64,000 nucleotides of DNA, taken from assembly GCF_006345805.1 (NCBI RefSeq), contig NC_043021.1, positions 11,780,001 through 11,844,000 of the forward strand, given 5' to 3'. The stretch comes from Octopus sinensis. Its lineage: Eukaryota. Shown one piece after another: positions 1-64,000 of this stretch (positions are counted from its first letter, which is position 1; each line of letters starts with the position of its first letter). The position numbers and the translations under genes are program-made. The notes under the pieces are model-generated. The model was not told the DNA's origin and searched no databases. It saw only the letters and a list, made by a program, of their open reading frames with translations.

Positions 1-290
1 AAAAACACCTAAAGCTCCACGAGGCTCCAGCAGGGGATGGTGGTGATCCCTGCTGTACTCTTTCACCACAACTTTCTCTCACTCTTACTTCCTGTTTCTG
101 TTGTACCTGTATTTCAAAGGGCCGGCCTTGTCACTCTCTGTGTCACGCTGAATATCCCCGAGAACTACGTTAAGGGTACACGTGTCTGTGGAGTGCTCAG
201 CCACTTACACGTTAATTTCACGAGCAGGCTGTTCCGTTGATCGGATCAACCGGAACCCTCGTCGTCGTAACCGACGGAGTGCTTCCATCC
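1..290 (+). mobile_element. tRNA-derived SINE, family B (3' part; head lies outside the window)
   Basis: Near-identical to the complete copy at 32275-32640 (CACCTAAAGCTCCACGAGG...GTCGTCGTAACCGACGGAGTGC). Confidence 0.85.
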
Positions 291-588
291 ATTGTCTTGA
301 AAGTACTTGGTGACCCTGTCGGTCAGTGCAGGTGCCACTTAAAAGCACCCAGTCCACATTGTAAAGTGGTTGGTGTTAGGAAGGGCATCCAGCTGTAAAA
401 ATCCTGCCAAAAGAGTCACAGAAGTTTGGTGCAGGTTTCTGCCTGGCTGGCTCTTGTAAAACCATCCTACTTATGCTAGCATGGGAGGCAGATATTGAAA
501 TACGGTGATGATGAGGAGAAGGATAAGCTAATGCAGTGAATAAAGAATTTGAAAATACAGTCTTTTTAGCATTTATTGTCTTGGTGAC

Positions 589-1038
589 CCTGTCAGTCAG
601 GTGCCACTTAAAAGCACCCAGTCCACACTGTAAAGTGGTTGGTGTTTGGAAGGGCATCCAGCTGTAAAAACCCTGCCAAAACTGACCTTGCCCGTGCTTA
701 CGCCACGTAAAAAGCACTGGTTGAGGACAAATACAGACACGTAAAAAGCACCATCTGAGCGTGGTTGATGCCAGTGCCACCTGACTGGCTCCTGCGCCAG
801 TGGAATGTAAAAAGCACCATTCGAGTGTTATCAATGCCAGTATCGCTTGATTGGCCCCCGTGCTGGTGGCACATAAAAAGAACCCACTACACTGTTAGAG
901 TGGTTGGTATTAGAAAGGGCATCTAGCTGTAGAAACTTTGCCAAATCAGATTGGAGCCTGGCGCAGCCATCTGGTTCGCCAGTCCTCAGTCAAACCGTCA
1001 AACCCATGCCAGCATGGAAAGCAGACACTAAACGATGA
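589..1038 (+). mobile_element. SINE-like repeat family D (AAGGGCATCCAGCTGT core, GAT-repeat tail) with internal tandem subrepeats
   Basis: Core GTGGTTGGYRTTAGGAAGGGCATCCAGCTGT and tail CAAACCGTCAAACCCATGCCAGCATGGAAA...AAACGATGAT recur at more than 10 sites in the window; GAT tails are typical of RTE-mobilised elements (inference). Confidence 0.75.
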
Positions 1039-1277
1039 TATATTTTCTTTTTTTTTATTCTTTTACTTGTTTCAGTCATTTTGACTGTGGCCATGCTGGA
1101 GCACCGCCTTTAGTTGAACAAATCAACCCCAGGATATATTCTTTGTAAGCCTAGTTATTCTATCAGTCTCTTTTGCCGAACTGCTAGATTACGGGGACAT
1201 AAACACACCAACATTGGTTGTCAAGTAATGATGGGGGAACAAACACAAATACATATATATGTATGTATATATATATC

Positions 1278-1630
1278 TCTTTTACTTGTTTCAGTCATTT
1301 GACTGTGGCCATGCTGGAGCACCACCTTTAATCGAGCAAATCGACCCCAGGACTTATTCTTTTGTAAGCCCAGTACTTATTCTATCGGTCTCTTTTGCCG
1401 AACTGCTAAGTAACGGGGACATAAATACACCAGCATCGGTTGTCAAGCAATGCTAGGGGGACAAACACATACACACACGCATACATATATATATATACAT
1501 ATATACGACGGGCTTCTTTCAGTTTCCGTCTACCAAATCCACTCACAAGGCTTTGGTTGGCCCAAGGTGCCATGCAGTGGGACTGAACCGGAACCATGTG
1601 GTTGGTAAACAAGCTACTTACCACACAAGG
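1278..1630 (-). mobile_element. tRNA-derived SINE, family A (most abundant; internal TA/TG microsatellite)
   Basis: Reverse complement of the consensus GGAGTGGCTGTGTGGTAAG...GGTTCAGTCCC...CACCTTGGGCAAGTG...GACTGAAACAAGTAAAAGAG; further fragments at 1060-1250 and 1870-2415. Confidence 0.85.
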
Positions 1631-1644
1631 GTTTGACCACCTCT

Positions 1645-1790
1645 TGTACCTACACCTTAGAACCATCATGGCTTCTGATGTGGCTTTTAAACCAGACAAT
1701 GATTTGAAAAGATACCCACATAGATTGCATATCTGATTTGGACCACCAAGAGCTGCAGTTAAGTTCTGATCTTTGTGGATTTTAAAATGT
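1645..1790 (-). mobile_element. Degenerate LINE ORF2 C-terminal fragment with a C2H2-like zinc finger
   Basis: Minus strand reads ...QICNLCGYLFKSLSGLK, then after a 1-nt frameshift SHIRSHDGSKV*; CxxC...HxxxH termini occur in several non-LTR ORF2 proteins. Confidence 0.45.
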
Positions 1791-4700
1791 CATTTGAGGC
1801 CTCTGTTAGATTTGCAAACCTTCTGGCATACATTGCATTGAAAGGTGTGCACAGACATATAGGCAGAATACATATAGAACGGGCTTCTTTCAGTTTTCGT
1901 CTACCAAATCCACTCACAAAGATTTGGTCAGTCCAAGGCTATAGTAGAAGACACTTGCCCAAGGTGTCACGCGATGGGACTGAACCCAGAACCATGTGGT
2001 TGAGATACATCTGCCAAATCCACTCACAAGGCTTTGGTTGGCCCAAGGTTATAGTAGAAGACACTTGCCCAAGGTGCCACGTGATGGGACTGAACCCAGA
2101 ACCATGTGGTTGGGATACATCTACCAAATCCACTCACAAGGCTTTGGTCGGCAAAAGAGACCGATAGAATAAGTACTGGGCTTACAAAAGAATAAGTCCT
2201 GGGGTCGATTTGCTCGATTAAAGGTGGTGCTCCTGCATGGCCACAGTCAAATGACTGAAACAAGTAAAAGAGAGTAAAAGATATATATATATATATATGT
2301 ATTTGTGTTTATATATATATATATGTATTTGTAGAAGACACTTGCCCAAGGTGCCACGCAGTGGGACTGAACCTGGAGCCTTGTGACTGGGAAACAAGCT
2401 TCTTACCAAACAGTCATGTCAGTGGTGGATTTCCATTACGGGGACAATGATGATTTAGTTGTTCAATCAACAGAATCATTGAATAAATGATTAAGTGACT
2501 GAGTATACCTCAGACATGTGAACCCTTAATATAATTCTCAAACAGATATAGGCTTCCCCAATTCCTTCTCCATGTAGTAATGATAGAGATTCCAAAAAGC
2601 CACTTACACCTGTCTTGGGAGATGGGTGTAACAGAATGAAAATCTTGCAGATTTTTCTGTAGTTCTTAATGTTATTAATAAATCTCGTTTTCCGTATACT
2701 TATATTTGCTGATCTAGCTTAAAAAGCATCCAGTCAGCACTGTAAAGTGGTTGGCATTTGGAAGGGCATCCAGCTGTAAAAACTATGCCAAAACTGACCT
2801 CAGCTGTGCTGGTGCCACCTAAAAAGCACACAGCCCACTCAGTGGGGTTGTTGGTGTTAGGAAGGGCATCCAGTTGCAAAAACCTTGACCGACAGACACA
2901 GAAGTAGGGTGCAGTCTTCTGTCTAGCCAATTCCTATCAAACCCTCAAACCCATGCCAGCATGGAAGAAGGGTGTTAAGTGACGACGATGACGGTGATGA
3001 TAACCTTCTCAAATACTACTTGTTGTTTGTCACTTAGCGGTAGATTGGCAGAATCGATGGAGCGTTAGCAAAAAAAAAAATGCCTTCATGGCGGTGCCCC
3101 AGCATGGCCACAGCTCATTAGCTGAAACTGGAAAAATCAAAATCAAAATCATGTATTTTGCTCCGTATTTTTTACGTTCTGAGTTCAAATGTCGCTGAGA
3201 TCAGTTTAGTCTTCCATCCCTTCGGGAACAGATAAAATAAAATGAAGAACCGTAGTCAATTTAATTCCATCCACTAACCCCAACCCCTTTACATACACAC
3301 ACCAAATTGCAGCCCTTAACAAGGCGGCGAACTGGCATTCTTTCTAGTTGTTTACTCCCTAAGTTCAACAATTGCCGAGGTCAACTTTGCCTTTCATCCT
3401 TTACGGCGGGGATGGGATCGATAAAATAAAGTAATTTGGTCAAGTATTTTGGCCGATGTAATCGACTTGCCCCCCCCCCCAACCACCACCACCACTACCT
3501 CCCCCTCAAAATTGCCACCCTTGCGCTTATAAGTAGAAAGAATTCATTTATTTTTTTCCACTCCGAAATTCCAGAACCTTTTCTTGCAAGTTGTAATGTG
3601 TGTACATATTATTACATACCGAAGCCTTATGTCACAGAAACGTATTTCACACAAACCTTATGTTACGAAGACGTAATACATACATAACCACTTCACACGC
3701 GCGCGCGTTTTATATATTATATATGTTTATATAAAACACAGAAACAGATAATAATAACAATAATGATGACGATAATGCTGATGATGATGACCACCCCTAA
3801 GTAAAACCCAAATAAGATCTGAATATGTTTGGCTTATTAAACGGGCAGATGACATAACGGGGTGGATGGAGGTAAACATTAATATATTTCTTTGCTACCC
3901 ACAGGGGGGGCTAAGCATAGAGGGGGACAAACAAGGACAGACAAAGGGATTAATTAAGTCGATTACAATCGACCCCCAGTGCGAAACTGGTACTTTATTT
4001 ATCGACCCCGAAAGGAAGAAAACATTAATATATTTCTTTGCTACCCACAGGGGGGGCTAAGCATAGAGGGGGACAAACAAGGACAGACAAAGGGATTAAT
4101 TAAGTCGATTACATCGACCCCCAGTGCGAAACTGGTACTTTATTTATCGACCCCCTAAAGGATGAAAACATTAATAGCTGTCTTGATATTATGGTTTTGC
4201 AACGGTTAAACAGGAACAATAACAATACCGAAGGACAGACGTTGGTTGGGTGGCTGAGGGTGTAATTAGCTGATTAACATCGATGGATGTATCGAAGGAT
4301 GAAAGGCAAAGTTGACCTCGAAGGGGTATTTAACTGGAAACGTAAAAAAAAAGGGCTACAGTCAGATCCTAACGCAATGCATTTTTTCGTTCGATGATCA
4401 ACCGATTCCCTTTCCCCTCGTGATAATAAATTTCTAAGACAACCACGCACAAGGCCAGAAATTTATGCGGAAAAGGGGTTAATCGATCAAATCGATTCCT
4501 ATTGACTTAATTGGGACTGATTTTTCTCTCTGTCCTAGGAAGGTGTAAGGGGAAACATCAACAGAACCTTGGCGGGATTTGAACTCAGAATGAAAAGAGG
4601 CTGAACTAAATACATTCACCACTAATAACGACAACAATAATTATTAAATAAATAAAGAAAGAAAGAAAGAAAACTTCTAACTTCTACATGGTCCCAAGAC

Positions 4701-4912
4701 ATGCTAGAAACAGCAACCAAACATCCCTCAAACATAACCTCACCACCAAACAGTTGTTGACATAGAGACAAGGTAGGTATATTTGGAAGTGCTTTGATTA
4801 CTACAGGTTCAGTGTATCAGGGAGGGCAGACCTGGGGTTAAATAAAATGATTATAAACAATGACAAAGTATGGCTAATGCTTCAAATCAAAATACAATTA
4901 ATCTATATGCGA

Positions 4913-4954
<42 letters not shown>

Positions 4955-5017
4955 GCACGAACACACGTATATTTACTTTTACGTTTGTGTTTATATAAAT
5001 GCATACATTTGTGCATG

Positions 5018-5049
<32 letters not shown>

Positions 5050-5326
5050 TACAGTGAATGAATGTGTTTATAATATATACGGGTGTAAATATGTATTATA
5101 CATACGTGTATACATGTACATATATATACAAACTATATACACACACACGTAAAAATATATATACAAACAATACATATATATACACACATACTATACATAT
5201 ATAGTGTGTAAATAAATATGTATATAATATATACGTGTGTGAGTGAATATGTATTGTGAAAATAAATACGTATTTGTATACATACATAAACACACACATA
5301 CACACATACATATACATATACATATA

Positions 5327-5363
<37 letters not shown>

Positions 5364-5717
5364 CACACACACACACATACACTTTCCCGGTCTTTTTTTT
5401 TTTCCCCCTTTCCTTTTTTACCTTGGCTTCATTAAAAGACTCCTTTCTTAGAAATCCGTCAGCAAAAACTTTTCGTAGTCTGTGTCATATATATATAAAC
5501 GTAACAAAAAGATCCTCTCTATACATCCACAGCCACAACAACACACACCGTTCGACGAATATGTGTGTCCGTGTGCGATTTGAAACTTGTGAAACAGAAT
5601 ATAAACATCCGTGAAAGAAAGTCGGTTGTGAGTGGGAGAGAGAGAGAGCTTCGTGCTTTTTTTTTTTTTTTTCCCCCTTTCAAATGTTTCCTTTCTCCCT
5701 CCACCTTGTTTACTTAC

Positions 5718-5800
5718 AAACCGCTCCCTTACAGCTAAGTGCCTCACAGCGACTGCGCAACAAACTTCAACTTCCGGTTTCGTTTTTCGTCGAATGATAT
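5718..5800 (-). promoter_or_regulatory. Probable CpG-rich promoter and non-coding first exon of a minus-strand gene leaving the window to the left
   Basis: Non-repetitive CpG-rich patch at about 5540-5880; ETS-type CCGGAAGT on the - strand at 5770-5777; canonical donor GTAAGT on the - strand starting at 5717. Confidence 0.5.
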
Positions 5801-6074
5801 TTTTGCATAATCGGTAGAGCGCCAGGCGTTTCGTCGCTGTGTTGTCTTTTGAGTTATTTCCCCTTTACGTTGGCATGCCTCACAAGCATTTCAAACGTTT
5901 TCGAATTTGTATCCTCGTAGCTTTCAGGAAAATGGGTATATTTTGAAAAAAAACTAAAAATCTTCTATAAATGCCTTTCAGATAGATGGTGGATAATCTG
6001 GTTATTATGGAACTTGTGAAAAAAAAAATTTCCGATGGGGGTTTCGAGGAAGAGGTGTAGTTTGAGATACCAGA

Positions 6075-6204
6075 CACATGGTTCCAGGTTCAGTCCCACT
6101 GCTTGGCACCTTGGGCAAGTATCTTCTACTATAGCCCCAGTCCGTCCAAAGCCTTGTGAATGGATTTGGTAGACGGAAACTGAGAGAAGCCCGTTCTATA
6201 TATG

Positions 6205-6241
<37 letters not shown>

Positions 6242-6430
6242 TTGTTCCCCCCAACATCGCTTGACAACCGATGCTGGTGTGTTTACGTCCCTGTCACTTA
6301 GCGGTTCGGCAAAGGACCCCGACGGAATAAGTACTAGGCTTACAAAGAGTAAGTCCTGGGGTCGATTTGCTCGACTAAAGGCGGGGCTCCAGCATGGCCA
6401 CAGTCAAATGACTGAAACAAGTAAAAGAGT
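6075..6430 (+). mobile_element. SINE family A
   Basis: Matches the family A consensus, 5'-truncated; another copy at about 6955-7280. Confidence 0.85.
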
Positions 6431-7281
6431 AAATCCTGTCAGGCGATGGAAATTCCATATATGTTGGAATTTGTTGGAAAATTTGAGGAGGAGTTTGGAG
6501 GTGTATCAGACGAATTGAATAGTTTATTTTTTAGAAATAAAATCTTCTACTAAATATCAATCAGATGGTGGATGCAATTGATGGTATGATGCAATTTGCA
6601 ATAATTTTTTTTTACCCGATTAGAGGCTGAGGGGGATTTTGGGATATATCAAACAAGTCGACTTCTTTTCCTCATAACTTTCAGAAAAATGGGTATTTGC
6701 TAATGCGGAACTGCTCGTGTATAGGCACTGCGGAAACGTAGCACCCCCTATTTCCACTTGATATTATCGATAACGTTCAATATAATGAGTCCATTTTTCC
6801 TTTAGTTCTTTCTTATACACGCCCTGATACCGTCGGTATCTACATATCAAATTTGAGCGTAATCGGATGGAGGATGCCCGAGATCGTAAAAGACACACAG
6901 ACAGACAGACAGAACGGACTTTATATAATAGATTTATATATGTGTGTGTGTGGAAAACTGCTTGTTTCGCAACCACATGGTTCCGGGTTCAGTTCCACTG
7001 CGTGGCACCTTGGGCAAGTGTCTTCTACTATAGCTTCGGGCCGACCAAAGCCTTGTGAGTGGATTTGGTAGACTGAAACTGAAAGAAGCCCGTTGTGCGT
7101 GTGTTTGTGTGTCTGCATTTGTCGCCCCAACGTCGTTTGACAACCGATGTTGATGTGTTTACGTCCCCGTAATCTAGCGGTTCGGCAAAATTACTAAGAA
7201 TAAGTCCTGGGGTCGGTTTGCTCGGCTAAAGGCGGTGCTCCAGCATGGCCGCAAGTCAAATGACTGAAAAAAGAATAAAAG

Positions 7282-7329
<48 letters not shown>

Positions 7330-7330
<1 letters not shown>

Positions 7331-7622
7331 ATGTGCAATGGCCCAGTGGTTAGGGCAGCGGTCATAGGATTACGGTTTCGATTCCTAGACTAGGCATTGT
7401 GAGTGTTTATTGAGCGAAAAACTCCTAAAGCTCCACGAGACTCCGGCAGGGGGTGGTGGCAATCCCTGCTGTACTCTTTCGCCGCAACTTTCTCTCACTC
7501 TTTCTTCTGTTGGCCTGCTCGCTTAGCCAGCGGGGTGGCGTCATTTAAAGGTTAAAACAATGCGAAACGCATTGTGACCAGCGATGTGTAGCAACATCTG
7601 ATAGCCTGGTCGGTCACGGTGA
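7330..7622 (+). mobile_element. SINE family B head with alternative 3' tail (tail B2)
   Basis: Head GCAATGGCCCAGTGGTTAGGGCAGCGG, then tail CTGCTCGCTTAGCCAGCGG...GGTCGGTCACG; minus-strand homologue at 44485-44777. Confidence 0.8.
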
Positions 7623-8179
7623 TAGATATATATATATATGAAATTTGAATATAGTTCACGGACCCGCAGTACTACCTTCGCGGCTCACAGGTTGGGAACC
7701 ACTGCCGTAAGTATCATAACTTTCCCAGGTCGTCTTGAGCTTTCATACGTCGTTTAAAATAAAGTAACAACAGTTTATCTGCTAGTGTCACTGCTAGAAC
7801 AACTTGGGCCATACCCCAATAGTAGCAAGAGATGTGAGCTTTGCTTGGTCGGGTGAGCAAGAATTTTGAAAAATTCGCTCGACCAGGGAGCTTTTTTTTT
7901 TAAACTACAAAAAAGAGCTGTTTAGTCAATCAGAGGCGTTTTCAGTTGCAAGCTTGGAATCCCCCATTTACCGAAGAACACGTCATCAGCTTCGAAAAAC
8001 TATCACGGCTGGTACCGATGTAAGGGGCATAACCCCGCCCGGCCTAATAAGCCTTATCTGCAGGATTCCTTCCGGATATATTTTTTGCTTACAAAAACTA
8101 AATGATCATGACGTTTTCCTCCCACATTTGTAGAGAAGTTATGTGCTGGGCGCTTAATAGGGCCACTCTCGGAATGGCC

Positions 8180-8778
8180 GTAACAAACTTTATATAGCTA
8201 TGGTAAGACCTCACCTGGAATTTGCATCACCGGTCTGGAACCCCTATCTTGCCCAGGACATCAATCGTCTGGAAGCTGTTCAGCGACGTGCAACCAAAAG
8301 AATACCCTCCATCAGGCATTTGCCATATCCTGAACGCCTTACTTCCCTGGGCATGGACACATTGAAACTCCGACGTCTGGCAGCTGACTTGGCAGACACC
8401 CATAAAATTATCAACCATCGCACAAACAATAACTCTGAGCACCTTTTCGAACTCCACCCGTCTAACACCCGTGGACATATTTACAAAGTCAGAAAACAGC
8501 ACAGCTCCCATGACTTCAGGAACATTTTTTTCACGCTGAGAGTTGCTGAAGCATGGAACAAACTGCCGGCATCGGTTGTTAGTTGTCGGAGCACTGCATC
8601 CTTCCAAACTTCCATGCTTCCTGAGATTCGCCAACACTACACTTGATTTTCTCCCCTCCATACACACCAAGCATGTTCACTTTCCAGACATTTCTACATT
8701 ACTGCATGTACTTTATATGCACTTTCTGACAAGTTGTGGTGCACCTGAGCACTGTATACAATAATTTCATTATTATTA
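8180..8778 (+). mobile_element. CR1/L2-group LINE, 5'-truncated 3' fragment
   Basis: ORF 8200-8646 reads MVRPHLEFASPVWNPYLAQDINRLEAVQRRATK...LRRLAADL, the classic CR1-type ORF2 C-terminus; 3' UTR ends in (ATT)n; second copy at 52508-52920. Confidence 0.9.
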
Positions 8779-8834
8779 AACAACCTTCTAAATATTTTAG
8801 TGTGTGCTTCTTTTTGGGATGTATGAACTACTAA

Positions 8835-8874
<40 letters not shown>

Positions 8875-8885
8875 TTATAAACAAG

Positions 8886-9101
8886 GATAATATCGATATT
8901 TAAATATTGATATTATCAAGTGGCCAACATGGGAATAAATACTATACAAGGTAATAATTTTAATGGCTTTTAGAGTCAGGGATTTGACTGCTATTTCGGC
9001 ATGGTGGTGTCTCTCAGACACCCTATTTTAGTTGTAAAAATGATTACCTTTGTATGGTATTTATTCCCATGCTGGCCACTTGATAATATCGATATTTAAA
9101 T

Positions 9102-9108
<7 letters not shown>
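8886..9108. mobile_element. MITE-like element with about 70-bp imperfect terminal inverted repeats in a (TA)n tract
   Basis: GATAATATCGATATTTAAATATTGATATTATCAAGTGGCCAACATGGGAATAAATAC... is mirrored by ...GTATTTATTCCCATGCTGGCCACTTGATAATATCGATATTTAAATATCGAT. Confidence 0.6.
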
Positions 9109-9139
<31 letters not shown>

Positions 9140-9716
9140 CTCCAAGAAAGTTAGCGGTTGTGAGTCCAACCCACTAAGGGATAATATCTATCCAATATAC
9201 TGCTGGTAGAATACCCAATTATTAATACACAAGTGTTGGTTATTGCGCGGTAATTACATTACCTAGTGTACTAAATGGGTGAAGGTAAAGAAATATTTTA
9301 CCTATTTCTTTACTACCCTCGAGGGGCTAAACACAGAGAGGACAAGCTGTGCGTAACTGAATGCGCGAGAATATTAAAGAACTCCTTCGACATGGGGAAC
9401 ACCTTAAATTCCGGGAGATTACGCATGAAATTCTGAGACCCACAGGCCGAAAACGGATAGTGATCTAAGGGAGACAATCCCTTGCGTTTAAATCTTGATT
9501 CGCGTATTCCACAAATATCCAGGGCTTTTCTTAATCCACATTGAAGAGAGGTTACAGGCCACCGGCGATTAGGGTCCGAAGAGACGCAGTACAGCTAAGT
9601 GCTTTATGAACATGGGACCCTGGGCAACCTCATAGACCGGCCATAACTATCTTTATCTAATTACTCTCCTCCTTTATAACTTAGTGTGCTTCTCTTTCGG
9701 ATTTATGATTTACTGA

Positions 9717-9749
<33 letters not shown>

Positions 9750-9755
<6 letters not shown>

Positions 9756-11781
9756 TAAACAGTAAAATTAATTACAGACATGGACAAGAACATGAAACAC
9801 CACAGAGACGACACAAGAACCACAGGACGGGACATTCGAAGCCCTCAGTCATCAGTCAAGAACCAGATCATCTTAGCAATTTCGGCTGATTAATCTTGAG
9901 ATTGCTCCGATATGGCCAGCCCGCCAAGGGAAATCTAAGCCAAGCGCATTAGATCCCCTGGAAGAAAGCTTCGAATGTATACAACGAAAGGACGGAAAAC
10001 GATCGAAGTACACAAACAAAAATACAGAATACGTGACACCAATAAGAATACAAAAACGTAAAAACAATAACGGTAAAAATAAAAAATAAACAACAAAACA
10101 AAACCAGGACGTAGGACAAGGGTCTTTCGACAGGACGATTTGAGTATGGGGCTGGCTTGTGAAGTTGTGCCTAAAGGCCACGGGGAGACGAACAAATACG
10201 TGTTGCTTCTGCGGCTGCTGAAAACGAAAAGAGCGCTCAACAGCGGCTAGCTGTCACGTGAGAACAAAAGACAGGAGAAAGGGACAGATGAAAAGGGAGA
10301 GAAGGTGGACGAGGGAGGAGAAGAAAGAGACAGATCGAGGGGGCTGGAGGTGAGAGAGATAGAGAAACGTAGAAGGGGGGGGGGAAACGGATGGAGAGGG
10401 AAAGAAAGGAAGTGGAATAAGGGAGGAGAGAGAGAGAGGAAAAGAGACAGATTAAGAGTCGTATCAAAGCTAGAGAAAAAAATATACTTATCGTATAAGG
10501 ACAATTGTGGATACGTAGCCGCCGATTATATAGGTAAACAGTAAAATTAATTACAGACATGGACAAGAACATGAAACACCACAGAGACGACACAAGAACC
10601 ACAGGACGGGACATTCGAAGCCCTCAGTCATCAGTCAAGAACCAGATCATCTTAGCAATTTCGGCTGATTAATCTTGAGATTGCTCCGATATGGCCAGCC
10701 CGCCAAGGGAAATCTAAGCCAAGCGCATTAGATCCCCTGGAAGAAAGCTTCGAATGTATACAACGAAAGGACGGAAAACGATCGAAGTACACAACAAAAA
10801 TACAGAATACGTGACACCAATAAGAATACAAAAACGTAAAAACAATAACGGTAAAAATAAAAAATAAACAACAAAACAAAACCAGGACGTAGGACAAGGG
10901 TCTTTCGACAGGACGATTTGAGTATGGGGCTGGCTTGTGAAGTTGTGAAAGGCCACGGGGAGACGAACAAATACGTGTTGCTTCTGCGGCTGCTGAAAAC
11001 GAAAAGAGCGCTCAACAGCGGCTAGCTGTCACGTGAGAACAAAAGACAGGAGAAAGGGACAGAAAAGGAGAGAAGGTGGACGAGGGAGGAGAAGAAAGAG
11101 ACAGATCGAGGGGGCTGGAGGTGAGAGAGATAGAGAAACGTAGAAGGGGGGGGGGAAACGGATGGAGAGGGAAAGAAAGGAAGTGGAATAAGGGAGGAGA
11201 GAGAGAGAGGAAAAGAGACAGATTAAGAGTCGTATCAAGCTAGAGAAAAAAATATACTTATCGTATAAGGACAATGGTGGATACGTAGCCGCCGATTATA
11301 TAGGTAAACAGTAAAATTAATTACAGACATGGACAAGAACATGAACACCACAGAGACGACACAAGAACCACAGGACGGGACATTCGAAGCCCTCAGTCAT
11401 CAGTCAAGAACCAGATCATCTTAGCAATTTCGGCTGATAATCTTGAGATTGCTCCGATATGGCCAGCCCGCCAAGGGAAATCTAAGCCAAGCGCATTAGA
11501 TCCCCTGGAAGAAAGCTTCGAATGTATACAACGAAGGACGGAAAACGATCGAAGTACACAAACAAAAATACAGAATACGTGACACCAATACGAATACAAA
11601 AACGTAAAACATAACGGTAAAAATAAAAAATAAACAACAAAACAAAACCAGGACGTAGGACAAGGGTCTTTCGACAGGACGATTTGAGTATGGGGCTGGC
11701 TTGTGAAGTTGTGCCTAAAGGCCACGGGGAGACGAACAAATACGTGTTGCTTCTGCGGCTGCTGAAAACGAAAAGAGCGCT

Positions 11782-11785
<4 letters not shown>
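9750..11785. repeat. Tandem repeat of an about 775-bp unit (about 2.6 copies) bounded by (TA)n on both sides
   Basis: Unit start TATAGGTAAACAGTAAAATTAATTACAGACATGG at about 9750, 10529 and 11299; near-identical copies. Confidence 0.9.
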
Positions 11786-11840
<55 letters not shown>

Positions 11841-11864
11841 TATACGTGTGTGTGTATGTCATAC

Positions 11865-11895
<31 letters not shown>

Positions 11896-12088
11896 ATGAT
11901 AAATCTTTATAAACAGTAGCAGCAACACATCGTGACGTATATTTGCCATTTGAATATGGCTAACCCCTAAGGGTGGATGCTACTGTAGTTTGTAGCCCCA
12001 GGAGGACACATCCTCCAGCTGGCTATAGACACACTTTCTGTGCCCTATCAGTATTTGCGAAGGGAAGCCATCCTTCCCGTCTTCAATT

Positions 12089-12147
12089 ATGATACACACG
12101 GACTCGAGTTTCAGGGTATTGACCCGTCATCGGCGTGTGACTATCAT
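12089..12147 (-). ncRNA. Mirror copy of the candidate hammerhead ribozyme
   Basis: Exact reverse complement of 12162-12220 within the palindrome. Confidence 0.6.
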
Positions 12148-12161
12148 AGAAGTCGACAACT

Positions 12162-12220
12162 ATGATAGTCACACGCCGATGACGGGTCAATACCCTGAAA
12201 CTCGAGTCCGTGTGTATCAT
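12162..12220 (+). ncRNA. Candidate type I hammerhead ribozyme (variant core)
   Basis: Stem I ATGATA-gt-CACACG / CGTGTG-TATCAT; core CCGATGA; stem II GGG-TCAATA-CCC; GAAA; minimal stem III AC-TCGA-GT; GTC cleavage triplet ending at 12208. Confidence 0.6.
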
Positions 12221-12371
12221 AATTGAAGACGGGAAGGATGGCTTCCCTTCGCAAATACTGATAGGCACAGAAAGTGTGTCTATAGCCAGCTGGAGGAGGT
12301 GTCCTCCTGGGCTACAAACTACAGTAGCATCCACCCTTAGGGGTTAGCCATATTCAAATGGCAAATATACG

Positions 12372-12402
<31 letters not shown>

Positions 12403-12429
12403 TACGTGATCACATGACCGACGGCAAGT

Positions 12430-12825
12430 TGTAAGATGTGTAAGATGGAGCAATGCATGAAGTTTTAAGAAACTATCTATCTACCGTTACGTTACAAATA
12501 CCTTGCCTCGACGGGCAGGTTATGATCGATCCAAAAGCATGTGAAGTAAAGTTTGTGTTTGTGTCCTCTTCATTGTTAAGTAGTAATTACAGAAAGAGAT
12601 AGATATATCATTGAGAACAATAGATTTAGTTGGTGGTCTTGTTATCTCTGTTCTAGCTTTTGGTGAAGTAGAAGAGCTTAGAAAGGGTCAAGTAGTGACG
12701 ACATTATTTCGGCCTAGCTGAAGGCATCTGGAAAATGTAAAACTGCTGTCAGAGAAAAACCATTGTCCCACCGTGGGAACAGTTCTGTTGCAGCGTTAAT
12801 TTAAATTTGGCTATGGTAAATCGAC
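12430..12825 (+). repeat. Interspersed repeat, possibly LTR-derived
   Basis: Homologous to about 31085-31720 on the - strand; that copy is longer, contains TATATAAAGG and abuts a Gypsy pol fragment. Confidence 0.45.
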
Positions 12826-12854
12826 GACAACCTGCATGTATGTGTGTGTGTGAG

Positions 12855-13165
12855 GGCGCGTGGTTAGGGCATTCGGCTCACGATCGCAAGGTCGTGAGTT
12901 CAATTCCCAGTCACACGTTGTGTCTTTGAGCAAGGCATTTTCATTTCACGTTGCTCCAGTCCATTTAACTGGCAAAAATGAGCTGTACCTGTATTTCGAA
13001 GGGCCAGCCTTGTCACACTCTGTGTCACCGCTGAATCTCCCTGAGAATTACGTTAAGAATATACATGTCTGTGGAGTGCTCAGCCACTTGCACGTTACTT
13101 TCACGAGCAAGCTGTTCCGTTGATCGTATCAGCTGGGATCCTCATTATCGTAACCAACAGAGTGC
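12855..13165 (+). mobile_element. tRNA-derived SINE family C (CORE/Meta-like centre) carrying the family-B 3' tail
   Basis: Head GGCGCGTGGTTAGGGCATTCGGCTCACGATCG...GAGTTCAATTCCC; centre GTGTCTTTGAGCAAGGCA...GCTCCAGTCCA; tail shared with 32275-32640. Confidence 0.75.
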
Positions 13166-13204
13166 CAAAAAAATGTATAGGTACACAGTCCTATACATAC
13201 ATAC

Positions 13205-13370
13205 AGGCGCAGGAGTGGCTGTGTGGTAAGTAGCTTGTTTACCAACCACATGGTTCCGGGTTCAGTCCCACTGCGTGGCACCTTGGGCAAGTGTCTTCTA
13301 CTATAGCCTCGGGCCGACCAAAGCCTTGTGAGTGGAGTTGGTAGACAGAAACTGAAAGAAGCCTGTCGTA

Positions 13371-13401
<31 letters not shown>

Positions 13402-13616
13402 GCGTGTGTGTGTTTATGTATCTGTGTTTGTCCCCCTAGCATTGCTTGACAACCGATGCTGGTGTATTTATGTCCCCGTTACTTAGCGGTTCGGCAAAAG
13501 AGACCGATAGAATACGTACTGGGCTTACAAAGAATAAGTCCCGGTGTCGAGTTGCTCGATTAAAGGCGGTGCTCCAGCATGGCCGCAGTCAAATGACTGA
13601 AACAAGTAAAAGAGAG
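13205..13616 (+). mobile_element. SINE family A, full-length
   Basis: Complete from AGGCGCAGGAGTGGCTGTGTGG to GTAAAAGAGAG, with A-box-like and B-box-like (GGTTCAGTCCC) motifs. Confidence 0.9.
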
Positions 13617-13861
13617 ATACCTTTATTCTGATGATCTAAAATCCGAAAATTCCCCAAAACCGAATTTTTTTTCGCGAAAGATGTAACGTGTGATAAGTGA
13701 TAACAGGGGTCGTTTGGTTCGCAGACAGTTGACCATCGTGACGTCTGTTTTTGATGTCTAGTTTACAATCTGGGACAACTGACTTTTGTTCTAAAATTTG
13801 AAAAATTCAGAACACAATAGTCCGAAAAGATTCCGGATAAAGGATTGTGCACCTGTATATA

Positions 13862-14077
13862 TACACGAGGGTGTGCTGAAAAGTTCCTGGGTATAAGAGT
13901 GTCGCGAAAGGCCTTGTTGGAGGCCCAACCTCTCAAGTTCTTTTACAGGGCTTAGAAAAACTGAAGGACCGTTGCAATAAGTGTGTGAATCTGAGAGGGG
14001 AATATGTTGAATAAAATCATAATTAACTGATCCTCCTCTATTTTCTTTTACCCAAAGCCAGGGGCTTTTTAGCACAC
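13862..14077. mobile_element. Mariner-type non-autonomous element (MITE)
   Basis: TIR GAGGGTGTGCTGAAAAGTTCCTGG ... CCAGGGGCTTTTTAGCAC; related copy at about 20476-20691. Confidence 0.65.
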
Positions 14078-14469
14078 ACACACACCCATGTATGTGTGTG
14101 TGTGATCACTGCTTGGCAACCGGTGTTGGTTTGCTTACATCCCCGTAATTAAGCGATTCGGCAAAATATACATATAGACTAAGGGCTCACACGTAGGTAC
14201 TGAGGTGGATTGTTTCAACTAAAGTTCTTCCAGGTGCTTTCTCAGCATGGCCGCTGCGCAATGACTAAAACAAGTAAAAGATTAAAGATTAAAGATTAAA
14301 GATTTCAAAATCTACAACACTCTTGCAGACGTATTTCTGAGAAATATCAGTTAAAATTATGCATTTTAAAGAGAGCTTTAAGGAAACAAAGTCGGTGAAG
14401 GGTGACAATAATTTGACACGCGCTTAAAAGAATTAAAAAGAACTTCTTTTCCTTGAATCTCATAAATAT

Positions 14470-15432
14470 TTAATTCTCTATTGCCCACGGGGGGGCTAAC
14501 ATAGAGGGGACAAACAATGACAGACAAAGGGATTAAGTCGATTACATCGACATCAGTGCGTAACTGGTACTTATTTAATCGACCCCGAAAGGATGAAAGG
14601 CAAAGTCGACCTCGGCGGAATTTGAACTCAGAACGTAACAACAGACGAAATACCTATTTCTTTACTACCCACAAGGGGCTAAACACAGAGAGGACAAACA
14701 AGGAAAGACAAAGGGATTAAGTCGATTATATCGACATCAGTGCGTAACTGGTACTTATTTAATCGACCCCGAAAGGATGAAAGGCAAAGTCGACCTCGGC
14801 GGAATTTGAACTCAGAACATAACAACAGACGAAATACCTATTTCTTTACTACCCACAAGGGGCTAAACACAGAGAGGACAAACAAGGAAAGACAAAGGGA
14901 TTAAGTCGATTATATCGACCCCAGTGCGTAACTGGTACTTATTTAATCGACCCCGAAAGGATGAAAGGCAAAGTCGACCTCGGCGGAATTTGAACTCAGA
15001 ACGTAACAACAGACGAAGTACCTATTTCTTTACTACCCACAAGGGGCTAAACACAGAGAGGACAAACAAGGGAAGACAAAGGGATTAAGTCGATTATATC
15101 GACCCCAGTGCGTAACTGGTACTTATTTAATCGACCCCGAAAGGATGAAAGGCAAAGTCGACCTCGGCGGAATTTGAACTCAGAACGTAACAACAGACGA
15201 AATACCTATTTCTTTACTACCCACAAGGGGCTAAACACAGAGAGGACAAACAAGGAAAGACAAAGGGATTAAGTCGATTATAATGACCCCAGTGCGTAAC
15301 TGGTACTTATTTAATCGACCCCGAAAGGATGAAAGGCAAAGTCGACCTCAGCGGAATTTGAACTCAGAACGTAGCGGCAGGCGAAATACCGCTAAGCATT
15401 TCGCTCGGCGCGCTAACGATTCTGCCAGCTCT
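14470..15432 (-). mobile_element. SINE family E chain: one head plus five body/tail-1 units with a 184-bp period
   Basis: Junctions at 14654/5, 14838/9, 15022/3, 15206/7 and head junction at 15390/1; A-box TGGCAGAATCGTTAG and B-box GAGTTCAAATTCC on the - strand. Confidence 0.9.
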
Positions 15433-15560
15433 ATCGTGATCTATACTCTCCAAGACATATCCCTGCATATTTTCATTTAAAAATATACAGTTTTCAGAAA
15501 GTTATTCAGAAACAAATTCGCTGGGGTACTAATCTGTAGCCATACCTTAATTTTTTTTCC

Positions 15561-16007
15561 GGCAATCTTTCGTCTCTAGTAGACCTTTCCGTCGATTTCC
15601 GTAAAAATATTTTTTTTTTTACATATGGGCTTGCGGGGAACTTTTGTAGTAATGAGAGCGAAAGAGACTAAGAGAAGGCGATTGTATGAGGAGGGAAATT
15701 CTTTTGAAGTTACCCTGCATGGGAAGCATTAATGTACATGTGTGTGTGTGTGTGTGTGTGTGCGTGTGTGTGTATGTGTTTGATGGGGTGTGGGAGACAG
15801 ACAGTATGTTGTGTAAGTGAAGTGCTTCTGTTAGTGTGTGTGAAGAGACAGAGTAATGTGTGAAAGAAAGAGATAACTGAAATTTTTTACTCGGTGTATG
15901 TGTATATGTATGTATATTACTTCAAAAGTTCCCGCAAGCCCATATGTAAAAAAAAAAAAAACTTTACGGAAATCGACGGAAAGGTCTACTAGAGACGAAA
16001 GATCGCC
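15561..16007. mobile_element. MITE with GG-starting TIRs and an approximate 8-bp TSD (Merlin- or hAT-like)
   Basis: TIR GGCAATCTTTCGTCTCTAGTAGACC / GGTCTACTAGAGACGAAAGATCGCC; second copy at 39886-40289 with flanks TTGTTTTC / TTGATTTC. Confidence 0.75.
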
Positions 16008-16473
16008 TTTTTTTCTTTCGTAATTTATCTAACATTTCACTATGAAGTCGTGATCCCTTTCTAAATCTGAAGCAGTTGCGCAATGCGGGTGTTGCGCAAC
16101 ATATATTTTTATCCGGTTAATACTACTGACACTGCCACCGATTACATTGTTGAACGTTGTTACTGCATCAATTTCAATGTAGAACGTTATTATATCTGTC
16201 ACTGCACCGATTACAATGTAGAACGTTGACCCCTTTCTTTTTCAGAAGCCAACAGAATATGGCTGACGTTATTTCAGATGTGCGTTGATCGGAATTCTGG
16301 TTTAAGCACTCCATACAACCCTTCATAACTTTTTTGGGTTTTATGAAATTTTCAGAAACTTTTTACGAATTTGTGTTTTACACACGGGATTTCACAAAAA
16401 AATTTGGTGTGTGTGCGTGATTTAAGGACGATTTGGCTGTCGTTTTTAGCACATCTCACGACCACTTGATACC

Positions 16474-17074
16474 TATTTCTTTACAACCCACAAGGGGCTA
16501 AACACAGAGAGGACAAAGAAGGACAGACAAACGGATTAAGTCGATTATATCGACCCCAGTGTGTAACTGGTATTTATTTAATCGACCCCAAAAGGATGAA
16601 AGGCAAAGTCGACCTCGGCGAAATTTGAACTCAGAACGTAACGGCAGACGAAGTACCTATTTCTTTACTACCCACAAGTGGCTAAACACAGAGGGAACAA
16701 ACAAGGACAGATATAGGTATTAAGCCGATTACATCGACCCCAGTGCGTAACTGGTACTTAATTGATCGACCCCGAAAGGATGAAAGGCAAAGTCGACCCC
16801 GGCGGAATTTGAACTCAGAACGTAACGGCAGACGAAGTACCTATTTCTTTACTACCCACAAGGGGCTAAACATAGAGGGGACAAACAAGGACAGATATAG
16901 GTATTAAGCCGATTACATCGACCCCAGTGTGTAACTGGTACTTAATTGATCGACCCCGAAAGGATGAAAGGCAAAGTCGACCCCGGCGGAATTTGAACTC
17001 AGAACATAACGGCAGACGAAATACCGCTAAGCATTTCGTCCAGTGCGCTAATGATTCTGCCAGCTTGCCACCTT
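16474..17074 (-). mobile_element. SINE family E chain: head plus three units, 184-bp period
   Basis: Junctions at 16657/8 and 16841/2, head junction at 17025/6. Confidence 0.9.
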
Positions 17075-19321
17075 AGATTCTGCCAGCTTGCCACCTTGAT
17101 AACCCTCCTGGTTTCTTCGTCACCTTGACATATGTATTGGACGTTTTTCAATAAACACATTTAATGGAATGTTGATTCACCCAACGGTGGTTCATTGGTG
17201 GCATTTAAGCAAAAAATTCGGACAGTCCGTATTTTAAATTCTGATTTTAAAAAATAAATCGAAAAAGAGTGGAACTTTTAGAATTTATTGCGGGGGGAGC
17301 GGAGTTTTAAGAAATAAAACTTTTTTTCCAACTCGTATGAATTCCTGTGTGTCGAACACAAATTCGCAGAAAGTTTCTGAAAATTCAAAAGAAAAAGAAA
17401 GTAATGAGGTTTAAGTACCTCATAACACCCCCACACACTTTCTGTTTGCCTGCCTCACGTTTGCACAAACACACACTATATATATATATCTCTTTCTTTC
17501 TTTCTCTCTCTGTCCATTTGTCTCTAACCGTAAAAGTACGTCGCACCATATTTTTCCCACGTTAACAAAGAACAAATCATTTAAATGCTGCTATTTCGCT
17601 GAACTCAATTCGCAAGACGTTCCTGAGACAGTGAGACGTTCTGACTAAAATCATCAAAACCCAATCACTGACTCAGGTAAATGTTATTCTCATAATTATT
17701 TTAATTAATTAGAACTCATGTAAACATAAGTACACTGTTATATTTAACTTTGTGGTATTTTTCAATTAGTATTTTTTGCATACTATCAACTGTAAAAAAA
17801 CACTTTCTAGTGTTTGCACTTACAAAAAATAATATGAATTATTCTGTTGTGTCTGGGGAGAGTTGTTCTCTTTTTAGTGCCTTATAATTCAACACACTCA
17901 CCGGTAAAATTTCCCCTTGTTTCTTTTTTATTTTTCTAAAATTTTCGTTGCGTCTTGCAACCTTTTCAATAGTTTTAACTCTCCCCCCCCCCTCAGACAC
18001 AACAGAATATGCTTTAACACACAAACTCACATACATAATCTTGCAAACCAGATCTAAAAACGAAATATAAATTATAAAAACTCACAAAACCCGTTTGATT
18101 CACTTTGAAATTTAAATTTAATTTGCCAAAATATTTTCGTTGCTTTGAGACTGCGACCTGTTCACAAAATTCCATGCTAATAGGTCGCGCTCTTAAGGTG
18201 ACGAAAGTATTTTGACAAATTAAATTTAAATGTTGAAGTGAACCTAATGGTTTTTTGGGTGTTTTTGAATGACTTATAAACACCTTCTATGCTGCAATTG
18301 TTTTTGCTTCAGCACACAATCTCAGATCAGGTCACTTGCTATGCAAGTATATCTCCGTAATATAAATTACAGTTTTGTGAAAACTATGTTAAAACTATTT
18401 TACAGAAATTTAAAGAATGCAAATGTTCAGCTAATGATACAAAATCTTCGGTAGTTTACAGTGAATTTCCAATTTTCAAATTAAATTCAATATTTGTAAA
18501 TCATTCTTACAGTTGTATAATTTATTGGTTATTTTTCACTGAACTTCAGTTTTTTTAAAGTTTTGACAGTGAGAAATGGCTCTGCCCATGCCTCTTTATA
18601 TTTCCAGAGTCTCTGAGACTGGTGGGTAGGAGGAAATTTTTTCAAATGGGAAGGGACTAGCTTCAATACTTACAAAACAGAAATTCACCAGGACATACCT
18701 CCCTCCCTGAGGGGTTCTTGTTCACGTTATACAGAGAGTGTTGCACTAAATTGTGACAATTTCCATATATATAAAATTTTTGTTGCGTCTTGCAACCTTT
18801 TCAACAGTTATAACTCTCCCCCCCAGACACAACAGAATATGCTTTAACACAGAAACTCACATACAGAATCTTGCAAACCAAATCTAAATACGAAATATAA
18901 ATTATAAAAACTCACAAAACCCGTTTGATTCACTTTGAAATTTAAATTTAATTTGCCAAAATATTTTCGTTGCTTCAAGACTGCGACCTGTTCACAAAAT
19001 TCCGTGCTGGTCATGGTTTTGTAGTCTTCATGGCAACTACCCAGCAGTGGTTCCCGATATGAGGCATTTCACCCCACTGAAACATCTTAGATAAGAAAGA
19101 TTATGGTGAAGTCATTGCTAAGCTGCCATTGGAATACTAGCTAAGAATTAACTTAAAGTACACTAGAAGCACTCCTTAAATATTTAAACATATTTTTCTC
19201 TCACCACATTTTTATCCAATATTTATTCATTTTTATCCAGCACCTGCTGTGCTTGAGGAGACCTATTGAGTCAAGTACATCAACATCAAAATAAATATCA
19301 AATGGGAATTGTAGCTGTGAT

Positions 19322-19698
19322 ACCTGTGCCAGTGGCACATAAAAAGCACCATCCGAACATGGCCGATGCCAGCGCCGCCTTGACTGGCTTCTGTGCCGGT
19401 GGCACGTAAAAAGCACCATCCGAACGTGGCTGATGCCAGCGCAGCCGCCTTGACTGGCCTCTGTGCCGGTGGCACGTAAAAAGCACCAACCGATCATGGC
19501 CGATGCCAGCCTCCCCTGGCACGTAAAAAGCAACCAATACACTCACGGAGTGGTTGGCATTAGGAAGGGCATCCAGCTGTAGAAACACTACCAGATCAGA
19601 CTGGACCCTGGTGCAGCCTCCTGGCTTCCCAGACCCCAGTCGAACCGTCCAACCCATGCTAGCACAGAAAACGGACGTTAAACGATGATGATGATGAT
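19322..19698 (+). mobile_element. SINE-like family D with internal about 65-bp tandem subrepeat
   Basis: Repeated GTGCCGGTGGCACGTAAAAAGCACC...GATGCCAGC units followed by the family D core and a GAT tail. Confidence 0.75.
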
Positions 19699-20235
19699 AA
19701 CATTTTAATATAGAATGCATTAAAAATGTCTTCTCACAATCCTGAATGTTATTTATCAGATTTATGTCTTTGAGAATTAATTCATACACTCTGGTCTGTT
19801 ACAAACGAATGGGGGAGTCTATAAACTGCAGCACAACCGAAACATCTTAGATAAAAAAGATTATGAGAAAGCATGCCCGAGTGGGGGTGGGGGTTCGGTC
19901 TTATCAACTGGCTTTCTCCCCCAAAATTCCAAGCCTTGTGCCTATAAGTAGAAAAGGCTATTTCTACTTTATGACTTGTTTGACATTGTGAAAAACAAAC
20001 ATTGCACACATCTACATTTTCTGTCACTGTCTCTCTCCCTCCTTCTCTCTCTCTTTCTCTCTCTCTCTCCTCCGAACGTCCATAAGCACGTCTTATGAAG
20101 ATTTGACCTACATATTTCATAGTATACCAGAAAATATCTCGCCCAATTAGTTAGTCAACTTATCCCTGTCTATGAACAACATGCACGCACACTTTTCAAA
20201 TATTACTCATTGCTTTCTTATCAGTTTTCTCACTT

Positions 20236-20462
20236 TTAACCCTTTAGTGTTCGTATTATTCTGCCAAAATTAATGCTTTTTTATCCACATTGTTTTGAAC
20301 TAATCGTGCATTATCTTGTGGCTTTGAGATTTTGATGATGCAACTTAATCTTTAAAACGATATTGTAGGGTTGGTGTGAGAGACCAGATCTGGCCAGTTT
20401 GAACATAAAACAGGCAGAATACTTTTGGCCAGATATGGCCGGTTTAAATGCTAAAGGGTTAA
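20236..20462. mobile_element. piggyBac-type MITE
   Basis: TTAA-CCCTTTAG ... CTAAAGGG-TTAA ends; second complete copy at 53877-54104 and fragments near 58130-58400. Confidence 0.8.
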
Positions 20463-20701
20463 ACAGCTGTCACTATAGGATGGGGTGCTGAAAAGTTCCT
20501 GGCTTTGAGTAAACTAAAATAGAGGAGGATCAGTTAATTATGACTTTATGCAATATATTCTCCTCTCAGATTCACATAATTATTGCAGCGATCCTTCAGT
20601 TTTTCTAAGCCCTGTAAAAGAACTTGGAAGTTTGGGTCTCCAACCATTTGCCTTTTGTGATGCCCTTAAAGTCAGCAACTTTTCAGCACCCATTTGTGTG
20701 A

Positions 20702-20836
20702 GTCATTCGGAGTTTCCTTTCCTCAGTTGAGTTCCGGATTATCTTTGCAATTTCGGCTGGTTATACTTCGAGTATAACCAGCCGAAATTGCAAAGATAAT
20801 CCGGAACTCAACTGAGGAAAGAAAACTCCGAATGAC
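20702..20836. repeat. 66-bp-arm hairpin palindrome heading a repeat related to the 775-bp unit
   Basis: Arms 20702-20767 and 20771-20836 with one mismatch and a TCG loop; shares CAGCCGAAATTGC...CCGTCC with the 9750 repeat. Confidence 0.85.
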
Positions 20837-21411
20837 CCGTCCTTGTTTTCTTTGTATTGTCTGTCTGGATGTTTTGTTGTCCCTTTTTTGTATCACCTGA
20901 CTGTCTGGATGTTTTGCGTTCTTGTCCCATTTTTGTATTTTATGTGTGTGTGTTTGTATGTGTGTGTATTTGTCTCTGTTTGTCATACCATCACTACTTG
21001 AAGAACTGACCATTGGTGGTGAAGAATGTAGCAGGGATTTCTTTAGGAAGTCTTTGTAACTCTTCTTTGGTGCTCCTCGATCACAGTAACCAAGTGGATG
21101 TATTAATATTTATGCTGTATAGTATTATAGATCCATTCGTTGTTTAAATTTATGTGCAATAATTCAGTTATACTTCTACAATACCAAACATTCATGTGTG
21201 CGTGCACGCTCACACACATACACTCACACACACACACATATGTACACACTATTTGTAGTTATTTATAAACAGGAGAGGTAAACAATGTGAATACAAATCG
21301 GACAGGGTTGAAGGGTGGATGGCAGCGGCTGAGGATGGCAAATGATGCCTGGGCTGAAGAGCTTGAGGAATGCAAGAAGAAACCAGTAACAGCATAGGAA
21401 TAGTGATGCTC

Positions 21412-21706
21412 CTCCTTCACGAGCCACGCCTGGCTCATAAGGGCCGGTTTCCTGGTTTCCTTGGCATATAGGTTCCCCGCCTGGACAGGACGCCGATCCG
21501 TCGCAGGTGAGCTTCAAGATGCAGGAGGAAAGAGTGAGAGAAAGTTGTGGCGAAAGAGTCAGCAGAGGTCTGCCATTACCTTCTGCCGGAGCCATGTGGA
21601 GCGTAGGTGTTTCGCTCATAAATACACACATCACCCGGTCTGAGATTCAAACCCGCGATCCCTCGACTGCGAGTCCGCTGCTCTAACCACTAGGCCATGA
21701 GCCTCT
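21412..21706 (-). mobile_element. SINE family B head with Nin/Deu-like 3' domain
   Basis: Tail CACCTGCGACGGATCGGCGTCCTGTCCAGG...GGAAACCGGCCCTTATGAGCCAGGC resembles the Nin/Deu SINE domain; + strand copies at 28456-28751 and (family C head) 28895-29140. Confidence 0.7.
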
Positions 21707-22208
21707 ACAATAGTGATGCATTTGAATGGAGAGGGCAAGGGAGAGATTATGTGTTTGGGCAGGCCACAGGAAAAGGAGAGAGAGAGAGAGAGATAGTGTA
21801 CAAGAAGAGAATTCAGTGATCTATTCGGGGGATGGAAGAGATCAGAGTCAAGTGTGAGTGCAAAGAACAATCTTAATGGATCAGAAATATTTTTGATTAA
21901 ATGCGTATTTCAATTTTAATTGTTTGAAACAATGAAGTTTTGAGAAGCTAATATTTTAACGGAAATAATGGATGTTGTTTTGGATTTCATTTCAGGTTGT
22001 GTATGAAATTAGTAATTGTCCTACTCATGCCAGCATGGAAAGCAGTTGTTAAATGTTGATGACGATGATGAAGCAGTGATAAATTTCATTTGAAAGATGA
22101 GAAGGAAACAAAAAACCTAAAGCAAGAAAAAAAAAAAAAATATATATATATATATATTATATATATATATATAGTTCATATAAAAAAAAGTTACTAAACA
22201 TTTCAAAA

Positions 22209-25200
22209 ATGCCGAAGTTTAACGAAGAAAACAAAATGTTGGCTATCGACATTCCTTCTAAAGAACATAACATGTTAATTAGTGCTAAAGCATTTAACGA
22301 GGTGTCAATTCTTGGTAAAGTGAGTAATGAAGGCAGCGCTAAGAAAGCTGATGAAGAACAGAAACTAAAGAAACAATCTCTTTATCATATCATCACATGT
22401 ACTCGAACATTAGTTAAAGGCCAGTACATTGATAAGTTTATAGACTTTGTAAAGGAGAAGTGTAATGACATACAAAGTATGGGGTTAGACAGATATTTTT
22501 TCTTAAAAAATATCAAACGTGAAATGAAACACTTTCTGGAATATACTAAAGAAAACAATGAGTTAATTCTCCAGAACCTTGACTGGTTTCATGGGCGACT
22601 GTTTGACATATACACGGCCAGCAATCCCTACACCCACAAGAGCATCACAATGCCGAAGCCATTGATTAAATTTCGCCCTCTTTCATCAGTTGAGTGCAAG
22701 AAATTAAAGTTTGAAGTTTCTGGGGAAGACACTCTCAACTTTATATCAAATGTTGTCCCAACCAATGGTGGAATAGTAACATATTCATCACATATGATGA
22801 CAATATGTTATGCCACAACCGATGGTAGTTCCAATGTTGTACGTTGTTCTTCTTCTATCACAGACATGGACAGAATTGGTGAAGACTCTGTGTTGGCCAC
22901 AATTCCATTTAAGAAGAAAATTCTTGTTATTAGCCCTACAAGTTGTCATATGAAAACACTGGATTATGGTTTCCATAAGATTTCTTATTTCAAAGAATCT
23001 ACCTTTCTAGGTACTGAACTATTCGATAAGATAATATATATCGTAGATTGGGATGAAAATCAAGTCAAAGAAAAATTTAGCCTGAAACACATACCTACAA
23101 ATATAGTTGTGGGTCCACAGTATCACATCTTAGTGACATCAGCAAATATAAACATAATTAGTTGTTACGATCTAGATGGCAGACAACTGTTTCATGTGAG
23201 TACCCAATCTACTGACATTCAAATAGACCTCACTGTGTATCAAAACTATTTTTATGCCATACAAGGAAATATCATCTACAAGATTTCATCTACTGGTGCC
23301 ATGTCACAGAGAGAACTTAAGATAAAAGCTCGATATATTTCTGTGTGTACAAATAATGTTCTTTTGGTTGATTATGCTGGTGTTGTACATACCATAAGGA
23401 CAGATAGAAATTTTTGGCCTCAGTTTTCTAACCACCAACAAGAATGCATTCCCTGTTTGAAAAACCAAATTTACATTGATGACCCTTACAACATTAGAAA
23501 GATTCTGCCCATGTCAGCCTCTTCAGTATTAATTATATATGAGGATCTAAAAGTTATGTTAATCATTGACGAAGGGCAACAGTTTCGTAAAATATTTTTA
23601 ACATTTGAGAGTGAACCGTCTGTCTTTTGTAGAGTAGACTCAAATAGATTTCTTGTCCTGTTTCGTGAAGACCGTAAACTTCAATATATTACATGCCCCC
23701 AACTAACTGAAGGGCATTTAATAGGCATCAGTAGTGATTATAGTCAAATATGCCATATAGTATCAAATAGGTGTTTAGCTCTGACCACTAGTGAAAACAA
23801 AGTGGAGGTACATATCTTATTGATTAAGGAGGAAAATGTTGAGACTATAAACAGAATTTCATTGGAACATGGTGATGTCGTCATTGCTGCGACTCCAATT
23901 AATTTTGTAGTTGCAGACAAGAGGGAACATAGACTATTATTTTTTTCAAGTTCTGGTGAAAAACTTTTTAAAAGACTCATTGATTTCAATGGCTATCCTG
24001 ATTATATTTTTGCAGACAAGTTATACTTTTATGTTATCTTCAGAAGAGAGTCTATGATGGCATGTTACAATATAACTGGAGAAATGAAATGGCTGCTGAA
24101 ACTTCCTTCAAATTTTTGCTTTGACAGCGCTGTTTTCCAAGGAACTGTTTACGTACTGGATTTGCAACTGAGTAGGGTTCTTCTTCACAAATATCATAAT
24201 GTATCCAGCTGTTATTCAAACTTTGAAAACCCTTACGTTAGAAATTTAGATATACGACTTGAAGAAAATAAAAAAATTCTTATTGCTGGAACTTATCATC
24301 TCTCAAATGGACAGTTGGTGGTGTTTGACATCAACAACAACTGCTTGTTATACATTTGTAATGAAGGAGATATTGTAGCTACGTTACCTTTGCCGTCTGT
24401 TGCAACAGACATATGCCAATGGGATTGTAATCAAATAGGTGTCACATTACCCCTCGAGAAACAATTACGGCTTATAGGAAACCTGTCAAAGAAAGTTAGA
24501 ATTGTAGCATTAAGCCACCCTTATGTAAAGGTGCGTAAGCTGGGTGAAGGTCAGATTGTCTGTTATTGTGATAAACCCTCACATTTAGACATTGTATCGA
24601 TTGAAAACCACAACCAAGGGAAAGTAATCTCTACAATCACTATTCCTTTTGTACTTAAGTCATTAGCAGTGGAAAATGAAACGCAAAATGTATTGATTGT
24701 GGCTAAGGAAAAAGTATTTCTTTACAAGACTACTACTACTACTAAGAGGAGGAGGAGGAGAATTAAAAAGAAGAGAAGCATGATCCCGAGTGTTTTACTG
24801 TCCCAAGTCAAACCTCCACCCATTCTCTATGGTGGATGTATTGATAATATGTTTGTTTATCTGATAGACAACAGTCATGTGTTTGCTATAAATGAGCATA
24901 ACTTGGTGGAGAGAGATCATGTGGCAAACGATCAGCTTAACATGCACATTGACTTGGTAGATGTATTTTCTAGAAACATTTGTGTTAGTGAAATGTTTTC
25001 TTCAACGGTACATGTAGAGGATCTGACAGTTTCTGATAAACCTCATTATTTGGCCTATCCTCAACGTTCCCAAGGCATAGAAAAGCTAGTGTACAAGAAT
25101 TTGGTTATTACTGAAAATAACTTGATTGCAATATTTGACGACAGTGAGGCAAACATTAAGATATTAACATTTGACGGTCATCTTGTTGACTCTGTCAAAA

Positions 25201-27701
25201 CGAATGTCGTCCCTAGATATGTGTGTCGCTGGCGATCAAACACACTGGTTATTACAACTAACAGCTCCCAGTTGCTGACATTAAAAGTGAACTTTCCATT
25301 GATGGTGACAACTTACCGGATGAAAAACGTATATAGATGTATTGCTTCCTTCTCCGATAATCTATTGGTGTGTAATAGAAGTGGTGATAAAAATACTTTG
25401 TTTGTCATTGACATTGATGAAATGCATTCAACTGTGAAGATAATGAAAAAAATAAAAATCAATAAAATAGTGAGACACATGAACTATGACATAAAGAATA
25501 TTGCAGTTACGGTTAATGATGACATCATTGTCAACATTGGTGCTCATGTCGTATTCGTCAACCGTAATGGTGAATGTCTCTCTTCACTTAATCACTATTT
25601 TAATATTGATTATCAAAGCATGGGGATTGGTGACACTTATCTGTACCTTCGTGGGTTTTGCGATATATATGGTTATGATACACATGGTTATATTGCCTGT
25701 TTGTCACAGACTGGCGAATACAAAAAAGTATTTTCAAAGATGAGGGATTTTAAAGAAGATTTATATATTGAAAAATTAAATTGTAATGGTCCAAGATTTG
25801 TTGGATTTAACACTTTTCGCAGCATGAATAATTTGTATGTTGAAGGCTTGCTTAACCTCAGTCGCGAAAGATTCACTGTTACTCGTTTACAAACAGACAA
25901 CTGTCCTGTTCAAGTAAAAGATATTGATATCTCTGCCAACGGACGGACAGTTGTGTGTGAAAAAGCTAACAGTGGCAATGTTAAAATATTTGATATATAT
26001 AGGGAGTTTCTATGTCACAGAGATCTTCGAACTTTAGTTGGTGGTGTATGTTTTACAGAAGAAAACAATATAATGGTTACAGTCCCTAACAGACAAGAAA
26101 TATTTCAACTAAGTCAACGAAATTTGGTGTTACGTAAAGTCTGGCAAAGTCCTGCACCTTTCGGTGCAATATGGAAAAAAGTGGAGAACATTTACTGTTG
26201 TGTGCATATTAATTTGACTGAATATTATAGCATAAAGATTGATGGAGACCAACTGAAGGTTCTGGATTGTGTGTCATTATCAATGCTTGATTCTGGTCTT
26301 CATTTCCCTTCCATTACATCTCAAGCGAACAAGGAAATATTCAGTAATGAATTAATTAATAAGTTGAAATACAGTGAAGGAGGAGAACGAAAACTTAAAT
26401 CAGGGGAAATAGTTTGTAAAGGTAGATTGAAGGCGAGAAATGGTAATTATATGGCAGAGAGTGTGCTGGGGACTGATCAAATAACTGTGCGGAGAATGCC
26501 ATATAGAACAGCAATGTTTTCTGCTTCCATTCCTCCTTGTGATAAACCAGTTGATTTCAATGACATCCGGAAATTAATTATGTTAGATGCTAATGTTGCT
26601 GTGTTCTTGCAAATAGATACTGTCATAGTAATTACCACAACAGGTGATGTACTTCAACATAAACAACTACAACGAAAGCCATCACCAAAAGACATATGTC
26701 GGTGGACTGATGAACAGTTCATAGTCACGTCTGGTAAACAACTGACATTCTTCAACAGAAATCTCTCCCTTTTAAAAACCATCAACACCGAAAAATATTA
26801 CAATAGAATTTATAAAAAGAATGACAATCAACTTGTGTGTGCATCTAGTTGTGCTGTATATAGAGCTGACATCCGGTTTTCATATGTAGATATAGTTGGC
26901 ATTTATGGTGACACCTGTAAACACATTCGTCGAGTGTGTTGTGGGCAATATATAATCACAGCAATTGGTGTCACATCTTGTGAAGACATTGTTGTTATCA
27001 AAAAAATTTATGACTATACTGTCCTTTTCTACAGAGAACATTTGGTCAGGAGTTTAAAAGTTATGATAGAAGTAGAACCTGATCTAACTATACATGGTGA
27101 AAATGTTTATGTAACAGATTCAGAGAACGATATTCACCAAATATCTGTGGATAGCATACAAGAAACATTTAAAGATGAGGATGAAGATCAAATACCTGCA
27201 GAGAGTGAAGATCAAATGTCTGCAGAGAATGAAGATCAAATATCTGTAGAAAGTGAAGATCAAATATCTGTAGAAAGGGAAGATCAAATATCTGAAGAGA
27301 GTGAAGATCAAATATCTGAAGAGAGTGAAGATCAAATATCTGAAGAGAGTGAAGATCAAATATCTGAAGAGAATGAGGATCAAATATCTGAAGAGAGTGA
27401 AGATCAAATATCTGAAGAGAGTGAAGATCAAATATCTGAAGAGAGTGAAGATCAAATATCTGAAGAGAGTGAAGATCAAATATCTGAAGAGAGTGAAGAT
27501 CAAATATCTGAAGAAAGGGAAGATCAAATATCTTCAGAGAATGAAGATGCAATACCTAACGATAGACCACATTTATTCCTCAGTGGGGATGATGTTGAAG
27601 CCATCAATGTTATTGGGCTTGCTGTTTTTGAAAATTCTGTTGTAATTTTTGGACCAGTTCATGGAAACCAGTCTTATTGTTTTTTTCATTATGAAAGATA
27701 A
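22209..27701 (+). CDS. Intronless 1830-aa protein: short helical N-terminus, about six tandem NHL/TolB-like six-bladed beta-propellers, acidic octapeptide repeat near the C-terminus
   Basis: Uninterrupted 5.5-kb ORF in AT-rich DNA. Recurrent blade motifs: PSVFCRVDSNRFLVL, ATDICQWDCNQIGVTLP, PRYVCRWRSNTLVIT, VGGVCFTEENNIMVTVP, PKDICRWTDEQFIVT, and VYVTDSENDIHQIS...LFLSGDD...IGLAV. These resemble TRIM/NHL-like propeller domains of molluscs. A possible upstream acceptor TTCATTTCAG lies at about 21995. The domain call is by pattern only. Confidence 0.85.
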   Translation: MPKFNEENKMLAIDIPSKEHNMLISAKAFNEVSILGKVSNEGSAKKADEEQKLKKQSLYHIITCTRTLVKGQYIDKFIDFVKEKCNDIQSMGLDRYFFLKNIKREMKHFLEYTKENNELILQNLDWFHGRLFDIYTASNPYTHKSITMPKPLIKFRPLSSVECKKLKFEVSGEDTLNFISNVVPTNGGIVTYSSHMMTICYATTDGSSNVVRCSSSITDMDRIGEDSVLATIPFKKKILVISPTSCHMKTLDYGFHKISYFKESTFLGTELFDKIIYIVDWDENQVKEKFSLKHIPTNIVVGPQYHILVTSANINIISCYDLDGRQLFHVSTQSTDIQIDLTVYQNYFYAIQGNIIYKISSTGAMSQRELKIKARYISVCTNNVLLVDYAGVVHTIRTDRNFWPQFSNHQQECIPCLKNQIYIDDPYNIRKILPMSASSVLIIYEDLKVMLIIDEGQQFRKIFLTFESEPSVFCRVDSNRFLVLFREDRKLQYITCPQLTEGHLIGISSDYSQICHIVSNRCLALTTSENKVEVHILLIKEENVETINRISLEHGDVVIAATPINFVVADKREHRLLFFSSSGEKLFKRLIDFNGYPDYIFADKLYFYVIFRRESMMACYNITGEMKWLLKLPSNFCFDSAVFQGTVYVLDLQLSRVLLHKYHNVSSCYSNFENPYVRNLDIRLEENKKILIAGTYHLSNGQLVVFDINNNCLLYICNEGDIVATLPLPSVATDICQWDCNQIGVTLPLEKQLRLIGNLSKKVRIVALSHPYVKVRKLGEGQIVCYCDKPSHLDIVSIENHNQGKVISTITIPFVLKSLAVENETQNVLIVAKEKVFLYKTTTTTKRRRRRIKKKRSMIPSVLLSQVKPPPILYGGCIDNMFVYLIDNSHVFAINEHNLVERDHVANDQLNMHIDLVDVFSRNICVSEMFSSTVHVEDLTVSDKPHYLAYPQRSQGIEKLVYKNLVITENNLIAIFDDSEANIKILTFDGHLVDSVKTNVVPRYVCRWRSNTLVITTNSSQLLTLKVNFPLMVTTYRMKNVYRCIASFSDNLLVCNRSGDKNTLFVIDIDEMHSTVKIMKKIKINKIVRHMNYDIKNIAVTVNDDIIVNIGAHVVFVNRNGECLSSLNHYFNIDYQSMGIGDTYLYLRGFCDIYGYDTHGYIACLSQTGEYKKVFSKMRDFKEDLYIEKLNCNGPRFVGFNTFRSMNNLYVEGLLNLSRERFTVTRLQTDNCPVQVKDIDISANGRTVVCEKANSGNVKIFDIYREFLCHRDLRTLVGGVCFTEENNIMVTVPNRQEIFQLSQRNLVLRKVWQSPAPFGAIWKKVENIYCCVHINLTEYYSIKIDGDQLKVLDCVSLSMLDSGLHFPSITSQANKEIFSNELINKLKYSEGGERKLKSGEIVCKGRLKARNGNYMAESVLGTDQITVRRMPYRTAMFSASIPPCDKPVDFNDIRKLIMLDANVAVFLQIDTVIVITTTGDVLQHKQLQRKPSPKDICRWTDEQFIVTSGKQLTFFNRNLSLLKTINTEKYYNRIYKKNDNQLVCASSCAVYRADIRFSYVDIVGIYGDTCKHIRRVCCGQYIITAIGVTSCEDIVVIKKIYDYTVLFYREHLVRSLKVMIEVEPDLTIHGENVYVTDSENDIHQISVDSIQETFKDEDEDQIPAESEDQMSAENEDQISVESEDQISVEREDQISEESEDQISEESEDQISEESEDQISEENEDQISEESEDQISEESEDQISEESEDQISEESEDQISEESEDQISEEREDQISSENEDAIPNDRPHLFLSGDDVEAINVIGLAVFENSVVIFGPVHGNQSYCFFHYER
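27183..27542 (+). repeat. Coding minisatellite, 15 x 24 bp, encoding EDQISEES-type units
   Basis: GAAGATCAAATATCTGAAGAGAGT consensus, in frame inside the long ORF. Confidence 0.95.
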
Positions 27702-30064
27702 ATAGCTATATAAATTTTTACAGTTGTTGTTGTTGTTACAAATATCTGCTACCACATCTGCTGACTATCAACTATTCATTTTGCATTCTTCATTAATATG
27801 TACACACACACACACACAAATGTATATGTGCCTATATGTATATGAAAGCATGTGTACATGTATGTATGTTGGCAGGTTGGTATGTGTGTGTGTGTGTGTG
27901 TGTGTACATGTGAGTACATAAGTGGAAAACAAAGTGGAAAAAAATAGTACTCAAATACCAAGGGTAGAGTAATATGTTTTTATTAAGGCTGCAAAATTAT
28001 CGCAAGACCCTTGCTCAGAGTATTACGTTCCTCTTCGTCAGACAGCCATGATGAAAGTGTTCATCACAACTGTCCAACGAATGGAAACATGAAACTCCAA
28101 GTAACAGTTTTCTGTTAATTTTGCAGGTTTAATGTGTGTATATATGTGTATATCATCATCATCCTCATCACCATTTAACATCTGTTGTCCATGCTGGCAT
28201 GGGTTGGATGGTTTGACCAGGCTGAGGGTCTGCTCTAGACTCCAGTCTGATTTGGCATGGTTTCTATAGCTGGATGCCCTTCCTAATGCCAACCACTCTG
28301 AGAGTGTAATGAGTGCTTTACTGTGCCACCAGTGAGGGTGCCAGTTGCGTGACACCCGTATCTGCTTTGATTATGATTTCACTTGGCTTCACGGGTTTTC
28401 TTTCAAGCACAGCATATTACTAAAGGCCTCGGTCATTTGTCATTGCCTCCATGTGAAGGCACATGGCCTAGTGGTTAGAGCAGTGGACTTGTGGTCGAGG
28501 GATCACGGGTTCGAATCTCAGACCGGGTGATGTATGTGTTTATGAGCGAAACACCTGAGCTCCATGCAGCTCTGGTAGAAAGTAATGGCGAACTTCTGCT
28601 GACTCTTTCACCACAATTTTCTCTCACTCTTTCCTCCTGCATCTTGCTGCTCATCTGCAATGGACTGGTGTCCCGTCCAGGTGGGGAACCTATATGCCAA
28701 GGAAAGCGGGAAACCGGCCCTTATGAGCAAGGGATGGCTCGAGAAGGAACAATCATTGCCTCCATGAGGCCCAATGCTTGAAAGGTGCTTTTTACATGCC
28801 ACAGACACAGGTGCAAGTTACACAACAGTGGCATCGGCCACATTACCTCCATTAAGCCCAGTGCTCAAAAGGTGCTTTTTACATGCCACAAGTGGAGGTG
28901 CGTGGCTTAGTGGTTAGGGTGTTGAACTCATGATCGTAAGGTTGTGGTTTCGATTCCTGGACCGGGCGATGCATTGTGTTCTTGAGCAAAACACTTCATT
29001 TTCACATGGCTCCAGTCCACTCAGCTGGCAAAAATGAGTAATCCTGCGACGGACTGGTGTCCCATCCAGGTGGGAAATTTCTATGCCACTGAAACTGGGA
29101 AACCGGCGCTTATGAGCCTGGCATGGCTCAAGAAGGAACATTTATAAAAAAAATTCTTTTTACATGCCACAGATATGGATACCAGTTGTGTGACACTGAC
29201 AACAGCCACAACTATGATTTCACTTGGCTTCATGGATCTTCTTAAGCATGGCATATCACCAAAGGTCTCAGTCACTAGTCATTGCCTCTATGAGGTCCAA
29301 TGTCTGAATATCATGTTTCACCAGCTTGTCCCATGTCTTTCTGAGTTTTAGTCTTCCACAGCTTCCCTCCACTGATAGAAATTGGCACTTCTTCACACAG
29401 CTATCCATATGCACCACATGACCATATCAATGCAGTCGTCTCTCTCGCACACCACATCTGATGCCTCTTATGCCCAACTTTTCTCTCAAAGACACTTAAA
29501 CTCGATCGTACATGCACACTGACATTGCACATCCAGTGGGGTATACTAAATTCATTCTTTCAAGTTTTTACATGTTCTCTGCAGTCTTAGCCCATATTTT
29601 GCTGGTGTGTAGCATGGCTGTTCACACATAGTCATCATAGAATCTGCCCTTCACTCTGAGGGAGAAGGCCTTTGTCACCAACAGAGGTAGGAGCTCTTTG
29701 AACTTTGCCCAGCCTTTACTTATTTTAGCAGCTACGCTCTCAGAGCATCCATCTCCACTACTGACTTGGTCACCTAGATAATGGAAGCTAGCAATTAACT
29801 TGGCATTTGATGGAGTCTATTTTCTGTACATTTTTAGTGCTAGCTGTACTTGTGCACCTTCTACACACAGAAACTAGTCTCCCTGTTAACCTTCCTCTGA
29901 TATTGCTGCACCTCTTATGTGTCCATAACTTATACCAGGTATATCTTATGGAGTTTCTACGTACACCTTTTCTGCAGATCAAGCAGGGCCATCTACTTGT
30001 AGGGACTTATATATATATATATATATATAGATAGATAGATAGATATGCATATATATATATATAT

Positions 30065-30535
30065 ACATATATGTATATACCTACATATATATGTATATAT
30101 ACATGCATATATGGGTACAGGATCTTAAAAAAACGTTGAACACAATGAGAAACGAAAGCATAAAAACAAAAACATAGAAACGAAATTTTTTTCGAACAAC
30201 GAAAAAAACAAACGGAGAAACGAGACCTACAAGATAAAGAATATTCCCCTTCATCAGTTGTTCCTGTCTCATCTACTCTGCATTTCGAAGGGAAGGACAA
30301 TACACGACTTTGTTGAAACAGTCCTTCCCGCAAAGCAAATTAAATAAAATTTGAGATTATGTCTCGTTTCTCTGTTGTTTTTGTTTTTTCTTTCGTTATT
30401 CAAAAAAAAAGTTCGTTTTCTATGTTTTTGTTTTTTATGTTTTCGTTTCTCATTGTGTTCAACGTTTTTTTTTTATGTCCTGTACCCATATATGCGTGTA
30501 TATATACATATATATGTAGGTATGTACATATATGT
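30065..30535. mobile_element. Fold-back/MITE-like element with long imperfect inverted arms in a (TA)n tract
   Basis: GCATATATGGGTACAGGA...AACGTTGAACACAATGAGAAACGAAA is mirrored by TTTCGTTTCTCATTGTGTTCAACGTT...TCCTGTACCCATATATGC. Confidence 0.75.
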
Positions 30536-30560
30536 ATGTATATATGCATATATTTATATA

Positions 30561-30812
30561 TTACTAGCAGTATTGCCCGGCGTTGCTCGGGTTTGTTTCG
30601 ACCCTTTAGAATTGGAATTTTTGAGAAGTAAAAACTTTTGTATTATGTAGCTTGTTATTCTCTTTAAGTGAACATTTTTTTTTCTGGTTGAAATACACCG
30701 AAAAATGGCGACACAACTTCAAAAAATCGTTAAAAAATAGGGATTTTCATAGAAAAAAAGCACTTTTTGATGTAAATAATTTTTGGTCTTAACCTGGTCC
30801 GATTTGAATTTT
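30561..30812 (+). mobile_element. Helitron-like non-autonomous element (5' part)
   Basis: Starts TACTAGCAGTATTGCCCGGCGTTGCTCGGG, the ACTAG plus subterminal GC hairpin typical of HINE/Lep1-like elements. Confidence 0.5.
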
Positions 30813-31734
30813 TTTCTTCTCCAGGTTGGGTATAGAGGAGAATCACACTAGTTTGAACATGAAGTGTGAAAACAGCTATAAGGTAGGAAACTCATGACCC
30901 CTTTCTGGCACGATAAACAATAAGACGCTTAATTACGAATATCATTTGAAATCAGTTTCGCCATTGCCGATATACCAGGATAAGATAAACTATGAAAAGA
31001 GGAGCAAACGTTTCGTCAATGATTCTTTGGAACATAAGGTCAAAGAAAACCAGTAGAAACATGTAGTGGATCTTGCATGCATGAAGTGGATTGGATCCAC
31101 CATAGCCAAATTTAAATTAACACTGCAACAGAACTTTTTCCCACGGTAGAACAATGATTTTTCTCTGACAGCAGTTTTACATTTTCCAGATGCCTTTATA
31201 TAGGCCGAAATAATGTTGTAACCACTTGACCCTTTCTAACCTCTTCTACTTCACCAAAAGCTAGAATAGAGAAAACAAGATCACCAACTAAATCTATTGT
31301 TCTCAAATATATATCTATCCTTCTGGATAGATATAAAAGCAAGCACACATCAAGCAAAAACCAGTCAGTCACAGTCAGTGACGACTCAACGAGTTCCGTC
31401 ACATGGTGACGACTCATTGAGCATGAAGTCTGGCTGACCAGCTAGATCCTTCGGACAGAAGGAGAAATGAAGTTTACTGTCAGCAACTGTGAGACAACAT
31501 CCCACACCTTACAACTCTCACTAGCTCTAATTCTGTTCTCTTACAACATCATTCTATCTCTCTCTGTAATTACTACTAAACATTGAAGAGGACACAAACA
31601 CAAAATTTACTTCGCATGCTTTTGGATTTATCATAACCTGCCCATCGAGGCAAGGTATTGTAACGTAACGGCAAATAAACATTTCCTTAAAACTTCATGC
31701 ATTGTTCATCTTTCACTTCCTACAGTATGCAATT

Positions 31735-32095
31735 ATAACAACAAAATTTTATCGTTACAAACATCACACCAAGTAAGCGAATCAATAGCGGGCAGTGAGA
31801 ACAGACGGAAATCAAGAAAATGATTCCGATTTTCGGAGCTATAAGAATTCCTTGTCTTTCTCTTGATCCAAAGCGACCTGTTGTAAATCGGTTGGATCAG
31901 GGGTGGGCAAAGCGTTGACATGGACACGAGATAAGGTGTCCGCCACTGAATTATCAGTGCTCTTGATGTAACAGGTATCTGCAGTGAAATGCGAGATAAA
32001 ATCGAGTGTCTGATATCTCGAGGGGAATGTTTATATGTTTTGGATTGCAATGCGAATGTCAAGGGTTTATAATCGATGAAAATTGTGAAAATGTC
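31735..32095 (-). mobile_element. Ty3/Gypsy pol relic (RNase H to integrase linker)
   Basis: FTIFIDYKPLTFALQSKTYKHSPRDIRH, then after a frameshift DNSVADTLSR, matching the FTxxTDHKPL...DNxVADALSR signature. Confidence 0.8.
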
Positions 32096-32274
32096 GTCCA
32101 TCCAAAAAGGGCGGAAAATAGTTCACAGCTAGATAAGTAGCCAGTAGCTTTGTACAAAGGTTGCTGTGTCTCATTTCTGACGGCTTCAAACGCTTGGAAA
32201 AGAAAGAAAGAAAGAGGTTGCTAAGCATTGTGGACAAATTGTTGCAATGCTGCAGCAGTTCCTTATCTGAGTGG

Positions 32275-32640
32275 AGGCGCAATGGCCCAGTGGTTAGGGC
32301 AGCGGACTCGCGGTTTCGATTCCCAGACCGGGCGTTGTGAGTGTTTATCGAGCGAAGACACCTAAAGCTCCACGAGGCTCCAGCAGGGGATGGTGGTGAT
32401 CCCTGCTGTACTCTTTCACCACAACTTTCTCTCACTCTTACTTCCTGTTTCTGTTGTGCCTGTATTTCAAAGGGGCCAGCCTTGTCACTCTCTGTGTCAC
32501 GCTGAATATCCCCGAGAAGTACGTTAACGGTGCACACGTGTCTGTGGAGTGCTCAGCCACTTACACATTAATTTCACGAGCAGGCTGTTCCGTTGATTCG
32601 GATCAACCGGAACCCTCGTCGTCGTAACCGACAGAGTGCT
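32275..32640 (+). mobile_element. SINE family B, full-length
   Basis: GGAGGCGCAATGGCCCAGTGGTTAGGG head through GTCGTCGTAACCGACAGAGTGC; minus-strand copy at about 46180-46552. Confidence 0.85.
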
Positions 32641-32985
32641 TCCTTATCTGAAGCGTCGGCCATGAGGGCAATACGTTAGAGTAACAAAAAAAAAAATGAT
32701 GAGGAAGGTATTAAGCGGTCGTGAGATGCACTAAAAATAAACAGCTAAATCGCACGCGCACAAAAACTGGTGGCAGGGGTTGCATAATTGTATGAATTCC
32801 CATGAATAGAAGATAGATTCGTAAAATTTTTCTGAAAATTCCAAAAAATAAAAATAAAGAGTCATGAGTGCGGTTGTTGTATGGATTGCTTAAACCAGAA
32901 TTCCGCCGAAAACTCAATATACTGGCCATTGAGTCCCGCAACCGGTCACAAAGGCACCTAGTTAACTATGCGGCTAATAGCTATT

Positions 32986-33540
32986 CTTTTCTATTGCAGG
33001 CACAAGGCCTGAAATTTTGGGGAGGGAGCCAGTCGATTAGATCAACCCCCGTGCGTAACTGGTACTTAATTTATTGACCCCGAAAGGATGAAGGGCAAAG
33101 TCGACTTCAGCGGAATTTGAACTCAGAACGTAACGGCAGACGAAATGCTGTTAAGCATTTCGCCCAGCGTGCTAACGTTTCTTATTTCTTTATTGCCCAC
33201 GGGGGGCTAAGCACAGAGAGGACAAACACGAACAGACAAAGAGATTAAGTCGATTACATCGATCCCAGTGCGTAACTGGTACTTATTTAATCGACCCCGA
33301 AAGGATGAAGGGCAAAGTCGACCTCGGCGGAATTTGAACTCAGAACATAAAGACAGATGAAATACCTATTTCTTTACTGCCCACAAGGGGCTAAACACAG
33401 AGAGGACAAACAAGTACAGACTAACGGATTAAGTCGATTATATCGACCAAGTGCGTAACGATGAAAGGCAAAGTCGACCTCAGCGGAATTTGCACTCAGA
33501 ACGTAACGGTGTGCTAACGTTTCTGCCAGCTCGCCACCTT
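32986..33540 (-). mobile_element. Compound SINE E: tail-2 host copy with two nested tail-1 copies
   Basis: Junctions at 33181/2 (site 2) and 33366/7 (site 1); the distal end carries tail 2 (GCACAAGGCCTGAAATTTTGGGGAGG). Confidence 0.85.
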
Positions 33541-33562
33541 CGCAGGTAATATCTATTACGGC

Positions 33563-33628
33563 GAAGGCGGCGAGGTGGCAGAAACGTTAGCATGCCAGGC
33601 GAAATGCGTAGCCGTATTTCGTCTGCCG
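33563..33628 (+). mobile_element. SINE E 5' head interrupted by the LINE
   Basis: GGCGGCGAGGTGGCAGAAACGTTAGCATGCCAGGCGAAATGCGTAGC followed by CGTATTTCGTCTGCCG; the body resumes at 38916. Confidence 0.9.
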
Positions 33629-33859
33629 CACATGTGTTCGTGGTAAGAATTGCTGTTTCGTGGTGTTAATATTGTTAATAACTGTTGTTTCTTGTTAAAC
33701 TGTTGAATAACTTAACTGTTGGAGTTTTCAATTGAAAACACTTAGTGCTTGTGGTAGCACGCGTTGTTCATTCCCCCTTTGGGGGGAAGAATGTCGTCTA
33801 GCATGGAGCCTACCGTTGGAGCATAAATACTTGTTTCTCCTGTTGAGAGGAGGAAATAC

Positions 33860-35319
33860 ATGTCCGGCGAGGAGCCAACTATAGACAAGGAAATAGGGGT
33901 TTCCCCCGCTACAAGAAGGAATAGCAGAGAGGATAATATATTTGATATTTTTGGAGATGTGTCTGAGAGCTCGTCAGAACTTTCACCAGAAGAGTTTCCG
34001 ACTTTGCCAGAGAACAAAGGCATTGTGTCGAAGAGAATAATTGATGTGCCTAGCATCCAGATAGAACCAAAAAATGGAAAAAAAAGTTTTGCGTTGGCTG
34101 CTGGGGGTGGAACCCAGATACTGTCGACGAATAAAAGCGAAATTATGAAATACAGCAAAATGATGGAAATAACTGACAACGGTGTGAAAATTGAACCTCC
34201 GCAAAAGTTATTACAGGAAGAAAAGCAAAAAACAATAATTTTCAAAACATATTGTCTACAAGAAAGAAAAATTGAAAGAATGTCAGAAGAGAAAATAGAA
34301 AAGTGCTTAAAGCCAATATTGGGCGACGTAGTATTTCTGAGAAGAGGAAAAAAATTCGGAACGGTGGAAGTAAGGTTCACCAATAAAGAAATAGCACACA
34401 AGAACTCAGTTGAAACGTTGAAAACGAACGACGTGGAGTTAATCCCCTATTATATGGGGATGAGGACGTCGTGAATAAAAATTACAAGGGTCCCGCCAGA
34501 GGTCGAACCTATGTGGTTGTTGGCGGCAGTCCTAATCAAAGAGGTAGAAAAAATTACTCTCCTCCAGGCTACCGCTACGGAAAACCCACGCTGGGATGGT
34601 CAAACAATTAATCTTCTCATTCAAGCGGACCCTAAAATAATTCAAACAATTCCTGAGACAATTGAGGTAGGGGAGGAGAACCTCGTGGTGTTTGTTGAGG
34701 GCCGAAAACCTCGATGTTTTTTATGTGGTCAATTAGGCCACATTCGAAGGAACTGCAAGGAAAATGAAGAAGAGGAGGAAGAGGAGAAAAAAGACAAAGA
34801 GGAAGAAGATAAAGAAGAAACAGATGAGAAAAAAACAACAAACAAAAGAAAAATACAACCAGCAACCCAGCCGAGAGCGGCGACTACTACAGAACAATGA
34901 CCAAAAAAGACTGCCAGAAGAGAAAAAGAAGAAAAAGGCATAATAGCCGTATACACTAAAGATACTGAGCTCATGAGAGACATTCAACTCATAAAGACTG
35001 TAAAAAAATTGATAACCTTTCAGAGGAATTTATCAATTACGACATATATGAAGTCTCAAATAAGACTTATAGAATTCTACAAAATAAGTACAGAAAGACT
35101 GTATCTTCATTGAGATTAGATTTTAACAAGTCAATATTTCATGGATTACCAGCTCCGATCCCGCGAGAAAAGGAAAAGGTGGAGATTCCCCCTCCACCTG
35201 ATAATTCTGTGTCGGTGGTGAGACGGGATTTTGACAAATCTATTTCCCAAGACCGTCCACCTCCGACCCTGGATCAAAAAAAGGTGGAGGGTCCCCCTCC
35301 ACCGGACAATCCTAATTAA
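33860..35319 (+). pseudogene. LINE ORF1 (RRM-like region plus CCHC knuckle), interrupted
   Basis: 33860-34474 and 34511-34900 are in the same frame, separated by one TGA (probable CGA to TGA); CFLCGQLGHIRRNC knuckle; downstream part disrupted. Confidence 0.8.
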
Positions 35320-35327
35320 ACAGGTAA

Positions 35328-38300
35328 GTGATGGCTATTCACATTGGTTGTTTAAATGTTCATGGCCTGTTGTCAAGCTGGAAGCAAGGACGCTTTCTGA
35401 ATGACATCAGGTCAAGAAATTTGGATGTAATTGTTGCAACGGAAACCCGGGTGAAGGGGCCAAGAGATCTGCTCCCCCTCCTGAACGGCTACGAGAAATA
35501 CGTTTCTCCGAGTCGGGCAGGAGGTGGGGGTGGGGTGTTGGTCCTACTAAAAAGAAACCGGGTAGCCGAGAAAAAGTTGACATTCAGTTGTGGCAAGACA
35601 ATCAGGCTGGTTGCTATTTACGCACCAAACATTATTGGCCCGCAAACTGAATATTTTCGTGGCCTAGGAAAGTTCCTAGCCATGTCGCATTCACTAGTAG
35701 TGTTAGGAGACTCTAATACAATATGTGCAGCACACACAGATTGTGTTGGCTCAAACTTGAACATGAACAGAAAATGTAACCCAGGCTTTCGGGATCTGCT
35801 AAGTCAATTTCAGCTAGCAGATCCATATAGGTTGGAGCACCCGAACACTCCACAGTGGACGTGGTCAAATAGTGACGGGTCTACCAGAACATATCTAGAT
35901 AGGATTTTAATTAGAGAAAAAGATAAGTCCATAGTTGAGTGTCCACAGTTTTTTCTAGTCAGCTACAGTGACCACAAGATGGTTACCTGTAAACTGACGG
36001 TAGATAAGTTGCATAGACAGGGATCTGGCTACTGGAAACTCAATACGTCCCTTTTGGCGATTGAGGAGTACAGAAAGCGGATCAAGATGTTAATACAGAG
36101 GGCATTAACAGTACCATCATTAATAACAAATGGTGGTACGCCCTAAAAAGAGCCATCAAATATGAGTCTATTAGGTTTAGCATAAGTTTAGCTAAGAAGG
36201 GACGTAAAATAGGAGATGGTCTAGTTAAGGAACTAGAAGAAGCCTGGAGGACTGGTAATACAGACCAAGCGAGGGTGAAAAGACTGGAGTTAAACCAACA
36301 TCTTGAAGCCCACCACATGGGAAGTATTACCAGAACTAAGTTACGTGCAATGGGAAGTGAAGGAATCAAAGCCGCTGGATGGGCCCGAGTGGTGGAAGCT
36401 CGGCAAGGAAATAGTTCCTCTATTCGGTCTTTGACGAATCAAAATGGTGTCTTGGTAAACGAACCCGAGAAAATGTGTGAGGTCTTTCGGGAGTACTTCG
36501 CCCAGCTGTTCGGGGGTGACGGCGGTCCTGGTGGTGGGAGAGCCCTCGAGGACTTTCTTACCGGGCTGCCGTGCCTCTCGGGGTCGGATGCGGAGTCTTG
36601 CGAAGAGCCAATCACACCTGAGGAGGTGATGGAGGCTTTGGCCGATTGTAAAGCGGGTAAGTCGCCGGGACTTGATGGTCTTACGTACGAGCTATATAAA
36701 TGTATGCCAGACTTGTTCGGGCAACTACTGACTGACGTGTACGCGAACTGGAAACAGAATGGGTTTATTCCCAGATCTGTGCGCCGGGGAGTAGTGACGT
36801 TGGTCAGAAAGGACCTGGACAAGGGGGACGTTCTAGAGAATTTCAGGCCCATCACTCTGTTAAACGCAGAAGTGAAGATTTTGGCCAAGGTTCTAGCAAA
36901 AAGGTTGGCGCGTGTCGCGAATGGTATAGTCGGGGAGGCACAGACATGTGCCATCCCAGGCAGAACCATTCAGGATACCCTCCATCTTATTCGCTATACC
37001 ATAGAGAGGGTTGGTAATAAATCTGGCAAAGGTGGGGCATTGGTGCATTTGGACCAGTCTAAAGCTTTTGATAGGGTTGACCATCGATACCTAGCGACTG
37101 TACTTGCGCGGTTTGGCCTGGGTCTTGGCTTCCTCAGGAGGTTTATCGCTTTGTACCACAACATTGACTCGATAGTTCGGGTGAACGGTTTCCTCTTGAA
37201 GCCGTTCTGCATCAGACGCTCGGTTCGTCAAGGATGTCCGCTTTCACCACTTTTGTATGTGATGGCTCTCGAGCCATTACTGCAAAGGTTGAGTGGCATC
37301 CCGAGAGAACCAGGACTAGAGGAGTTTGTTGCGGCTTTCGCGGATGATATCACTATCAGTGTAACCACAGTAGCACGCCCACGTGAAGTAGGTAAGACTA
37401 TTGAGGCTTACGAGGAGGTAGCAAGAGCAAAGATTAACCGGGAAAAGTCGGTCGGCTTGCAGCTCGGCACCTGGGTTAGCAAGTCGATGCCTGCGCTGGA
37501 CGGAGGGACCGGTTAAGTTGCTGGGAGTCTGGTTTGGACCAGGCCTCCAGATAGAGAAGAACTGGACGGAGGTATTGAGCAGGGTGGCTGCAGTAGTCAA
37601 GACCTGGTCTTGGCGGTGGCTATCCCTGAAAGGGAGGGCGGATGTGGCCAATGTGTTTATCGCATCGGTCATTACCTACCGCCTGACCGACGTGCCCTGT
37701 CCGGATTCGTGGTTGATCAGGTTGGAGAGACAGTTCTTTCGCTTTTTGTGGAAGGGCAGGTCGCCACTTGTGAAACGCTCTGTCTGCTGTCAAAAGCCTT
37801 TAAAGGGAGGTTTAGAGATGCCTTGGTTAATGATGCGCAGACATGCGTTGAGGTTGAGGCACCTCTGGATTCTCCTGGATAGTGAACGGGTGTGGTCTCC
37901 GCTAGCCAGACAAATGTTCCCTGAGTTCAAGAGTTTTGCGAACAGGAAGCCTGGTGATCTCGTAGACCGAGGTCGAGTGAGTGGCATAAAGAGTGCCGTA
38001 AGGCCCTCTTGCTGTTCCGGCGCTCGGGCAACGCCAGCGGTGGGGGTTCCACACGGATTTTATATAGTGGGTTGGTAGAGTCTGAATGCGACGATGGCCT
38101 GGGGTCGACTCTAGGTCTCGGATTTATTCAACTGGACAGCTTGTTTAATCGTACATTCGGGTTGAGAACGTTGGACAACTTCCAAAAGTCCTTAACCTGG
38201 CAATGCTACAGAGGTGCCTTGCCCGTTTGGGATAAGCTCGCAAGACATGGTAAACGTCAGTCGCCGACCTGTCCAAGATGCGGGGGTACAGGGAAACCGT

Positions 38301-38670
38301 CCCTCACGCTATTGTTCAGTGTCCGGAGATAACTGAAATGTGGGCTTATGCTGAACATCTGTTGTCCGGCGAAGGAAGAGTACGGCTGTCAACTGAGTCA
38401 ATTATAAAAATTGACCCACCGGGAGTTCTAATGAACGATGGTAAGAATTGTTTTCTCACGGTTGTAGCAATAGCAAAAGAGGCAGTATGGAAGACTAGGA
38501 TAAAAGGAATTAAGACAGGCAACTTTATCTCTGGTGACAATTTACGACCCTTTTTTTCTTTTCATTTGAAAAGGAAACTGTGGCTGGAGAAGAGGTGTCT
38601 GTCAGAGTGTACGTTCCAAAAGAGATGGAAGTATGTTGCACGAGTGTTGTGCGTGCAAGGAACCGTGTGA
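35328..38670 (+). pseudogene. LINE ORF2 (AP endonuclease, reverse transcriptase, C-terminal zinc finger), frameshifted
   Basis: APE motifs CLNVHGL, ATET, VLGDSN, YLDRI, SDH; RT motifs LDQSKAFDRVDH, QGCPLSPLLY, FADDI; C-terminal CPRC...H...C; at least four frameshifts (about 36105, 37490, 37950, 38290). Confidence 0.9.
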
Positions 38671-38915
38671 AATGACGAGGGGGAAAAAAAAGGAAAAATA
38701 AAAAGGTATCAGCGGTAGATCGGGACTTGTGGGATCGGAGCGTAACTTGATCATCGCTTCATTTGTATTGTTTTTGTACTGTGTATTCCATTCGATTTTT
38801 ATGTATTGTATTTTATTTTTGAAGTCACATTTATGTAAAATCATATCGATTCACTGATCCCATCAGTTGTACTGTCCATATCTATGTTTGGCCCCCGGTG
38901 GGCAATAAAGAAATT

Positions 38916-39468
38916 CGTATTTCGTCTGCCGTTACGTTGTGAGTCCAAATTCCACCGAGGTCGACTTTGCCTTTCATCCTTTCGGGGTCGATAAATTAAG
39001 TACCAGTTACGCACTGGGGTCGATGTAATCAACTTAATACCTATGTCTGTCCTTGTTTGTCTCCTCTATGTTTAGCCCCTTGTGGGTAATAAAGAAATAC
39101 GTATTTCGTCTGCCATTATGTTCTGAGTTCAAATTACGCCGAGGTCGAATTTGCCTTTCATCCTTTCGGGGTCGATAAATTAAGTACCAGTTACGCACTG
39201 GGGTCGATCTAATCGACTTAATCCGTTTGTCTGTCCTTGTTTGTCCCCTCTATATTTGACCCCTTGTGGGTAATAAAGAAATATGTATTTCGTCTGCCAT
39301 TATGTTCTGAGTTCAAATTCCGCCGAGGTCGACTTTGCCTTTCATCCTTTCGGGGGTCGATAAATTAAGTACCAGTTACGCACTGGGGTCGATGTAATCG
39401 ACTTAATCCTTTTGTCTGTCCTTGTTTGTCCCCTCTATGTTTAGCCCCTTGTGGGCAATAAAGAAATA
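38916..39468 (+). mobile_element. SINE E body/tail-1 chain, three 184-bp units
   Basis: Junctions at 39099/39100 and 39283/4; the whole compound 33563-39468 is flanked by the 15-bp TSD AATATCTATTACGGC (33548-33562, 39469-39483). Confidence 0.9.
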
Positions 39469-39566
39469 AATATCTATTACGGCCATGCAGAACGAAGAGA
39501 TGAAAAAAAAAAAAAATCCGTGCCAGGGGCAGCTACTCTGCATTTACTCATTTCATCGTTCACATC

Positions 39567-39768
39567 ATGTCGGATCATAACTCCCCACTTTGTAATTCAT
39601 CACATTTGAGACTTATCATTAACGCTGATGATGTCGGTTATAGCCAGATCAGAGACGAAGGTATTGCCGAATGCATAGACGCCGGCTCAGTCACCAGCTG
39701 CTCTTTATTGGTGAACGGTGTCTCTGCTAAGTCTATTATTATAGCAAGGTGCTCCAAAGTATCACTCG
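39567..39768 (+). CDS. YDJC: YdjC-family carbohydrate deacetylase, exon 1
   Basis: LRLIINADDVGYSQIRDEGIAECIDAGSVTSCSLLVNG matches the YDJC N-terminus (ADD motif); donor GTATAT at 39769, phase 1. Confidence 0.93.
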
Positions 39769-40627
39769 GTATATTTATTGTTTACATATCTCACACAATA
39801 ACATTCTCAATGGACAATTCTCGCCAAGTCAAAACAATGTAGTTTTGACTCGGCATTTGTTTATTCTGTTTTTTTCTTTGTTTTCGGCAATCTTTCGTCT
39901 CTAGTAGACCTTTCCGTCGATTTCCGTAAAAATTTTTTTTTCTTTACATATGGGCTTCCGGGAACTTTTGAAGTAATGAGAGCGAAAGAGACTAAGAGAA
40001 AGCGATTTTATGACGAGGGAAGTTCTTTTGAAGTTACCGTGCATGGGAAGCATTGATGGACATGTGTGTGTGTGTGTGTGTTTGATGGGGTGTGGCAGAC
40101 AGACAGTATGTTGTGTAAGTGAAGTGTTTCTGTTAGTGTGTGTGAAAGAAAGAGATAACTGACATTTTTTACTCGGTGTATGTGTATATGTATGTATATT
40201 ACTTCAAAAGTTCCCGCAAGCCCTTATGTAAAAAAAAAAAAAATTTTACGGAAATCGACGGAAAGGTCTACTAGAGACGAAAGATCGCCTTGATTTCTTT
40301 TAGCTCGTGTGGGTCACACTTTGCAAATTATATATTGCATTTTATTTACTTTTGTCGTTTTGGGTATTTTTGTTTGTTTTGTTTTTTAAATATAAATCTG
40401 GACGGAGCATGGCTGTGTGGTAAGAAGCTTGCTTCCCATCCACTTAGTACATGGTTCCGGGTTCAGTCCCCCTGTGTAGCACCTTGGGCAAGTGTCTTCT
40501 ACTATAGCCTCGGACCGATTAAAGCCTTGTGAGTAGATTTGGTCGACGGAAATTGAAAGAAGCCCGTTGTATGTGTTCAAATTCCGCCGAGGTCGACTTT
40601 GCCTTTCATCCTTTCGGGGTCGATAAA

Positions 40628-40677
<50 letters not shown>

Positions 40678-41903
40678 ATTATAACAAAAATATGTCTCAT
40701 ACATATTATTGTAGAAAAAAGGAAATAGTAGTCCTTTGGCTGCTATTTCTAAAATTTTCGGTATGTGGTCATGCAACTTGTTGCAAACCTTTATTGTTAT
40801 AATTATATAAGTTTTTACCGAATATGGTCCTTTTCCATACCGAAATACTACTAGGTGAAATTTGTTGATTTTATTAAATTAATTATCTTTCACCCTATAT
40901 CTGTAATGATATATGTATTTGTTATTTGTCTTGGCCACTGATGTTGGTGTGTTTATGTCCCCCGAAACTTTAAGGTTCTGCAAAAAGAGACCTGTAGAAT
41001 AAGTCCTGAGGTCGATTTGTTCGACTAAAGGTGGTGCTCCAGCATGGCCGCAGTCAAATGACTGACACTAAAGAGTAAAAAAATTAAAAGATATATGTAT
41101 ATAATGCCAGTTGATCATATGCCCGAAAAAGAAGTGGACTCTAAACGTTAGAGTGGAATAGTTATGTGTTTACAGACTGGCCAGATAATTAACTTAATAA
41201 TGTTTATTTGGGGATGGCCATATTTGGCCAAATAAACACACATGCTCTATATATTTGGTCTTCACTTGAACCTTGTCATCATTATTATTATAGTTTATTT
41301 GCCAAACTCTGTCGTCCCAAGTCCTATGACCTCGTTAATGATTCTTTATGCCATATATCACTCTTTGTTCTGCTTAACGCATTAGCAAAATATCACTGTC
41401 CCCGAGAATAACAATATCTGTTTCAACGCTTGGTTTCACTTCAAGAATCTTGCGAAACACACTCACTCACGCACGAGTGGACCATCGTCAGTTTCGGCGA
41501 TCAACTGAATTAGCTTGCAAATGGCCGAGAATTTCATGGACACGTGTACATTTCACGTAATTCTCAGGTAGAATCTAGAATCAGCCTGATAGTATGTATG
41601 AAGGTGTGTCTTTGAATTCCAGGTAAAACCCACCAGACGCTCGTCTATATAGGTTCTGTCAAGCCAATTTCACTCACAAAGTGGGTCTTCTTGAGATTTC
41701 ATGCTTACAAGGCTAACTTTTCAATCGTTCAGTCACATTGTACAACCACCTACCCCCACCTCTCCCTCTCCATCTCGCTCCCACCCTCTCCCCCCTCTCT
41801 ATATATGACTGCAATGTTATGACTGAAACAAGTAAAAGATATATATATATATATGTATGTATGTACGTATGTTTATGAATGTTTATATGTATGTGTGTGT
41901 ATA

Positions 41904-41937
<34 letters not shown>

Positions 41938-42662
41938 AATATATACATAATTATATATATAAATATATACATAATTATATATATAAATATATACACACAT
42001 ATATATATACATATATACACACATATATACATATATATATGTCTGTATGTCTGCCTTCAATGCTGGTATGGGTTGGACAGTTTGACAGGAGCCAGCCAGG
42101 TAGAGGATTACCCCCGGCTATTATGTCTGTTTTGGCATTGTTTTTATGGTTGCATGCCGTTCCTAACACCATTCACCCCACAGAGTGGACTGAGTGTTTT
42201 TTACATGGCACCAGCACAGGCGAGGTCAGTTTTGGCACGGTTTTTATTGCTGGATGCTCTACCAAACGCCAACCACTTGAAGAATTTTAGTCAACTTATC
42301 AACTCCAGTACTAATAATCATAATTATTTTGTTTTTGTAAAGGCTGGTTCTTTCTTCTGTCAGTCACTTTTGCTGAACTTCTAAGTTATGGGGACATAAA
42401 CATACCAACACTGGTTGTCCAATGATGGTGGGGAACAGACACACAAAGACACACATATATACATATATGTGTATTTAATTGTTTTGAGAAAGAAGATTGA
42501 TTTGAAATTCTCTCACAATAAAGAGGTTTGGACTTAGAAGTGCTCAAAAGTAACTTGAGACAAAAGATATAAATATGTAATATGAAGAAACAAAAGACCA
42601 GGTAATTCAATCCACAAACATGACTCTGATTAGAGATGGATTTAAAGGACATGATAGATTTA

Positions 42663-42830
42663 AAATATATTGGATTGGTGCATAATTATTGCGGCTTTTT
42701 TTCAACAAATTTTATTCAACAAAAACAATAACAGCATGTAACAAAAACATCTTTAAATGATTATTCCCGGAGCATATTCACCATCTACTTCAATTACTGC
42801 TTCCCATTTGCTTGGCAGATAGTCAGACTG
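42663..42830 (-). mobile_element. Mariner transposase 3' relic with TIR
   Basis: Minus strand reads ...LPSKWEAVIEVDGEY, followed by a TIR-like end. Confidence 0.6.
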
Positions 42831-43797
42831 TCATTTTAAAATGTTTTTCTTAAAAATTGTTATTGTTTTTTATGGAGATGTACTTGCATAGCAAGTGACC
42901 TGATCTGCTTGTTTTAGATTTTAAATATATATGTATGCATAAATGTTGAACAACAAGAATGAGTGCTCAACATCGCAATGGTAGATGGAATTTCTTTATT
43001 TGTGTATTAAGGCTACCATTGGTTTCATGTTAAGAAAAATATCTTAATATCCTAACCCTTTTTCAAATGAATCGTGCAGAAGAATGGTGTTCATCTTAAT
43101 TTGGGATGAAAACAAATGAATTAACTCTACTAAATATTGTGAACACATTTCCTTCCAATTGTTTCTACAAACTCTCTTTCTCCCCCTCCTTCTCTCTCTC
43201 TCTCTCTCTCTCACACAGATACACACACAGAGACACCCCCCCCCCACACACACACAATGCATATAGGTAAATCATGAATTATGTTTACAAGTGTAATGTT
43301 AGACCTGTCATGAATATGTGTGTTTTTTAGGACTTCATCTGTCAAAATATTTTCTTTCTCCCCTGTCCAAAAATGTTGGTTTTTCATTTTTCATTTTTAA
43401 TCACAAGATCTATAAGGATACATGTCATCATCATCATCATCATTATCATTATCATCATCGTCATTTCATCGTTATCATTTTTCATGTCCACTTTTCTCTG
43501 CTTGCATGGGTCAGGCAAAATTCTTAGAGGCAGAATTTTTTTTCTATGGCCTCATTCTCGTCTCATCACCTAATACAAGAGCACTTTCAGTTGGGTCCCA
43601 CCTGCCCCGATAAAGTTCCTTCCATCGCCCTCAAATAACACTTGCTGTATATGGCTGTGTGGTAAGAAGCTTGCTTCCCAACCACATGGTTCTGGATTCA
43701 GTCCCACTGCAAGTGTCTTCTATTACAGCCTCAGGCCAAACAAACCCTTGTAAGTAGGCTTGGTAGATGGAAACTGGAAGAAGCCTGTTGTATATAT

Positions 43798-44010
43798 ATT
43801 GGATCATCCCATAAATAATGTGGTTTTTTTATACTTTTATTTTTCAAAATTAAGATAAACACAGTTCTTTTTAAATCTAAAATATACTCTCCTTCATTTT
43901 CTACAATGCTCTTCCATCTATCTGGTAGACTTGCAAGGCCCCTCTTCCAAAATTCACTTGTCCATGATGAAAAATGCTCCTCCAATACTGTTCTGACTTT
44001 GTCTACAGAA
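43798..44010 (-). mobile_element. Mariner transposase C-terminal relic
   Basis: EFWKRGLASLPDRWKSIVENEGEYI is the typical mariner C-terminus. Confidence 0.75.
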
Positions 44011-45264
44011 TTCATATTGGCGTTAGGAAGGGCATCCAGCTGTAGAAACTCTGCCAGATCAAATTGGAGCCTGGTGCAGCCATCTGGTTTGCCAGTCCTC
44101 AGTCAAACCATCCAACCCATGCCAGCATGGAAAGCAGACGTTAAACGATGATGATGATGATGATCTATGTGTGTGTGTCTGTGTTCATTCCCGCCCACTT
44201 ACTCATTACCACTTGACAATGAGTATTGGAGTGTTTACTTCCTCGTAACTTGGTGGTTCAGCAAAAGAGACTGATGAAATAATTGCCAGGCTTTAAAAAA
44301 AATACCTACTGGGGGTTGATTGATTTGACTGAAAATTCTTCACGATAGTGCTCCAGCATGGCTACAGTCAAATCACAATAAAAGATAATGAGATTGAACC
44401 TGAAACCACATAGTTGTGAAGCAAGCATCTGATACACACAGCCACACCTGCACAAGCACCAATAAAATAATTATATGTGTTATCACGTGATCACGTGACC
44501 GACCAGGCCATCAGATGTTGTTACACATCACTGGTCACAATGCTTTCGCATTGTTTTAGCCTTCGAATGACACCTAAGCGAGCAGGCCAACAGAAGAAAG
44601 AGTGAGAGAAAGAGTGGTGAAAGAGTACAGCAGGGATCACCACCCCCTGCTGGAGCCTCGTGGAGCTTGTAGGTGTTTACGCTCAATAAACACTCACAAC
44701 GCCCAGTCTGGGAATCGAAACCGCGATCCTGCGACCGCGAGTCCGCTGCCCTAACCACTAGGCCATTGCACCTCCACATGTGTGTTATAGTGGGGTTAAT
44801 TAGATTCTCTCTCTTTTCTCTTTACTCTTTTACTTGTTTCAGTCATTTGACTGCGGCCATGCTGGAGCACCGCCTTTAGTCGAGCAAATCGACCCCGGGA
44901 CTTATTCTTTGTAAGCCCAGTACTTATTCTATCGGTCTCTTTTGCCGAACCGCTAAGTGACGGGGACGTAAACACACCAGCACACACACATATATATATA
45001 CATATATACGACAGGCTTCTTTCAGTTTCTGTCTACCAAATCCACTCACAAGGCATTGGTCGACCCAGGGCCATAGCAGAAGACACTTGCCCAAGATGCC
45101 ACGCAGTGGGACTGAACCCGGAACCATGTGGTTGGTTAGCAAGCTACTTACCACACAGCCACTCCTGCGCCTATTGTTAACTCTCCACCACTATCATTTG
45201 TATCAATTTATGAAACGAGATGCATTGTTGTAACTGAGGTAGTAATTTCCTTTTTAATTTCTAG

Positions 45265-45398
45265 GACTTCATCTCAACTTAACAGAAGGTTGTCCTATTG
45301 GGTCCTCATACGATACCCTGACAAATGAAGAAGGATTCTTTCGAGGCAAATTTGGATTTCGAGAAGCCATTGCCAATGGAAAAATTGATTCGGAGGAG
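45265..45398 (+). CDS. YDJC: YDJC exon 2
   Basis: TTTCTAG acceptor; (G)LHLNLTEGCPIG...EGFFRGKFGFREAIANGKIDSEE; donor GTATGC, phase 0. Confidence 0.93.
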
Positions 45399-45420
45399 GT
45401 ATGCATACAGTCTTAATTAT

Positions 45421-45898
45421 CCTTTTCTACTCTGGGCACAAGGCCCAAAATTTTGGGGGAGGGTGTTAGTCGATTAGATTGATCCCGGTATGCAACTGGT
45501 ACTTAATTTATCAACCCTGAAAGGATGAAAGGCAAAGTCAACCTTGGCCGAATTTGAACTCAAAATGTAAAGGCAGATGAAATACTGCTAAGCATTTCAC
45601 TCGGCATGCTAACATTTCTTATTTCTTTATTGCCCACAGGGGGCTAAACACAGAGGGGACAAAGACAGACAAAGGGATAAGTTTGGTTAGATCAACCCCA
45701 GTGCATGCCTGGTACTTATTTAATCGACCCCGAAAGGATGAAAGGCAAAGTCAACCTCGGCCAAATTTGAACCCAGAACGTAAAGACAGACGAAATACTG
45801 CTAAGCATTTCACCTGGCATGCTAACGTTTCTTATTTCTTTATTGCCCACAGGGACTAAACACCCGGTGTGCTAACATTTCTGCCAGCTTGCCACCTT
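45421..45898 (-). mobile_element. Compound SINE E in YDJC intron 2: tail-2 host with two nested tail-1 insertions at site 2
   Basis: Outer 16-bp TSD ATACAGTCTTAATTAT (45405-45420, 45899-45914); junctions at 45618/9 and 45831/2. Confidence 0.9.
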
Positions 45899-47663
45899 AT
45901 ACAGTCTTAATTATGTCTGTCTAAACTTTACTATGTATATTTGTTGTTTTACCATCTTTTTTTCTCTATACCTTCTGCTTCCACTAAAGGTAGTTTAGGA
46001 CAGTCTGCTTTTGTGAAAGCTGTTGTGTATGCAATAATGGCCAATTCATTTCCTTAATGATAGGTGCCTGTATGACTGTGTGGTTAAGAGGCTTGCTTCT
46101 CTACTATGTGGTCCTCAGTTCAATCTCATTGCACAGCCCCTTGGACAAGTGTCTTCTTATATAACATGGCCCTCTGTTGATTATGATGACAAGGGTTCCA
46201 GTTGATCTGATTGACAGAACAGCTTGCTCGTGAACTCAACATACAAGTGGCTGAGCACTCCTCAGACACGTGTACCCTTAACGTAGTCCTCGGGGAGATT
46301 CAGGGTGACACAGAGTGTAACAAGGCCGGCCCCTTTGAAATACAGGTACAAGAGAAACAGGAAGAAAGAGTGAGAGAAAACTGGTGAACGAATTCAGCAG
46401 GGTTTGCCACCACCTCCTGCTGGAGCCTCGTGGAGCTTTAGATGTTTTCGCTCAATAAATACTCACAATGCCTGGTCTGGGAATTGAAACTGCGACCCTA
46501 CAACTACGAGTTCAGAGTTCACTGACCTAACCACTAGGCCATTGCGCCTCCACATCTTATGTAGCTCTAAGCTGATTGAAGTCTTGTGAGTGGAAATTGA
46601 AAGATACCTGACCTGTGCGTGTGTGTGTTTAAAGTCCTTGTGACTTGGCAGTTCAACAAAAGAAACTGATAGAATAAGTACCAGGCTTAAAAAAGATAGC
46701 TATATATATGTATGTGTTTGTGTGTGTGTGTACATATATATATGTATACATACATACATATATATGTGTATGTATATACCATATTTAAATGTGTATAAGA
46801 ATCCCTTTTTTGTCAAAAGTTAGGTTAAAAATGGCTACAATAGCCTGTGTTCATTTTGAAGTTGCTAACTGCATATTGTCCCATACAGTCCACTCAGCTG
46901 GCAAAAATGAACAGGAACTGTATTGCAAACAGGGCCATTGCTAAGCTCCTCAACCCCCAGCAGTCACAGGGGGCTTCTGCAGTTGAGGGGGGCACCATGT
47001 TATGATGAAAGTATGTTGATGAGTCATCTATTTACTTTGGTTAAGAATTAAAACTATCCATGTTAACTGAAAATTTCAAGAAGTAAAATGGGAATACATT
47101 GTACTTGCAAAAGTTCTTGTAAATGTATTACATTGTACCACGAACGTGTACCAGACTTTGTGGATTCTCTATGATGTCTATTGAACATGAACCAACCACA
47201 TGGTTCCGGGTTCAGTCCCACTGCGTGGCATCTTGGGCAAGTGTCTTCTGCTATAGCCCCGGGCCGACCAGTGCCTTGTGAGTGGATTTGGTAGACAGAA
47301 ACTGAAAGAAGCCTGTCGTATATATGTATATATATATATATGTGTGTGTGTGTGTATGTGTTTGTGTGTCTGTTTGTCCCCCTAGCATTGCTTGACAACC
47401 GATGCTTGTGTGTTTACGTCCCCGTCACTTAGCGGTTCGGCAAAAGAGACCGATAGAATAAGTACTGGTCTTAGCTTGAATATTCTGAACTGATCGATGA
47501 TTTTGCAAAGCAAAAGTGCCCCGTGTTTGTCTTTGAAAGTTCCCTGGATTATAAATGTGCTCTTTTATTCATATCTGGAAGTTTTATTTATTGAAATTTG
47601 TAATAGACCTAAATAAATTTAAACTTGTTGTACTTTTAAAGCTGTTCTTTGGGATAACGTGAA

Positions 47664-47829
47664 GGCGCAGGAGTGGCTGTGTGGTAAGTAGCTTGCTAAC
47701 CAACCACATGGTTCCGGGTTCAGTCCCACCTGCGCGGCATCTTGGGCAAGTGTCTTCTGCTATAGCCCCGGGCCGACCAGTGCCTTGTGAGTGGATTTGG
47801 TAGACAGAAACTGAAAGAAGCCTGTCGTA

Positions 47830-47868
<39 letters not shown>

Positions 47869-48078
47869 ATGTGTTTGTGTGTCTGTGTTTGTCCCCCTAG
47901 CATTGCTTGACAACCGATGCTTGTGTGTTTACGTCCCCGTCACTTAGCGGTTCGGCAAAAGAGAACGATAGAATAAGTACTGGTCTTACAAAGAATAAGT
48001 CCCGGGGTCGATTTGCTTGACTAAAGGCGGTGCTCCAGCATGGCCGCAGTCAAATGACTGAAACAGGTAAAAGAGAGT
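47664..48078 (+). mobile_element. SINE family A, young subfamily copy
   Basis: Shares diagnostic variants (GGCATCTTGGG, CTGCTATAGCCC, CAGTGCCTTG) with 47190-47470 and 44820-45172; many further family A copies lie between 49280 and 59790. Confidence 0.85.
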
Positions 48079-48885
48079 ATTGAACTTCAGATAGAATAAA
48101 GTAAAATATAGCTGTGAATAAATGGTGCATAGATTATGAATTTTGATTGAAGGGATGGGGCCTTGAAATAAAAAAAGTTGCATGGAGACCTCTAAAAGTC
48201 ATGCGATGGAGCTGATTGCAAAGGGCCATCCCTGTCACATTCTGTGTCATACTGGATCTCCCTGAGAACTACGTTAAATGATGGTGGTGGTGGTGGTGGT
48301 GTGTGTGTGTGTTTAAGAAAATATTCCCTCTGCACTGAATTCTTATCTACCTTTTAGGTAGTGAGATTCAACTAGAAACTATAGCGCTGGGCCAACCAAA
48401 ACCCCAAGAGTGGATTAGGTGGACAGAAACTGTGTGTTCATGCCTCCTTGTCTTGGCATTGTGTGTGTATGTGTGTGTGTGTCTGTGTGCGAGAGATCAA
48501 ATGTAACCTTTTCATGACTGTATTTATTTTGAGATGCTCTGTGTTTCTTTCAATTACTTTAAATATAACAAAGAATTTAGTAAAACAACTTAGTTATCAT
48601 TAAGTTAGTGTTAGGAATATGAATTGTGATTAAGGTTTGGTGTAAGATTTTTTAATTCAAAACCTATGGAAACAAGACATTTGTACGATGACTGATGGGG
48701 GAACAACAAGCAAGTGTATTAATATGACACTCGGGAGGAATGGAAAAGATGTGTGTGTGTGTGGGGGGGGGTGAATAAACACACAAGCTTCTTTCAGTTT
48801 CTGTCTACCGAATCCACTCACAAGGTTTCGGTCGGCGCAGCGCTATAGTTTCGGGTTCAATTTCACCATCTTTTATCGTCTGTAG

Positions 48886-48985
48886 ATTTCTGAGGAGATT
48901 GATCACCAAATCAGAACATTCTGGAAGCTTACTGGCCAGAAACCGACCCATATTGACGGACATCAACATATCCACGTAATCCCAG
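48886..48985 (+). CDS. YDJC: YDJC exon 3
   Basis: CTGTAG acceptor; ISEEIDHQIRTFWKLTGQKPTHIDGHQHIHVIP with the DGHQH motif; donor GTGAGC, phase 1. Confidence 0.93.
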
Positions 48986-49914
48986 GTGAGCGCAGACAAC
49001 TCTGCATTCATTTTACATTTCCCCCCAAATCTTTAAACCACCCAAGTTATCTCCCTTGCAGTAAGTGGTTGCTCAAGAAATTTGTTTCGCAACCGAGTGG
49101 TTATGGCTTTGATCCGACTACGTGGCACCTCCTTCAATAGTTGCATTCTATCCTAGCCTCAGGTCGACAATTGGCTTGTGAGTGAAATTTGCTAGAGTGA
49201 TACTGTAAGGGAGTCTGGCATGTGTGTGTATATTTGGGTGCATGCACATGTCCTAGTTATTGCATGCATGCATACATGACGAGCTTCTTTCAGTTTCCGT
49301 CTACCAAATCCACTCACAAGGCTTTGGTTAGCCCAAGGCTATAGTAGAGGACACCTGCCCAAGGTGCCATGCAGTGGGGACTGAACCCGGAACCATGTGG
49401 TTGGTAAGCAAGCTGCTTACCACACAGCCACTCCTGTGTCAATACTCTTTTACTTGTTTCAGTCATTTGACTGTGGCCATGCTGGAGCACCGCCTTTTTA
49501 GTCGAACAAATCGACCCCAGGACTTATTTTTTGTAAGCCTAGTACTTATTCTATCGGTCTCTTTTGCCGAACCGCTAAGTTACGGGGACGTAAACACATC
49601 AGCATCAGTTGTCAAGCGATGTTGGGGGGACAAACACAGGCACACTAACATATACAGACACACATACATACATATATATATACATATATAGGACGGGCTT
49701 CTTTCAGTTTCCGTCTTCTAAATCCACTCACAAGGCTTTGGTCAGCCCGAGGCTATAGTAGAAGACACTCACCCAAGGTGCTACGCAGTGGGATTGAACC
49801 CGGAACCATGTGGTTCGTAAGCAAGCTACTTAGCACACAGCCACACTAAAAATATATCTCGAATATATCTCAATGAAGTCATATATTTTTATTTTTACTT
49901 TTTGGTTTTGGTAG

Positions 49915-50092
49915 CTGTAATGAAGATTTTGGCCCCTCAAATGGTTTCAAATGCCATAGACATAACAAGAATCCCTCATGAACGACAACTAAACTCATGT
50001 CACTGGTTATCACAGACATCTAGAAGCTTTTTTGAAAGTGTAATTGATGATGCCCTTGTATCTAAAGACATCTGCTTGAAAAATGGTATTCA
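49915..50092 (+). CDS. YDJC: YDJC exon 4
   Basis: TTGGTAG acceptor; AVMKILAPQ...TRIPHERQLNSCHWL...KNGI; donor GTAAGT, phase 2; phases are compatible with exons 3 and 5. Confidence 0.88.
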
Positions 50093-51877
50093 GTAAGTTT
50101 CCCTTAAAATTTTTTTTCTTTCTCATGCCGGTGACACATGAAAGACACCCATGCCGGTGACATGCTAAAGGCACCCGTGCTGTGGACATGTTGAAGGCAT
50201 CCATGCAGGTGATACATAAAAGGCATCCCGTACACTCTGTGAAGTGGTTGGCATTAGGAAGGGCATCCAGCCATAAAAAACAAACAAACCAAAACAAACT
50301 ATTGCCTAGTGCAGTTCTCTGGCTTACCATCTCTAGTTAATCCAGCACAGACAACAGGTGTTAGATGATGATGATGGATTTTTATAATCCCTTTTTGCTT
50401 ATCTCAATGGATTATCTGTTTAACCCCTTTTTTTATCATATTTCTGTTGAAATACAATAACCGTTTTTATAAATATTGAAAATACTGAAAAAATTTGAAG
50501 ATAATTATATCATACACATCCCTGCTCACTGCTATATCAGGGCAGAGATGGCTATTTGCAAGTGTGAACCCTGTGAGTCAGAGTAGCATTCCAAGCACCT
50601 CTCTGGGGCAATGCCGTTACCTTTTGGTCGACTGGGATCATGAGGAGAGTTAACAAGCCTTTTTAAATATTACTTGTCTCGGGAAGAGTCATTTTATTTA
50701 TTCTTTTACACTCTTACTTGCTTCAGTCATTTGACTGTGGCCATGCTGGAGCCCTTCCTAATGCCAACCACTGCAAGTGTGTAACGATGCCTTTTACATA
50801 TCACCAGCATTGGTGACTTTTACGTGTATGTGTGTCTTTGTGTTTGTCTCCCACCACTGCTTGACAACTGGTGTTGGTGTGTTTACATCCCCATAACTTA
50901 TTGGTTTGGCAAAAGAGACCAATAGAATAAGTACCAGGTTTAAAAAAAAAAAAACAAATGGTGGGGCCAATTAGTTTGACCAAAATTCCTCAAGGCAGTG
51001 CCCCAGCATGGCTGCAGCCTAATGACTGAAGCAAATAAAAGATAAAACTTGATCCATTTAGGGATGGTAGGGTTCATATTGGGTTCATATGGTAGGGTTC
51101 ATATTGGGCCTGTAACCAATCAGAAATCATTATCGTTAACTTCACATGTTAAGCAGACTCATTATTGGTTTCAAATGTTTATTAGCACAAGGCCAGCAAT
51201 TTCAGAGAGGGAGGTAAGTTGATTACATCAACCCCAGTGCTCAGCTAGTACTTATTTTATTGTCCCCGGATGGTATGAAAGGCAAAGTTGACCTCAGCAG
51301 AATTTGAACTTATAACATTAATACCAAAAGAAATTTCACTAAGCATTTTGTCCAGTGTGCTAATGAATCTGCCATCTTGTTGCCTTACAAATCATCATCA
51401 TCATCGTCATCGTTTAACGTCCGTTTTCCATGCTAGCATGGGTTGGACGGTTCGACCTGGGTCTGGGAAGCCAGGAGGCTGCACCAGGCACCAGTCTGAT
51501 CTGGCAGTGTTTCTACAGCTGGATGCCCTTCCTAACGCCAACCACTCCATGAGTGTAGTGGGTGCTTTTTACATGCCACCGGCACAGGGGCCAGAGGAGG
51601 CTGGCAACCGGCCACAATCGGTTGGTGCTTTTATGTGTCACCGACACAGACGCCAGTCAGGCGGCTCTGGCATCTGCCACATTCGACAGTGCTTTTCTTT
51701 TAACGTTTTTTAATGTTTTTAATAGTAGTTCAAATTTTGATGCAAGACTGGCAAGTTCAGGGGACCAGGTAAGTCAGTTACATTGATCCCAGGGTCAACT
51801 AACCAACACTTATTTTATAGAACCTGAAGTGATGAAAGGTGAAGTCAACTTAGTGTTATTTGGGAGAAAAAGGAAAA

Positions 51878-52345
51878 AAATAGCATCCAGTCCACAGTTG
51901 TAAAGTGGTTGGCATTTGGAAGGGCATCCAGTTGTAAAGGACATGCCAAAAAACTGACCATACCTGTGCAGGTGCCACATAATAAAAAGCACTCAGTCCA
52001 CTCTGCCGAGTGGCTGGTGTTAAAAAGAGCATCCAGCCATAAAAAGCCCTGCCAAAACAGACACTGAAGTCTAGTGCGGTCTTCTGCCTGGCCAGCTCCT
52101 GTCAAACCAACCAGCCCATGCCAGCACGGAAGGGGATGTTAAATGATGATGATGATGATGAGGAGAATGGTGATGATGATATGACGATGTGGATGATGAT
52201 GATGACGATGATGATGATGATGACGATGACTATGATGATGATGGTAATGATGATGATGATGGTGATGATGATGACGACGACGATGATGACGACGATCATG
52301 ATGATGATGACGACGATGATCATGACTATGATGATGATGATGAGG
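51878..52345 (+). repeat. Family D element ending in an about 200-bp expanded (GAT/GAC)n tract
   Basis: Family D core at about 51900-52140, then GATGATGAC repeats to about 52345. Confidence 0.8.
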
Positions 52346-52507
52346 AGGAGGAGCGTAAAGATGGACAAAAGGCCGCTAAGTATTTTACCCATCATACTGA
52401 CAATTCTGCCAGTTCACTGCCCTAATGTAAATTCATTATCATTAAAAGAAAACACCGGCTGAAATGTCGGAGTGCACATTGGGCTCACACAGCCAGTCAA
52501 TTTTATG

Positions 52508-52920
52508 GGCAGACACCCATAAAATTATCAACCATCGCACAAACAATAACTCTGAGCACCTCTTCAAACTCCACCCATCTAACACCCGTGGACATATTTA
52601 CAAAGTAAGAAAACAGCACAGCTCCCATGACTTCAGGAAACATTTTTTCACGCTGAGAGTTGCTGAAGCATGGAACAAACTGCCGGCGTCGGTTGTTAGT
52701 TGTCGGAGCACTGCATCCTTCAAGGCTTCCATGCTTCCTGAGATTCGCCAACACTACACTTGATTTTCTCCCCTCCATGCACACACGGGCATGTATCTGA
52801 CTCATACATTGTTCGCTTTCCGGACATTTCTACATTACTGCATGTACTTTATATGCACTTTCTGACAAGTTGTGGTGCACCTGAGCACTGTATACAATAA
52901 TTTCATTATTATTATTATTA
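52508..52920 (+). mobile_element. CR1/L2-group LINE 3' fragment, second copy
   Basis: Nearly identical to 8391-8778; (ATT)n tail. Confidence 0.9.
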
Positions 52921-55900
52921 TTTTATTTTAATCCATTGATCAAACAAACGAGACAGATTCGACATATTTCTTTTTCTGGTAGGGAGTGTTTATAGTTTAG
53001 TCTATTATAGAGAAGTGTAGGAAGGAAATGGTAATATGTTACGAGAGATAAAAGCTGACATCCAGCATTTCTTGTCAATAATGGTCCATTGTTATTAGTT
53101 GACAAAGGACAGGAAAGACATGGGATCAAATCTAGATACTGGCATAAGTGCTGATATTAAAAGAAGATGCTTTAGTGTAGATTAAGTGGATGATAGGATG
53201 ATGGGAGCTCATGCAAACACACACACACACGCACATATGTCTGTGGATGTGTCCATACACAGACATATGCTTATAGAATGGAAGTTAAAAATAGTTTGAA
53301 ACAGACTTTAGGCGCAGGAGTGGCTGTGTGGTAAGTAGCTTGTTTACCAACCACATGGTCCCAGGTTCAGTCCCACTGCGTAACACCTTGGGCAAGTGTC
53401 TTCTACTATAGCCTCGGGCTGACCAAAGCCTTGTGAGTGGATTTGGTAGATGAAAACTGAAAGAAGCCCGTCGTATATATGTATATATATATATATATAC
53501 GTGTGTGTGTTTGTCCCCCTAGCATTGCTTGACAACCGATGCTGGTGTGTTTATGTCTCCGTTACTTAGCGGTTCGGTAAAAGAGACCAATAGAATAAGT
53601 ACTGGGCTTACAAAGAATAAGTCCCGGGGTCGAGTTGCTCGATTAAAGGCGGTGCTCCAGCATGGCTGCAGTCAGATGACTGAAACAAGTAAAAGAGTAA
53701 AAGAGTATGTTGTATAGAAAAACTAGGCGTGGCTGTGTGGTAAGTACTAGGCTTGCAAAAAATAAGTTCTTGGGTCAATTTGTTCGACTAAAGGTGGTGC
53801 TCCAGCGTGGCCACAGTCAAAATGACTGAAACAAATAAAAGAAGAAAAGGAAGAAAAAAAAGAATAAAGATGAGATTTAACCCTTTAGTGTTCAGATTAC
53901 TCTGTTAAAATGTAATATTTTTTCACTCAAATTGTTTTGAAAAATCAGGCATTATTTTATAGCTTTGAGGTTTCAATGATGTGATTGTTTATTTTTAGAA
54001 TGTCAATGTAGGTTAGGTGTGAGAGGCTAGAAATGGCCAGTTTGAATATAAAACATGTAGAATATCTGGGCCAGATATGGCCGGTTTAAACACTAAAGGG
54101 TTAAGGTATCAGAGAAGAGGATTGTTGCAGAGGAGCTACATGATAACTTACAAAACAAACTGATGAAAAATATTGTCCTTTCAATTGGAAAAAGATGACC
54201 TGTGCCACCTCAACCTTTATAACTAAGATATTTTGCTAAATATTTTGTTATATAGGTGTAGGAGTGGCTGTGTGGTAAGTAGCTTGCTTACGAATCACAT
54301 GATTCCAGGTTCAGTCCCACTGCATGGCACCTTGAAACCAGCTCTGGCTCTGAGTACAAATGTCTTGTTTTCAAAAGTTTTGAATTAAAATCTTCCACCA
54401 AACCTTTGTCACAATTTATGTTCCTAACACTAGCTTAATGATAACTAAGATATTTTACTAAATACTTTGTTATATAGGTGTAGGAGTGGCTGTGTGGTAA
54501 GTAGCTTGCTTACGAACCACATGATTCCAGGTTCAGTCCCACTGCATGGCACCTTGGGCAAGTGTCTCCTACTGTAGCTTTGGGCCGACCAAAGCCTTGT
54601 GAGTGGATTTGGTAGACAGAAACTGAAAGAAGCCTATCACATATACATATATATATATATATATGTGTGTATGTGTTTGTGTGTCTATGTTTGTCCCCCC
54701 AACATTGCTTGACAACCGATGCTGGTGTGTTTACGTCCCCGTAACTTAGCTGTTCGGCAAAAGAGAACGATAGAATAAGTACTGGGCTTGCAAAGAATAT
54801 GTCCTGGGGTCGATTTGCTCGACTAAAGGCGGTGCTCCAGCATGGCCACAGTCAAATGACTGAAACAAGCAAAAGAGTAAAGAGTATATTTAAAGTAACT
54901 GAAAGAAACACAGAGCATCTCGAAATGAATAAAGTAGCAAAAGGGTTAATCCAGCCCATTGTGATGACAGTCATTTCGTTTTGACATTGTAGTCATATTC
55001 CCGTGTGTTGTTAGCTGTTATGACACTTTACAGACTGGTGTCATTATCGCATGAACTATTAAACAATGCCTGAATCAACGGTTGTCACTCAGTATTCTGT
55101 TTGAACAACAGTCAGCAAATTTTGTGGCAGTATCATCATCATCATCATCATCATCATTTAGCGTCCGCTTTCCATGCCTAGCATGGGTTGGACGGTTCAA
55201 CTGGGGTCTGGGAAGCCAGAAGGCTGCACCAGGCCCAGTCTGATCTGGCAATGTTTCTACGGCTGGATGCCCTTCCTAACGCCAACCACTCCGTGAGTGT
55301 AGTGAGTGCTTTTTACGTGCCACTGGCACAGGTGCCAGGGCCACGATCACAAATGGTCAGGAGGCAATTTTCAAAGATCTCAATAAGCACTTTTACAATG
55401 TGATTTTAATCCATCATTTTGGAACATCATCCAGATTTGGAATTGTTTTCAGTGGATATTCTGATAAACCTGCTAAAATATCAAAATCTGCTGAAATATA
55501 GAATAGAGACTGTCAGAATGATGTGGTCGCTTCTGATAAGAACCCAATAAAATTCGAAAATCGATTAAGGTTGTTCATCATTTTAGGTGTAGGAGTGGCT
55601 GTGTGGTAAGTAGCTTGCTTATGAACTACATGGTTCCGGGTTCAGTCCTACTGTGTGGTACTTTGGGCAAGTGTGTTCTACTATAGCCTTGGGCCAACCA
55701 AAGCCTTGTGAGTGAATTTGGTAGACAGAAACTGAAAGAAGCCCATCGTATGTATATATATATATATGTATGTGTGTGTGCATATGTTTGTGTGTCTGTG
55801 TTTGTTCCCCTAACAGTGCTTAACAACTGATGCTGGTTTGTTTAGTTCTCGTAACTTAGCGGTTCGGCAAAATGACACCAATAGAATAAGTACGAGGCTT

Positions 55901-56349
55901 ACAAAGAATAAGTCCTGGAGTTGATGTGCTCGACTAAAGGTGGTGCTCCAGCATGGCCACAGTCAAATGACTGAAACAAGTAAAAGAGTATATAAGGCGC
56001 ATGACTCAGTGGTTAAGGTGTTGCACTCACGATTGCGAGATTGTGGGTTCGATTCCTAGACCGGGTGTAGCGTTGTGTTCTTGAGCAAAGCACTTCATTT
56101 CACATTGCTCTGCAGTCATTTCGTCATCTGACATGTGGCACCCATTGCACCTGGTGGCACATAAAGACACAAAGATGCCACTAAGCATTTTCAGGAAAAC
56201 TTATTTTTTCAACGAATTTCAGTTATCAGATGATTTATATTCTTAATAATTAAATATCAGTCGGGGTGGATGAGAAATATAGCCGGTGGTCAGAAGTAAG
56301 GTCCGAGAAAATAACATTCTTCCACTGCTCTAGGGACCAATTCTGTAGG

Positions 56350-56932
56350 CTTTTATTCCACACGAAATACTTTGTAATGTTTGTTTTTGAAAGTAGTGGT
56401 TTTCTGATTGCAGCCCTCCTGTGAAATGTGGCTTTGTGCAGCTCCCGGCGAACAGTTTTTGTGGAAGCTGGTTCTTGAGGTGGTTATTAAGCTCTGCAGT
56501 AATTTTGGGAGCTGTACTTTTGTGATCCTTTCTAACGATTCAAGTAAGAGTTTGAGAGTCCCTATCTGAAAGTTTTGGTTTTCTTCTGGAGTTTTGTTCC
56601 GACAAGGAAGTTTTTCTCTGTTTCTCAAAGGCTGTCATTACTTTTGAGACAGTACTTCTTGATACACCAAACATTTCGGCTGTTTTCGTTACGCTAGCAC
56701 CTGCCATAGGAGCACCAACAATTTGACCTCTTTGAAAGTCCGATAGATCTGTCATCTTACTGAATTTTAATTACCTTTTACATGTGATATCTGAAAAGAA
56801 ACAGCAATTTTAGCAAAACATATTAAGCAACACTATTAATAAATCAAAAAACATAAAAATAAACAAGCTCTTGAAGGTTTTATAGATATTTCAAAATTAT
56901 GATGCTATGATTATTTTGTCCAACCCCTGTAG
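56350..56932 (-). mobile_element. Tc1-like transposon 5' relic (TIR plus HTH region of the transposase)
   Basis: TIR TACAGGGGTTGGACAAAATA; MTDLSDFQRGQIVGA...SVTKTAEMFGVSRSTVSKV...RKPKLSDRD. Confidence 0.8.
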
Positions 56933-57435
56933 ATCAGTTATTAATTGACATAGCATGCACGTACACACACACATATGTTGACTTTAGTGTATGTAGATCA
57001 ATAATTAACTGACATTGCTTGGTGTGGCTTGTATTAGACTAATGATAAAGGTCATCAATATACAACTGTGCAGTTGCAAGCATGCTATAGCAGATGGTTA
57101 ATATGCTGTTTTGAAATGTCTGCTTCCTTTGCAACAGACTTCGAACAGTATGGTCAGTCCATCACCAAAACAATAAACTTTGTTGTGTTCTCCTCCTGAG
57201 TGCCTTAAACACACATCTCTATTACTCTTTTACTCATTTCAGTCATTTGACTGTGGCCATGCTGGAGCACCGCCTTTTTAGTCGAACAAATCGACACCAG
57301 ATCTTATTTTTTGTAAGCCTAGTACTTATTCTATCGGACTCTTTTTTGCCGAATTGCTAATTGATGGGGGATGTAAACACACCAACATCGGTTGTCAAGC
57401 GATAGTGGCGGGGGGGGGACAAACGCAAACACAAA

Positions 57436-57470
<35 letters not shown>

Positions 57471-57919
57471 CACGACAGGCTTCTTTCAGTTTCCGTCTAC
57501 CAAATCTACTCACAAGGCTTTGGTCAGCCCGAGGCTATAGTAGAAGACACTTGCCCAAGGTGCCACACAGTGGGACTGAACCTGGAACCATGTGGTTGGT
57601 AAGCAAGCTTCTTACCACACAGCCACATTATTTTATTAAATTATTCTGTCAAAATTTATACTTATTTTTTTCTCATTGTTTTGAATTAATCATGCATTAT
57701 CTAGTAACATTGCGATTTTGATGATGGGATTCTCTTTTGCTCTTTTATTTGTTTCAGTCATTTAGTCAAGCAAATCGACCCCAGGACTTATTCTTTGTAA
57801 GCCTAGTACATATTCTATCAGGCTCTTTTGCCAAACCACTAAGTTACAGGGACGTAAACACACCAGCATTGGTTGTCAAGTGATGTGGGGGGATCAAAAA
57901 CACAGACACACACACACAA

Positions 57920-57952
<33 letters not shown>

Positions 57953-58629
57953 TACGATGGGCTTCTTTCAGTTTCCATCTACCAAATCCACTCACAAGGC
58001 TTTGGTCGGCTTGAGGCTATAGTAGAAGACACTCACCCAAAGTGCCACGCAGTGGGACTGAACCCGGAACCATGTGGTTCATAAGCAAGCTACTTACCAC
58101 ACAGCCACACCTACACCTTATCTTGTAACTTTGAGACTGTTTATTTTTAGAATGACATTGTAAGGTAGGTGTGAGTGGCCAAATTAGGCCAGTTAAACCC
58201 TTTAGCATTCAGATTACTCTGGTCAAAAGTAATGCTTATTTATTCACATTGCTTTGAATTAATCATGCATTATCTCGTAACTTTGAGATTTTGATGAGGT
58301 AACTTAATTTTTAGAATGATATTGTCAGGTTGGTGTGAGAGGCCAGATCTGGCCAGTTTGAACATAAGACAGGAAGAATATTTTGGCTGGATATGGCTGG
58401 TTCAAATGCTAAAGGTTCAATGGGTAATCTAGCTAAATCTTGGCAGTGTTAGTAAAGTATATTCTAGTCATATCCTGGAGCCAATTCATTTGACTACATC
58501 CTTCCCCTAATAATTTTATGATGCTGTGGTTATTTAGACATTTGGTATTTATTTTCATAAAACAGTAGCTGCAACACATCATGATGTATATTTTTTTTAT
58601 AGTTGTTCATCATTATTATTATTATTACT

Positions 58630-58870
58630 ATTCTGTTTTGTCTGGGGAGAGTCATTTTCTTTTTGTGCCTTATAATTTAACGCACTCACTCGTAGAATTT
58701 CCACTTATTTCATATTTTTATTTTCCTAAAATTTTCGTAGCGTCTTGCAACCTTTTCAATAATCTTGATTCTCTTAGTGTTTGTACTGAGAGTCAAGACT
58801 ATTGAAAAGGTTGCAAGACACAACGAAAATTTTAGGAAAATAAAAATGAGGAATAAGTGGAAATTTTACT
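58630..58870. repeat. Hairpin element of the TATTCTGTTGTGTCTGGGG family (right arm truncated)
   Basis: Inverted arms around the loop TTAGTGTTTGTACT; related single arms at about 17840-17990 and 18770-18850. Confidence 0.7.
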
Positions 58871-58925
58871 GGTGTGTTTAATGAAATCTTTTTCCCACTT
58901 AAAATTTTTTTTTTTTATTTTACAG

Positions 58926-59253
58926 TTTTTCAGATGCATTTCTTGGTCTGAGTACCATGGGAACCAATATGAGTATCAGAAACCTCCAGGAAAGAATTTG
59001 CACGGTGTTGGCTATGTGGAAGGAAAAACAGCCAAAGAATGCTGGAAGCACCACCGTGATGCCATGGTTATGTGAGTTGATGGTACATCCTGGTTATGTC
59101 ACTGGCAACATTGGAGGCTGTGGGATAGGTCCTGACGAATTTTCTCAGTCAAATGAACGACAACATGAAATGGAAATTCTAAAAGAGATGGCATTAATGA
59201 ATTTTTACCAAAAACATAGCATAGAACTGACATCTTTTAAAACCCTTTTTTAA
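58926..59253 (+). CDS. YDJC: YDJC exon 5 (terminal)
   Basis: TTTACAG acceptor, phase 2; (H)FSDAFLGLSTMG...ELMVHPGY...GGCGIGPDEFSQSNERQHEMEIL; total CDS 942 nt, 313 aa. Confidence 0.93.
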
Positions 59254-60069
59254 TAATAATAATGATAATGATTCATTTTATTTTTTATTGCCAACAGGGT
59301 TCGTTCATCTGTACAAAAAAAATGTAGAATGTACAAAGTTTTATAAAACCAAGGGATGGGGCAAAGACATAAAATATACAAAAAGGAATTAAATTTTTAT
59401 TTTTTTAACATACACGAACAGAATGGCTGTGTGGTAAAAAGTTTGCTTCCCAGTTACGTGGTTCTGGGTTCAGTCCCACTGCATGGCAGCTTAGACAGTT
59501 GGGCAAGTGTCTCCTACTATAGGACGTTGTATATATGTGTGTGTGTGTGTGTGTCTGCATGTGTGTGTGTGTCTTTGCATCCATGTTTGCCCTCCACCAC
59601 TGCTTGACAAACTGGTATTGCTGTGTTTACGTTCCTGTAACTTAACAGTTTGGCAAAAGAGACCGATAGAATAAGTATCAAGCTTGGAAACACAAAATAA
59701 GTCCTGAGGTCGATTTGTTTGGCTAAAATCCATCAAAGCAGTGCCCCAGCCTGGCCACAGTCTAATGACTGAAACAAATAAAAGATAAAGATAGTATGAT
59801 ACATTCATCAAAACAGAATTCACTTCATGGTTTCTGTATTAATTTCAAATTTTGGCACAAGGCCAGCAATTTGGGGGAGAGTGTGAGACGATTACATCAA
59901 CCCCAGTACTCTACTGGTACTTATTTTATTGACCCCAAAAGGGTGAAAGGCAAAGTTAACCTTGAAACAGTTTGAGCTCAGAACGTAATGACTGTTGAAG
60001 TGCCGCTAAGCATTTTGCCTGGCCTGCTAAAGGTTCAGCCAGCTCACCACAATAATAATAATAATAAAT

Positions 60070-60280
60070 TTTTCTACTAAATGCACAAGGCCTGAAATTT
60101 TGGGGGATGGGACTAATCGATTACGTTGACCACAGTGTTTCACTGGTATTTAATTTATTGACCATGAAAGGATGAAAGGCAAAGTCGACCTCAGTGGAAT
60201 TTGAACTCAGAACCCACAAAAGGATGAAATGCTGCTAAGCATTTTGCTTGGCATGCTAATGATTCTGCCAGATTGCTGCC

Positions 60281-60282
<2 letters not shown>
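60070..60282 (-). mobile_element. Solitary SINE E with tail 2
   Basis: Head, body and tail 2 with no chain; similar solitary copies at about 51185-51380, 59858-60048 and 63728-63940. Confidence 0.8.
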
Positions 60283-60354
<72 letters not shown>

Positions 60355-60416
60355 GTAATAATTCGTTTTGGGATTTGGTTTGCAAGATTTTTTTTGTGAG
60401 TTTGTGTGTGGAAGCA

Positions 60417-60720
60417 TATTCTGTTGTGTCTGGGGAGAGTCATTCTCTTTTTGTGCCTTATAATTTAACACACACACCAGTGAAATTTCCACTTATTCCT
60501 CATTTTTATTTTCCTAAAATTTTTGTTGTGTCTTGCAACCTTTTCAATAGTCTTGACTCTCAGTACAAACACTAAGAGAATCAAGACTCTTGAAAAGGTT
60601 GCAAGACGCAATGAAAATTTTAGGAAAATAAAAATATGAAATAAGTGGAAATTTTACGGGTGAGTGTGTTAAATTATAAGGCACAAAAAGAAAATTACTG
60701 TCCCCAGACACAACAGAATA
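60417..60720. repeat. Hairpin element with about 145-bp imperfect arms flanked by (TAA)n tracts
   Basis: TATTCTGTTGTGTCTGGGGAG... is mirrored by ...CCCCAGACACAACAGAATA; loop AGTACAAACACTAA. Confidence 0.8.
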
Positions 60721-60899
60721 GTAATAATAATAATAATGATAATAATAATAATGATAATAACTATAAAAAAATATACATCACGATGTGTTGCAGCTACTGT
60801 TTATAACTCACTCTAAGATTTATTATTGCTTGATTACACCTTTTCAATATCAGTGTCTTTACGATACTGGAAAAAGTATATGTGTTTGTGAAGGGAACC

Positions 60900-61135
60900 T
60901 ACTTGTCATCGACAACTGTGATTGTCACATGCCAATGACGGGTCAATACTCAGAAACTTGAGTCCATGTGTATCATAAGTTGGAGATGGGAAGGATGGCT
61001 TCCCTTTGCAAATACTGATAGGGCACAGAAAGTGTGTCTATAGCCAGCTGGAGGAGGTGTCCTCCTGGGACTACAAACTACAGTAGCATCCACCCTTAGG
61101 GGTTAGCCATATTTAAATGGCAAATATATGTCACA
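60900..61135 (+). mobile_element. Single-arm copy of the Penelope-like repeat with a decayed hammerhead motif
   Basis: CACATG-CCAATGA-CGGGTCAATACTCA-GAAA-CTTGAG-TC-CATGTG; most differences from the 12162 copy are at CpGs. Confidence 0.7.
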
Positions 61136-61225
61136 ATGGAAACAGGCCCTAACAGCAAATGCAGAATATGCAACCAGCAGAAAATTGGCCACATCATCTC
61201 TGGCTGTCCAGTCCTTGAGGTTTTG
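61135..61225 (+). mobile_element. Short relic of an RLE-type (R2/R4/NeSL-like) LINE CCHC region
   Basis: KCRICNQQKIGHIISGCPVL resembles the CxxC...HxxxxC motif preceding restriction-like endonucleases. Confidence 0.4.
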
Positions 61226-61517
61226 CTAGCAGAATTTCCTTTCGGAATTTCTTCATTTAAAACATTAACTGACCGTGACTCTTTCATCCCTCCAGTTGTA
61301 GACTGGTTACGTGCTTCTGGCCATTTGAGTCTGACAAGTCACCAATATTGCTAAGTGCTTTACAGACACGAAACCAATGGTCATACTCTGACTGGCCATA
61401 ACAAACCACCTTCTAAATACATATGTGTATGTGTGTATGCATGTGTCCCCACTGCTTGACAATTTGTGTTGGTTTGTTTACGTCCCCTTAACTTAGTGGT
61501 TCGACAAGAGAACTGAT

Positions 61518-61960
61518 CAGTTTGTTGTACAATTTTGCAGCAATTGACATTAGAGATATACCCCTGTAGTTGGTGACGGAGGGATAAATCGCCTTTTTTG
61601 GGGTATTGGGATGATTTGAGATTGGTGCCAAATCTTTGGAGTTACAAAAGTGGAAAGTGTGTGGTTGCAAAGGTTGAGCAAAAGTGTGTGAAATCTATTA
61701 TCCTTCCAAATTGTGAAAGGTAGGAGAGTCCAGTTTGCTGGACATTGTTGTAGAGCTGAAAACGAGGCAATTTCTACTCTTCTCCTCTGGGAGCCATCTA
61801 CTTGCAATACCAGAGGGCGCACACTCTCCTACCCTGATGTAATCTCCAGGGATACAGGCATCGAGCAACAGGACCTCTGTAATGCTATGATGGACCGTGA
61901 AGTCTGGCGTAGCATGGTAAATTCCATTGTCTCGACCGTGGTCGAACAATGATGGTGATG
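61518..61960 (+). mobile_element. RTE-type LINE insertion with an inverted 5' segment and an 11-bp TSD, nested in a family A SINE
   Basis: TSD AGAGAACTGAT at 61507-61517 and 61961-61971. Minus-strand piece: IIPIP...NYRGISLMSIAAKLYNKL. Plus-strand piece: RRVQFAGHCCR...MMDREVWR, then a TGATGGTGATG tail. Confidence 0.85.
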
Positions 61961-62221
61961 AGAGAACTGATAGAATAAGTGTCAGGATTAAAAATAAAAG
62001 TACTGGGGTCGATTTGTTAGACTAAACCCTTCAAAGCAGTGTCTAGGCATGGCCACGGTCCAATGACTGAAACAAGTAGCAGATAAAAAGGTTCATATAA
62101 TGAAGTTCTGTATTCATATCCCATCGAAATCCTCTTTGCTTTTCATCCTCATAAAGAGGATAAAAAAATAAAGAAGCAGTAAGGTGCAGACATCGATTTA
62201 ATAGCCTGTATCCCTATCCCC

Positions 62222-62584
62222 GGATCTTTTCGATTTGAACGGCAGTTTTTTCTAGCAGTGTCCTATGAAATTGTCACCCATAATTATGACCCTAGTATCG
62301 ATCTATTGCATTTCAATCTGTTTTAGGGTTAGGGTTAAGGGTATCTTTTTTTTTCTTCACAAATGTAAATAAACCCAATCTGTTTCTTAAACGAGGGACA
62401 TATTCATACGGCACAGAATGTTTTTTTTTCACCTCAATAAACGTCAGTGATTGGTTGAAATTGCAGAAATTCAAGAAATAAAGCCAAGAGAAAAAGATGT
62501 TTTATAAACACATTCTACCAGTATACGAAGTTTAAAATTTTTTAGTTACCTAGAAATTATGTTAAAAACTAACCGAAAAGATCC
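62222..62584. mobile_element. MITE with 11-bp TIR and exact 8-bp TSD (Merlin- or hAT-like)
   Basis: TIR GGATCTTTTCG / CGAAAAGATCC; TSD CTATCCCC at 62214-62221 and 62585-62592. Confidence 0.8.
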
Positions 62585-63131
62585 CTATCCCCAAATAAAA
62601 GGTTTTGTGCCTATGTTATAAAGCAGTTATGAGCAACCTGCGAGTCTTTCTGAATGGCAGGCCTAACAAAAAACTACTTTCGGATTGTCTTTTTTTTTTT
62701 AATAGTGTAGCCGCTTCTCGAAAAAGATTGCCCATACTTTAAAAGCAATATATCTAAATATATTTTAATATATTTCCTCTTAATTTAATTCTCTCGTTCG
62801 CGCGCAGACTTTGCTGTCCTCAGACGAGGTCTCCTTTCACTACTTCTCTCGCTGACCTAAATAAACCGTTAAACGAGGTGCCGAAATTGATAACACCGCT
62901 GCCTTTTGAAGAGAATAATAATAATAATAATAAAATATATAAATAAATAAAAATTATCGACTGCTTGTGAAGTGTCTCCGGATCGCGTCTAGACGTAAGA
63001 ATTAAAACACGAGTACTCTCATTTAGCCGTGCGAATTGTGCAATCAATTAGGGAACCTACTTTCGCTATTCACCGCTTGCAGCATTTACTTTACTCAACG
63101 TTGTTGCAGTTGTTGTTTGTGTTGAAGAAAA

Positions 63132-63150
63132 ATGTCTGAAGAACCGACCG
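63132..63150 (+). CDS. Probable first coding exon (MSEEPT...) of a gene continuing beyond the window
   Basis: AAAATG context, ATGTCTGAAGAACCGACCG followed by a perfect GTAAGT donor; preceded by a non-repetitive CpG-rich region at about 62790-63120. Confidence 0.5.
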
Positions 63151-64000
63151 GTAAGTGGTATCTACTTTTGTTATTGTTTGGTGTTTCTTCGTTGATTTTC
63201 ATAAACGAGACAGAACTACTTTCGGTTCTCTCCCACCCCTATGTCTTGCATCGACAAATTCCTATAAAATTTCAAGGTGCTCAATATTAACCGACGTCTG
63301 CTTCGGGTGGATCCCTCGGTATATCTTAAATAAAACCACTGCATACGTGCATATATATATATGTATATATATATATATAATACTTGCATGTGCGTGTGTA
63401 TAGTTAAGGTTATTTTATTAATTTATCAACGCACTGATATTCATAATTAATTCACAGACCGTCGAGGTGTGTTGGTGCTGGGCGTGTTACCTTATTTAAT
63501 TATTTTCGTAAGCACGAAAAGAAAGAAATCCATACACGTTAATATAGAACAGTTCTTAACCTTGGCACAAGGCCAAATGTCTGCGGTAAGCGTGTGTACA
63601 CGATTGAATTGACTTCAAGGCTTTAATTATTTTTATTTTATTTTATCGACCCCCAAAATGATAAAAGGCGAAGTAGATACCGGTCGAATTGGAACTCAGA
63701 ATTGCTACTGAATGATAATAATAATACTTTCTCTTTTTGGCATAAGGCCTGGAATTTGATGGGAAGGGGTTAGTCGATTATATTGACTTTATAGTGCAAC
63801 TGATACTTATTTTATCGACCCCGAAAGGAAGAAATGCAAAGTCAACCACGGCGGAATTTAACCTTAGAACGTGAAGACGGACGAAATGCCGCTAAGCATT
63901 TATATCGGCGTGCTTAGCAATTTTGCCAGCTCGCCGCCTTAATAATTAATGATTTCAAATTGTAGTACTGGGCCAGCAATTTCGGTGGAGGGTGCAAGTC

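What the first reader, a model, noticed from the sequence alone, without database searches (positions are those of the whole stretch)
33548..39483. Tx1-type LINE inserted inside a tRNA-SINE at the exact register used by that SINE's own tandem chains: candidate self-targeting LINE/SINE system
Seen: SINE head, then CGTATTTCGTCTGCCG, the 5.3-kb LINE, the same 16-mer again, and then the SINE body, all inside an outer 15-bp TSD. Also seen: the 184-bp SINE units at 14470-15432, 16474-17074, 33366/7 and 38916-39468 all restart at the first base of this same 16-mer, directly after a tail ending AAAGAAATA. Established: Tx1-clade APE retrotransposons include sequence-specific families (Tx1/Tx2 into DNA transposons, Keno into U2 snRNA genes, Dewa into tRNA-gene spacers, Mutsu into 5S rDNA). 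Inference: this LINE's endonuclease cleaves a site in the head of the SINE it mobilises. Each SINE copy would then be both cargo and a new safe landing pad, a positive-feedback niche I do not recall being described in cephalopods.
Basis: partly seen in the sequence, partly recalled or inferred. Interest (0 to 1): 0.92.

Follow-up and report, generated by a model that had tools for sequence, protein, structure and literature searches.

The report
Octopus LINE nested in partner SINE
A dead L1-type jumping gene sits inside a copy of the short element it mobilises, cut in at the same spot where those short elements join head-to-tail; this points to a preferred short landing motif carried by the short element, not to a proven strict self-targeting system.

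Summary
The window is Octopus sinensis. A 5,287-bp LINE (33629-38915) lies in a SINE chain, flanked by an exact 16-bp duplication. The whole composite lies inside an exact 15-bp duplication. O. bimaculoides has the empty outer site. O. vulgaris has the same LINE (99.4% identical), so this is not an assembly artefact.

The LINE is L1-superfamily (APE + RT closest to human L1 ORF2p; ORF1 with a CCHC knuckle). It is defective and shares its last 35 nt with the SINE (29-31/35). Placement in the Tx1 clade was not tested.

Its first-strand nick (SINE position 49|50) is the register of all nine head-to-tail SINE joints in the window. A second register (16|17) is likewise hit by a separate insertion with its own 22-bp duplication. 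So chain joints are most likely retrotransposition nick sites.

Targeting is not SINE-exclusive. Three SINE arrays landed in unique DNA at AATATTT, GGTATCA and AATATCT. This motif (RRTATY) occurs once in the SINE, at position 50. The closest relative (Argonauta, 60% identical) sits in non-SINE DNA. Chains then grow by unequal crossing-over.

Only one LINE copy could be examined, so "self-targeting system" is partly supported at best.

The parts
33548..33562 (+). Outer target-site duplication, 5' copy (AATATCTATTACGGC)
   Evidence: Exact pair with 39469-39483. Single copy at the empty site in O. bimaculoides, L005 20666-20680.
33563..33612 (+). SINE head (positions 1-49, plus one leading G)
   Evidence: blastn match to the SINE query positions 1-64 at 98%. 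Sequence read. O. vulgaris has the same head with a 9-bp indel.
33613..33628 (+). SINE positions 50-65; 5' copy of the 16-bp duplication made by the LINE
   Evidence: Exact 16-mer. Begins with the motif CGTATTT.
33629..38915 (+). L1-superfamily LINE, 5,287 bp, full length but defective
   Evidence: Domains. Frame map against the Argonauta relative. Closest solved structures are human L1 ORF2p. The O. vulgaris ortholog is 99.4% identical over 4.09 kb.
33860..34900 (+). ORF1 with one CCHC zinc knuckle; interrupted by an in-frame stop at 34472-34474
   Evidence: the ORF listing. Pfam zf-CCHC E=1.6e-5. tblastn with Argonauta ORF1 runs through the stop in one frame.
35328..36146 (+). ORF2 apurinic/apyrimidinic-type endonuclease domain
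   Evidence: Pfam Exo_endo_phos E=1.1e-8. Best PDB matches are L1 ORF2p and the L1 endonuclease.
36275..37516 (+). ORF2 reverse transcriptase domain
   Evidence: Pfam RVT_1 E=4.6e-27. PDB: L1 ORF2p 3.7e-38 against R2 5.7e-19. 60% identical to Argonauta hians P0002.
37494..38673 (+). ORF2 C-terminal region, spread over three frames
   Evidence: tblastn frames 2, 1 and 3. At least 4 frameshifts in ORF2 overall. Relatives carry Pfam zf-RVT here.
38881..38915 (+). LINE 3' tail shared with the SINE (TCTATGTTTGGCCCCCGGTGGGCAATAAAGAAATT)
   Evidence: 29-31 of 35 nt identical to SINE tails. Predicted to fold as the same small hairpin in LINE, SINE and Argonauta relatives, but z-scores are weak.
38916..38931 (+). 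3' copy of the 16-bp duplication; also the first 16 nt of SINE unit D1
   Evidence: Exact 16-mer.
38916..39468 (+). Three head-to-tail SINE units: D1 38916-39099, D2 39100-39283, D3 39284-39468
   Evidence: TRF period 184, 3.2 copies. blastn. Unit alignment shows D2 = 5' part of D3 + 3' part of D1.
39469..39483 (+). Outer target-site duplication, 3' copy
33031..33540 (-). Neighbouring SINE array C, inverted, 7 bp from the outer duplication. Layout: head, unit C1 (positions 63-234), unit C2 (51-234), then a position-17-start SINE with a different tail
   Evidence: O. bimaculoides has one unit fewer here. The direction of that change is ambiguous.
45430..45905 (-). Composite showing the second nick hotspot. 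SINE positions 1-38, then a 28-bp SINE tail fragment, then positions 17-234, then a position-17-start SINE with the other tail. All inside one duplication, AATTAAGACTGTAT
   Evidence: The O. bimaculoides ortholog lacks the 50 bp made of the 22-bp duplication of positions 17-38 plus the tail fragment.
14471..15431 (-). SINE array A (5 units). Inserted at CACGAT|AATATTTATG
   Evidence: Empty site in O. bimaculoides. O. vulgaris has about 2.6 units and no head.
16474..17097 (-). SINE array B (3 units, with a 23-bp duplication in the head). Target duplication GGTATCAAG
   Evidence: Single-copy GGTATCAAG at the empty site in O. bimaculoides.

Best explanation
A full-length L1-superfamily LINE inserted into an existing head-to-tail SINE chain by target-primed reverse transcription. 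It is probably of the L1-Tx1 kind reported in Octopus, and it is the autonomous partner of this SINE because they share the 3' tail.

Timing: the insertion happened in the common ancestor of O. sinensis and O. vulgaris, after the split from O. bimaculoides.

Mechanism: the bottom strand was nicked between SINE positions 49 and 50. The top strand was cut 16 bp downstream, which gave the 16-bp duplication.

The same nick position is the register of the SINE chains because this retrotransposition machinery prefers a short target, RRTATY(T), immediately 3' of the nick. The SINE carries exactly one such site on its sense strand, GGTATTT at position 50. A SINE RNA landing there, with its 5' end resolved through homology with the resident SINE, gives a clean tail-to-position-50 joint. 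Arrays then expand and contract by unequal crossing-over.

The preference is strong but not exclusive. The same machinery also inserts into unique DNA that carries the motif.

Shown: the two duplications, the registers, the empty sites, the motif, and the mosaic structure of units.
Inferred: that the LINE drives the SINE; that chain joints began as nested insertions; and whether the motif reflects endonuclease specificity or base-pairing of a read-through 3' extension of the template RNA (the next unit begins GGUAUUU).
For: 1. Exact 16-bp and 15-bp duplications. The outer site is empty in O. bimaculoides. The same composite is present in O. vulgaris.
2. APE, RT and CCHC domains. Closest solved structure is L1 ORF2p: 3.7e-38 against 5.7e-19 for R2.
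3. The LINE tail matches SINE tails at 29-31 of 35 nt.
4. All nine unit joints and the LINE 3' junction share one register.
5. A second insertion bounded by its own duplication (28-bp SINE tail fragment, 22-bp duplication) begins exactly at the other joint register, position 17. It is absent from the O. bimaculoides ortholog.
6. Three non-SINE targets were verified by empty sites: AATATTT, GGTATCA and AATATCT. All fit RRTATY at +1 to +6. The background frequency is 0.0026 per position, so three of three gives about 2e-8.
7. In the SINE, position 50 is the only sense-strand RRTATY(T) site.
8. In Argonauta, seven of seven tails of the related LINE and SINE are followed by (C)TAT. The background for TAT is 0.027.
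9. Internal units are 5' of the last unit joined to 3' of the first unit in arrays A, B and D. Array A has 5 units in O. sinensis and about 2.6 in O. vulgaris. Both observations fit unequal crossing-over.
Against: - Only one LINE insertion (with its ortholog) could be examined.
- The position-17 hotspot (AGAAAYG) does not fit RRTATY, so a short motif cannot be the whole story.
- Two of five motif-type insertions in the region comparable with O. bimaculoides lie in SINE position-50 sites. Those sites are only 8 of 174 RRTATY sites there, which gives p of about 0.02. This hints at extra preference beyond the 6-mer, but the window was picked after the fact.
- Clean joints in arrays A, B and D could equally have formed by template jumping during a single insertion event.
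- The extra unit in array C cannot be polarised, i.e. insertion in one lineage or loss in O. bimaculoides.
- Partnership of LINE and SINE rests on tail identity alone.
Confidence: 0.6

Rival explanations
1. True self-targeting system. The LINE's endonuclease, or its ribonucleoprotein particle, specifically recognises extended sequence or structure in the SINE head. Most new LINE and SINE insertions go into SINE heads, which serve as safe landing pads.
For: - Two precise hotspots in the head are each used by an independent insertion bounded by its own duplication.
- All chain joints share those registers.
- The second hotspot lacks the RRTATY motif.
- There is modest excess over the motif expectation: 2 of 5 events against 4.6% of sites.
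- The 3' junctions are precise while the 5' junctions vary, as in site-specific LINEs.
- Tx1-clade families with target preference, and partner SINEs sharing that preference, are documented (PMC4494074).
Against: - Arrays A, B and D landed in unique DNA.
- So did the 5'-truncated SINE copies at 3874-4176 and 9303-9345.
- The closest relative, in Argonauta, is in AT-rich non-SINE DNA with a 17-bp duplication.
- Of roughly a dozen SINE heads in the window, one holds a LINE.
- A 6-7-nt motif already accounts for position 50.
Confidence: 0.2
2. A one-step composite. A single retrotransposition event at AATATCTATTACGGC copied several RNAs in series by template jumping: SINE units, then the LINE, then a SINE 5' part. 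There would be no second integration.
For: - The whole composite is inside one 15-bp duplication and is absent as a whole from O. bimaculoides.
- No intermediate (chain without LINE) was found; O. vulgaris already has the LINE.
- Clean tail-to-position-50 joints are what end-to-end jumps would give.
Against: - The exact 16-bp repeat on both sides of the LINE is what staggered target cleavage produces. Under template jumping it would need an unexplained landing at an internal RNA position, exactly 16 nt offset.
- The 22-bp duplication around the tail fragment at 45.8 kb is absent in O. bimaculoides, which shows stepwise addition at a chain register.
- The head and units would need at least five consecutive jumps.
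Confidence: 0.08
3. Coincidence. The LINE landed at random in an abundant SINE, and the shared register has no common cause. The chains are purely DNA-level tandem duplications or copies of a multimeric master.
For: - SINEs make up about 9% of this window and 11.6% of the O. vulgaris genome (PMC13282606).
- Unequal crossing-over clearly operates.
- The window was selected because it looked striking.
- There is only one LINE copy to judge from.
Against: - Only 3 of about 1,200 possible nick positions (both strands) in the 602-bp array match the chain register.
- A second independent insertion also hits the other register exactly.
- First and last units of array A belong to different tail subfamilies (CCCTTGTGGGTAGTA against CCCCCCGTGGGCAATA). 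The dimer there is therefore not an in-place duplication.
- Units of arrays A and B do not share a common dimer ancestor.
Confidence: 0.12

Closest known systems
Tx1L inside Tx1D in Xenopus laevis, and other target-preferring Tx1-clade LINEs (Keno in U2 snRNA genes; Kibi and Koshi in microsatellites)
   Same: An APE-type LINE of the L1/Tx1 group sits inside another, non-autonomous repeat at a fixed position and is flanked by a duplication. The 3' junction is precise (PMC4494074; Tx1L details from my own knowledge).
   Different: In those families the target is a third-party sequence and nearly all copies are in it. Here the target is the LINE's own partner SINE, about half or more of the events are elsewhere, and only one LINE copy was seen. 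Tx1-clade membership of this LINE was not tested.
Tx1-Mar LINEs and SINEU SINEs of crocodilians (Kojima 2015, PMC4494074)
   Same: A SINE and its Tx1 partner share a target preference. Nested and tandem SINE insertions that sandwich a target duplication are common. The window has such a case at 3874-4176.
   Different: There the shared target is a Mariner DNA transposon. Here the preferred site lies in the SINE itself, so insertion produces SINE chains.
Human L1 and Alu: insertion into A-rich parts of resident Alus (own knowledge)
   Same: The partner SINE carries the LINE endonuclease's short preferred motif, so SINEs become frequent landing sites. Head-to-tail SINE clusters arise without strict specificity.
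   Different: The L1 motif (TTTT/AA) matches the poly(A) tail. Here the motif is RRTATY in the SINE head. The elements have no poly(A) and use a specific shared 3' tail.
Stringent LINE-SINE pairs with a common 3' tail (for example UnaL2 and UnaSINE1; Ohshima and Okada 2005, cited in PMC4758252)
   Same: The SINE 3' end is copied from the LINE 3' end (29-31 of 35 nt), with a small predicted hairpin upstream of the terminal AAAGAAAT.
   Different: Those pairs belong to the L2/CR1/RTE-type clades. A shared specific tail in an L1-superfamily element is less usual. Mobilisation was not tested here.
Multimeric tRNA-related SINEs (dimers and trimers, for example colugo CYN; cited in PMC4758252)
   Same: SINEs built of repeated units that carry a single promoter-bearing head.
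   Different: In those, multimers are inherited from master copies. Here arrays differ in unit number between sister species, and their units come from different subfamilies. That points to local formation and local expansion.

Membership tests
L1 superfamily of APE-type non-LTR retrotransposons | ORF2 with an N-terminal APE endonuclease followed by a reverse transcriptase | tested here: met
   Pfam Exo_endo_phos (1.1e-8) at 35328-36146 and RVT_1 (4.6e-27) at 36275-37516. The order is confirmed by the tblastn map.
L1 superfamily of APE-type non-LTR retrotransposons | RT and endonuclease closer to L1 than to other clades | tested here: met
   Among solved structures, human L1 ORF2p scores 3.7e-38 against R2 at 5.7e-19 for the RT. 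Only L1 endonucleases match the APE domain. The comparison is limited to clades that have solved structures.
Tx1 clade (within L1/Tx1) | RT groups with Tx1 references in a phylogeny (RTclass1 or Repbase) | not tested
Indirect support only: L1-Tx1 is the only L1-like category among recently active O. vulgaris LINEs (PMC13282606).
Tx1 clade (within L1/Tx1) | ORF1 with CCHC knuckle(s), not the mammalian L1 ORF1 type | tested here: met
   zf-CCHC at 1.6e-5, with no match to the mammalian L1 ORF1 family. This feature is not unique to Tx1.
Target-specific LINE family (Kojima's working criterion: one kind of sequence in more than 20% of flanks) | A large share of independent copies flanked by the same target at the same position | not testable with these tools
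   Only one LINE copy and its ortholog were found. The protein database holds no copy above 60% identity. Scans of the fetched loci and of metagenomes found none.
Target-specific LINE family (Kojima's working criterion: one kind of sequence in more than 20% of flanks) | Partner SINE shows the same target preference | tested here: inconclusive
   SINE joints and one tail fragment use the SINE-head sites 49|50 and 16|17. Arrays A, B and D, and the copies at 3874-4176 and 9303-9345, lie in unrelated DNA.
LINE-SINE partner pair with a common 3' tail | SINE 3' end homologous to the LINE 3' end | tested here: met
   29-31 of 35 nt identical. TRF extends the SINE repeat into the LINE tail from 38881. 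The Argonauta LINE and SINE show the same relation.
LINE-SINE partner pair with a common 3' tail | The LINE mobilises the SINE in trans | not testable with these tools
   Needs a retrotransposition assay. Supporting only: similar duplication lengths (9-22 bp) and a shared target motif.
tRNA-derived SINE (SINE2) | Head recognisable as tRNA-like by sequence and structure | tested here: not met
   Aragorn found 0. Rfam found 0, including at E<=10 on 136 nt of a complete head. A B-box-like GAGTTCAAATTCC is visible by eye. The origin may be too diverged to detect.

The most novel reading that the evidence does not exclude
The LINE/SINE pair has a real self-targeting niche. The retrotransposition complex recognises two exact positions in the SINE head (16|17 and 49|50). 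It could do so through endonuclease specificity, through pairing of a read-through RNA extension with the target, or through the polymerase III machinery bound there. If so, most new copies pile into existing SINEs, building chains that shelter both elements from selection.
Probability: 0.2. Interest if true: 0.7.

Novelty: new variant of a known kind. Interest (0 to 1): 0.45.

Why it matters
SINEs make up more than a tenth of octopus genomes, and L1-Tx1 LINEs are among the recently active families. How these SINEs come to form head-to-tail chains has not, to my knowledge, been explained.

This locus, with its sister-species comparisons, gives a concrete and testable mechanism. The SINE carries its partner LINE's preferred nick motif, so it is a frequent landing site. 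Unequal crossing-over then amplifies the result.

If the preference proves much stronger than the motif predicts, it would be a case of a LINE using its own cargo as a safe harbour. That would extend the known range of Tx1-type targeting. If not, it is an ordinary nested insertion that documents the target preference of a cephalopod LINE family.

Tried and rejected
1. Collecting other copies of the LINE.
- The RT query found nothing above 60% identity.
- The Argonauta relative has a single annotated copy.
- ENA hits belong to unrelated organisms with no such SINE.
- A metagenome scan with the LINE 3' end found 0, as did a scan of the fetched loci.
- Two extra O. vulgaris loci held neither a SINE tail nor a LINE: L007 (40 kb) and L008 (25 kb).

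2. tRNA identification of the head failed with Aragorn and Rfam.

3. Chains as pure in-place DNA duplication: rejected for array A. Its first and last units carry different tail subfamilies.

4. Chains as copies of one dimeric master: rejected. Units of arrays A and B share no unit-specific differences.

5. Array C as clean empty-site proof of a nested insertion at 49|50. I first read it that way. On checking, the informative sites are interleaved, so loss of a unit in O. bimaculoides cannot be excluded. It is reported as ambiguous.

6. Priming by simple annealing of the RNA tail to the nicked target: rejected. The junctions keep both the full tail and the full target.

7. Assembly artefact: rejected, because the composite is present in two independent assemblies.
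Full report
ORIGIN AND REALITY OF THE FEATURE

The window is Octopus sinensis chromosome CM016883.1 (GCA_006345805.1). This was identified through the 1,830-aa ORF at 22209-27701. Window position 1 corresponds to about 11,780,001 in that record.

Orthologous loci were fetched from O. bimaculoides (L005) and O. vulgaris (L006).

- The 15-mer AATATCTATTACGGC occurs exactly twice, at 33548-33562 and 39469-39483.
- The 16-mer CGTATTTCGTCTGCCG occurs exactly at 33613-33628 and 38916-38931.
- Between the two 16-mers lie 5,287 bp of LINE.
- After the second 16-mer the SINE continues for three 184/185-bp units.

O. bimaculoides has a single AATATCTATTGCAGC followed by the same flank (CATGCAGAAC...). 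The whole composite is therefore an insertion relative to that species.

O. vulgaris has the same head, 16-mer and LINE at the orthologous place. Its LINE is 99.4% identical over the 4.09 kb available. The structure is therefore not an assembly artefact. It predates the O. sinensis / O. vulgaris split.

WHAT THE LINE IS

- ORF1 (33860-34900) has a CCHC knuckle and one in-frame stop.
- ORF2 has an APE endonuclease (Pfam 1.1e-8) and a reverse transcriptase (4.6e-27).
- Mapped against its closest relative, ORF2 needs at least four frame changes. The copy is dead.
- The RT is closest to human L1 ORF2p (3.7e-38; R2 scores 5.7e-19). The APE domain matches only L1 endonucleases among retrotransposon structures.
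- L1-superfamily membership is therefore supported.
- Placement in the Tx1 clade could not be tested, because no references were at hand. L1-Tx1 is, however, the only L1-like category listed among recently active O. vulgaris LINEs (PMC13282606).
- The closest protein is from Argonauta hians, at 60% identity.

PARTNERSHIP WITH THE SINE

- The last 35 nt of the LINE match SINE tails at 29-31 positions.
- The Argonauta LINE and the Argonauta SINEs share the corresponding tail...GGCCCTTGTGGCTAATA(A/G)AGAAAT.
- The tails fold into the same small hairpin in silico, but the z-scores are weak.
- The SINE head is not recognised as a tRNA by Aragorn or Rfam. Only a B-box-like motif is visible.

THE REGISTER

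- Every unit-to-unit joint in the four arrays reads GAAATA|(G/C/T)GTA(T/C)TTCG. The LINE 3' junction reads GAAATT|CGTATTTCG.
- The bottom-strand nick that primed the LINE is therefore at the same phosphodiester bond (SINE 49|50) as the chain joints.
- There is also a second register, tail|AGAAA(C/T)GTTAGC (SINE 16|17). It occurs at 33183/2, 45620/19 and 45833/2, and at three or four places in the O. bimaculoides locus: 20444, 22566 and 8066, plus 7893, which is followed by an assembly gap.

ARE THE CHAIN REGISTERS NICK SITES?

Two insertions bounded by their own duplications say yes.

1. The LINE itself has a 16-bp duplication that starts at position 50.
2. At 45.8 kb, O. sinensis has 50 extra bp relative to O. 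bimaculoides. They consist of a 28-bp SINE tail fragment plus a 22-bp duplication of SINE positions 17-38. This is a 5'-truncated insertion whose duplication starts exactly at position 17.

For a random landing inside the SINE, each coincidence has a chance of roughly 1 in 200-400. The two together are very unlikely.

Array C has one more unit in O. sinensis and O. vulgaris than in O. bimaculoides. It has a non-seamless junction, in which head position 32 is joined to unit position 63 through a GCCG microhomology. I first took this as a third proven case. However, the informative sites do not polarise the change, and unit loss in O. bimaculoides remains possible. It is only compatible.

The 23-bp head duplication in array B ([1-23][1-49]) could be the footprint of a nested full-length insertion. 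It could equally be a simple duplication.

IS THE TARGETING SINE-SPECIFIC?

No, not strictly.

- Arrays A, B and D are all absent from O. bimaculoides and lie in unique DNA. Their targets, read from the empty sites, are CACGAT|AATATTTATG, GGAG|GGTATCAAG and AGGT|AATATCTATT.
- All three fit RRTATY at +1 to +6. The background frequency is 0.0026 per position and strand, so three of three gives about 2e-8.
- The LINE's own target is CGTATT, and the chain register is GGTATT.
- Other SINE ends are followed by GGTAAAATA and TATTAATG.
- Within the SINE, position 50 is the only sense-strand RRTATY(T) site. Once an insertion lands in a SINE in that orientation, the motif alone predicts the register.
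- In Argonauta, seven of seven tails (one LINE, six SINE) are followed by (C)TAT (background for TAT is 0.027).
- The full-length Argonauta LINE (L001 4886-10650) has a 17-bp duplication, TATTTTTAAAATTTGTA, in AT-rich non-SINE DNA.
- The Argonauta SINE has no such motif in its head, and no chains are seen in that locus. The sample is small.

IS THERE PREFERENCE BEYOND THE MOTIF?

Possibly.

- In the region comparable with O. bimaculoides there are 174 RRTATY sites, 8 of them in SINE position-50 context.
- Two of five motif-type events (the LINE and, if it is an insertion, unit C1) are in such sites. This gives p of about 0.02, but the window was chosen after the fact.
- The position-17 hotspot does not fit the motif. 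Its first bases (AGAAAT) resemble the element's own terminal AGAAATA. The bottom strand at position 50 (CGAAATACC) does too.
- Something more than a 6-mer may therefore be read. I cannot resolve this from sequence alone.

HOW THE CHAINS GROW

- In arrays A, B and D the internal units are mosaics: the 5' part of the last unit joined to the 3' part of the first unit. That is the signature of unequal crossing-over acting on a dimer.
- Array A has five units in O. sinensis and about 2.6, with no head, in O. vulgaris.
- The founding dimers are not in-place duplications. The first and last units of array A carry different tail subfamilies, and arrays A and B share no unit-specific differences.
- The founding joint is best explained by nested insertion at 49|50, with the 5' end resolved through homology with the resident SINE.
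- Template jumping within one event cannot be excluded for A, B and D. It does not explain the two duplications that start at the registers.

MECHANISM, STATED PLAINLY

Shown:
- the two nested duplications;
- the empty sites;
- the shared tail;
- the shared register;
- the motif at non-SINE targets;
- unequal crossing-over.

Inferred:
- that the LINE family mobilises the SINE;
- that chain joints start as nested target-primed insertions;
- that the motif reflects endonuclease preference.

An alternative I cannot separate from endonuclease preference: template RNAs that read through from an internal tail into the next unit end in GGUAUUU, and this extension pairs with targets that look like it. 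That would make the joint self-perpetuating. Co-transcribed target sequence is reported to strengthen target-specific integration in other LINEs (PMC4494074).

COMPARISON WITH KNOWN SYSTEMS

- The closest analogues are Tx1L in Tx1D and, above all, the crocodilian Tx1-Mar and SINEU families. There a Tx1 LINE and its SINE share a target, and tandem SINEs sandwich a duplication (PMC4494074).
- Another analogue is L1 and Alu, where Alu's A-rich stretches attract L1-driven insertions (own knowledge).
- The difference here is that the preferred site lies in the head of the partner SINE itself, and that its use generates SINE chains.
- I rate this a new variant of a known kind.

LIMITS

- One LINE copy only.
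- Small numbers throughout.
- No Tx1 phylogeny.
- No biochemistry.

Noticed in passing
window 22209-27701 (+): An intact, intronless 1,830-aa ORF with no Pfam domain on record. Near its C-terminus a 24-nt unit is repeated about 15 times (SEESEDQI, 27182-27548). It has an 83%-identical ortholog in O. bimaculoides and 49-63%-identical paralogs in O. vulgaris, O. sinensis and O. bimaculoides. It looks like an octopus-restricted family of unknown function.
   Followed up: partly
window 39484-39700; ATG at 39567: The SINE/LINE composite ends 83 bp upstream of the start codon of a YdjC-family gene (called with Pfam YdjC in the O. bimaculoides ortholog, L005 20765). About 5.9 kb was therefore inserted into the promoter or 5'-UTR region of this gene in the O. 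sinensis / O. vulgaris lineage.
   Followed up: partly
window 3874-4176 (-): Two 5'-truncated SINE copies, both starting at the same SINE position, are sandwiched by three copies of the target TATTAATGTTT (duplication-SINE-duplication-SINE-duplication, 97% alike). This could be re-use of one target, or duplication between the flanking repeats. It resembles the tandem SINEU-3 arrangement in crocodilians.
   Followed up: partly
window 33031-33182 (-) and 45430-45619 (-); L005 8067-8270 (+): A second SINE family has the same head and body but a different 3' tail (...CCCCAAAATTT.GGCCTTGTGCC...GTAGAAAAGRAT). It always starts at position 17 and always follows a tail of the first SINE. Either this is a dimeric SINE that moves as a unit, or it reflects repeated use of the 16|17 site. 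The different tail implies a second, related partner LINE.
   Followed up: partly
window 33540-33563: The composite was inserted 7 bp from the 5' end of another SINE array (C) in inverted orientation, so the two SINE heads face each other. This may be chance or a local preference.
   Followed up: no
window 14471-15431 against L006 3024-3510: Array A has 5 units and a head in O. sinensis. In O. vulgaris it has about 2.6 units and no head, preceded by unrelated sequence. This is a rapid structural change or an assembly difference between sister species.
   Followed up: partly
window 33563-33571 against L006 21374: There is a 9-bp indel (GAAGGCGGC) at the very start of the SINE head between O. 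sinensis and O. vulgaris, lying between short GGCGA repeats.
   Followed up: no
window 17053-17097 (-): A perfect 23-bp tandem duplication of the first 23 nt of the SINE head in array B, shared with O. vulgaris.
   Followed up: partly
window 8200-8646 (+): A 148-aa ORF resembling the C-terminal part of a reverse transcriptase from another LINE family (MVRPHLEFASPVWNPY...). It is unrelated to the LINE studied here.
   Followed up: no
L001 4886-10650 (Argonauta hians): A near-intact 5.8-kb relative of the LINE. ORF1 is 476 aa, and ORF2 is split once between the APE and RT parts. It has a 17-bp duplication and a duplicated ~400-bp 3' UTR segment (10014-10144 resembles 10421-10553).
   Followed up: partly

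What the first reader, a model, noticed from the sequence alone, without database searches (positions are those of the whole stretch)
45405..45914. Nesting order preserved: tail-1 insertions land inside an older tail-2 SINE at a second fixed site
Seen: the outer exact 16-bp TSD brackets a tail-2 SINE, and two tail-1 pieces are nested at GAAACGTTAGC in its A-box region. One piece is only 32 nt of tail (45832-45863) between 18-bp duplications (45814-45831, 45864-45881) whose four differences are all CpG transitions. Inference: this is a classic 5'-truncated target-primed insertion. Unequal crossover would have duplicated tail 2 rather than introduced tail 1, so the chains are at least seeded by targeted retrotransposition. 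The compound sits only 6 nt after the YDJC exon 2 GT-containing donor hexamer.
Basis: partly seen in the sequence, partly recalled or inferred. Interest (0 to 1): 0.75.

Follow-up and report, generated by a model that had tools for sequence, protein, structure and literature searches.

The report
Octopus SINE chain built by targeted insertion
A compound short repeat in an Octopus sinensis intron was built when elements carrying one particular 3' tail, copied by a LINE that is also in this window, inserted again and again at two fixed spots inside the repeat itself; this is a tidy example of a known kind of targeted retrotransposition, not a new mechanism.

Summary
On the minus strand, 45405-45914 is one SINE compound between exact 16-bp target-site duplications (TSDs): head, a 29-32-nt tail-1 fragment, a 213-nt unit ending in tail 1, and a 198-nt unit ending in tail 2. 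Both inner junctions read ...AAAGAAATAAG|AAAYGTTAGC.

- **Tail 1 is a LINE tail.** It matches the last 34 nt of a 5.3-kb L1/Tx1-like LINE (33629-38915). That LINE sits inside a SINE at the other "fixed site", flanked by an exact 16-bp TSD.
- **Empty site in a relative.** The window is O. sinensis. The orthologous O. bimaculoides intron has the same outer TSD, unit B and the tail-2 unit. It lacks exactly the 50-nt block (tail fragment plus one copy of the repeat).
- **More lineage-specific additions.** O. sinensis gained another tail-1 piece, the LINE and two whole chains at or near these sites.
- **Census.** 13 of 19 tail-1 ends in the window abut SINE position 48 or 15; 0 of 10 tail-2 ends do.

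Unresolved: whether unit B entered a solo tail-2 SINE here or arrived as a dimer, and the direction of the 50-nt indel. The closest precedent is Tx1-Mar/SINEU-3.

The parts
45899..45914 (-). Upstream (5', in SINE sense) copy of the outer 16-bp target-site duplication ATAATTAAGACTGTAT
   Evidence: Exact repeat of 45405-45420, the only two copies in the window. Present at the same place in O. bimaculoides.
45882..45898 (-). Head of the host SINE, AA + positions 1-15 (GGTGGCAAGCTGGCA), upstream of insertion site 2
   Evidence: Aligns to heads of other copies. Conserved in O. bimaculoides.
45861..45881 (-). Copy 'a' of the 21-mer GAAATGTTAGCACACCGGGTG (SINE positions 16-36), the upstream TSD copy of the small insertion
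   Evidence: Together with the next part it forms the 50-nt block missing in O. bimaculoides.
45832..45860 (-). 29-nt tail-1 fragment TTTAGTCCCTGTGGGCAATAAAGAAATAA (32 nt if the ambiguous GTG is counted), equal to the LINE/SINE shared 3' module
   Evidence: 94% identical to tail 1 of unit B. Same length as the 34-nt module shared with the LINE 3' end. Absent from the O. bimaculoides ortholog.
45619..45831 (-). Unit B: SINE positions 16 to the end of tail 1b (213 nt). Its first 21 nt (45811-45831) are copy 'b' of the repeat
   Evidence: Present with the same ...AATAAAGAAATAAG|AAA junction in O. bimaculoides.
45421..45618 (-). Unit C: SINE positions 16 to the end of tail 2 (198 nt). Its first 21 nt (45598-45618) are copy 'c' of the repeat
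   Evidence: The ortholog in O. bimaculoides carries an 87-nt deletion and a 27-nt insertion.
45405..45420 (-). Downstream (3') copy of the outer 16-bp TSD, starting directly after the donor hexamer
45264..45404 (+). YdjC-like coding exon (45264-45398) and its GTATGC donor (45399-45404). The compound is antisense in the following intron
   Evidence: Translation LHLNLTEG... hits Pfam YdjC at E=0.012. The annotated YdjC gene covers the orthologous O. bimaculoides position.
33629..38915 (+). Partner LINE, 5,287 nt: ORF1 with a CCHC knuckle, then APE endonuclease and reverse transcriptase, with ORF2 broken into pieces. Its last 34 nt are tail 1
   Evidence: Pfam zf-CCHC, Exo_endo_phos and RVT_1. 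The RT matches human L1 ORF2p at E=4e-38. 30/34 identity to tail 1. Absent from O. bimaculoides.
33613..33628 (+). Upstream copy of the LINE's 16-bp TSD CGTATTTCGTCTGCCG, equal to SINE positions 48-63 (insertion site 1)
   Evidence: Exact repeat of 38916-38931, the only two copies in the window.
38916..39469 (+). Downstream TSD copy plus three 184-nt SINE units (positions 48/49 to tail 1). With 33563-33628 this is the host SINE chain split by the LINE
   Evidence: The host's own exact 14-bp TSD ATATCTATTACGGC lies at 33549 and 39470. O. bimaculoides has the empty site.
32986..33538 (-). Second compound with tail 2 outermost: head 1-35 joined to position 64...tail 1a, then positions 48...tail 1b, then positions 16...tail 2
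   Evidence: The O. bimaculoides ortholog is the simpler dimer [head...tail 1b]|[16...tail 2], so the tail-1a unit at site 1 is specific to O. sinensis.
14470..15430 (-). Five-unit tail-1 chain, period 184, with junctions at site 1
   Evidence: TRF gives 97% identity between units. O. bimaculoides has an empty site.
16474..17072 (-). Three-unit tail-1 chain, period 184, with junctions at site 1
   Evidence: O. bimaculoides has an empty site.

Best explanation
**What it is.** The inner junctions were made by target-primed reverse transcription of RNAs carrying 'tail 1'. Tail 1 is the 34-nt 3' module of an L1/Tx1-like LINE, a copy of which lies at 33629-38915.

**How it works.** The LINE machinery nicks two preferred places inside the SINE's own 5' region:
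- Site 1 lies between positions 47 and 48 (AGC^GGTATTTCG) and gives a TSD of about 16 bp (positions 48-63).
- Site 2 lies between positions 14/15 and 16 (GGC^AGAAACG) and gives a TSD of about 20-22 bp (positions 15/16-36).

The target is itself a SINE. I infer that the new cDNA can therefore anneal to the single-stranded TSD overhang, so the 5' junction is usually seamless. The inserted copy then looks like a head-less unit (period 184 or 213). If the cDNA joins early by microhomology, only a short tail fragment remains. That is the 29-32-nt piece, joined at GTG.

Each insertion regenerates the target, so hits can repeat. Unequal crossover or slippage then multiplies the units.

Tail 2 is presumably served by a different LINE without this preference, so tail-2 units stay at the outer 3' end.

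**At this locus.** The form [head][unit B, tail 1b][unit C, tail 2] already existed in the common ancestor of O. sinensis and O. bimaculoides. The 29-32-nt fragment was most likely added later in the O. sinensis lineage.

**Shown versus inferred.**
- Shown: the structure, the TSDs, the LINE at site 1, the species differences and the junction census.
- Inferred: the nick positions, homology-guided 5' resolution, the direction of the 50-nt indel, and that unit B entered a solo tail-2 SINE at this locus.
For: 1. **Shared tail.** The LINE and tail 1 share the terminal 34 nt at 30/34 identity. A related LINE in Argonauta hians (60% RT identity) ends in the same motif.
2. **LINE nested at site 1.** The LINE lies inside a SINE with an exact 16-bp TSD equal to SINE positions 48-63. 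Its 5' junction is non-homologous. Joining the flanks restores the SINE consensus.
3. **Junction census in the window.** Of 19 tail-1 ends, 10 abut position 48/49 (4 loci), 3 abut position 15/16 (2 loci) and 6 abut unique DNA. None of 10 tail-2 ends abuts an internal SINE position. Fisher p=0.002 by junction (computed with 8 tail-2 ends) and p=0.04 by locus.
4. **Enrichment.** SINE-E covers 7.6% of the window but receives 8 of 13 separable tail-1 or LINE insertions (binomial p=1e-6; a conservative count gives p=0.003).
5. **Host-derived junction base.** The base at position 48 is locus-specific (C in the 38.9-kb locus, G elsewhere). It is carried at every junction of that locus, as expected if it comes from the host.
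6. **Focal ortholog.** O. bimaculoides has the same TSD, head, unit B, tail-1b|AAA junction and tail-2 unit. It lacks exactly the tail fragment plus one 21-mer copy.
7. **Second compound.** Its O. bimaculoides ortholog is the plain dimer. O. sinensis gained a tail-1a unit whose 3' end sits exactly at site 1.
8. **Recent regional activity.** Both pure tail-1 chains, the LINE and the LINE's host chain have empty sites in O. bimaculoides.
9. **Matching 5' breakpoints at site 2.** The non-seamless 5' breakpoints fall at positions 33-36 here and 32-35 in the second compound.
10. **Regional correlation.** Tail-2a copies carry tail-1b units in the tail-1-rich region (3/4) but not in 104 kb of other octopus DNA (0/6, p=0.03).
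Against: - Units B and C are equally decayed: CpG kept 6/16 versus 2/16 (p=0.22), and non-CpG difference 9.2% versus 7.5% (p=0.82). Nothing shows that tail 2 was there first.
- Three old compounds share the form [tail-1b unit(s)]|[tail-2a unit]. That would also fit a dimeric master element.
- The 50-nt difference between species could be a slippage deletion between the 21-bp repeats in O. bimaculoides. CpG parsimony needs 6 events either way (my count), and no outgroup was available.
- Site 2 (AGAAACG) does not resemble site 1 or the non-SINE targets (roughly ^NRTAT; n is small).
- Units within chains share private variants and are 92-97% alike. Most units are therefore local duplicates, not separate insertions.
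- Everything comes from one genomic neighbourhood plus about 130 kb of other octopus DNA.
Confidence: 0.72

Rival explanations
1. Unit B plus unit C is a composite (dimeric) SINE. It formed once elsewhere and then spread as a whole through its tail 2. Under this view only the small fragment, if anything, was inserted at this locus, and the 'nesting order' is inherited rather than repeated.
For: - Three loci share the form [head...tail 1b](x1-2)|[16...tail 2a] with the identical junction GGGCAATAAAGAAATAAG|AAAC. All three predate the species split.
- B and C are equally old.
- A single TSD brackets the whole compound.
- The ancestral sequence has no TTTT run, so a Pol III transcript could span it (inference).
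Against: - No such dimer occurs among 6 tail-2a copies in 104 kb of other octopus DNA. The dimers occur only where tail-1 elements are dense.
- The first junction would still have to be made by nesting or template switching.
- In-place nesting at the same sites is documented for the LINE and for the O. sinensis-specific pieces.
Confidence: 0.22
2. All inner structure is DNA-level rearrangement. The 32-nt piece is what remains of a full unit after an internal deletion at GTG. O. bimaculoides lost the 50-nt block by replication slippage between the 21-bp repeats. Units multiplied by unequal crossover.
For: - Local duplication clearly happens. Chains are 92-97% self-identical with private shared variants.
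- A 5'-truncated SINE was duplicated together with its TSD at 3874-4176.
- The O. bimaculoides copy has other deletions.
- The first unit of the second compound has two internal deletions.
Against: - This cannot place tail 1 inside a tail-2 element, nor a LINE inside a SINE with a 16-bp TSD.
- Breakpoints coincide with the inferred nick sites in two loci.
- The region shows many O. sinensis-specific tail-1 gains.
Confidence: 0.12
3. The compound was made in one integration event. The reverse transcriptase copied a tail-2 SINE RNA, then jumped near its 5' end to the 3' end of tail-1 RNAs (template switching).
For: - There is a single outer TSD.
- The parts are of equal age.
- There are 1-5 nt of overlap at the junctions: AGAAA at site 2, and G or C at site 1.
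Against: - The jump would have to occur at internal position 15/16 rather than at the RNA's 5' end, and the head 1-15 would still have to be copied afterwards.
- It cannot explain the LINE's duplicated positions 48-63.
- It cannot explain the stepwise species differences.
Confidence: 0.06

Closest known systems
Tx1-clade target-specific LINEs and their SINE partners (Tx1-Mar / SINEU-3 in crocodilians; Kojima 2015, PMC4494074)
   Same: - An APE-type LINE and the SINE it mobilises land at one fixed position of another repeat family.
- The TSD is about 16 bp.
- Tandem SINE copies 'sandwiching a TSD' are attributed to sequential insertion, because the target is regenerated.
   Different: - Here the target lies in the SINE family's own 5' region and in a sibling family with another tail.
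- The 5' junctions are therefore mostly seamless and give head-less 184- or 213-nt units.
- There are two sites rather than one.
- Tx1 membership of this LINE is not established.
Stringent-type LINE/SINE pairs that share a 3' tail (for example UnaL2/UnaSINE1; background in PMC4758252 and PMC6007223)
   Same: - The SINE's last 34 nt match the LINE 3' end.
- There is no poly(A) in the copies.
- A small hairpin is predicted just upstream of the end.
   Different: - Recognition of the tail by the reverse transcriptase is not tested.
- The hairpin is not statistically supported (z-scores -0.3 to -2.9).
Modular ('jigsaw') mollusc SINEs with exchangeable heads, cores and tails (Matetovici et al. 2016, PMC4758252)
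   Same: - One head and body occur with two alternative tails.
- There is a conserved central core: 38 nt recur in unrelated metagenome contigs.
   Different: That work explains module exchange by recombination or template switching. Here the units are stacked by insertion, not swapped.
Ordinary SINE-derived tandem repeats formed by unequal crossover or slippage
   Same: Chains of 3-5 nearly identical units occur (92-97% identity). Other SINE families in the window also show tandem copies.
   Different: The focal units are only 85% alike and carry different tails. The unit boundaries coincide with a LINE insertion site.

Membership tests
SINE with a LINE-derived 3' tail (non-autonomous non-LTR retrotransposon) | 3' end shared with an autonomous LINE in the same genome | tested here: met
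   The LINE at 33629-38915 ends in tail 1, with 30/34 identity.
SINE with a LINE-derived 3' tail (non-autonomous non-LTR retrotransposon) | Copies flanked by target-site duplications, with empty sites in relatives | tested here: met
   Exact TSDs of 16, 14 and 16 bp. Empty sites in O. bimaculoides for four insertions.
SINE with a LINE-derived 3' tail (non-autonomous non-LTR retrotransposon) | Pol III head derived from tRNA, 5S or 7SL RNA, with A and B boxes | tested here: inconclusive
   ARAGORN and Rfam find no tRNA. There is only a loose A-box-like TGGCAGAAACG at positions 13-23 and a degenerate B-box-like AGTTCAAATTC at position 76.
Target-specific APE-type LINE with SINE partner (Tx1-like behaviour) | LINE and SINE copies inserted at the same nucleotide of a defined target sequence | tested here: met
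   The LINE and 9 SINE-unit junctions lie at position 47|48. Three further junctions lie at position 14/15|16.
Target-specific APE-type LINE with SINE partner (Tx1-like behaviour) | Most genomic copies occupy the target | not testable with these tools
   Only the window (13/19 tail-1 ends internal) and about 130 kb of other octopus DNA (few tail-1 copies) were available.
Target-specific APE-type LINE with SINE partner (Tx1-like behaviour) | Reverse transcriptase groups phylogenetically with the Tx1 clade | tested here: inconclusive
   The best solved relative is human L1 ORF2p (E=4e-38, against R2 at 1e-19). ORF1 has a CCHC knuckle. The Argonauta homolog has zf-RVT. No Tx1, CR1 or other references were available for a tree.
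5'-truncated target-primed insertion (the 32-nt piece) | Intact 3' end, missing 5' part, flanked by a duplication of the target | tested here: met
   The 29-32-nt tail end lies between 18-21-bp repeats with GTG microhomology at the 5' junction.
5'-truncated target-primed insertion (the 32-nt piece) | An empty site with a single copy of the target in a relative, with polarity shown by an outgroup | tested here: inconclusive
   An empty site is present in O. bimaculoides. No outgroup was available, so a slippage deletion is not excluded.
Tandem repeat made only by unequal crossover | Neighbouring units are each other's closest relatives and have the same ends | tested here: not met
   Focal units B and C are 85% identical and end in different tails. 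The feature is met for the 184-bp chains elsewhere in the window.

The most novel reading that the evidence does not exclude
The LINE and its tail-1 SINEs form a self-homing system. Its endonuclease has evolved to recognise the promoter-proximal part of the SINE family it mobilises. It would use SINE copies as safe landing pads, disable older competitor copies (tail 2) by splitting their promoter, act mostly locally, and so generate much of the octopus-specific SINE expansion and the hundreds of 'unclassified SINE families' reported for O. vulgaris.
Probability: 0.15. Interest if true: 0.6.

Novelty: new member of a known kind. Interest (0 to 1): 0.42.

Why it matters
- **Partner identified.** It identifies the autonomous partner and the insertion preference of an abundant octopus SINE.
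- **Annotation.** It explains why these SINEs occur as head-less chains. That matters for repeat annotation: compounds can be mistaken for many separate families, and ages and copy numbers can be miscounted.
- **Stepwise assembly.** It gives a dated example, since one species has the extra piece and the other does not.
- **Limits.** It does not change how retrotransposition is understood. No effect on YDJC splicing is shown, although the element starts right after the donor hexamer.

Tried and rejected
- **Exon peptide search for orthologs** found nothing.
- **Exact look-ups of two ORFs overlapping the compound** were not on record.
- **Scans for the SINE core:** none in viral contigs. Three metagenome contigs share only the 38-nt core, so they were no use for architecture.
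- **tRNA origin:** Rfam and ARAGORN found nothing.
- **Is unit B's 5' half a copy of unit C (a very long TSD)?** The shared variants are mostly CpG or subfamily changes, so this is inconclusive.
- **Relative age of B and C** from CpG retention and non-CpG divergence: no significant difference.
- **Search for a 'mini-SINE' family with the head-36|tail junction:** only the focal copy was found.
- **Other loci:** the Argonauta LINE locus has the same tail motif but no internal-site chains. An ENA LINE locus turned out not to be octopus.
- **Literature:** no description of these octopus chains in the searched papers.
- **Rejected: a tail-2 SINE inserted after a tail-1 element.** That would leave its own TSD between B and C, and none is there.
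- **Rejected: priming by base-pairing between the nicked target and the RNA tail.** The primer end at site 1 (...GAAATACC) has the same sense as the tail, not its complement.
Full report
**1. What is in the interval**

The window is eukaryotic DNA with 40% G+C and CpG observed/expected 0.67. An exact look-up of its 1830-aa ORF places it in Octopus sinensis, GCA_006345805.1, chromosome CM016883.1, with window position equal to record position minus 11,770,000.

Read on the minus strand, 45405-45914 has the following order. Positions are numbered from the G of GGYGGCRAGC.
- The 16-bp TSD ATAATTAAGACTGTAT.
- AA plus head positions 1-15.
- Copy 'a' of a 21-mer (positions 16-36, GAAATGTTAGCACACCGGGTG).
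- A 29-nt end of 'tail 1' (...GGGCAATAAAGAAATAA).
- Unit B, positions 16 to the end of tail 1 (213 nt, starting with 21-mer copy 'b').
- Unit C, positions 16 to the end of 'tail 2' (198 nt, starting with copy 'c').
- The same 16-bp TSD.

The 16-mer occurs only at these two places in 64 kb. Shuffled sequence gives about 0.55 exact 15-mer repeats within 6 kb.

Three refinements apply:
- The repeat extends to 21-22 nt (GTG on one side, possibly A on the other).
- A third copy of the repeat heads unit C.
- CpG-only differences would be seen between any two copies of this CpG-rich segment.

The exon LHLNLTEG...SEE (45264-45398) is YdjC-like (Pfam E=0.012). The orthologous O. bimaculoides position lies inside an annotated YdjC gene. 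The TSD begins immediately after the GTATGC donor hexamer. 'Exon 2' and 'A box' were not verified. No tRNA is detectable, only a loose A-box-like match at positions 13-23.

**2. The same architecture elsewhere in the window**

BLAST of the units against the window finds four other compounds:
- 14470-15430(-), five units of period 184.
- 16474-17072(-), three units of period 184.
- 38916-39469(+), three units of period 184.
- 32986-33538(-).

In the period-184 chains, the end of tail 1 is joined to SINE position 48/49 (...AAAGAAATAG|GTATTTCG).

The compound at 32986-33538 has both junction types and, like the focal one, ends in tail 2. Its order is head 1-35 joined to position 64, then tail 1a, then positions 48 to tail 1b, then positions 16 to tail 2.

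A census of every tail end gives these counts:

| Tail end | Abuts position 48/49 | Abuts position 15/16 | Abuts unique DNA or a full-length neighbour |
|---|---|---|---|
| Tail 1 (19 ends) | 10 (four loci) | 3 (two loci) | 6 |
| Tail 2 (10 ends) | 0 | 0 | 10 |

Fisher tests (computed with 8 tail-2 ends) give p=0.002 by junction and p=0.04 by locus.

**3. Tail 1 belongs to a LINE, and that LINE sits in a SINE at site 1**

Between 33629 and 38915 lies a 5.3-kb element. It has an ORF1 with a CCHC knuckle, an APE-type endonuclease and a reverse transcriptase. ORF2 is broken into several pieces.
- The reverse transcriptase is closest among solved structures to human L1 ORF2p (E=4e-38, against 1e-19 for R2).
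- The nearest database protein is from Argonauta hians (60% identity, with a zf-RVT domain).
- The LINE's last 34 nt are tail 1, at 30/34 identity.
- The Argonauta LINE and neighbouring short elements end in a recognisably related motif.

The LINE is flanked by the exact 16-mer CGTATTTCGTCTGCCG at 33613 and 38916. That 16-mer is SINE positions 48-63. Upstream is a SINE head ending at position 63, and downstream the SINE resumes at position 48. Joining the flanks restores the SINE consensus.

Because the LINE's 5' end is unrelated to the SINE, this duplication is an unambiguous TSD. It shows true insertion at site 1, not tandem duplication or template switching.

The nucleotide at position 48 differs between loci (C here, G in the other chains). 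It is repeated at every junction of its locus. The tail therefore ends ...AAAGAAATA, and position 48 belongs to the host.

**4. Comparison with Octopus bimaculoides**

The last protein search, with the 1830-aa ORF as query, returned its 84%-identical O. bimaculoides ortholog. The locus of that ortholog (L007) also covers the orthologous YDJC start and the focal site. The comparison gives four results.

- **Focal site.** O. bimaculoides has the same outer TSD, head, unit B with the junction ...AATAAAGAAATAAG|AAA, and the tail-2 unit. That unit carries its own 87-nt deletion and 27-nt insertion. O. bimaculoides lacks exactly 50 nt: the tail fragment plus one copy of the 21-mer.
- **Age of the B|C junction.** It is older than the species split, which is given as 13.3-33.5 Myr for O. 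vulgaris versus O. bimaculoides in PMC13282606.
- **Second compound.** Its O. bimaculoides ortholog is a plain dimer [head...tail 1b]|[16...tail 2] with TSD AATAGATATTA. O. sinensis has an additional tail-1a unit whose 3' end lies exactly at site 1. Its 5' junction shows CCG microhomology and a 28-nt loss.
- **Other insertions.** The LINE together with its host chain, and both pure tail-1 chains, have clean empty sites in O. bimaculoides.

Tail-1 elements have therefore been active in this region in the O. sinensis lineage, and they repeatedly ended at the two sites.

**5. Mechanism**

I infer the following:
- At site 1 the bottom strand is nicked opposite 47|48 and the top strand at 63|64.
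- At site 2 the nicks are at 14/15|16 and about 35/36.
- When the incoming RNA is itself a SINE, the cDNA region complementary to the single-stranded TSD overhang can anneal to it. This gives a seamless junction and a head-less unit.
- When joining happens earlier by microhomology, a truncated piece results (GTG here, CCG in the second compound).

The 5' breakpoints at site 2 agree between the two loci, at positions 33-36 and 32-35. This fits a defined top-strand nick.

Each insertion duplicates the target, so further hits are possible. The same reasoning was used for tandem SINEU-3 copies 'sandwiching a TSD' (PMC4494074).

Most chain units are nevertheless local copies:
- Units are 92-97% identical within chains, against about 85% between loci.
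- They share private variants, including some in the part that would come from the incoming RNA.
- A truncated SINE has been duplicated together with its TSD at 3874-4176.

**6. What remains open**

- **Order of arrival of B and C.** Units B and C are equally decayed. Three old compounds share the form tail-1b unit(s) | tail-2a unit. Unit B may therefore have arrived with unit C as a dimeric element.
  - Against that, no such dimer occurs among six tail-2a copies in 104 kb of other octopus DNA. Compounds occur only where tail-1 elements are dense (p=0.03).
- **Direction of the 50-nt indel.** It is not polarised. My parsimony count over the four CpG sites needs six changes under either direction, and no outgroup could be reached.
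- **Site 2 motif.** Site 2 does not resemble site 1 or the few non-SINE targets. Those look like ^NRTAT: AATATCTATT, AATATTTATG, GGTATCAAG. All hosts hit at site 2 carry the GAAACG variant of the head, while the heads of the pure tail-1 chains at 14470-15430 and 16474-17072 have GAATCG.
- **LINE clade.** It is undetermined.

**7. Comparison with known systems and verdict**

Among APE-type LINEs, site-specific insertion is reported for the Tx1 and R1 clades (PMC6007223). The Tx1-Mar/SINEU-3 pair shows a LINE and its SINE sharing a fixed site in another transposon, with a 16-bp TSD and tandem copies (PMC4494074).

The present case works the same way, but the target is the SINE's own 5' region. 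That produces seamless head-to-tail chains. I found no description of these octopus chains in the papers searched.

I classify it as a new member of a known kind. It is a well-supported and useful annotation insight, of moderate interest.

Noticed in passing
window 22209-27701 (+): A single-exon ORF of 1830 aa with a C-terminal run of acidic 8-residue repeats (SEESEDQI) and no Pfam domain. It belongs to an octopus-restricted family with an 84% ortholog in O. bimaculoides and 50-63% paralogs in O. bimaculoides, O. vulgaris and O. sinensis.
   Followed up: partly
window as a whole versus L008, L009, L010: Tail-1 elements are very unevenly distributed. There are 19 tail-1 ends in this 64-kb window and only one in 104 kb from three other octopus loci. 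This suggests regional or local activity, which is unexplained.
   Followed up: partly
window 32975-33562 and 39470-39483: Two SINE compounds of opposite orientation used overlapping targets (TAATAG/TCTATT and ATATCTATTACGGC). O. bimaculoides shows the single-copy site.
   Followed up: yes
window 3874-4176 (-): A 5'-truncated tail-1 SINE is duplicated together with its TSD ATTAATGTTT (period 146, 97% identity). This is a DNA-level tandem duplication, not two insertions.
   Followed up: partly
window 1059-1469 and 1900-2152: Other SINE families also occur as tandem copies (period 222 x1.9 and period 110 x2.3). It was not examined whether they too have fixed junctions.
   Followed up: no
window about 17050-17100 (-): The head of the three-unit chain is duplicated: AAGGTGGCAAGCTGGCAGAATC, then T, then the same 22 nt. 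The first copy ends a few bases past site 2.
   Followed up: no
L001-L003 (metagenome contigs): A 38-nt core of the SINE (GACTTTGCCTTTCATCCTTTCGGGGTCGAT...GTACC) recurs in three unrelated metagenome contigs without the rest of the element. It is probably a conserved SINE central domain of the Deu/Nin-DC kind, but that was not verified.
   Followed up: partly
L004 12230-12290 and other sites (Argonauta hians): A related LINE and many short elements end in GTGGCTAATAGAGAAATCTAT. The tail-1 module is therefore conserved across octopods. A similar small hairpin is predicted upstream of the end in both genera.
   Followed up: partly
L007 7663-8270 (+) and window 19916-19957: A third compound lies in O. 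bimaculoides: two near-identical tail-1b units (with an assembly gap of N) followed by a tail-2a unit at site 2. In O. sinensis only the last ~42 nt of its tail 2 remain next to the same flank.
   Followed up: partly
window 40572-40631 (+): A SINE fragment (positions 72-131) ends abruptly in a long (TA)n microsatellite.
   Followed up: no
window 8200-8646 (+): An ORF resembling the C-terminal part of another LINE reverse transcriptase (...VWNPYL...LEAVQRRATK...). It is unrelated to the tail-1 LINE.
   Followed up: no
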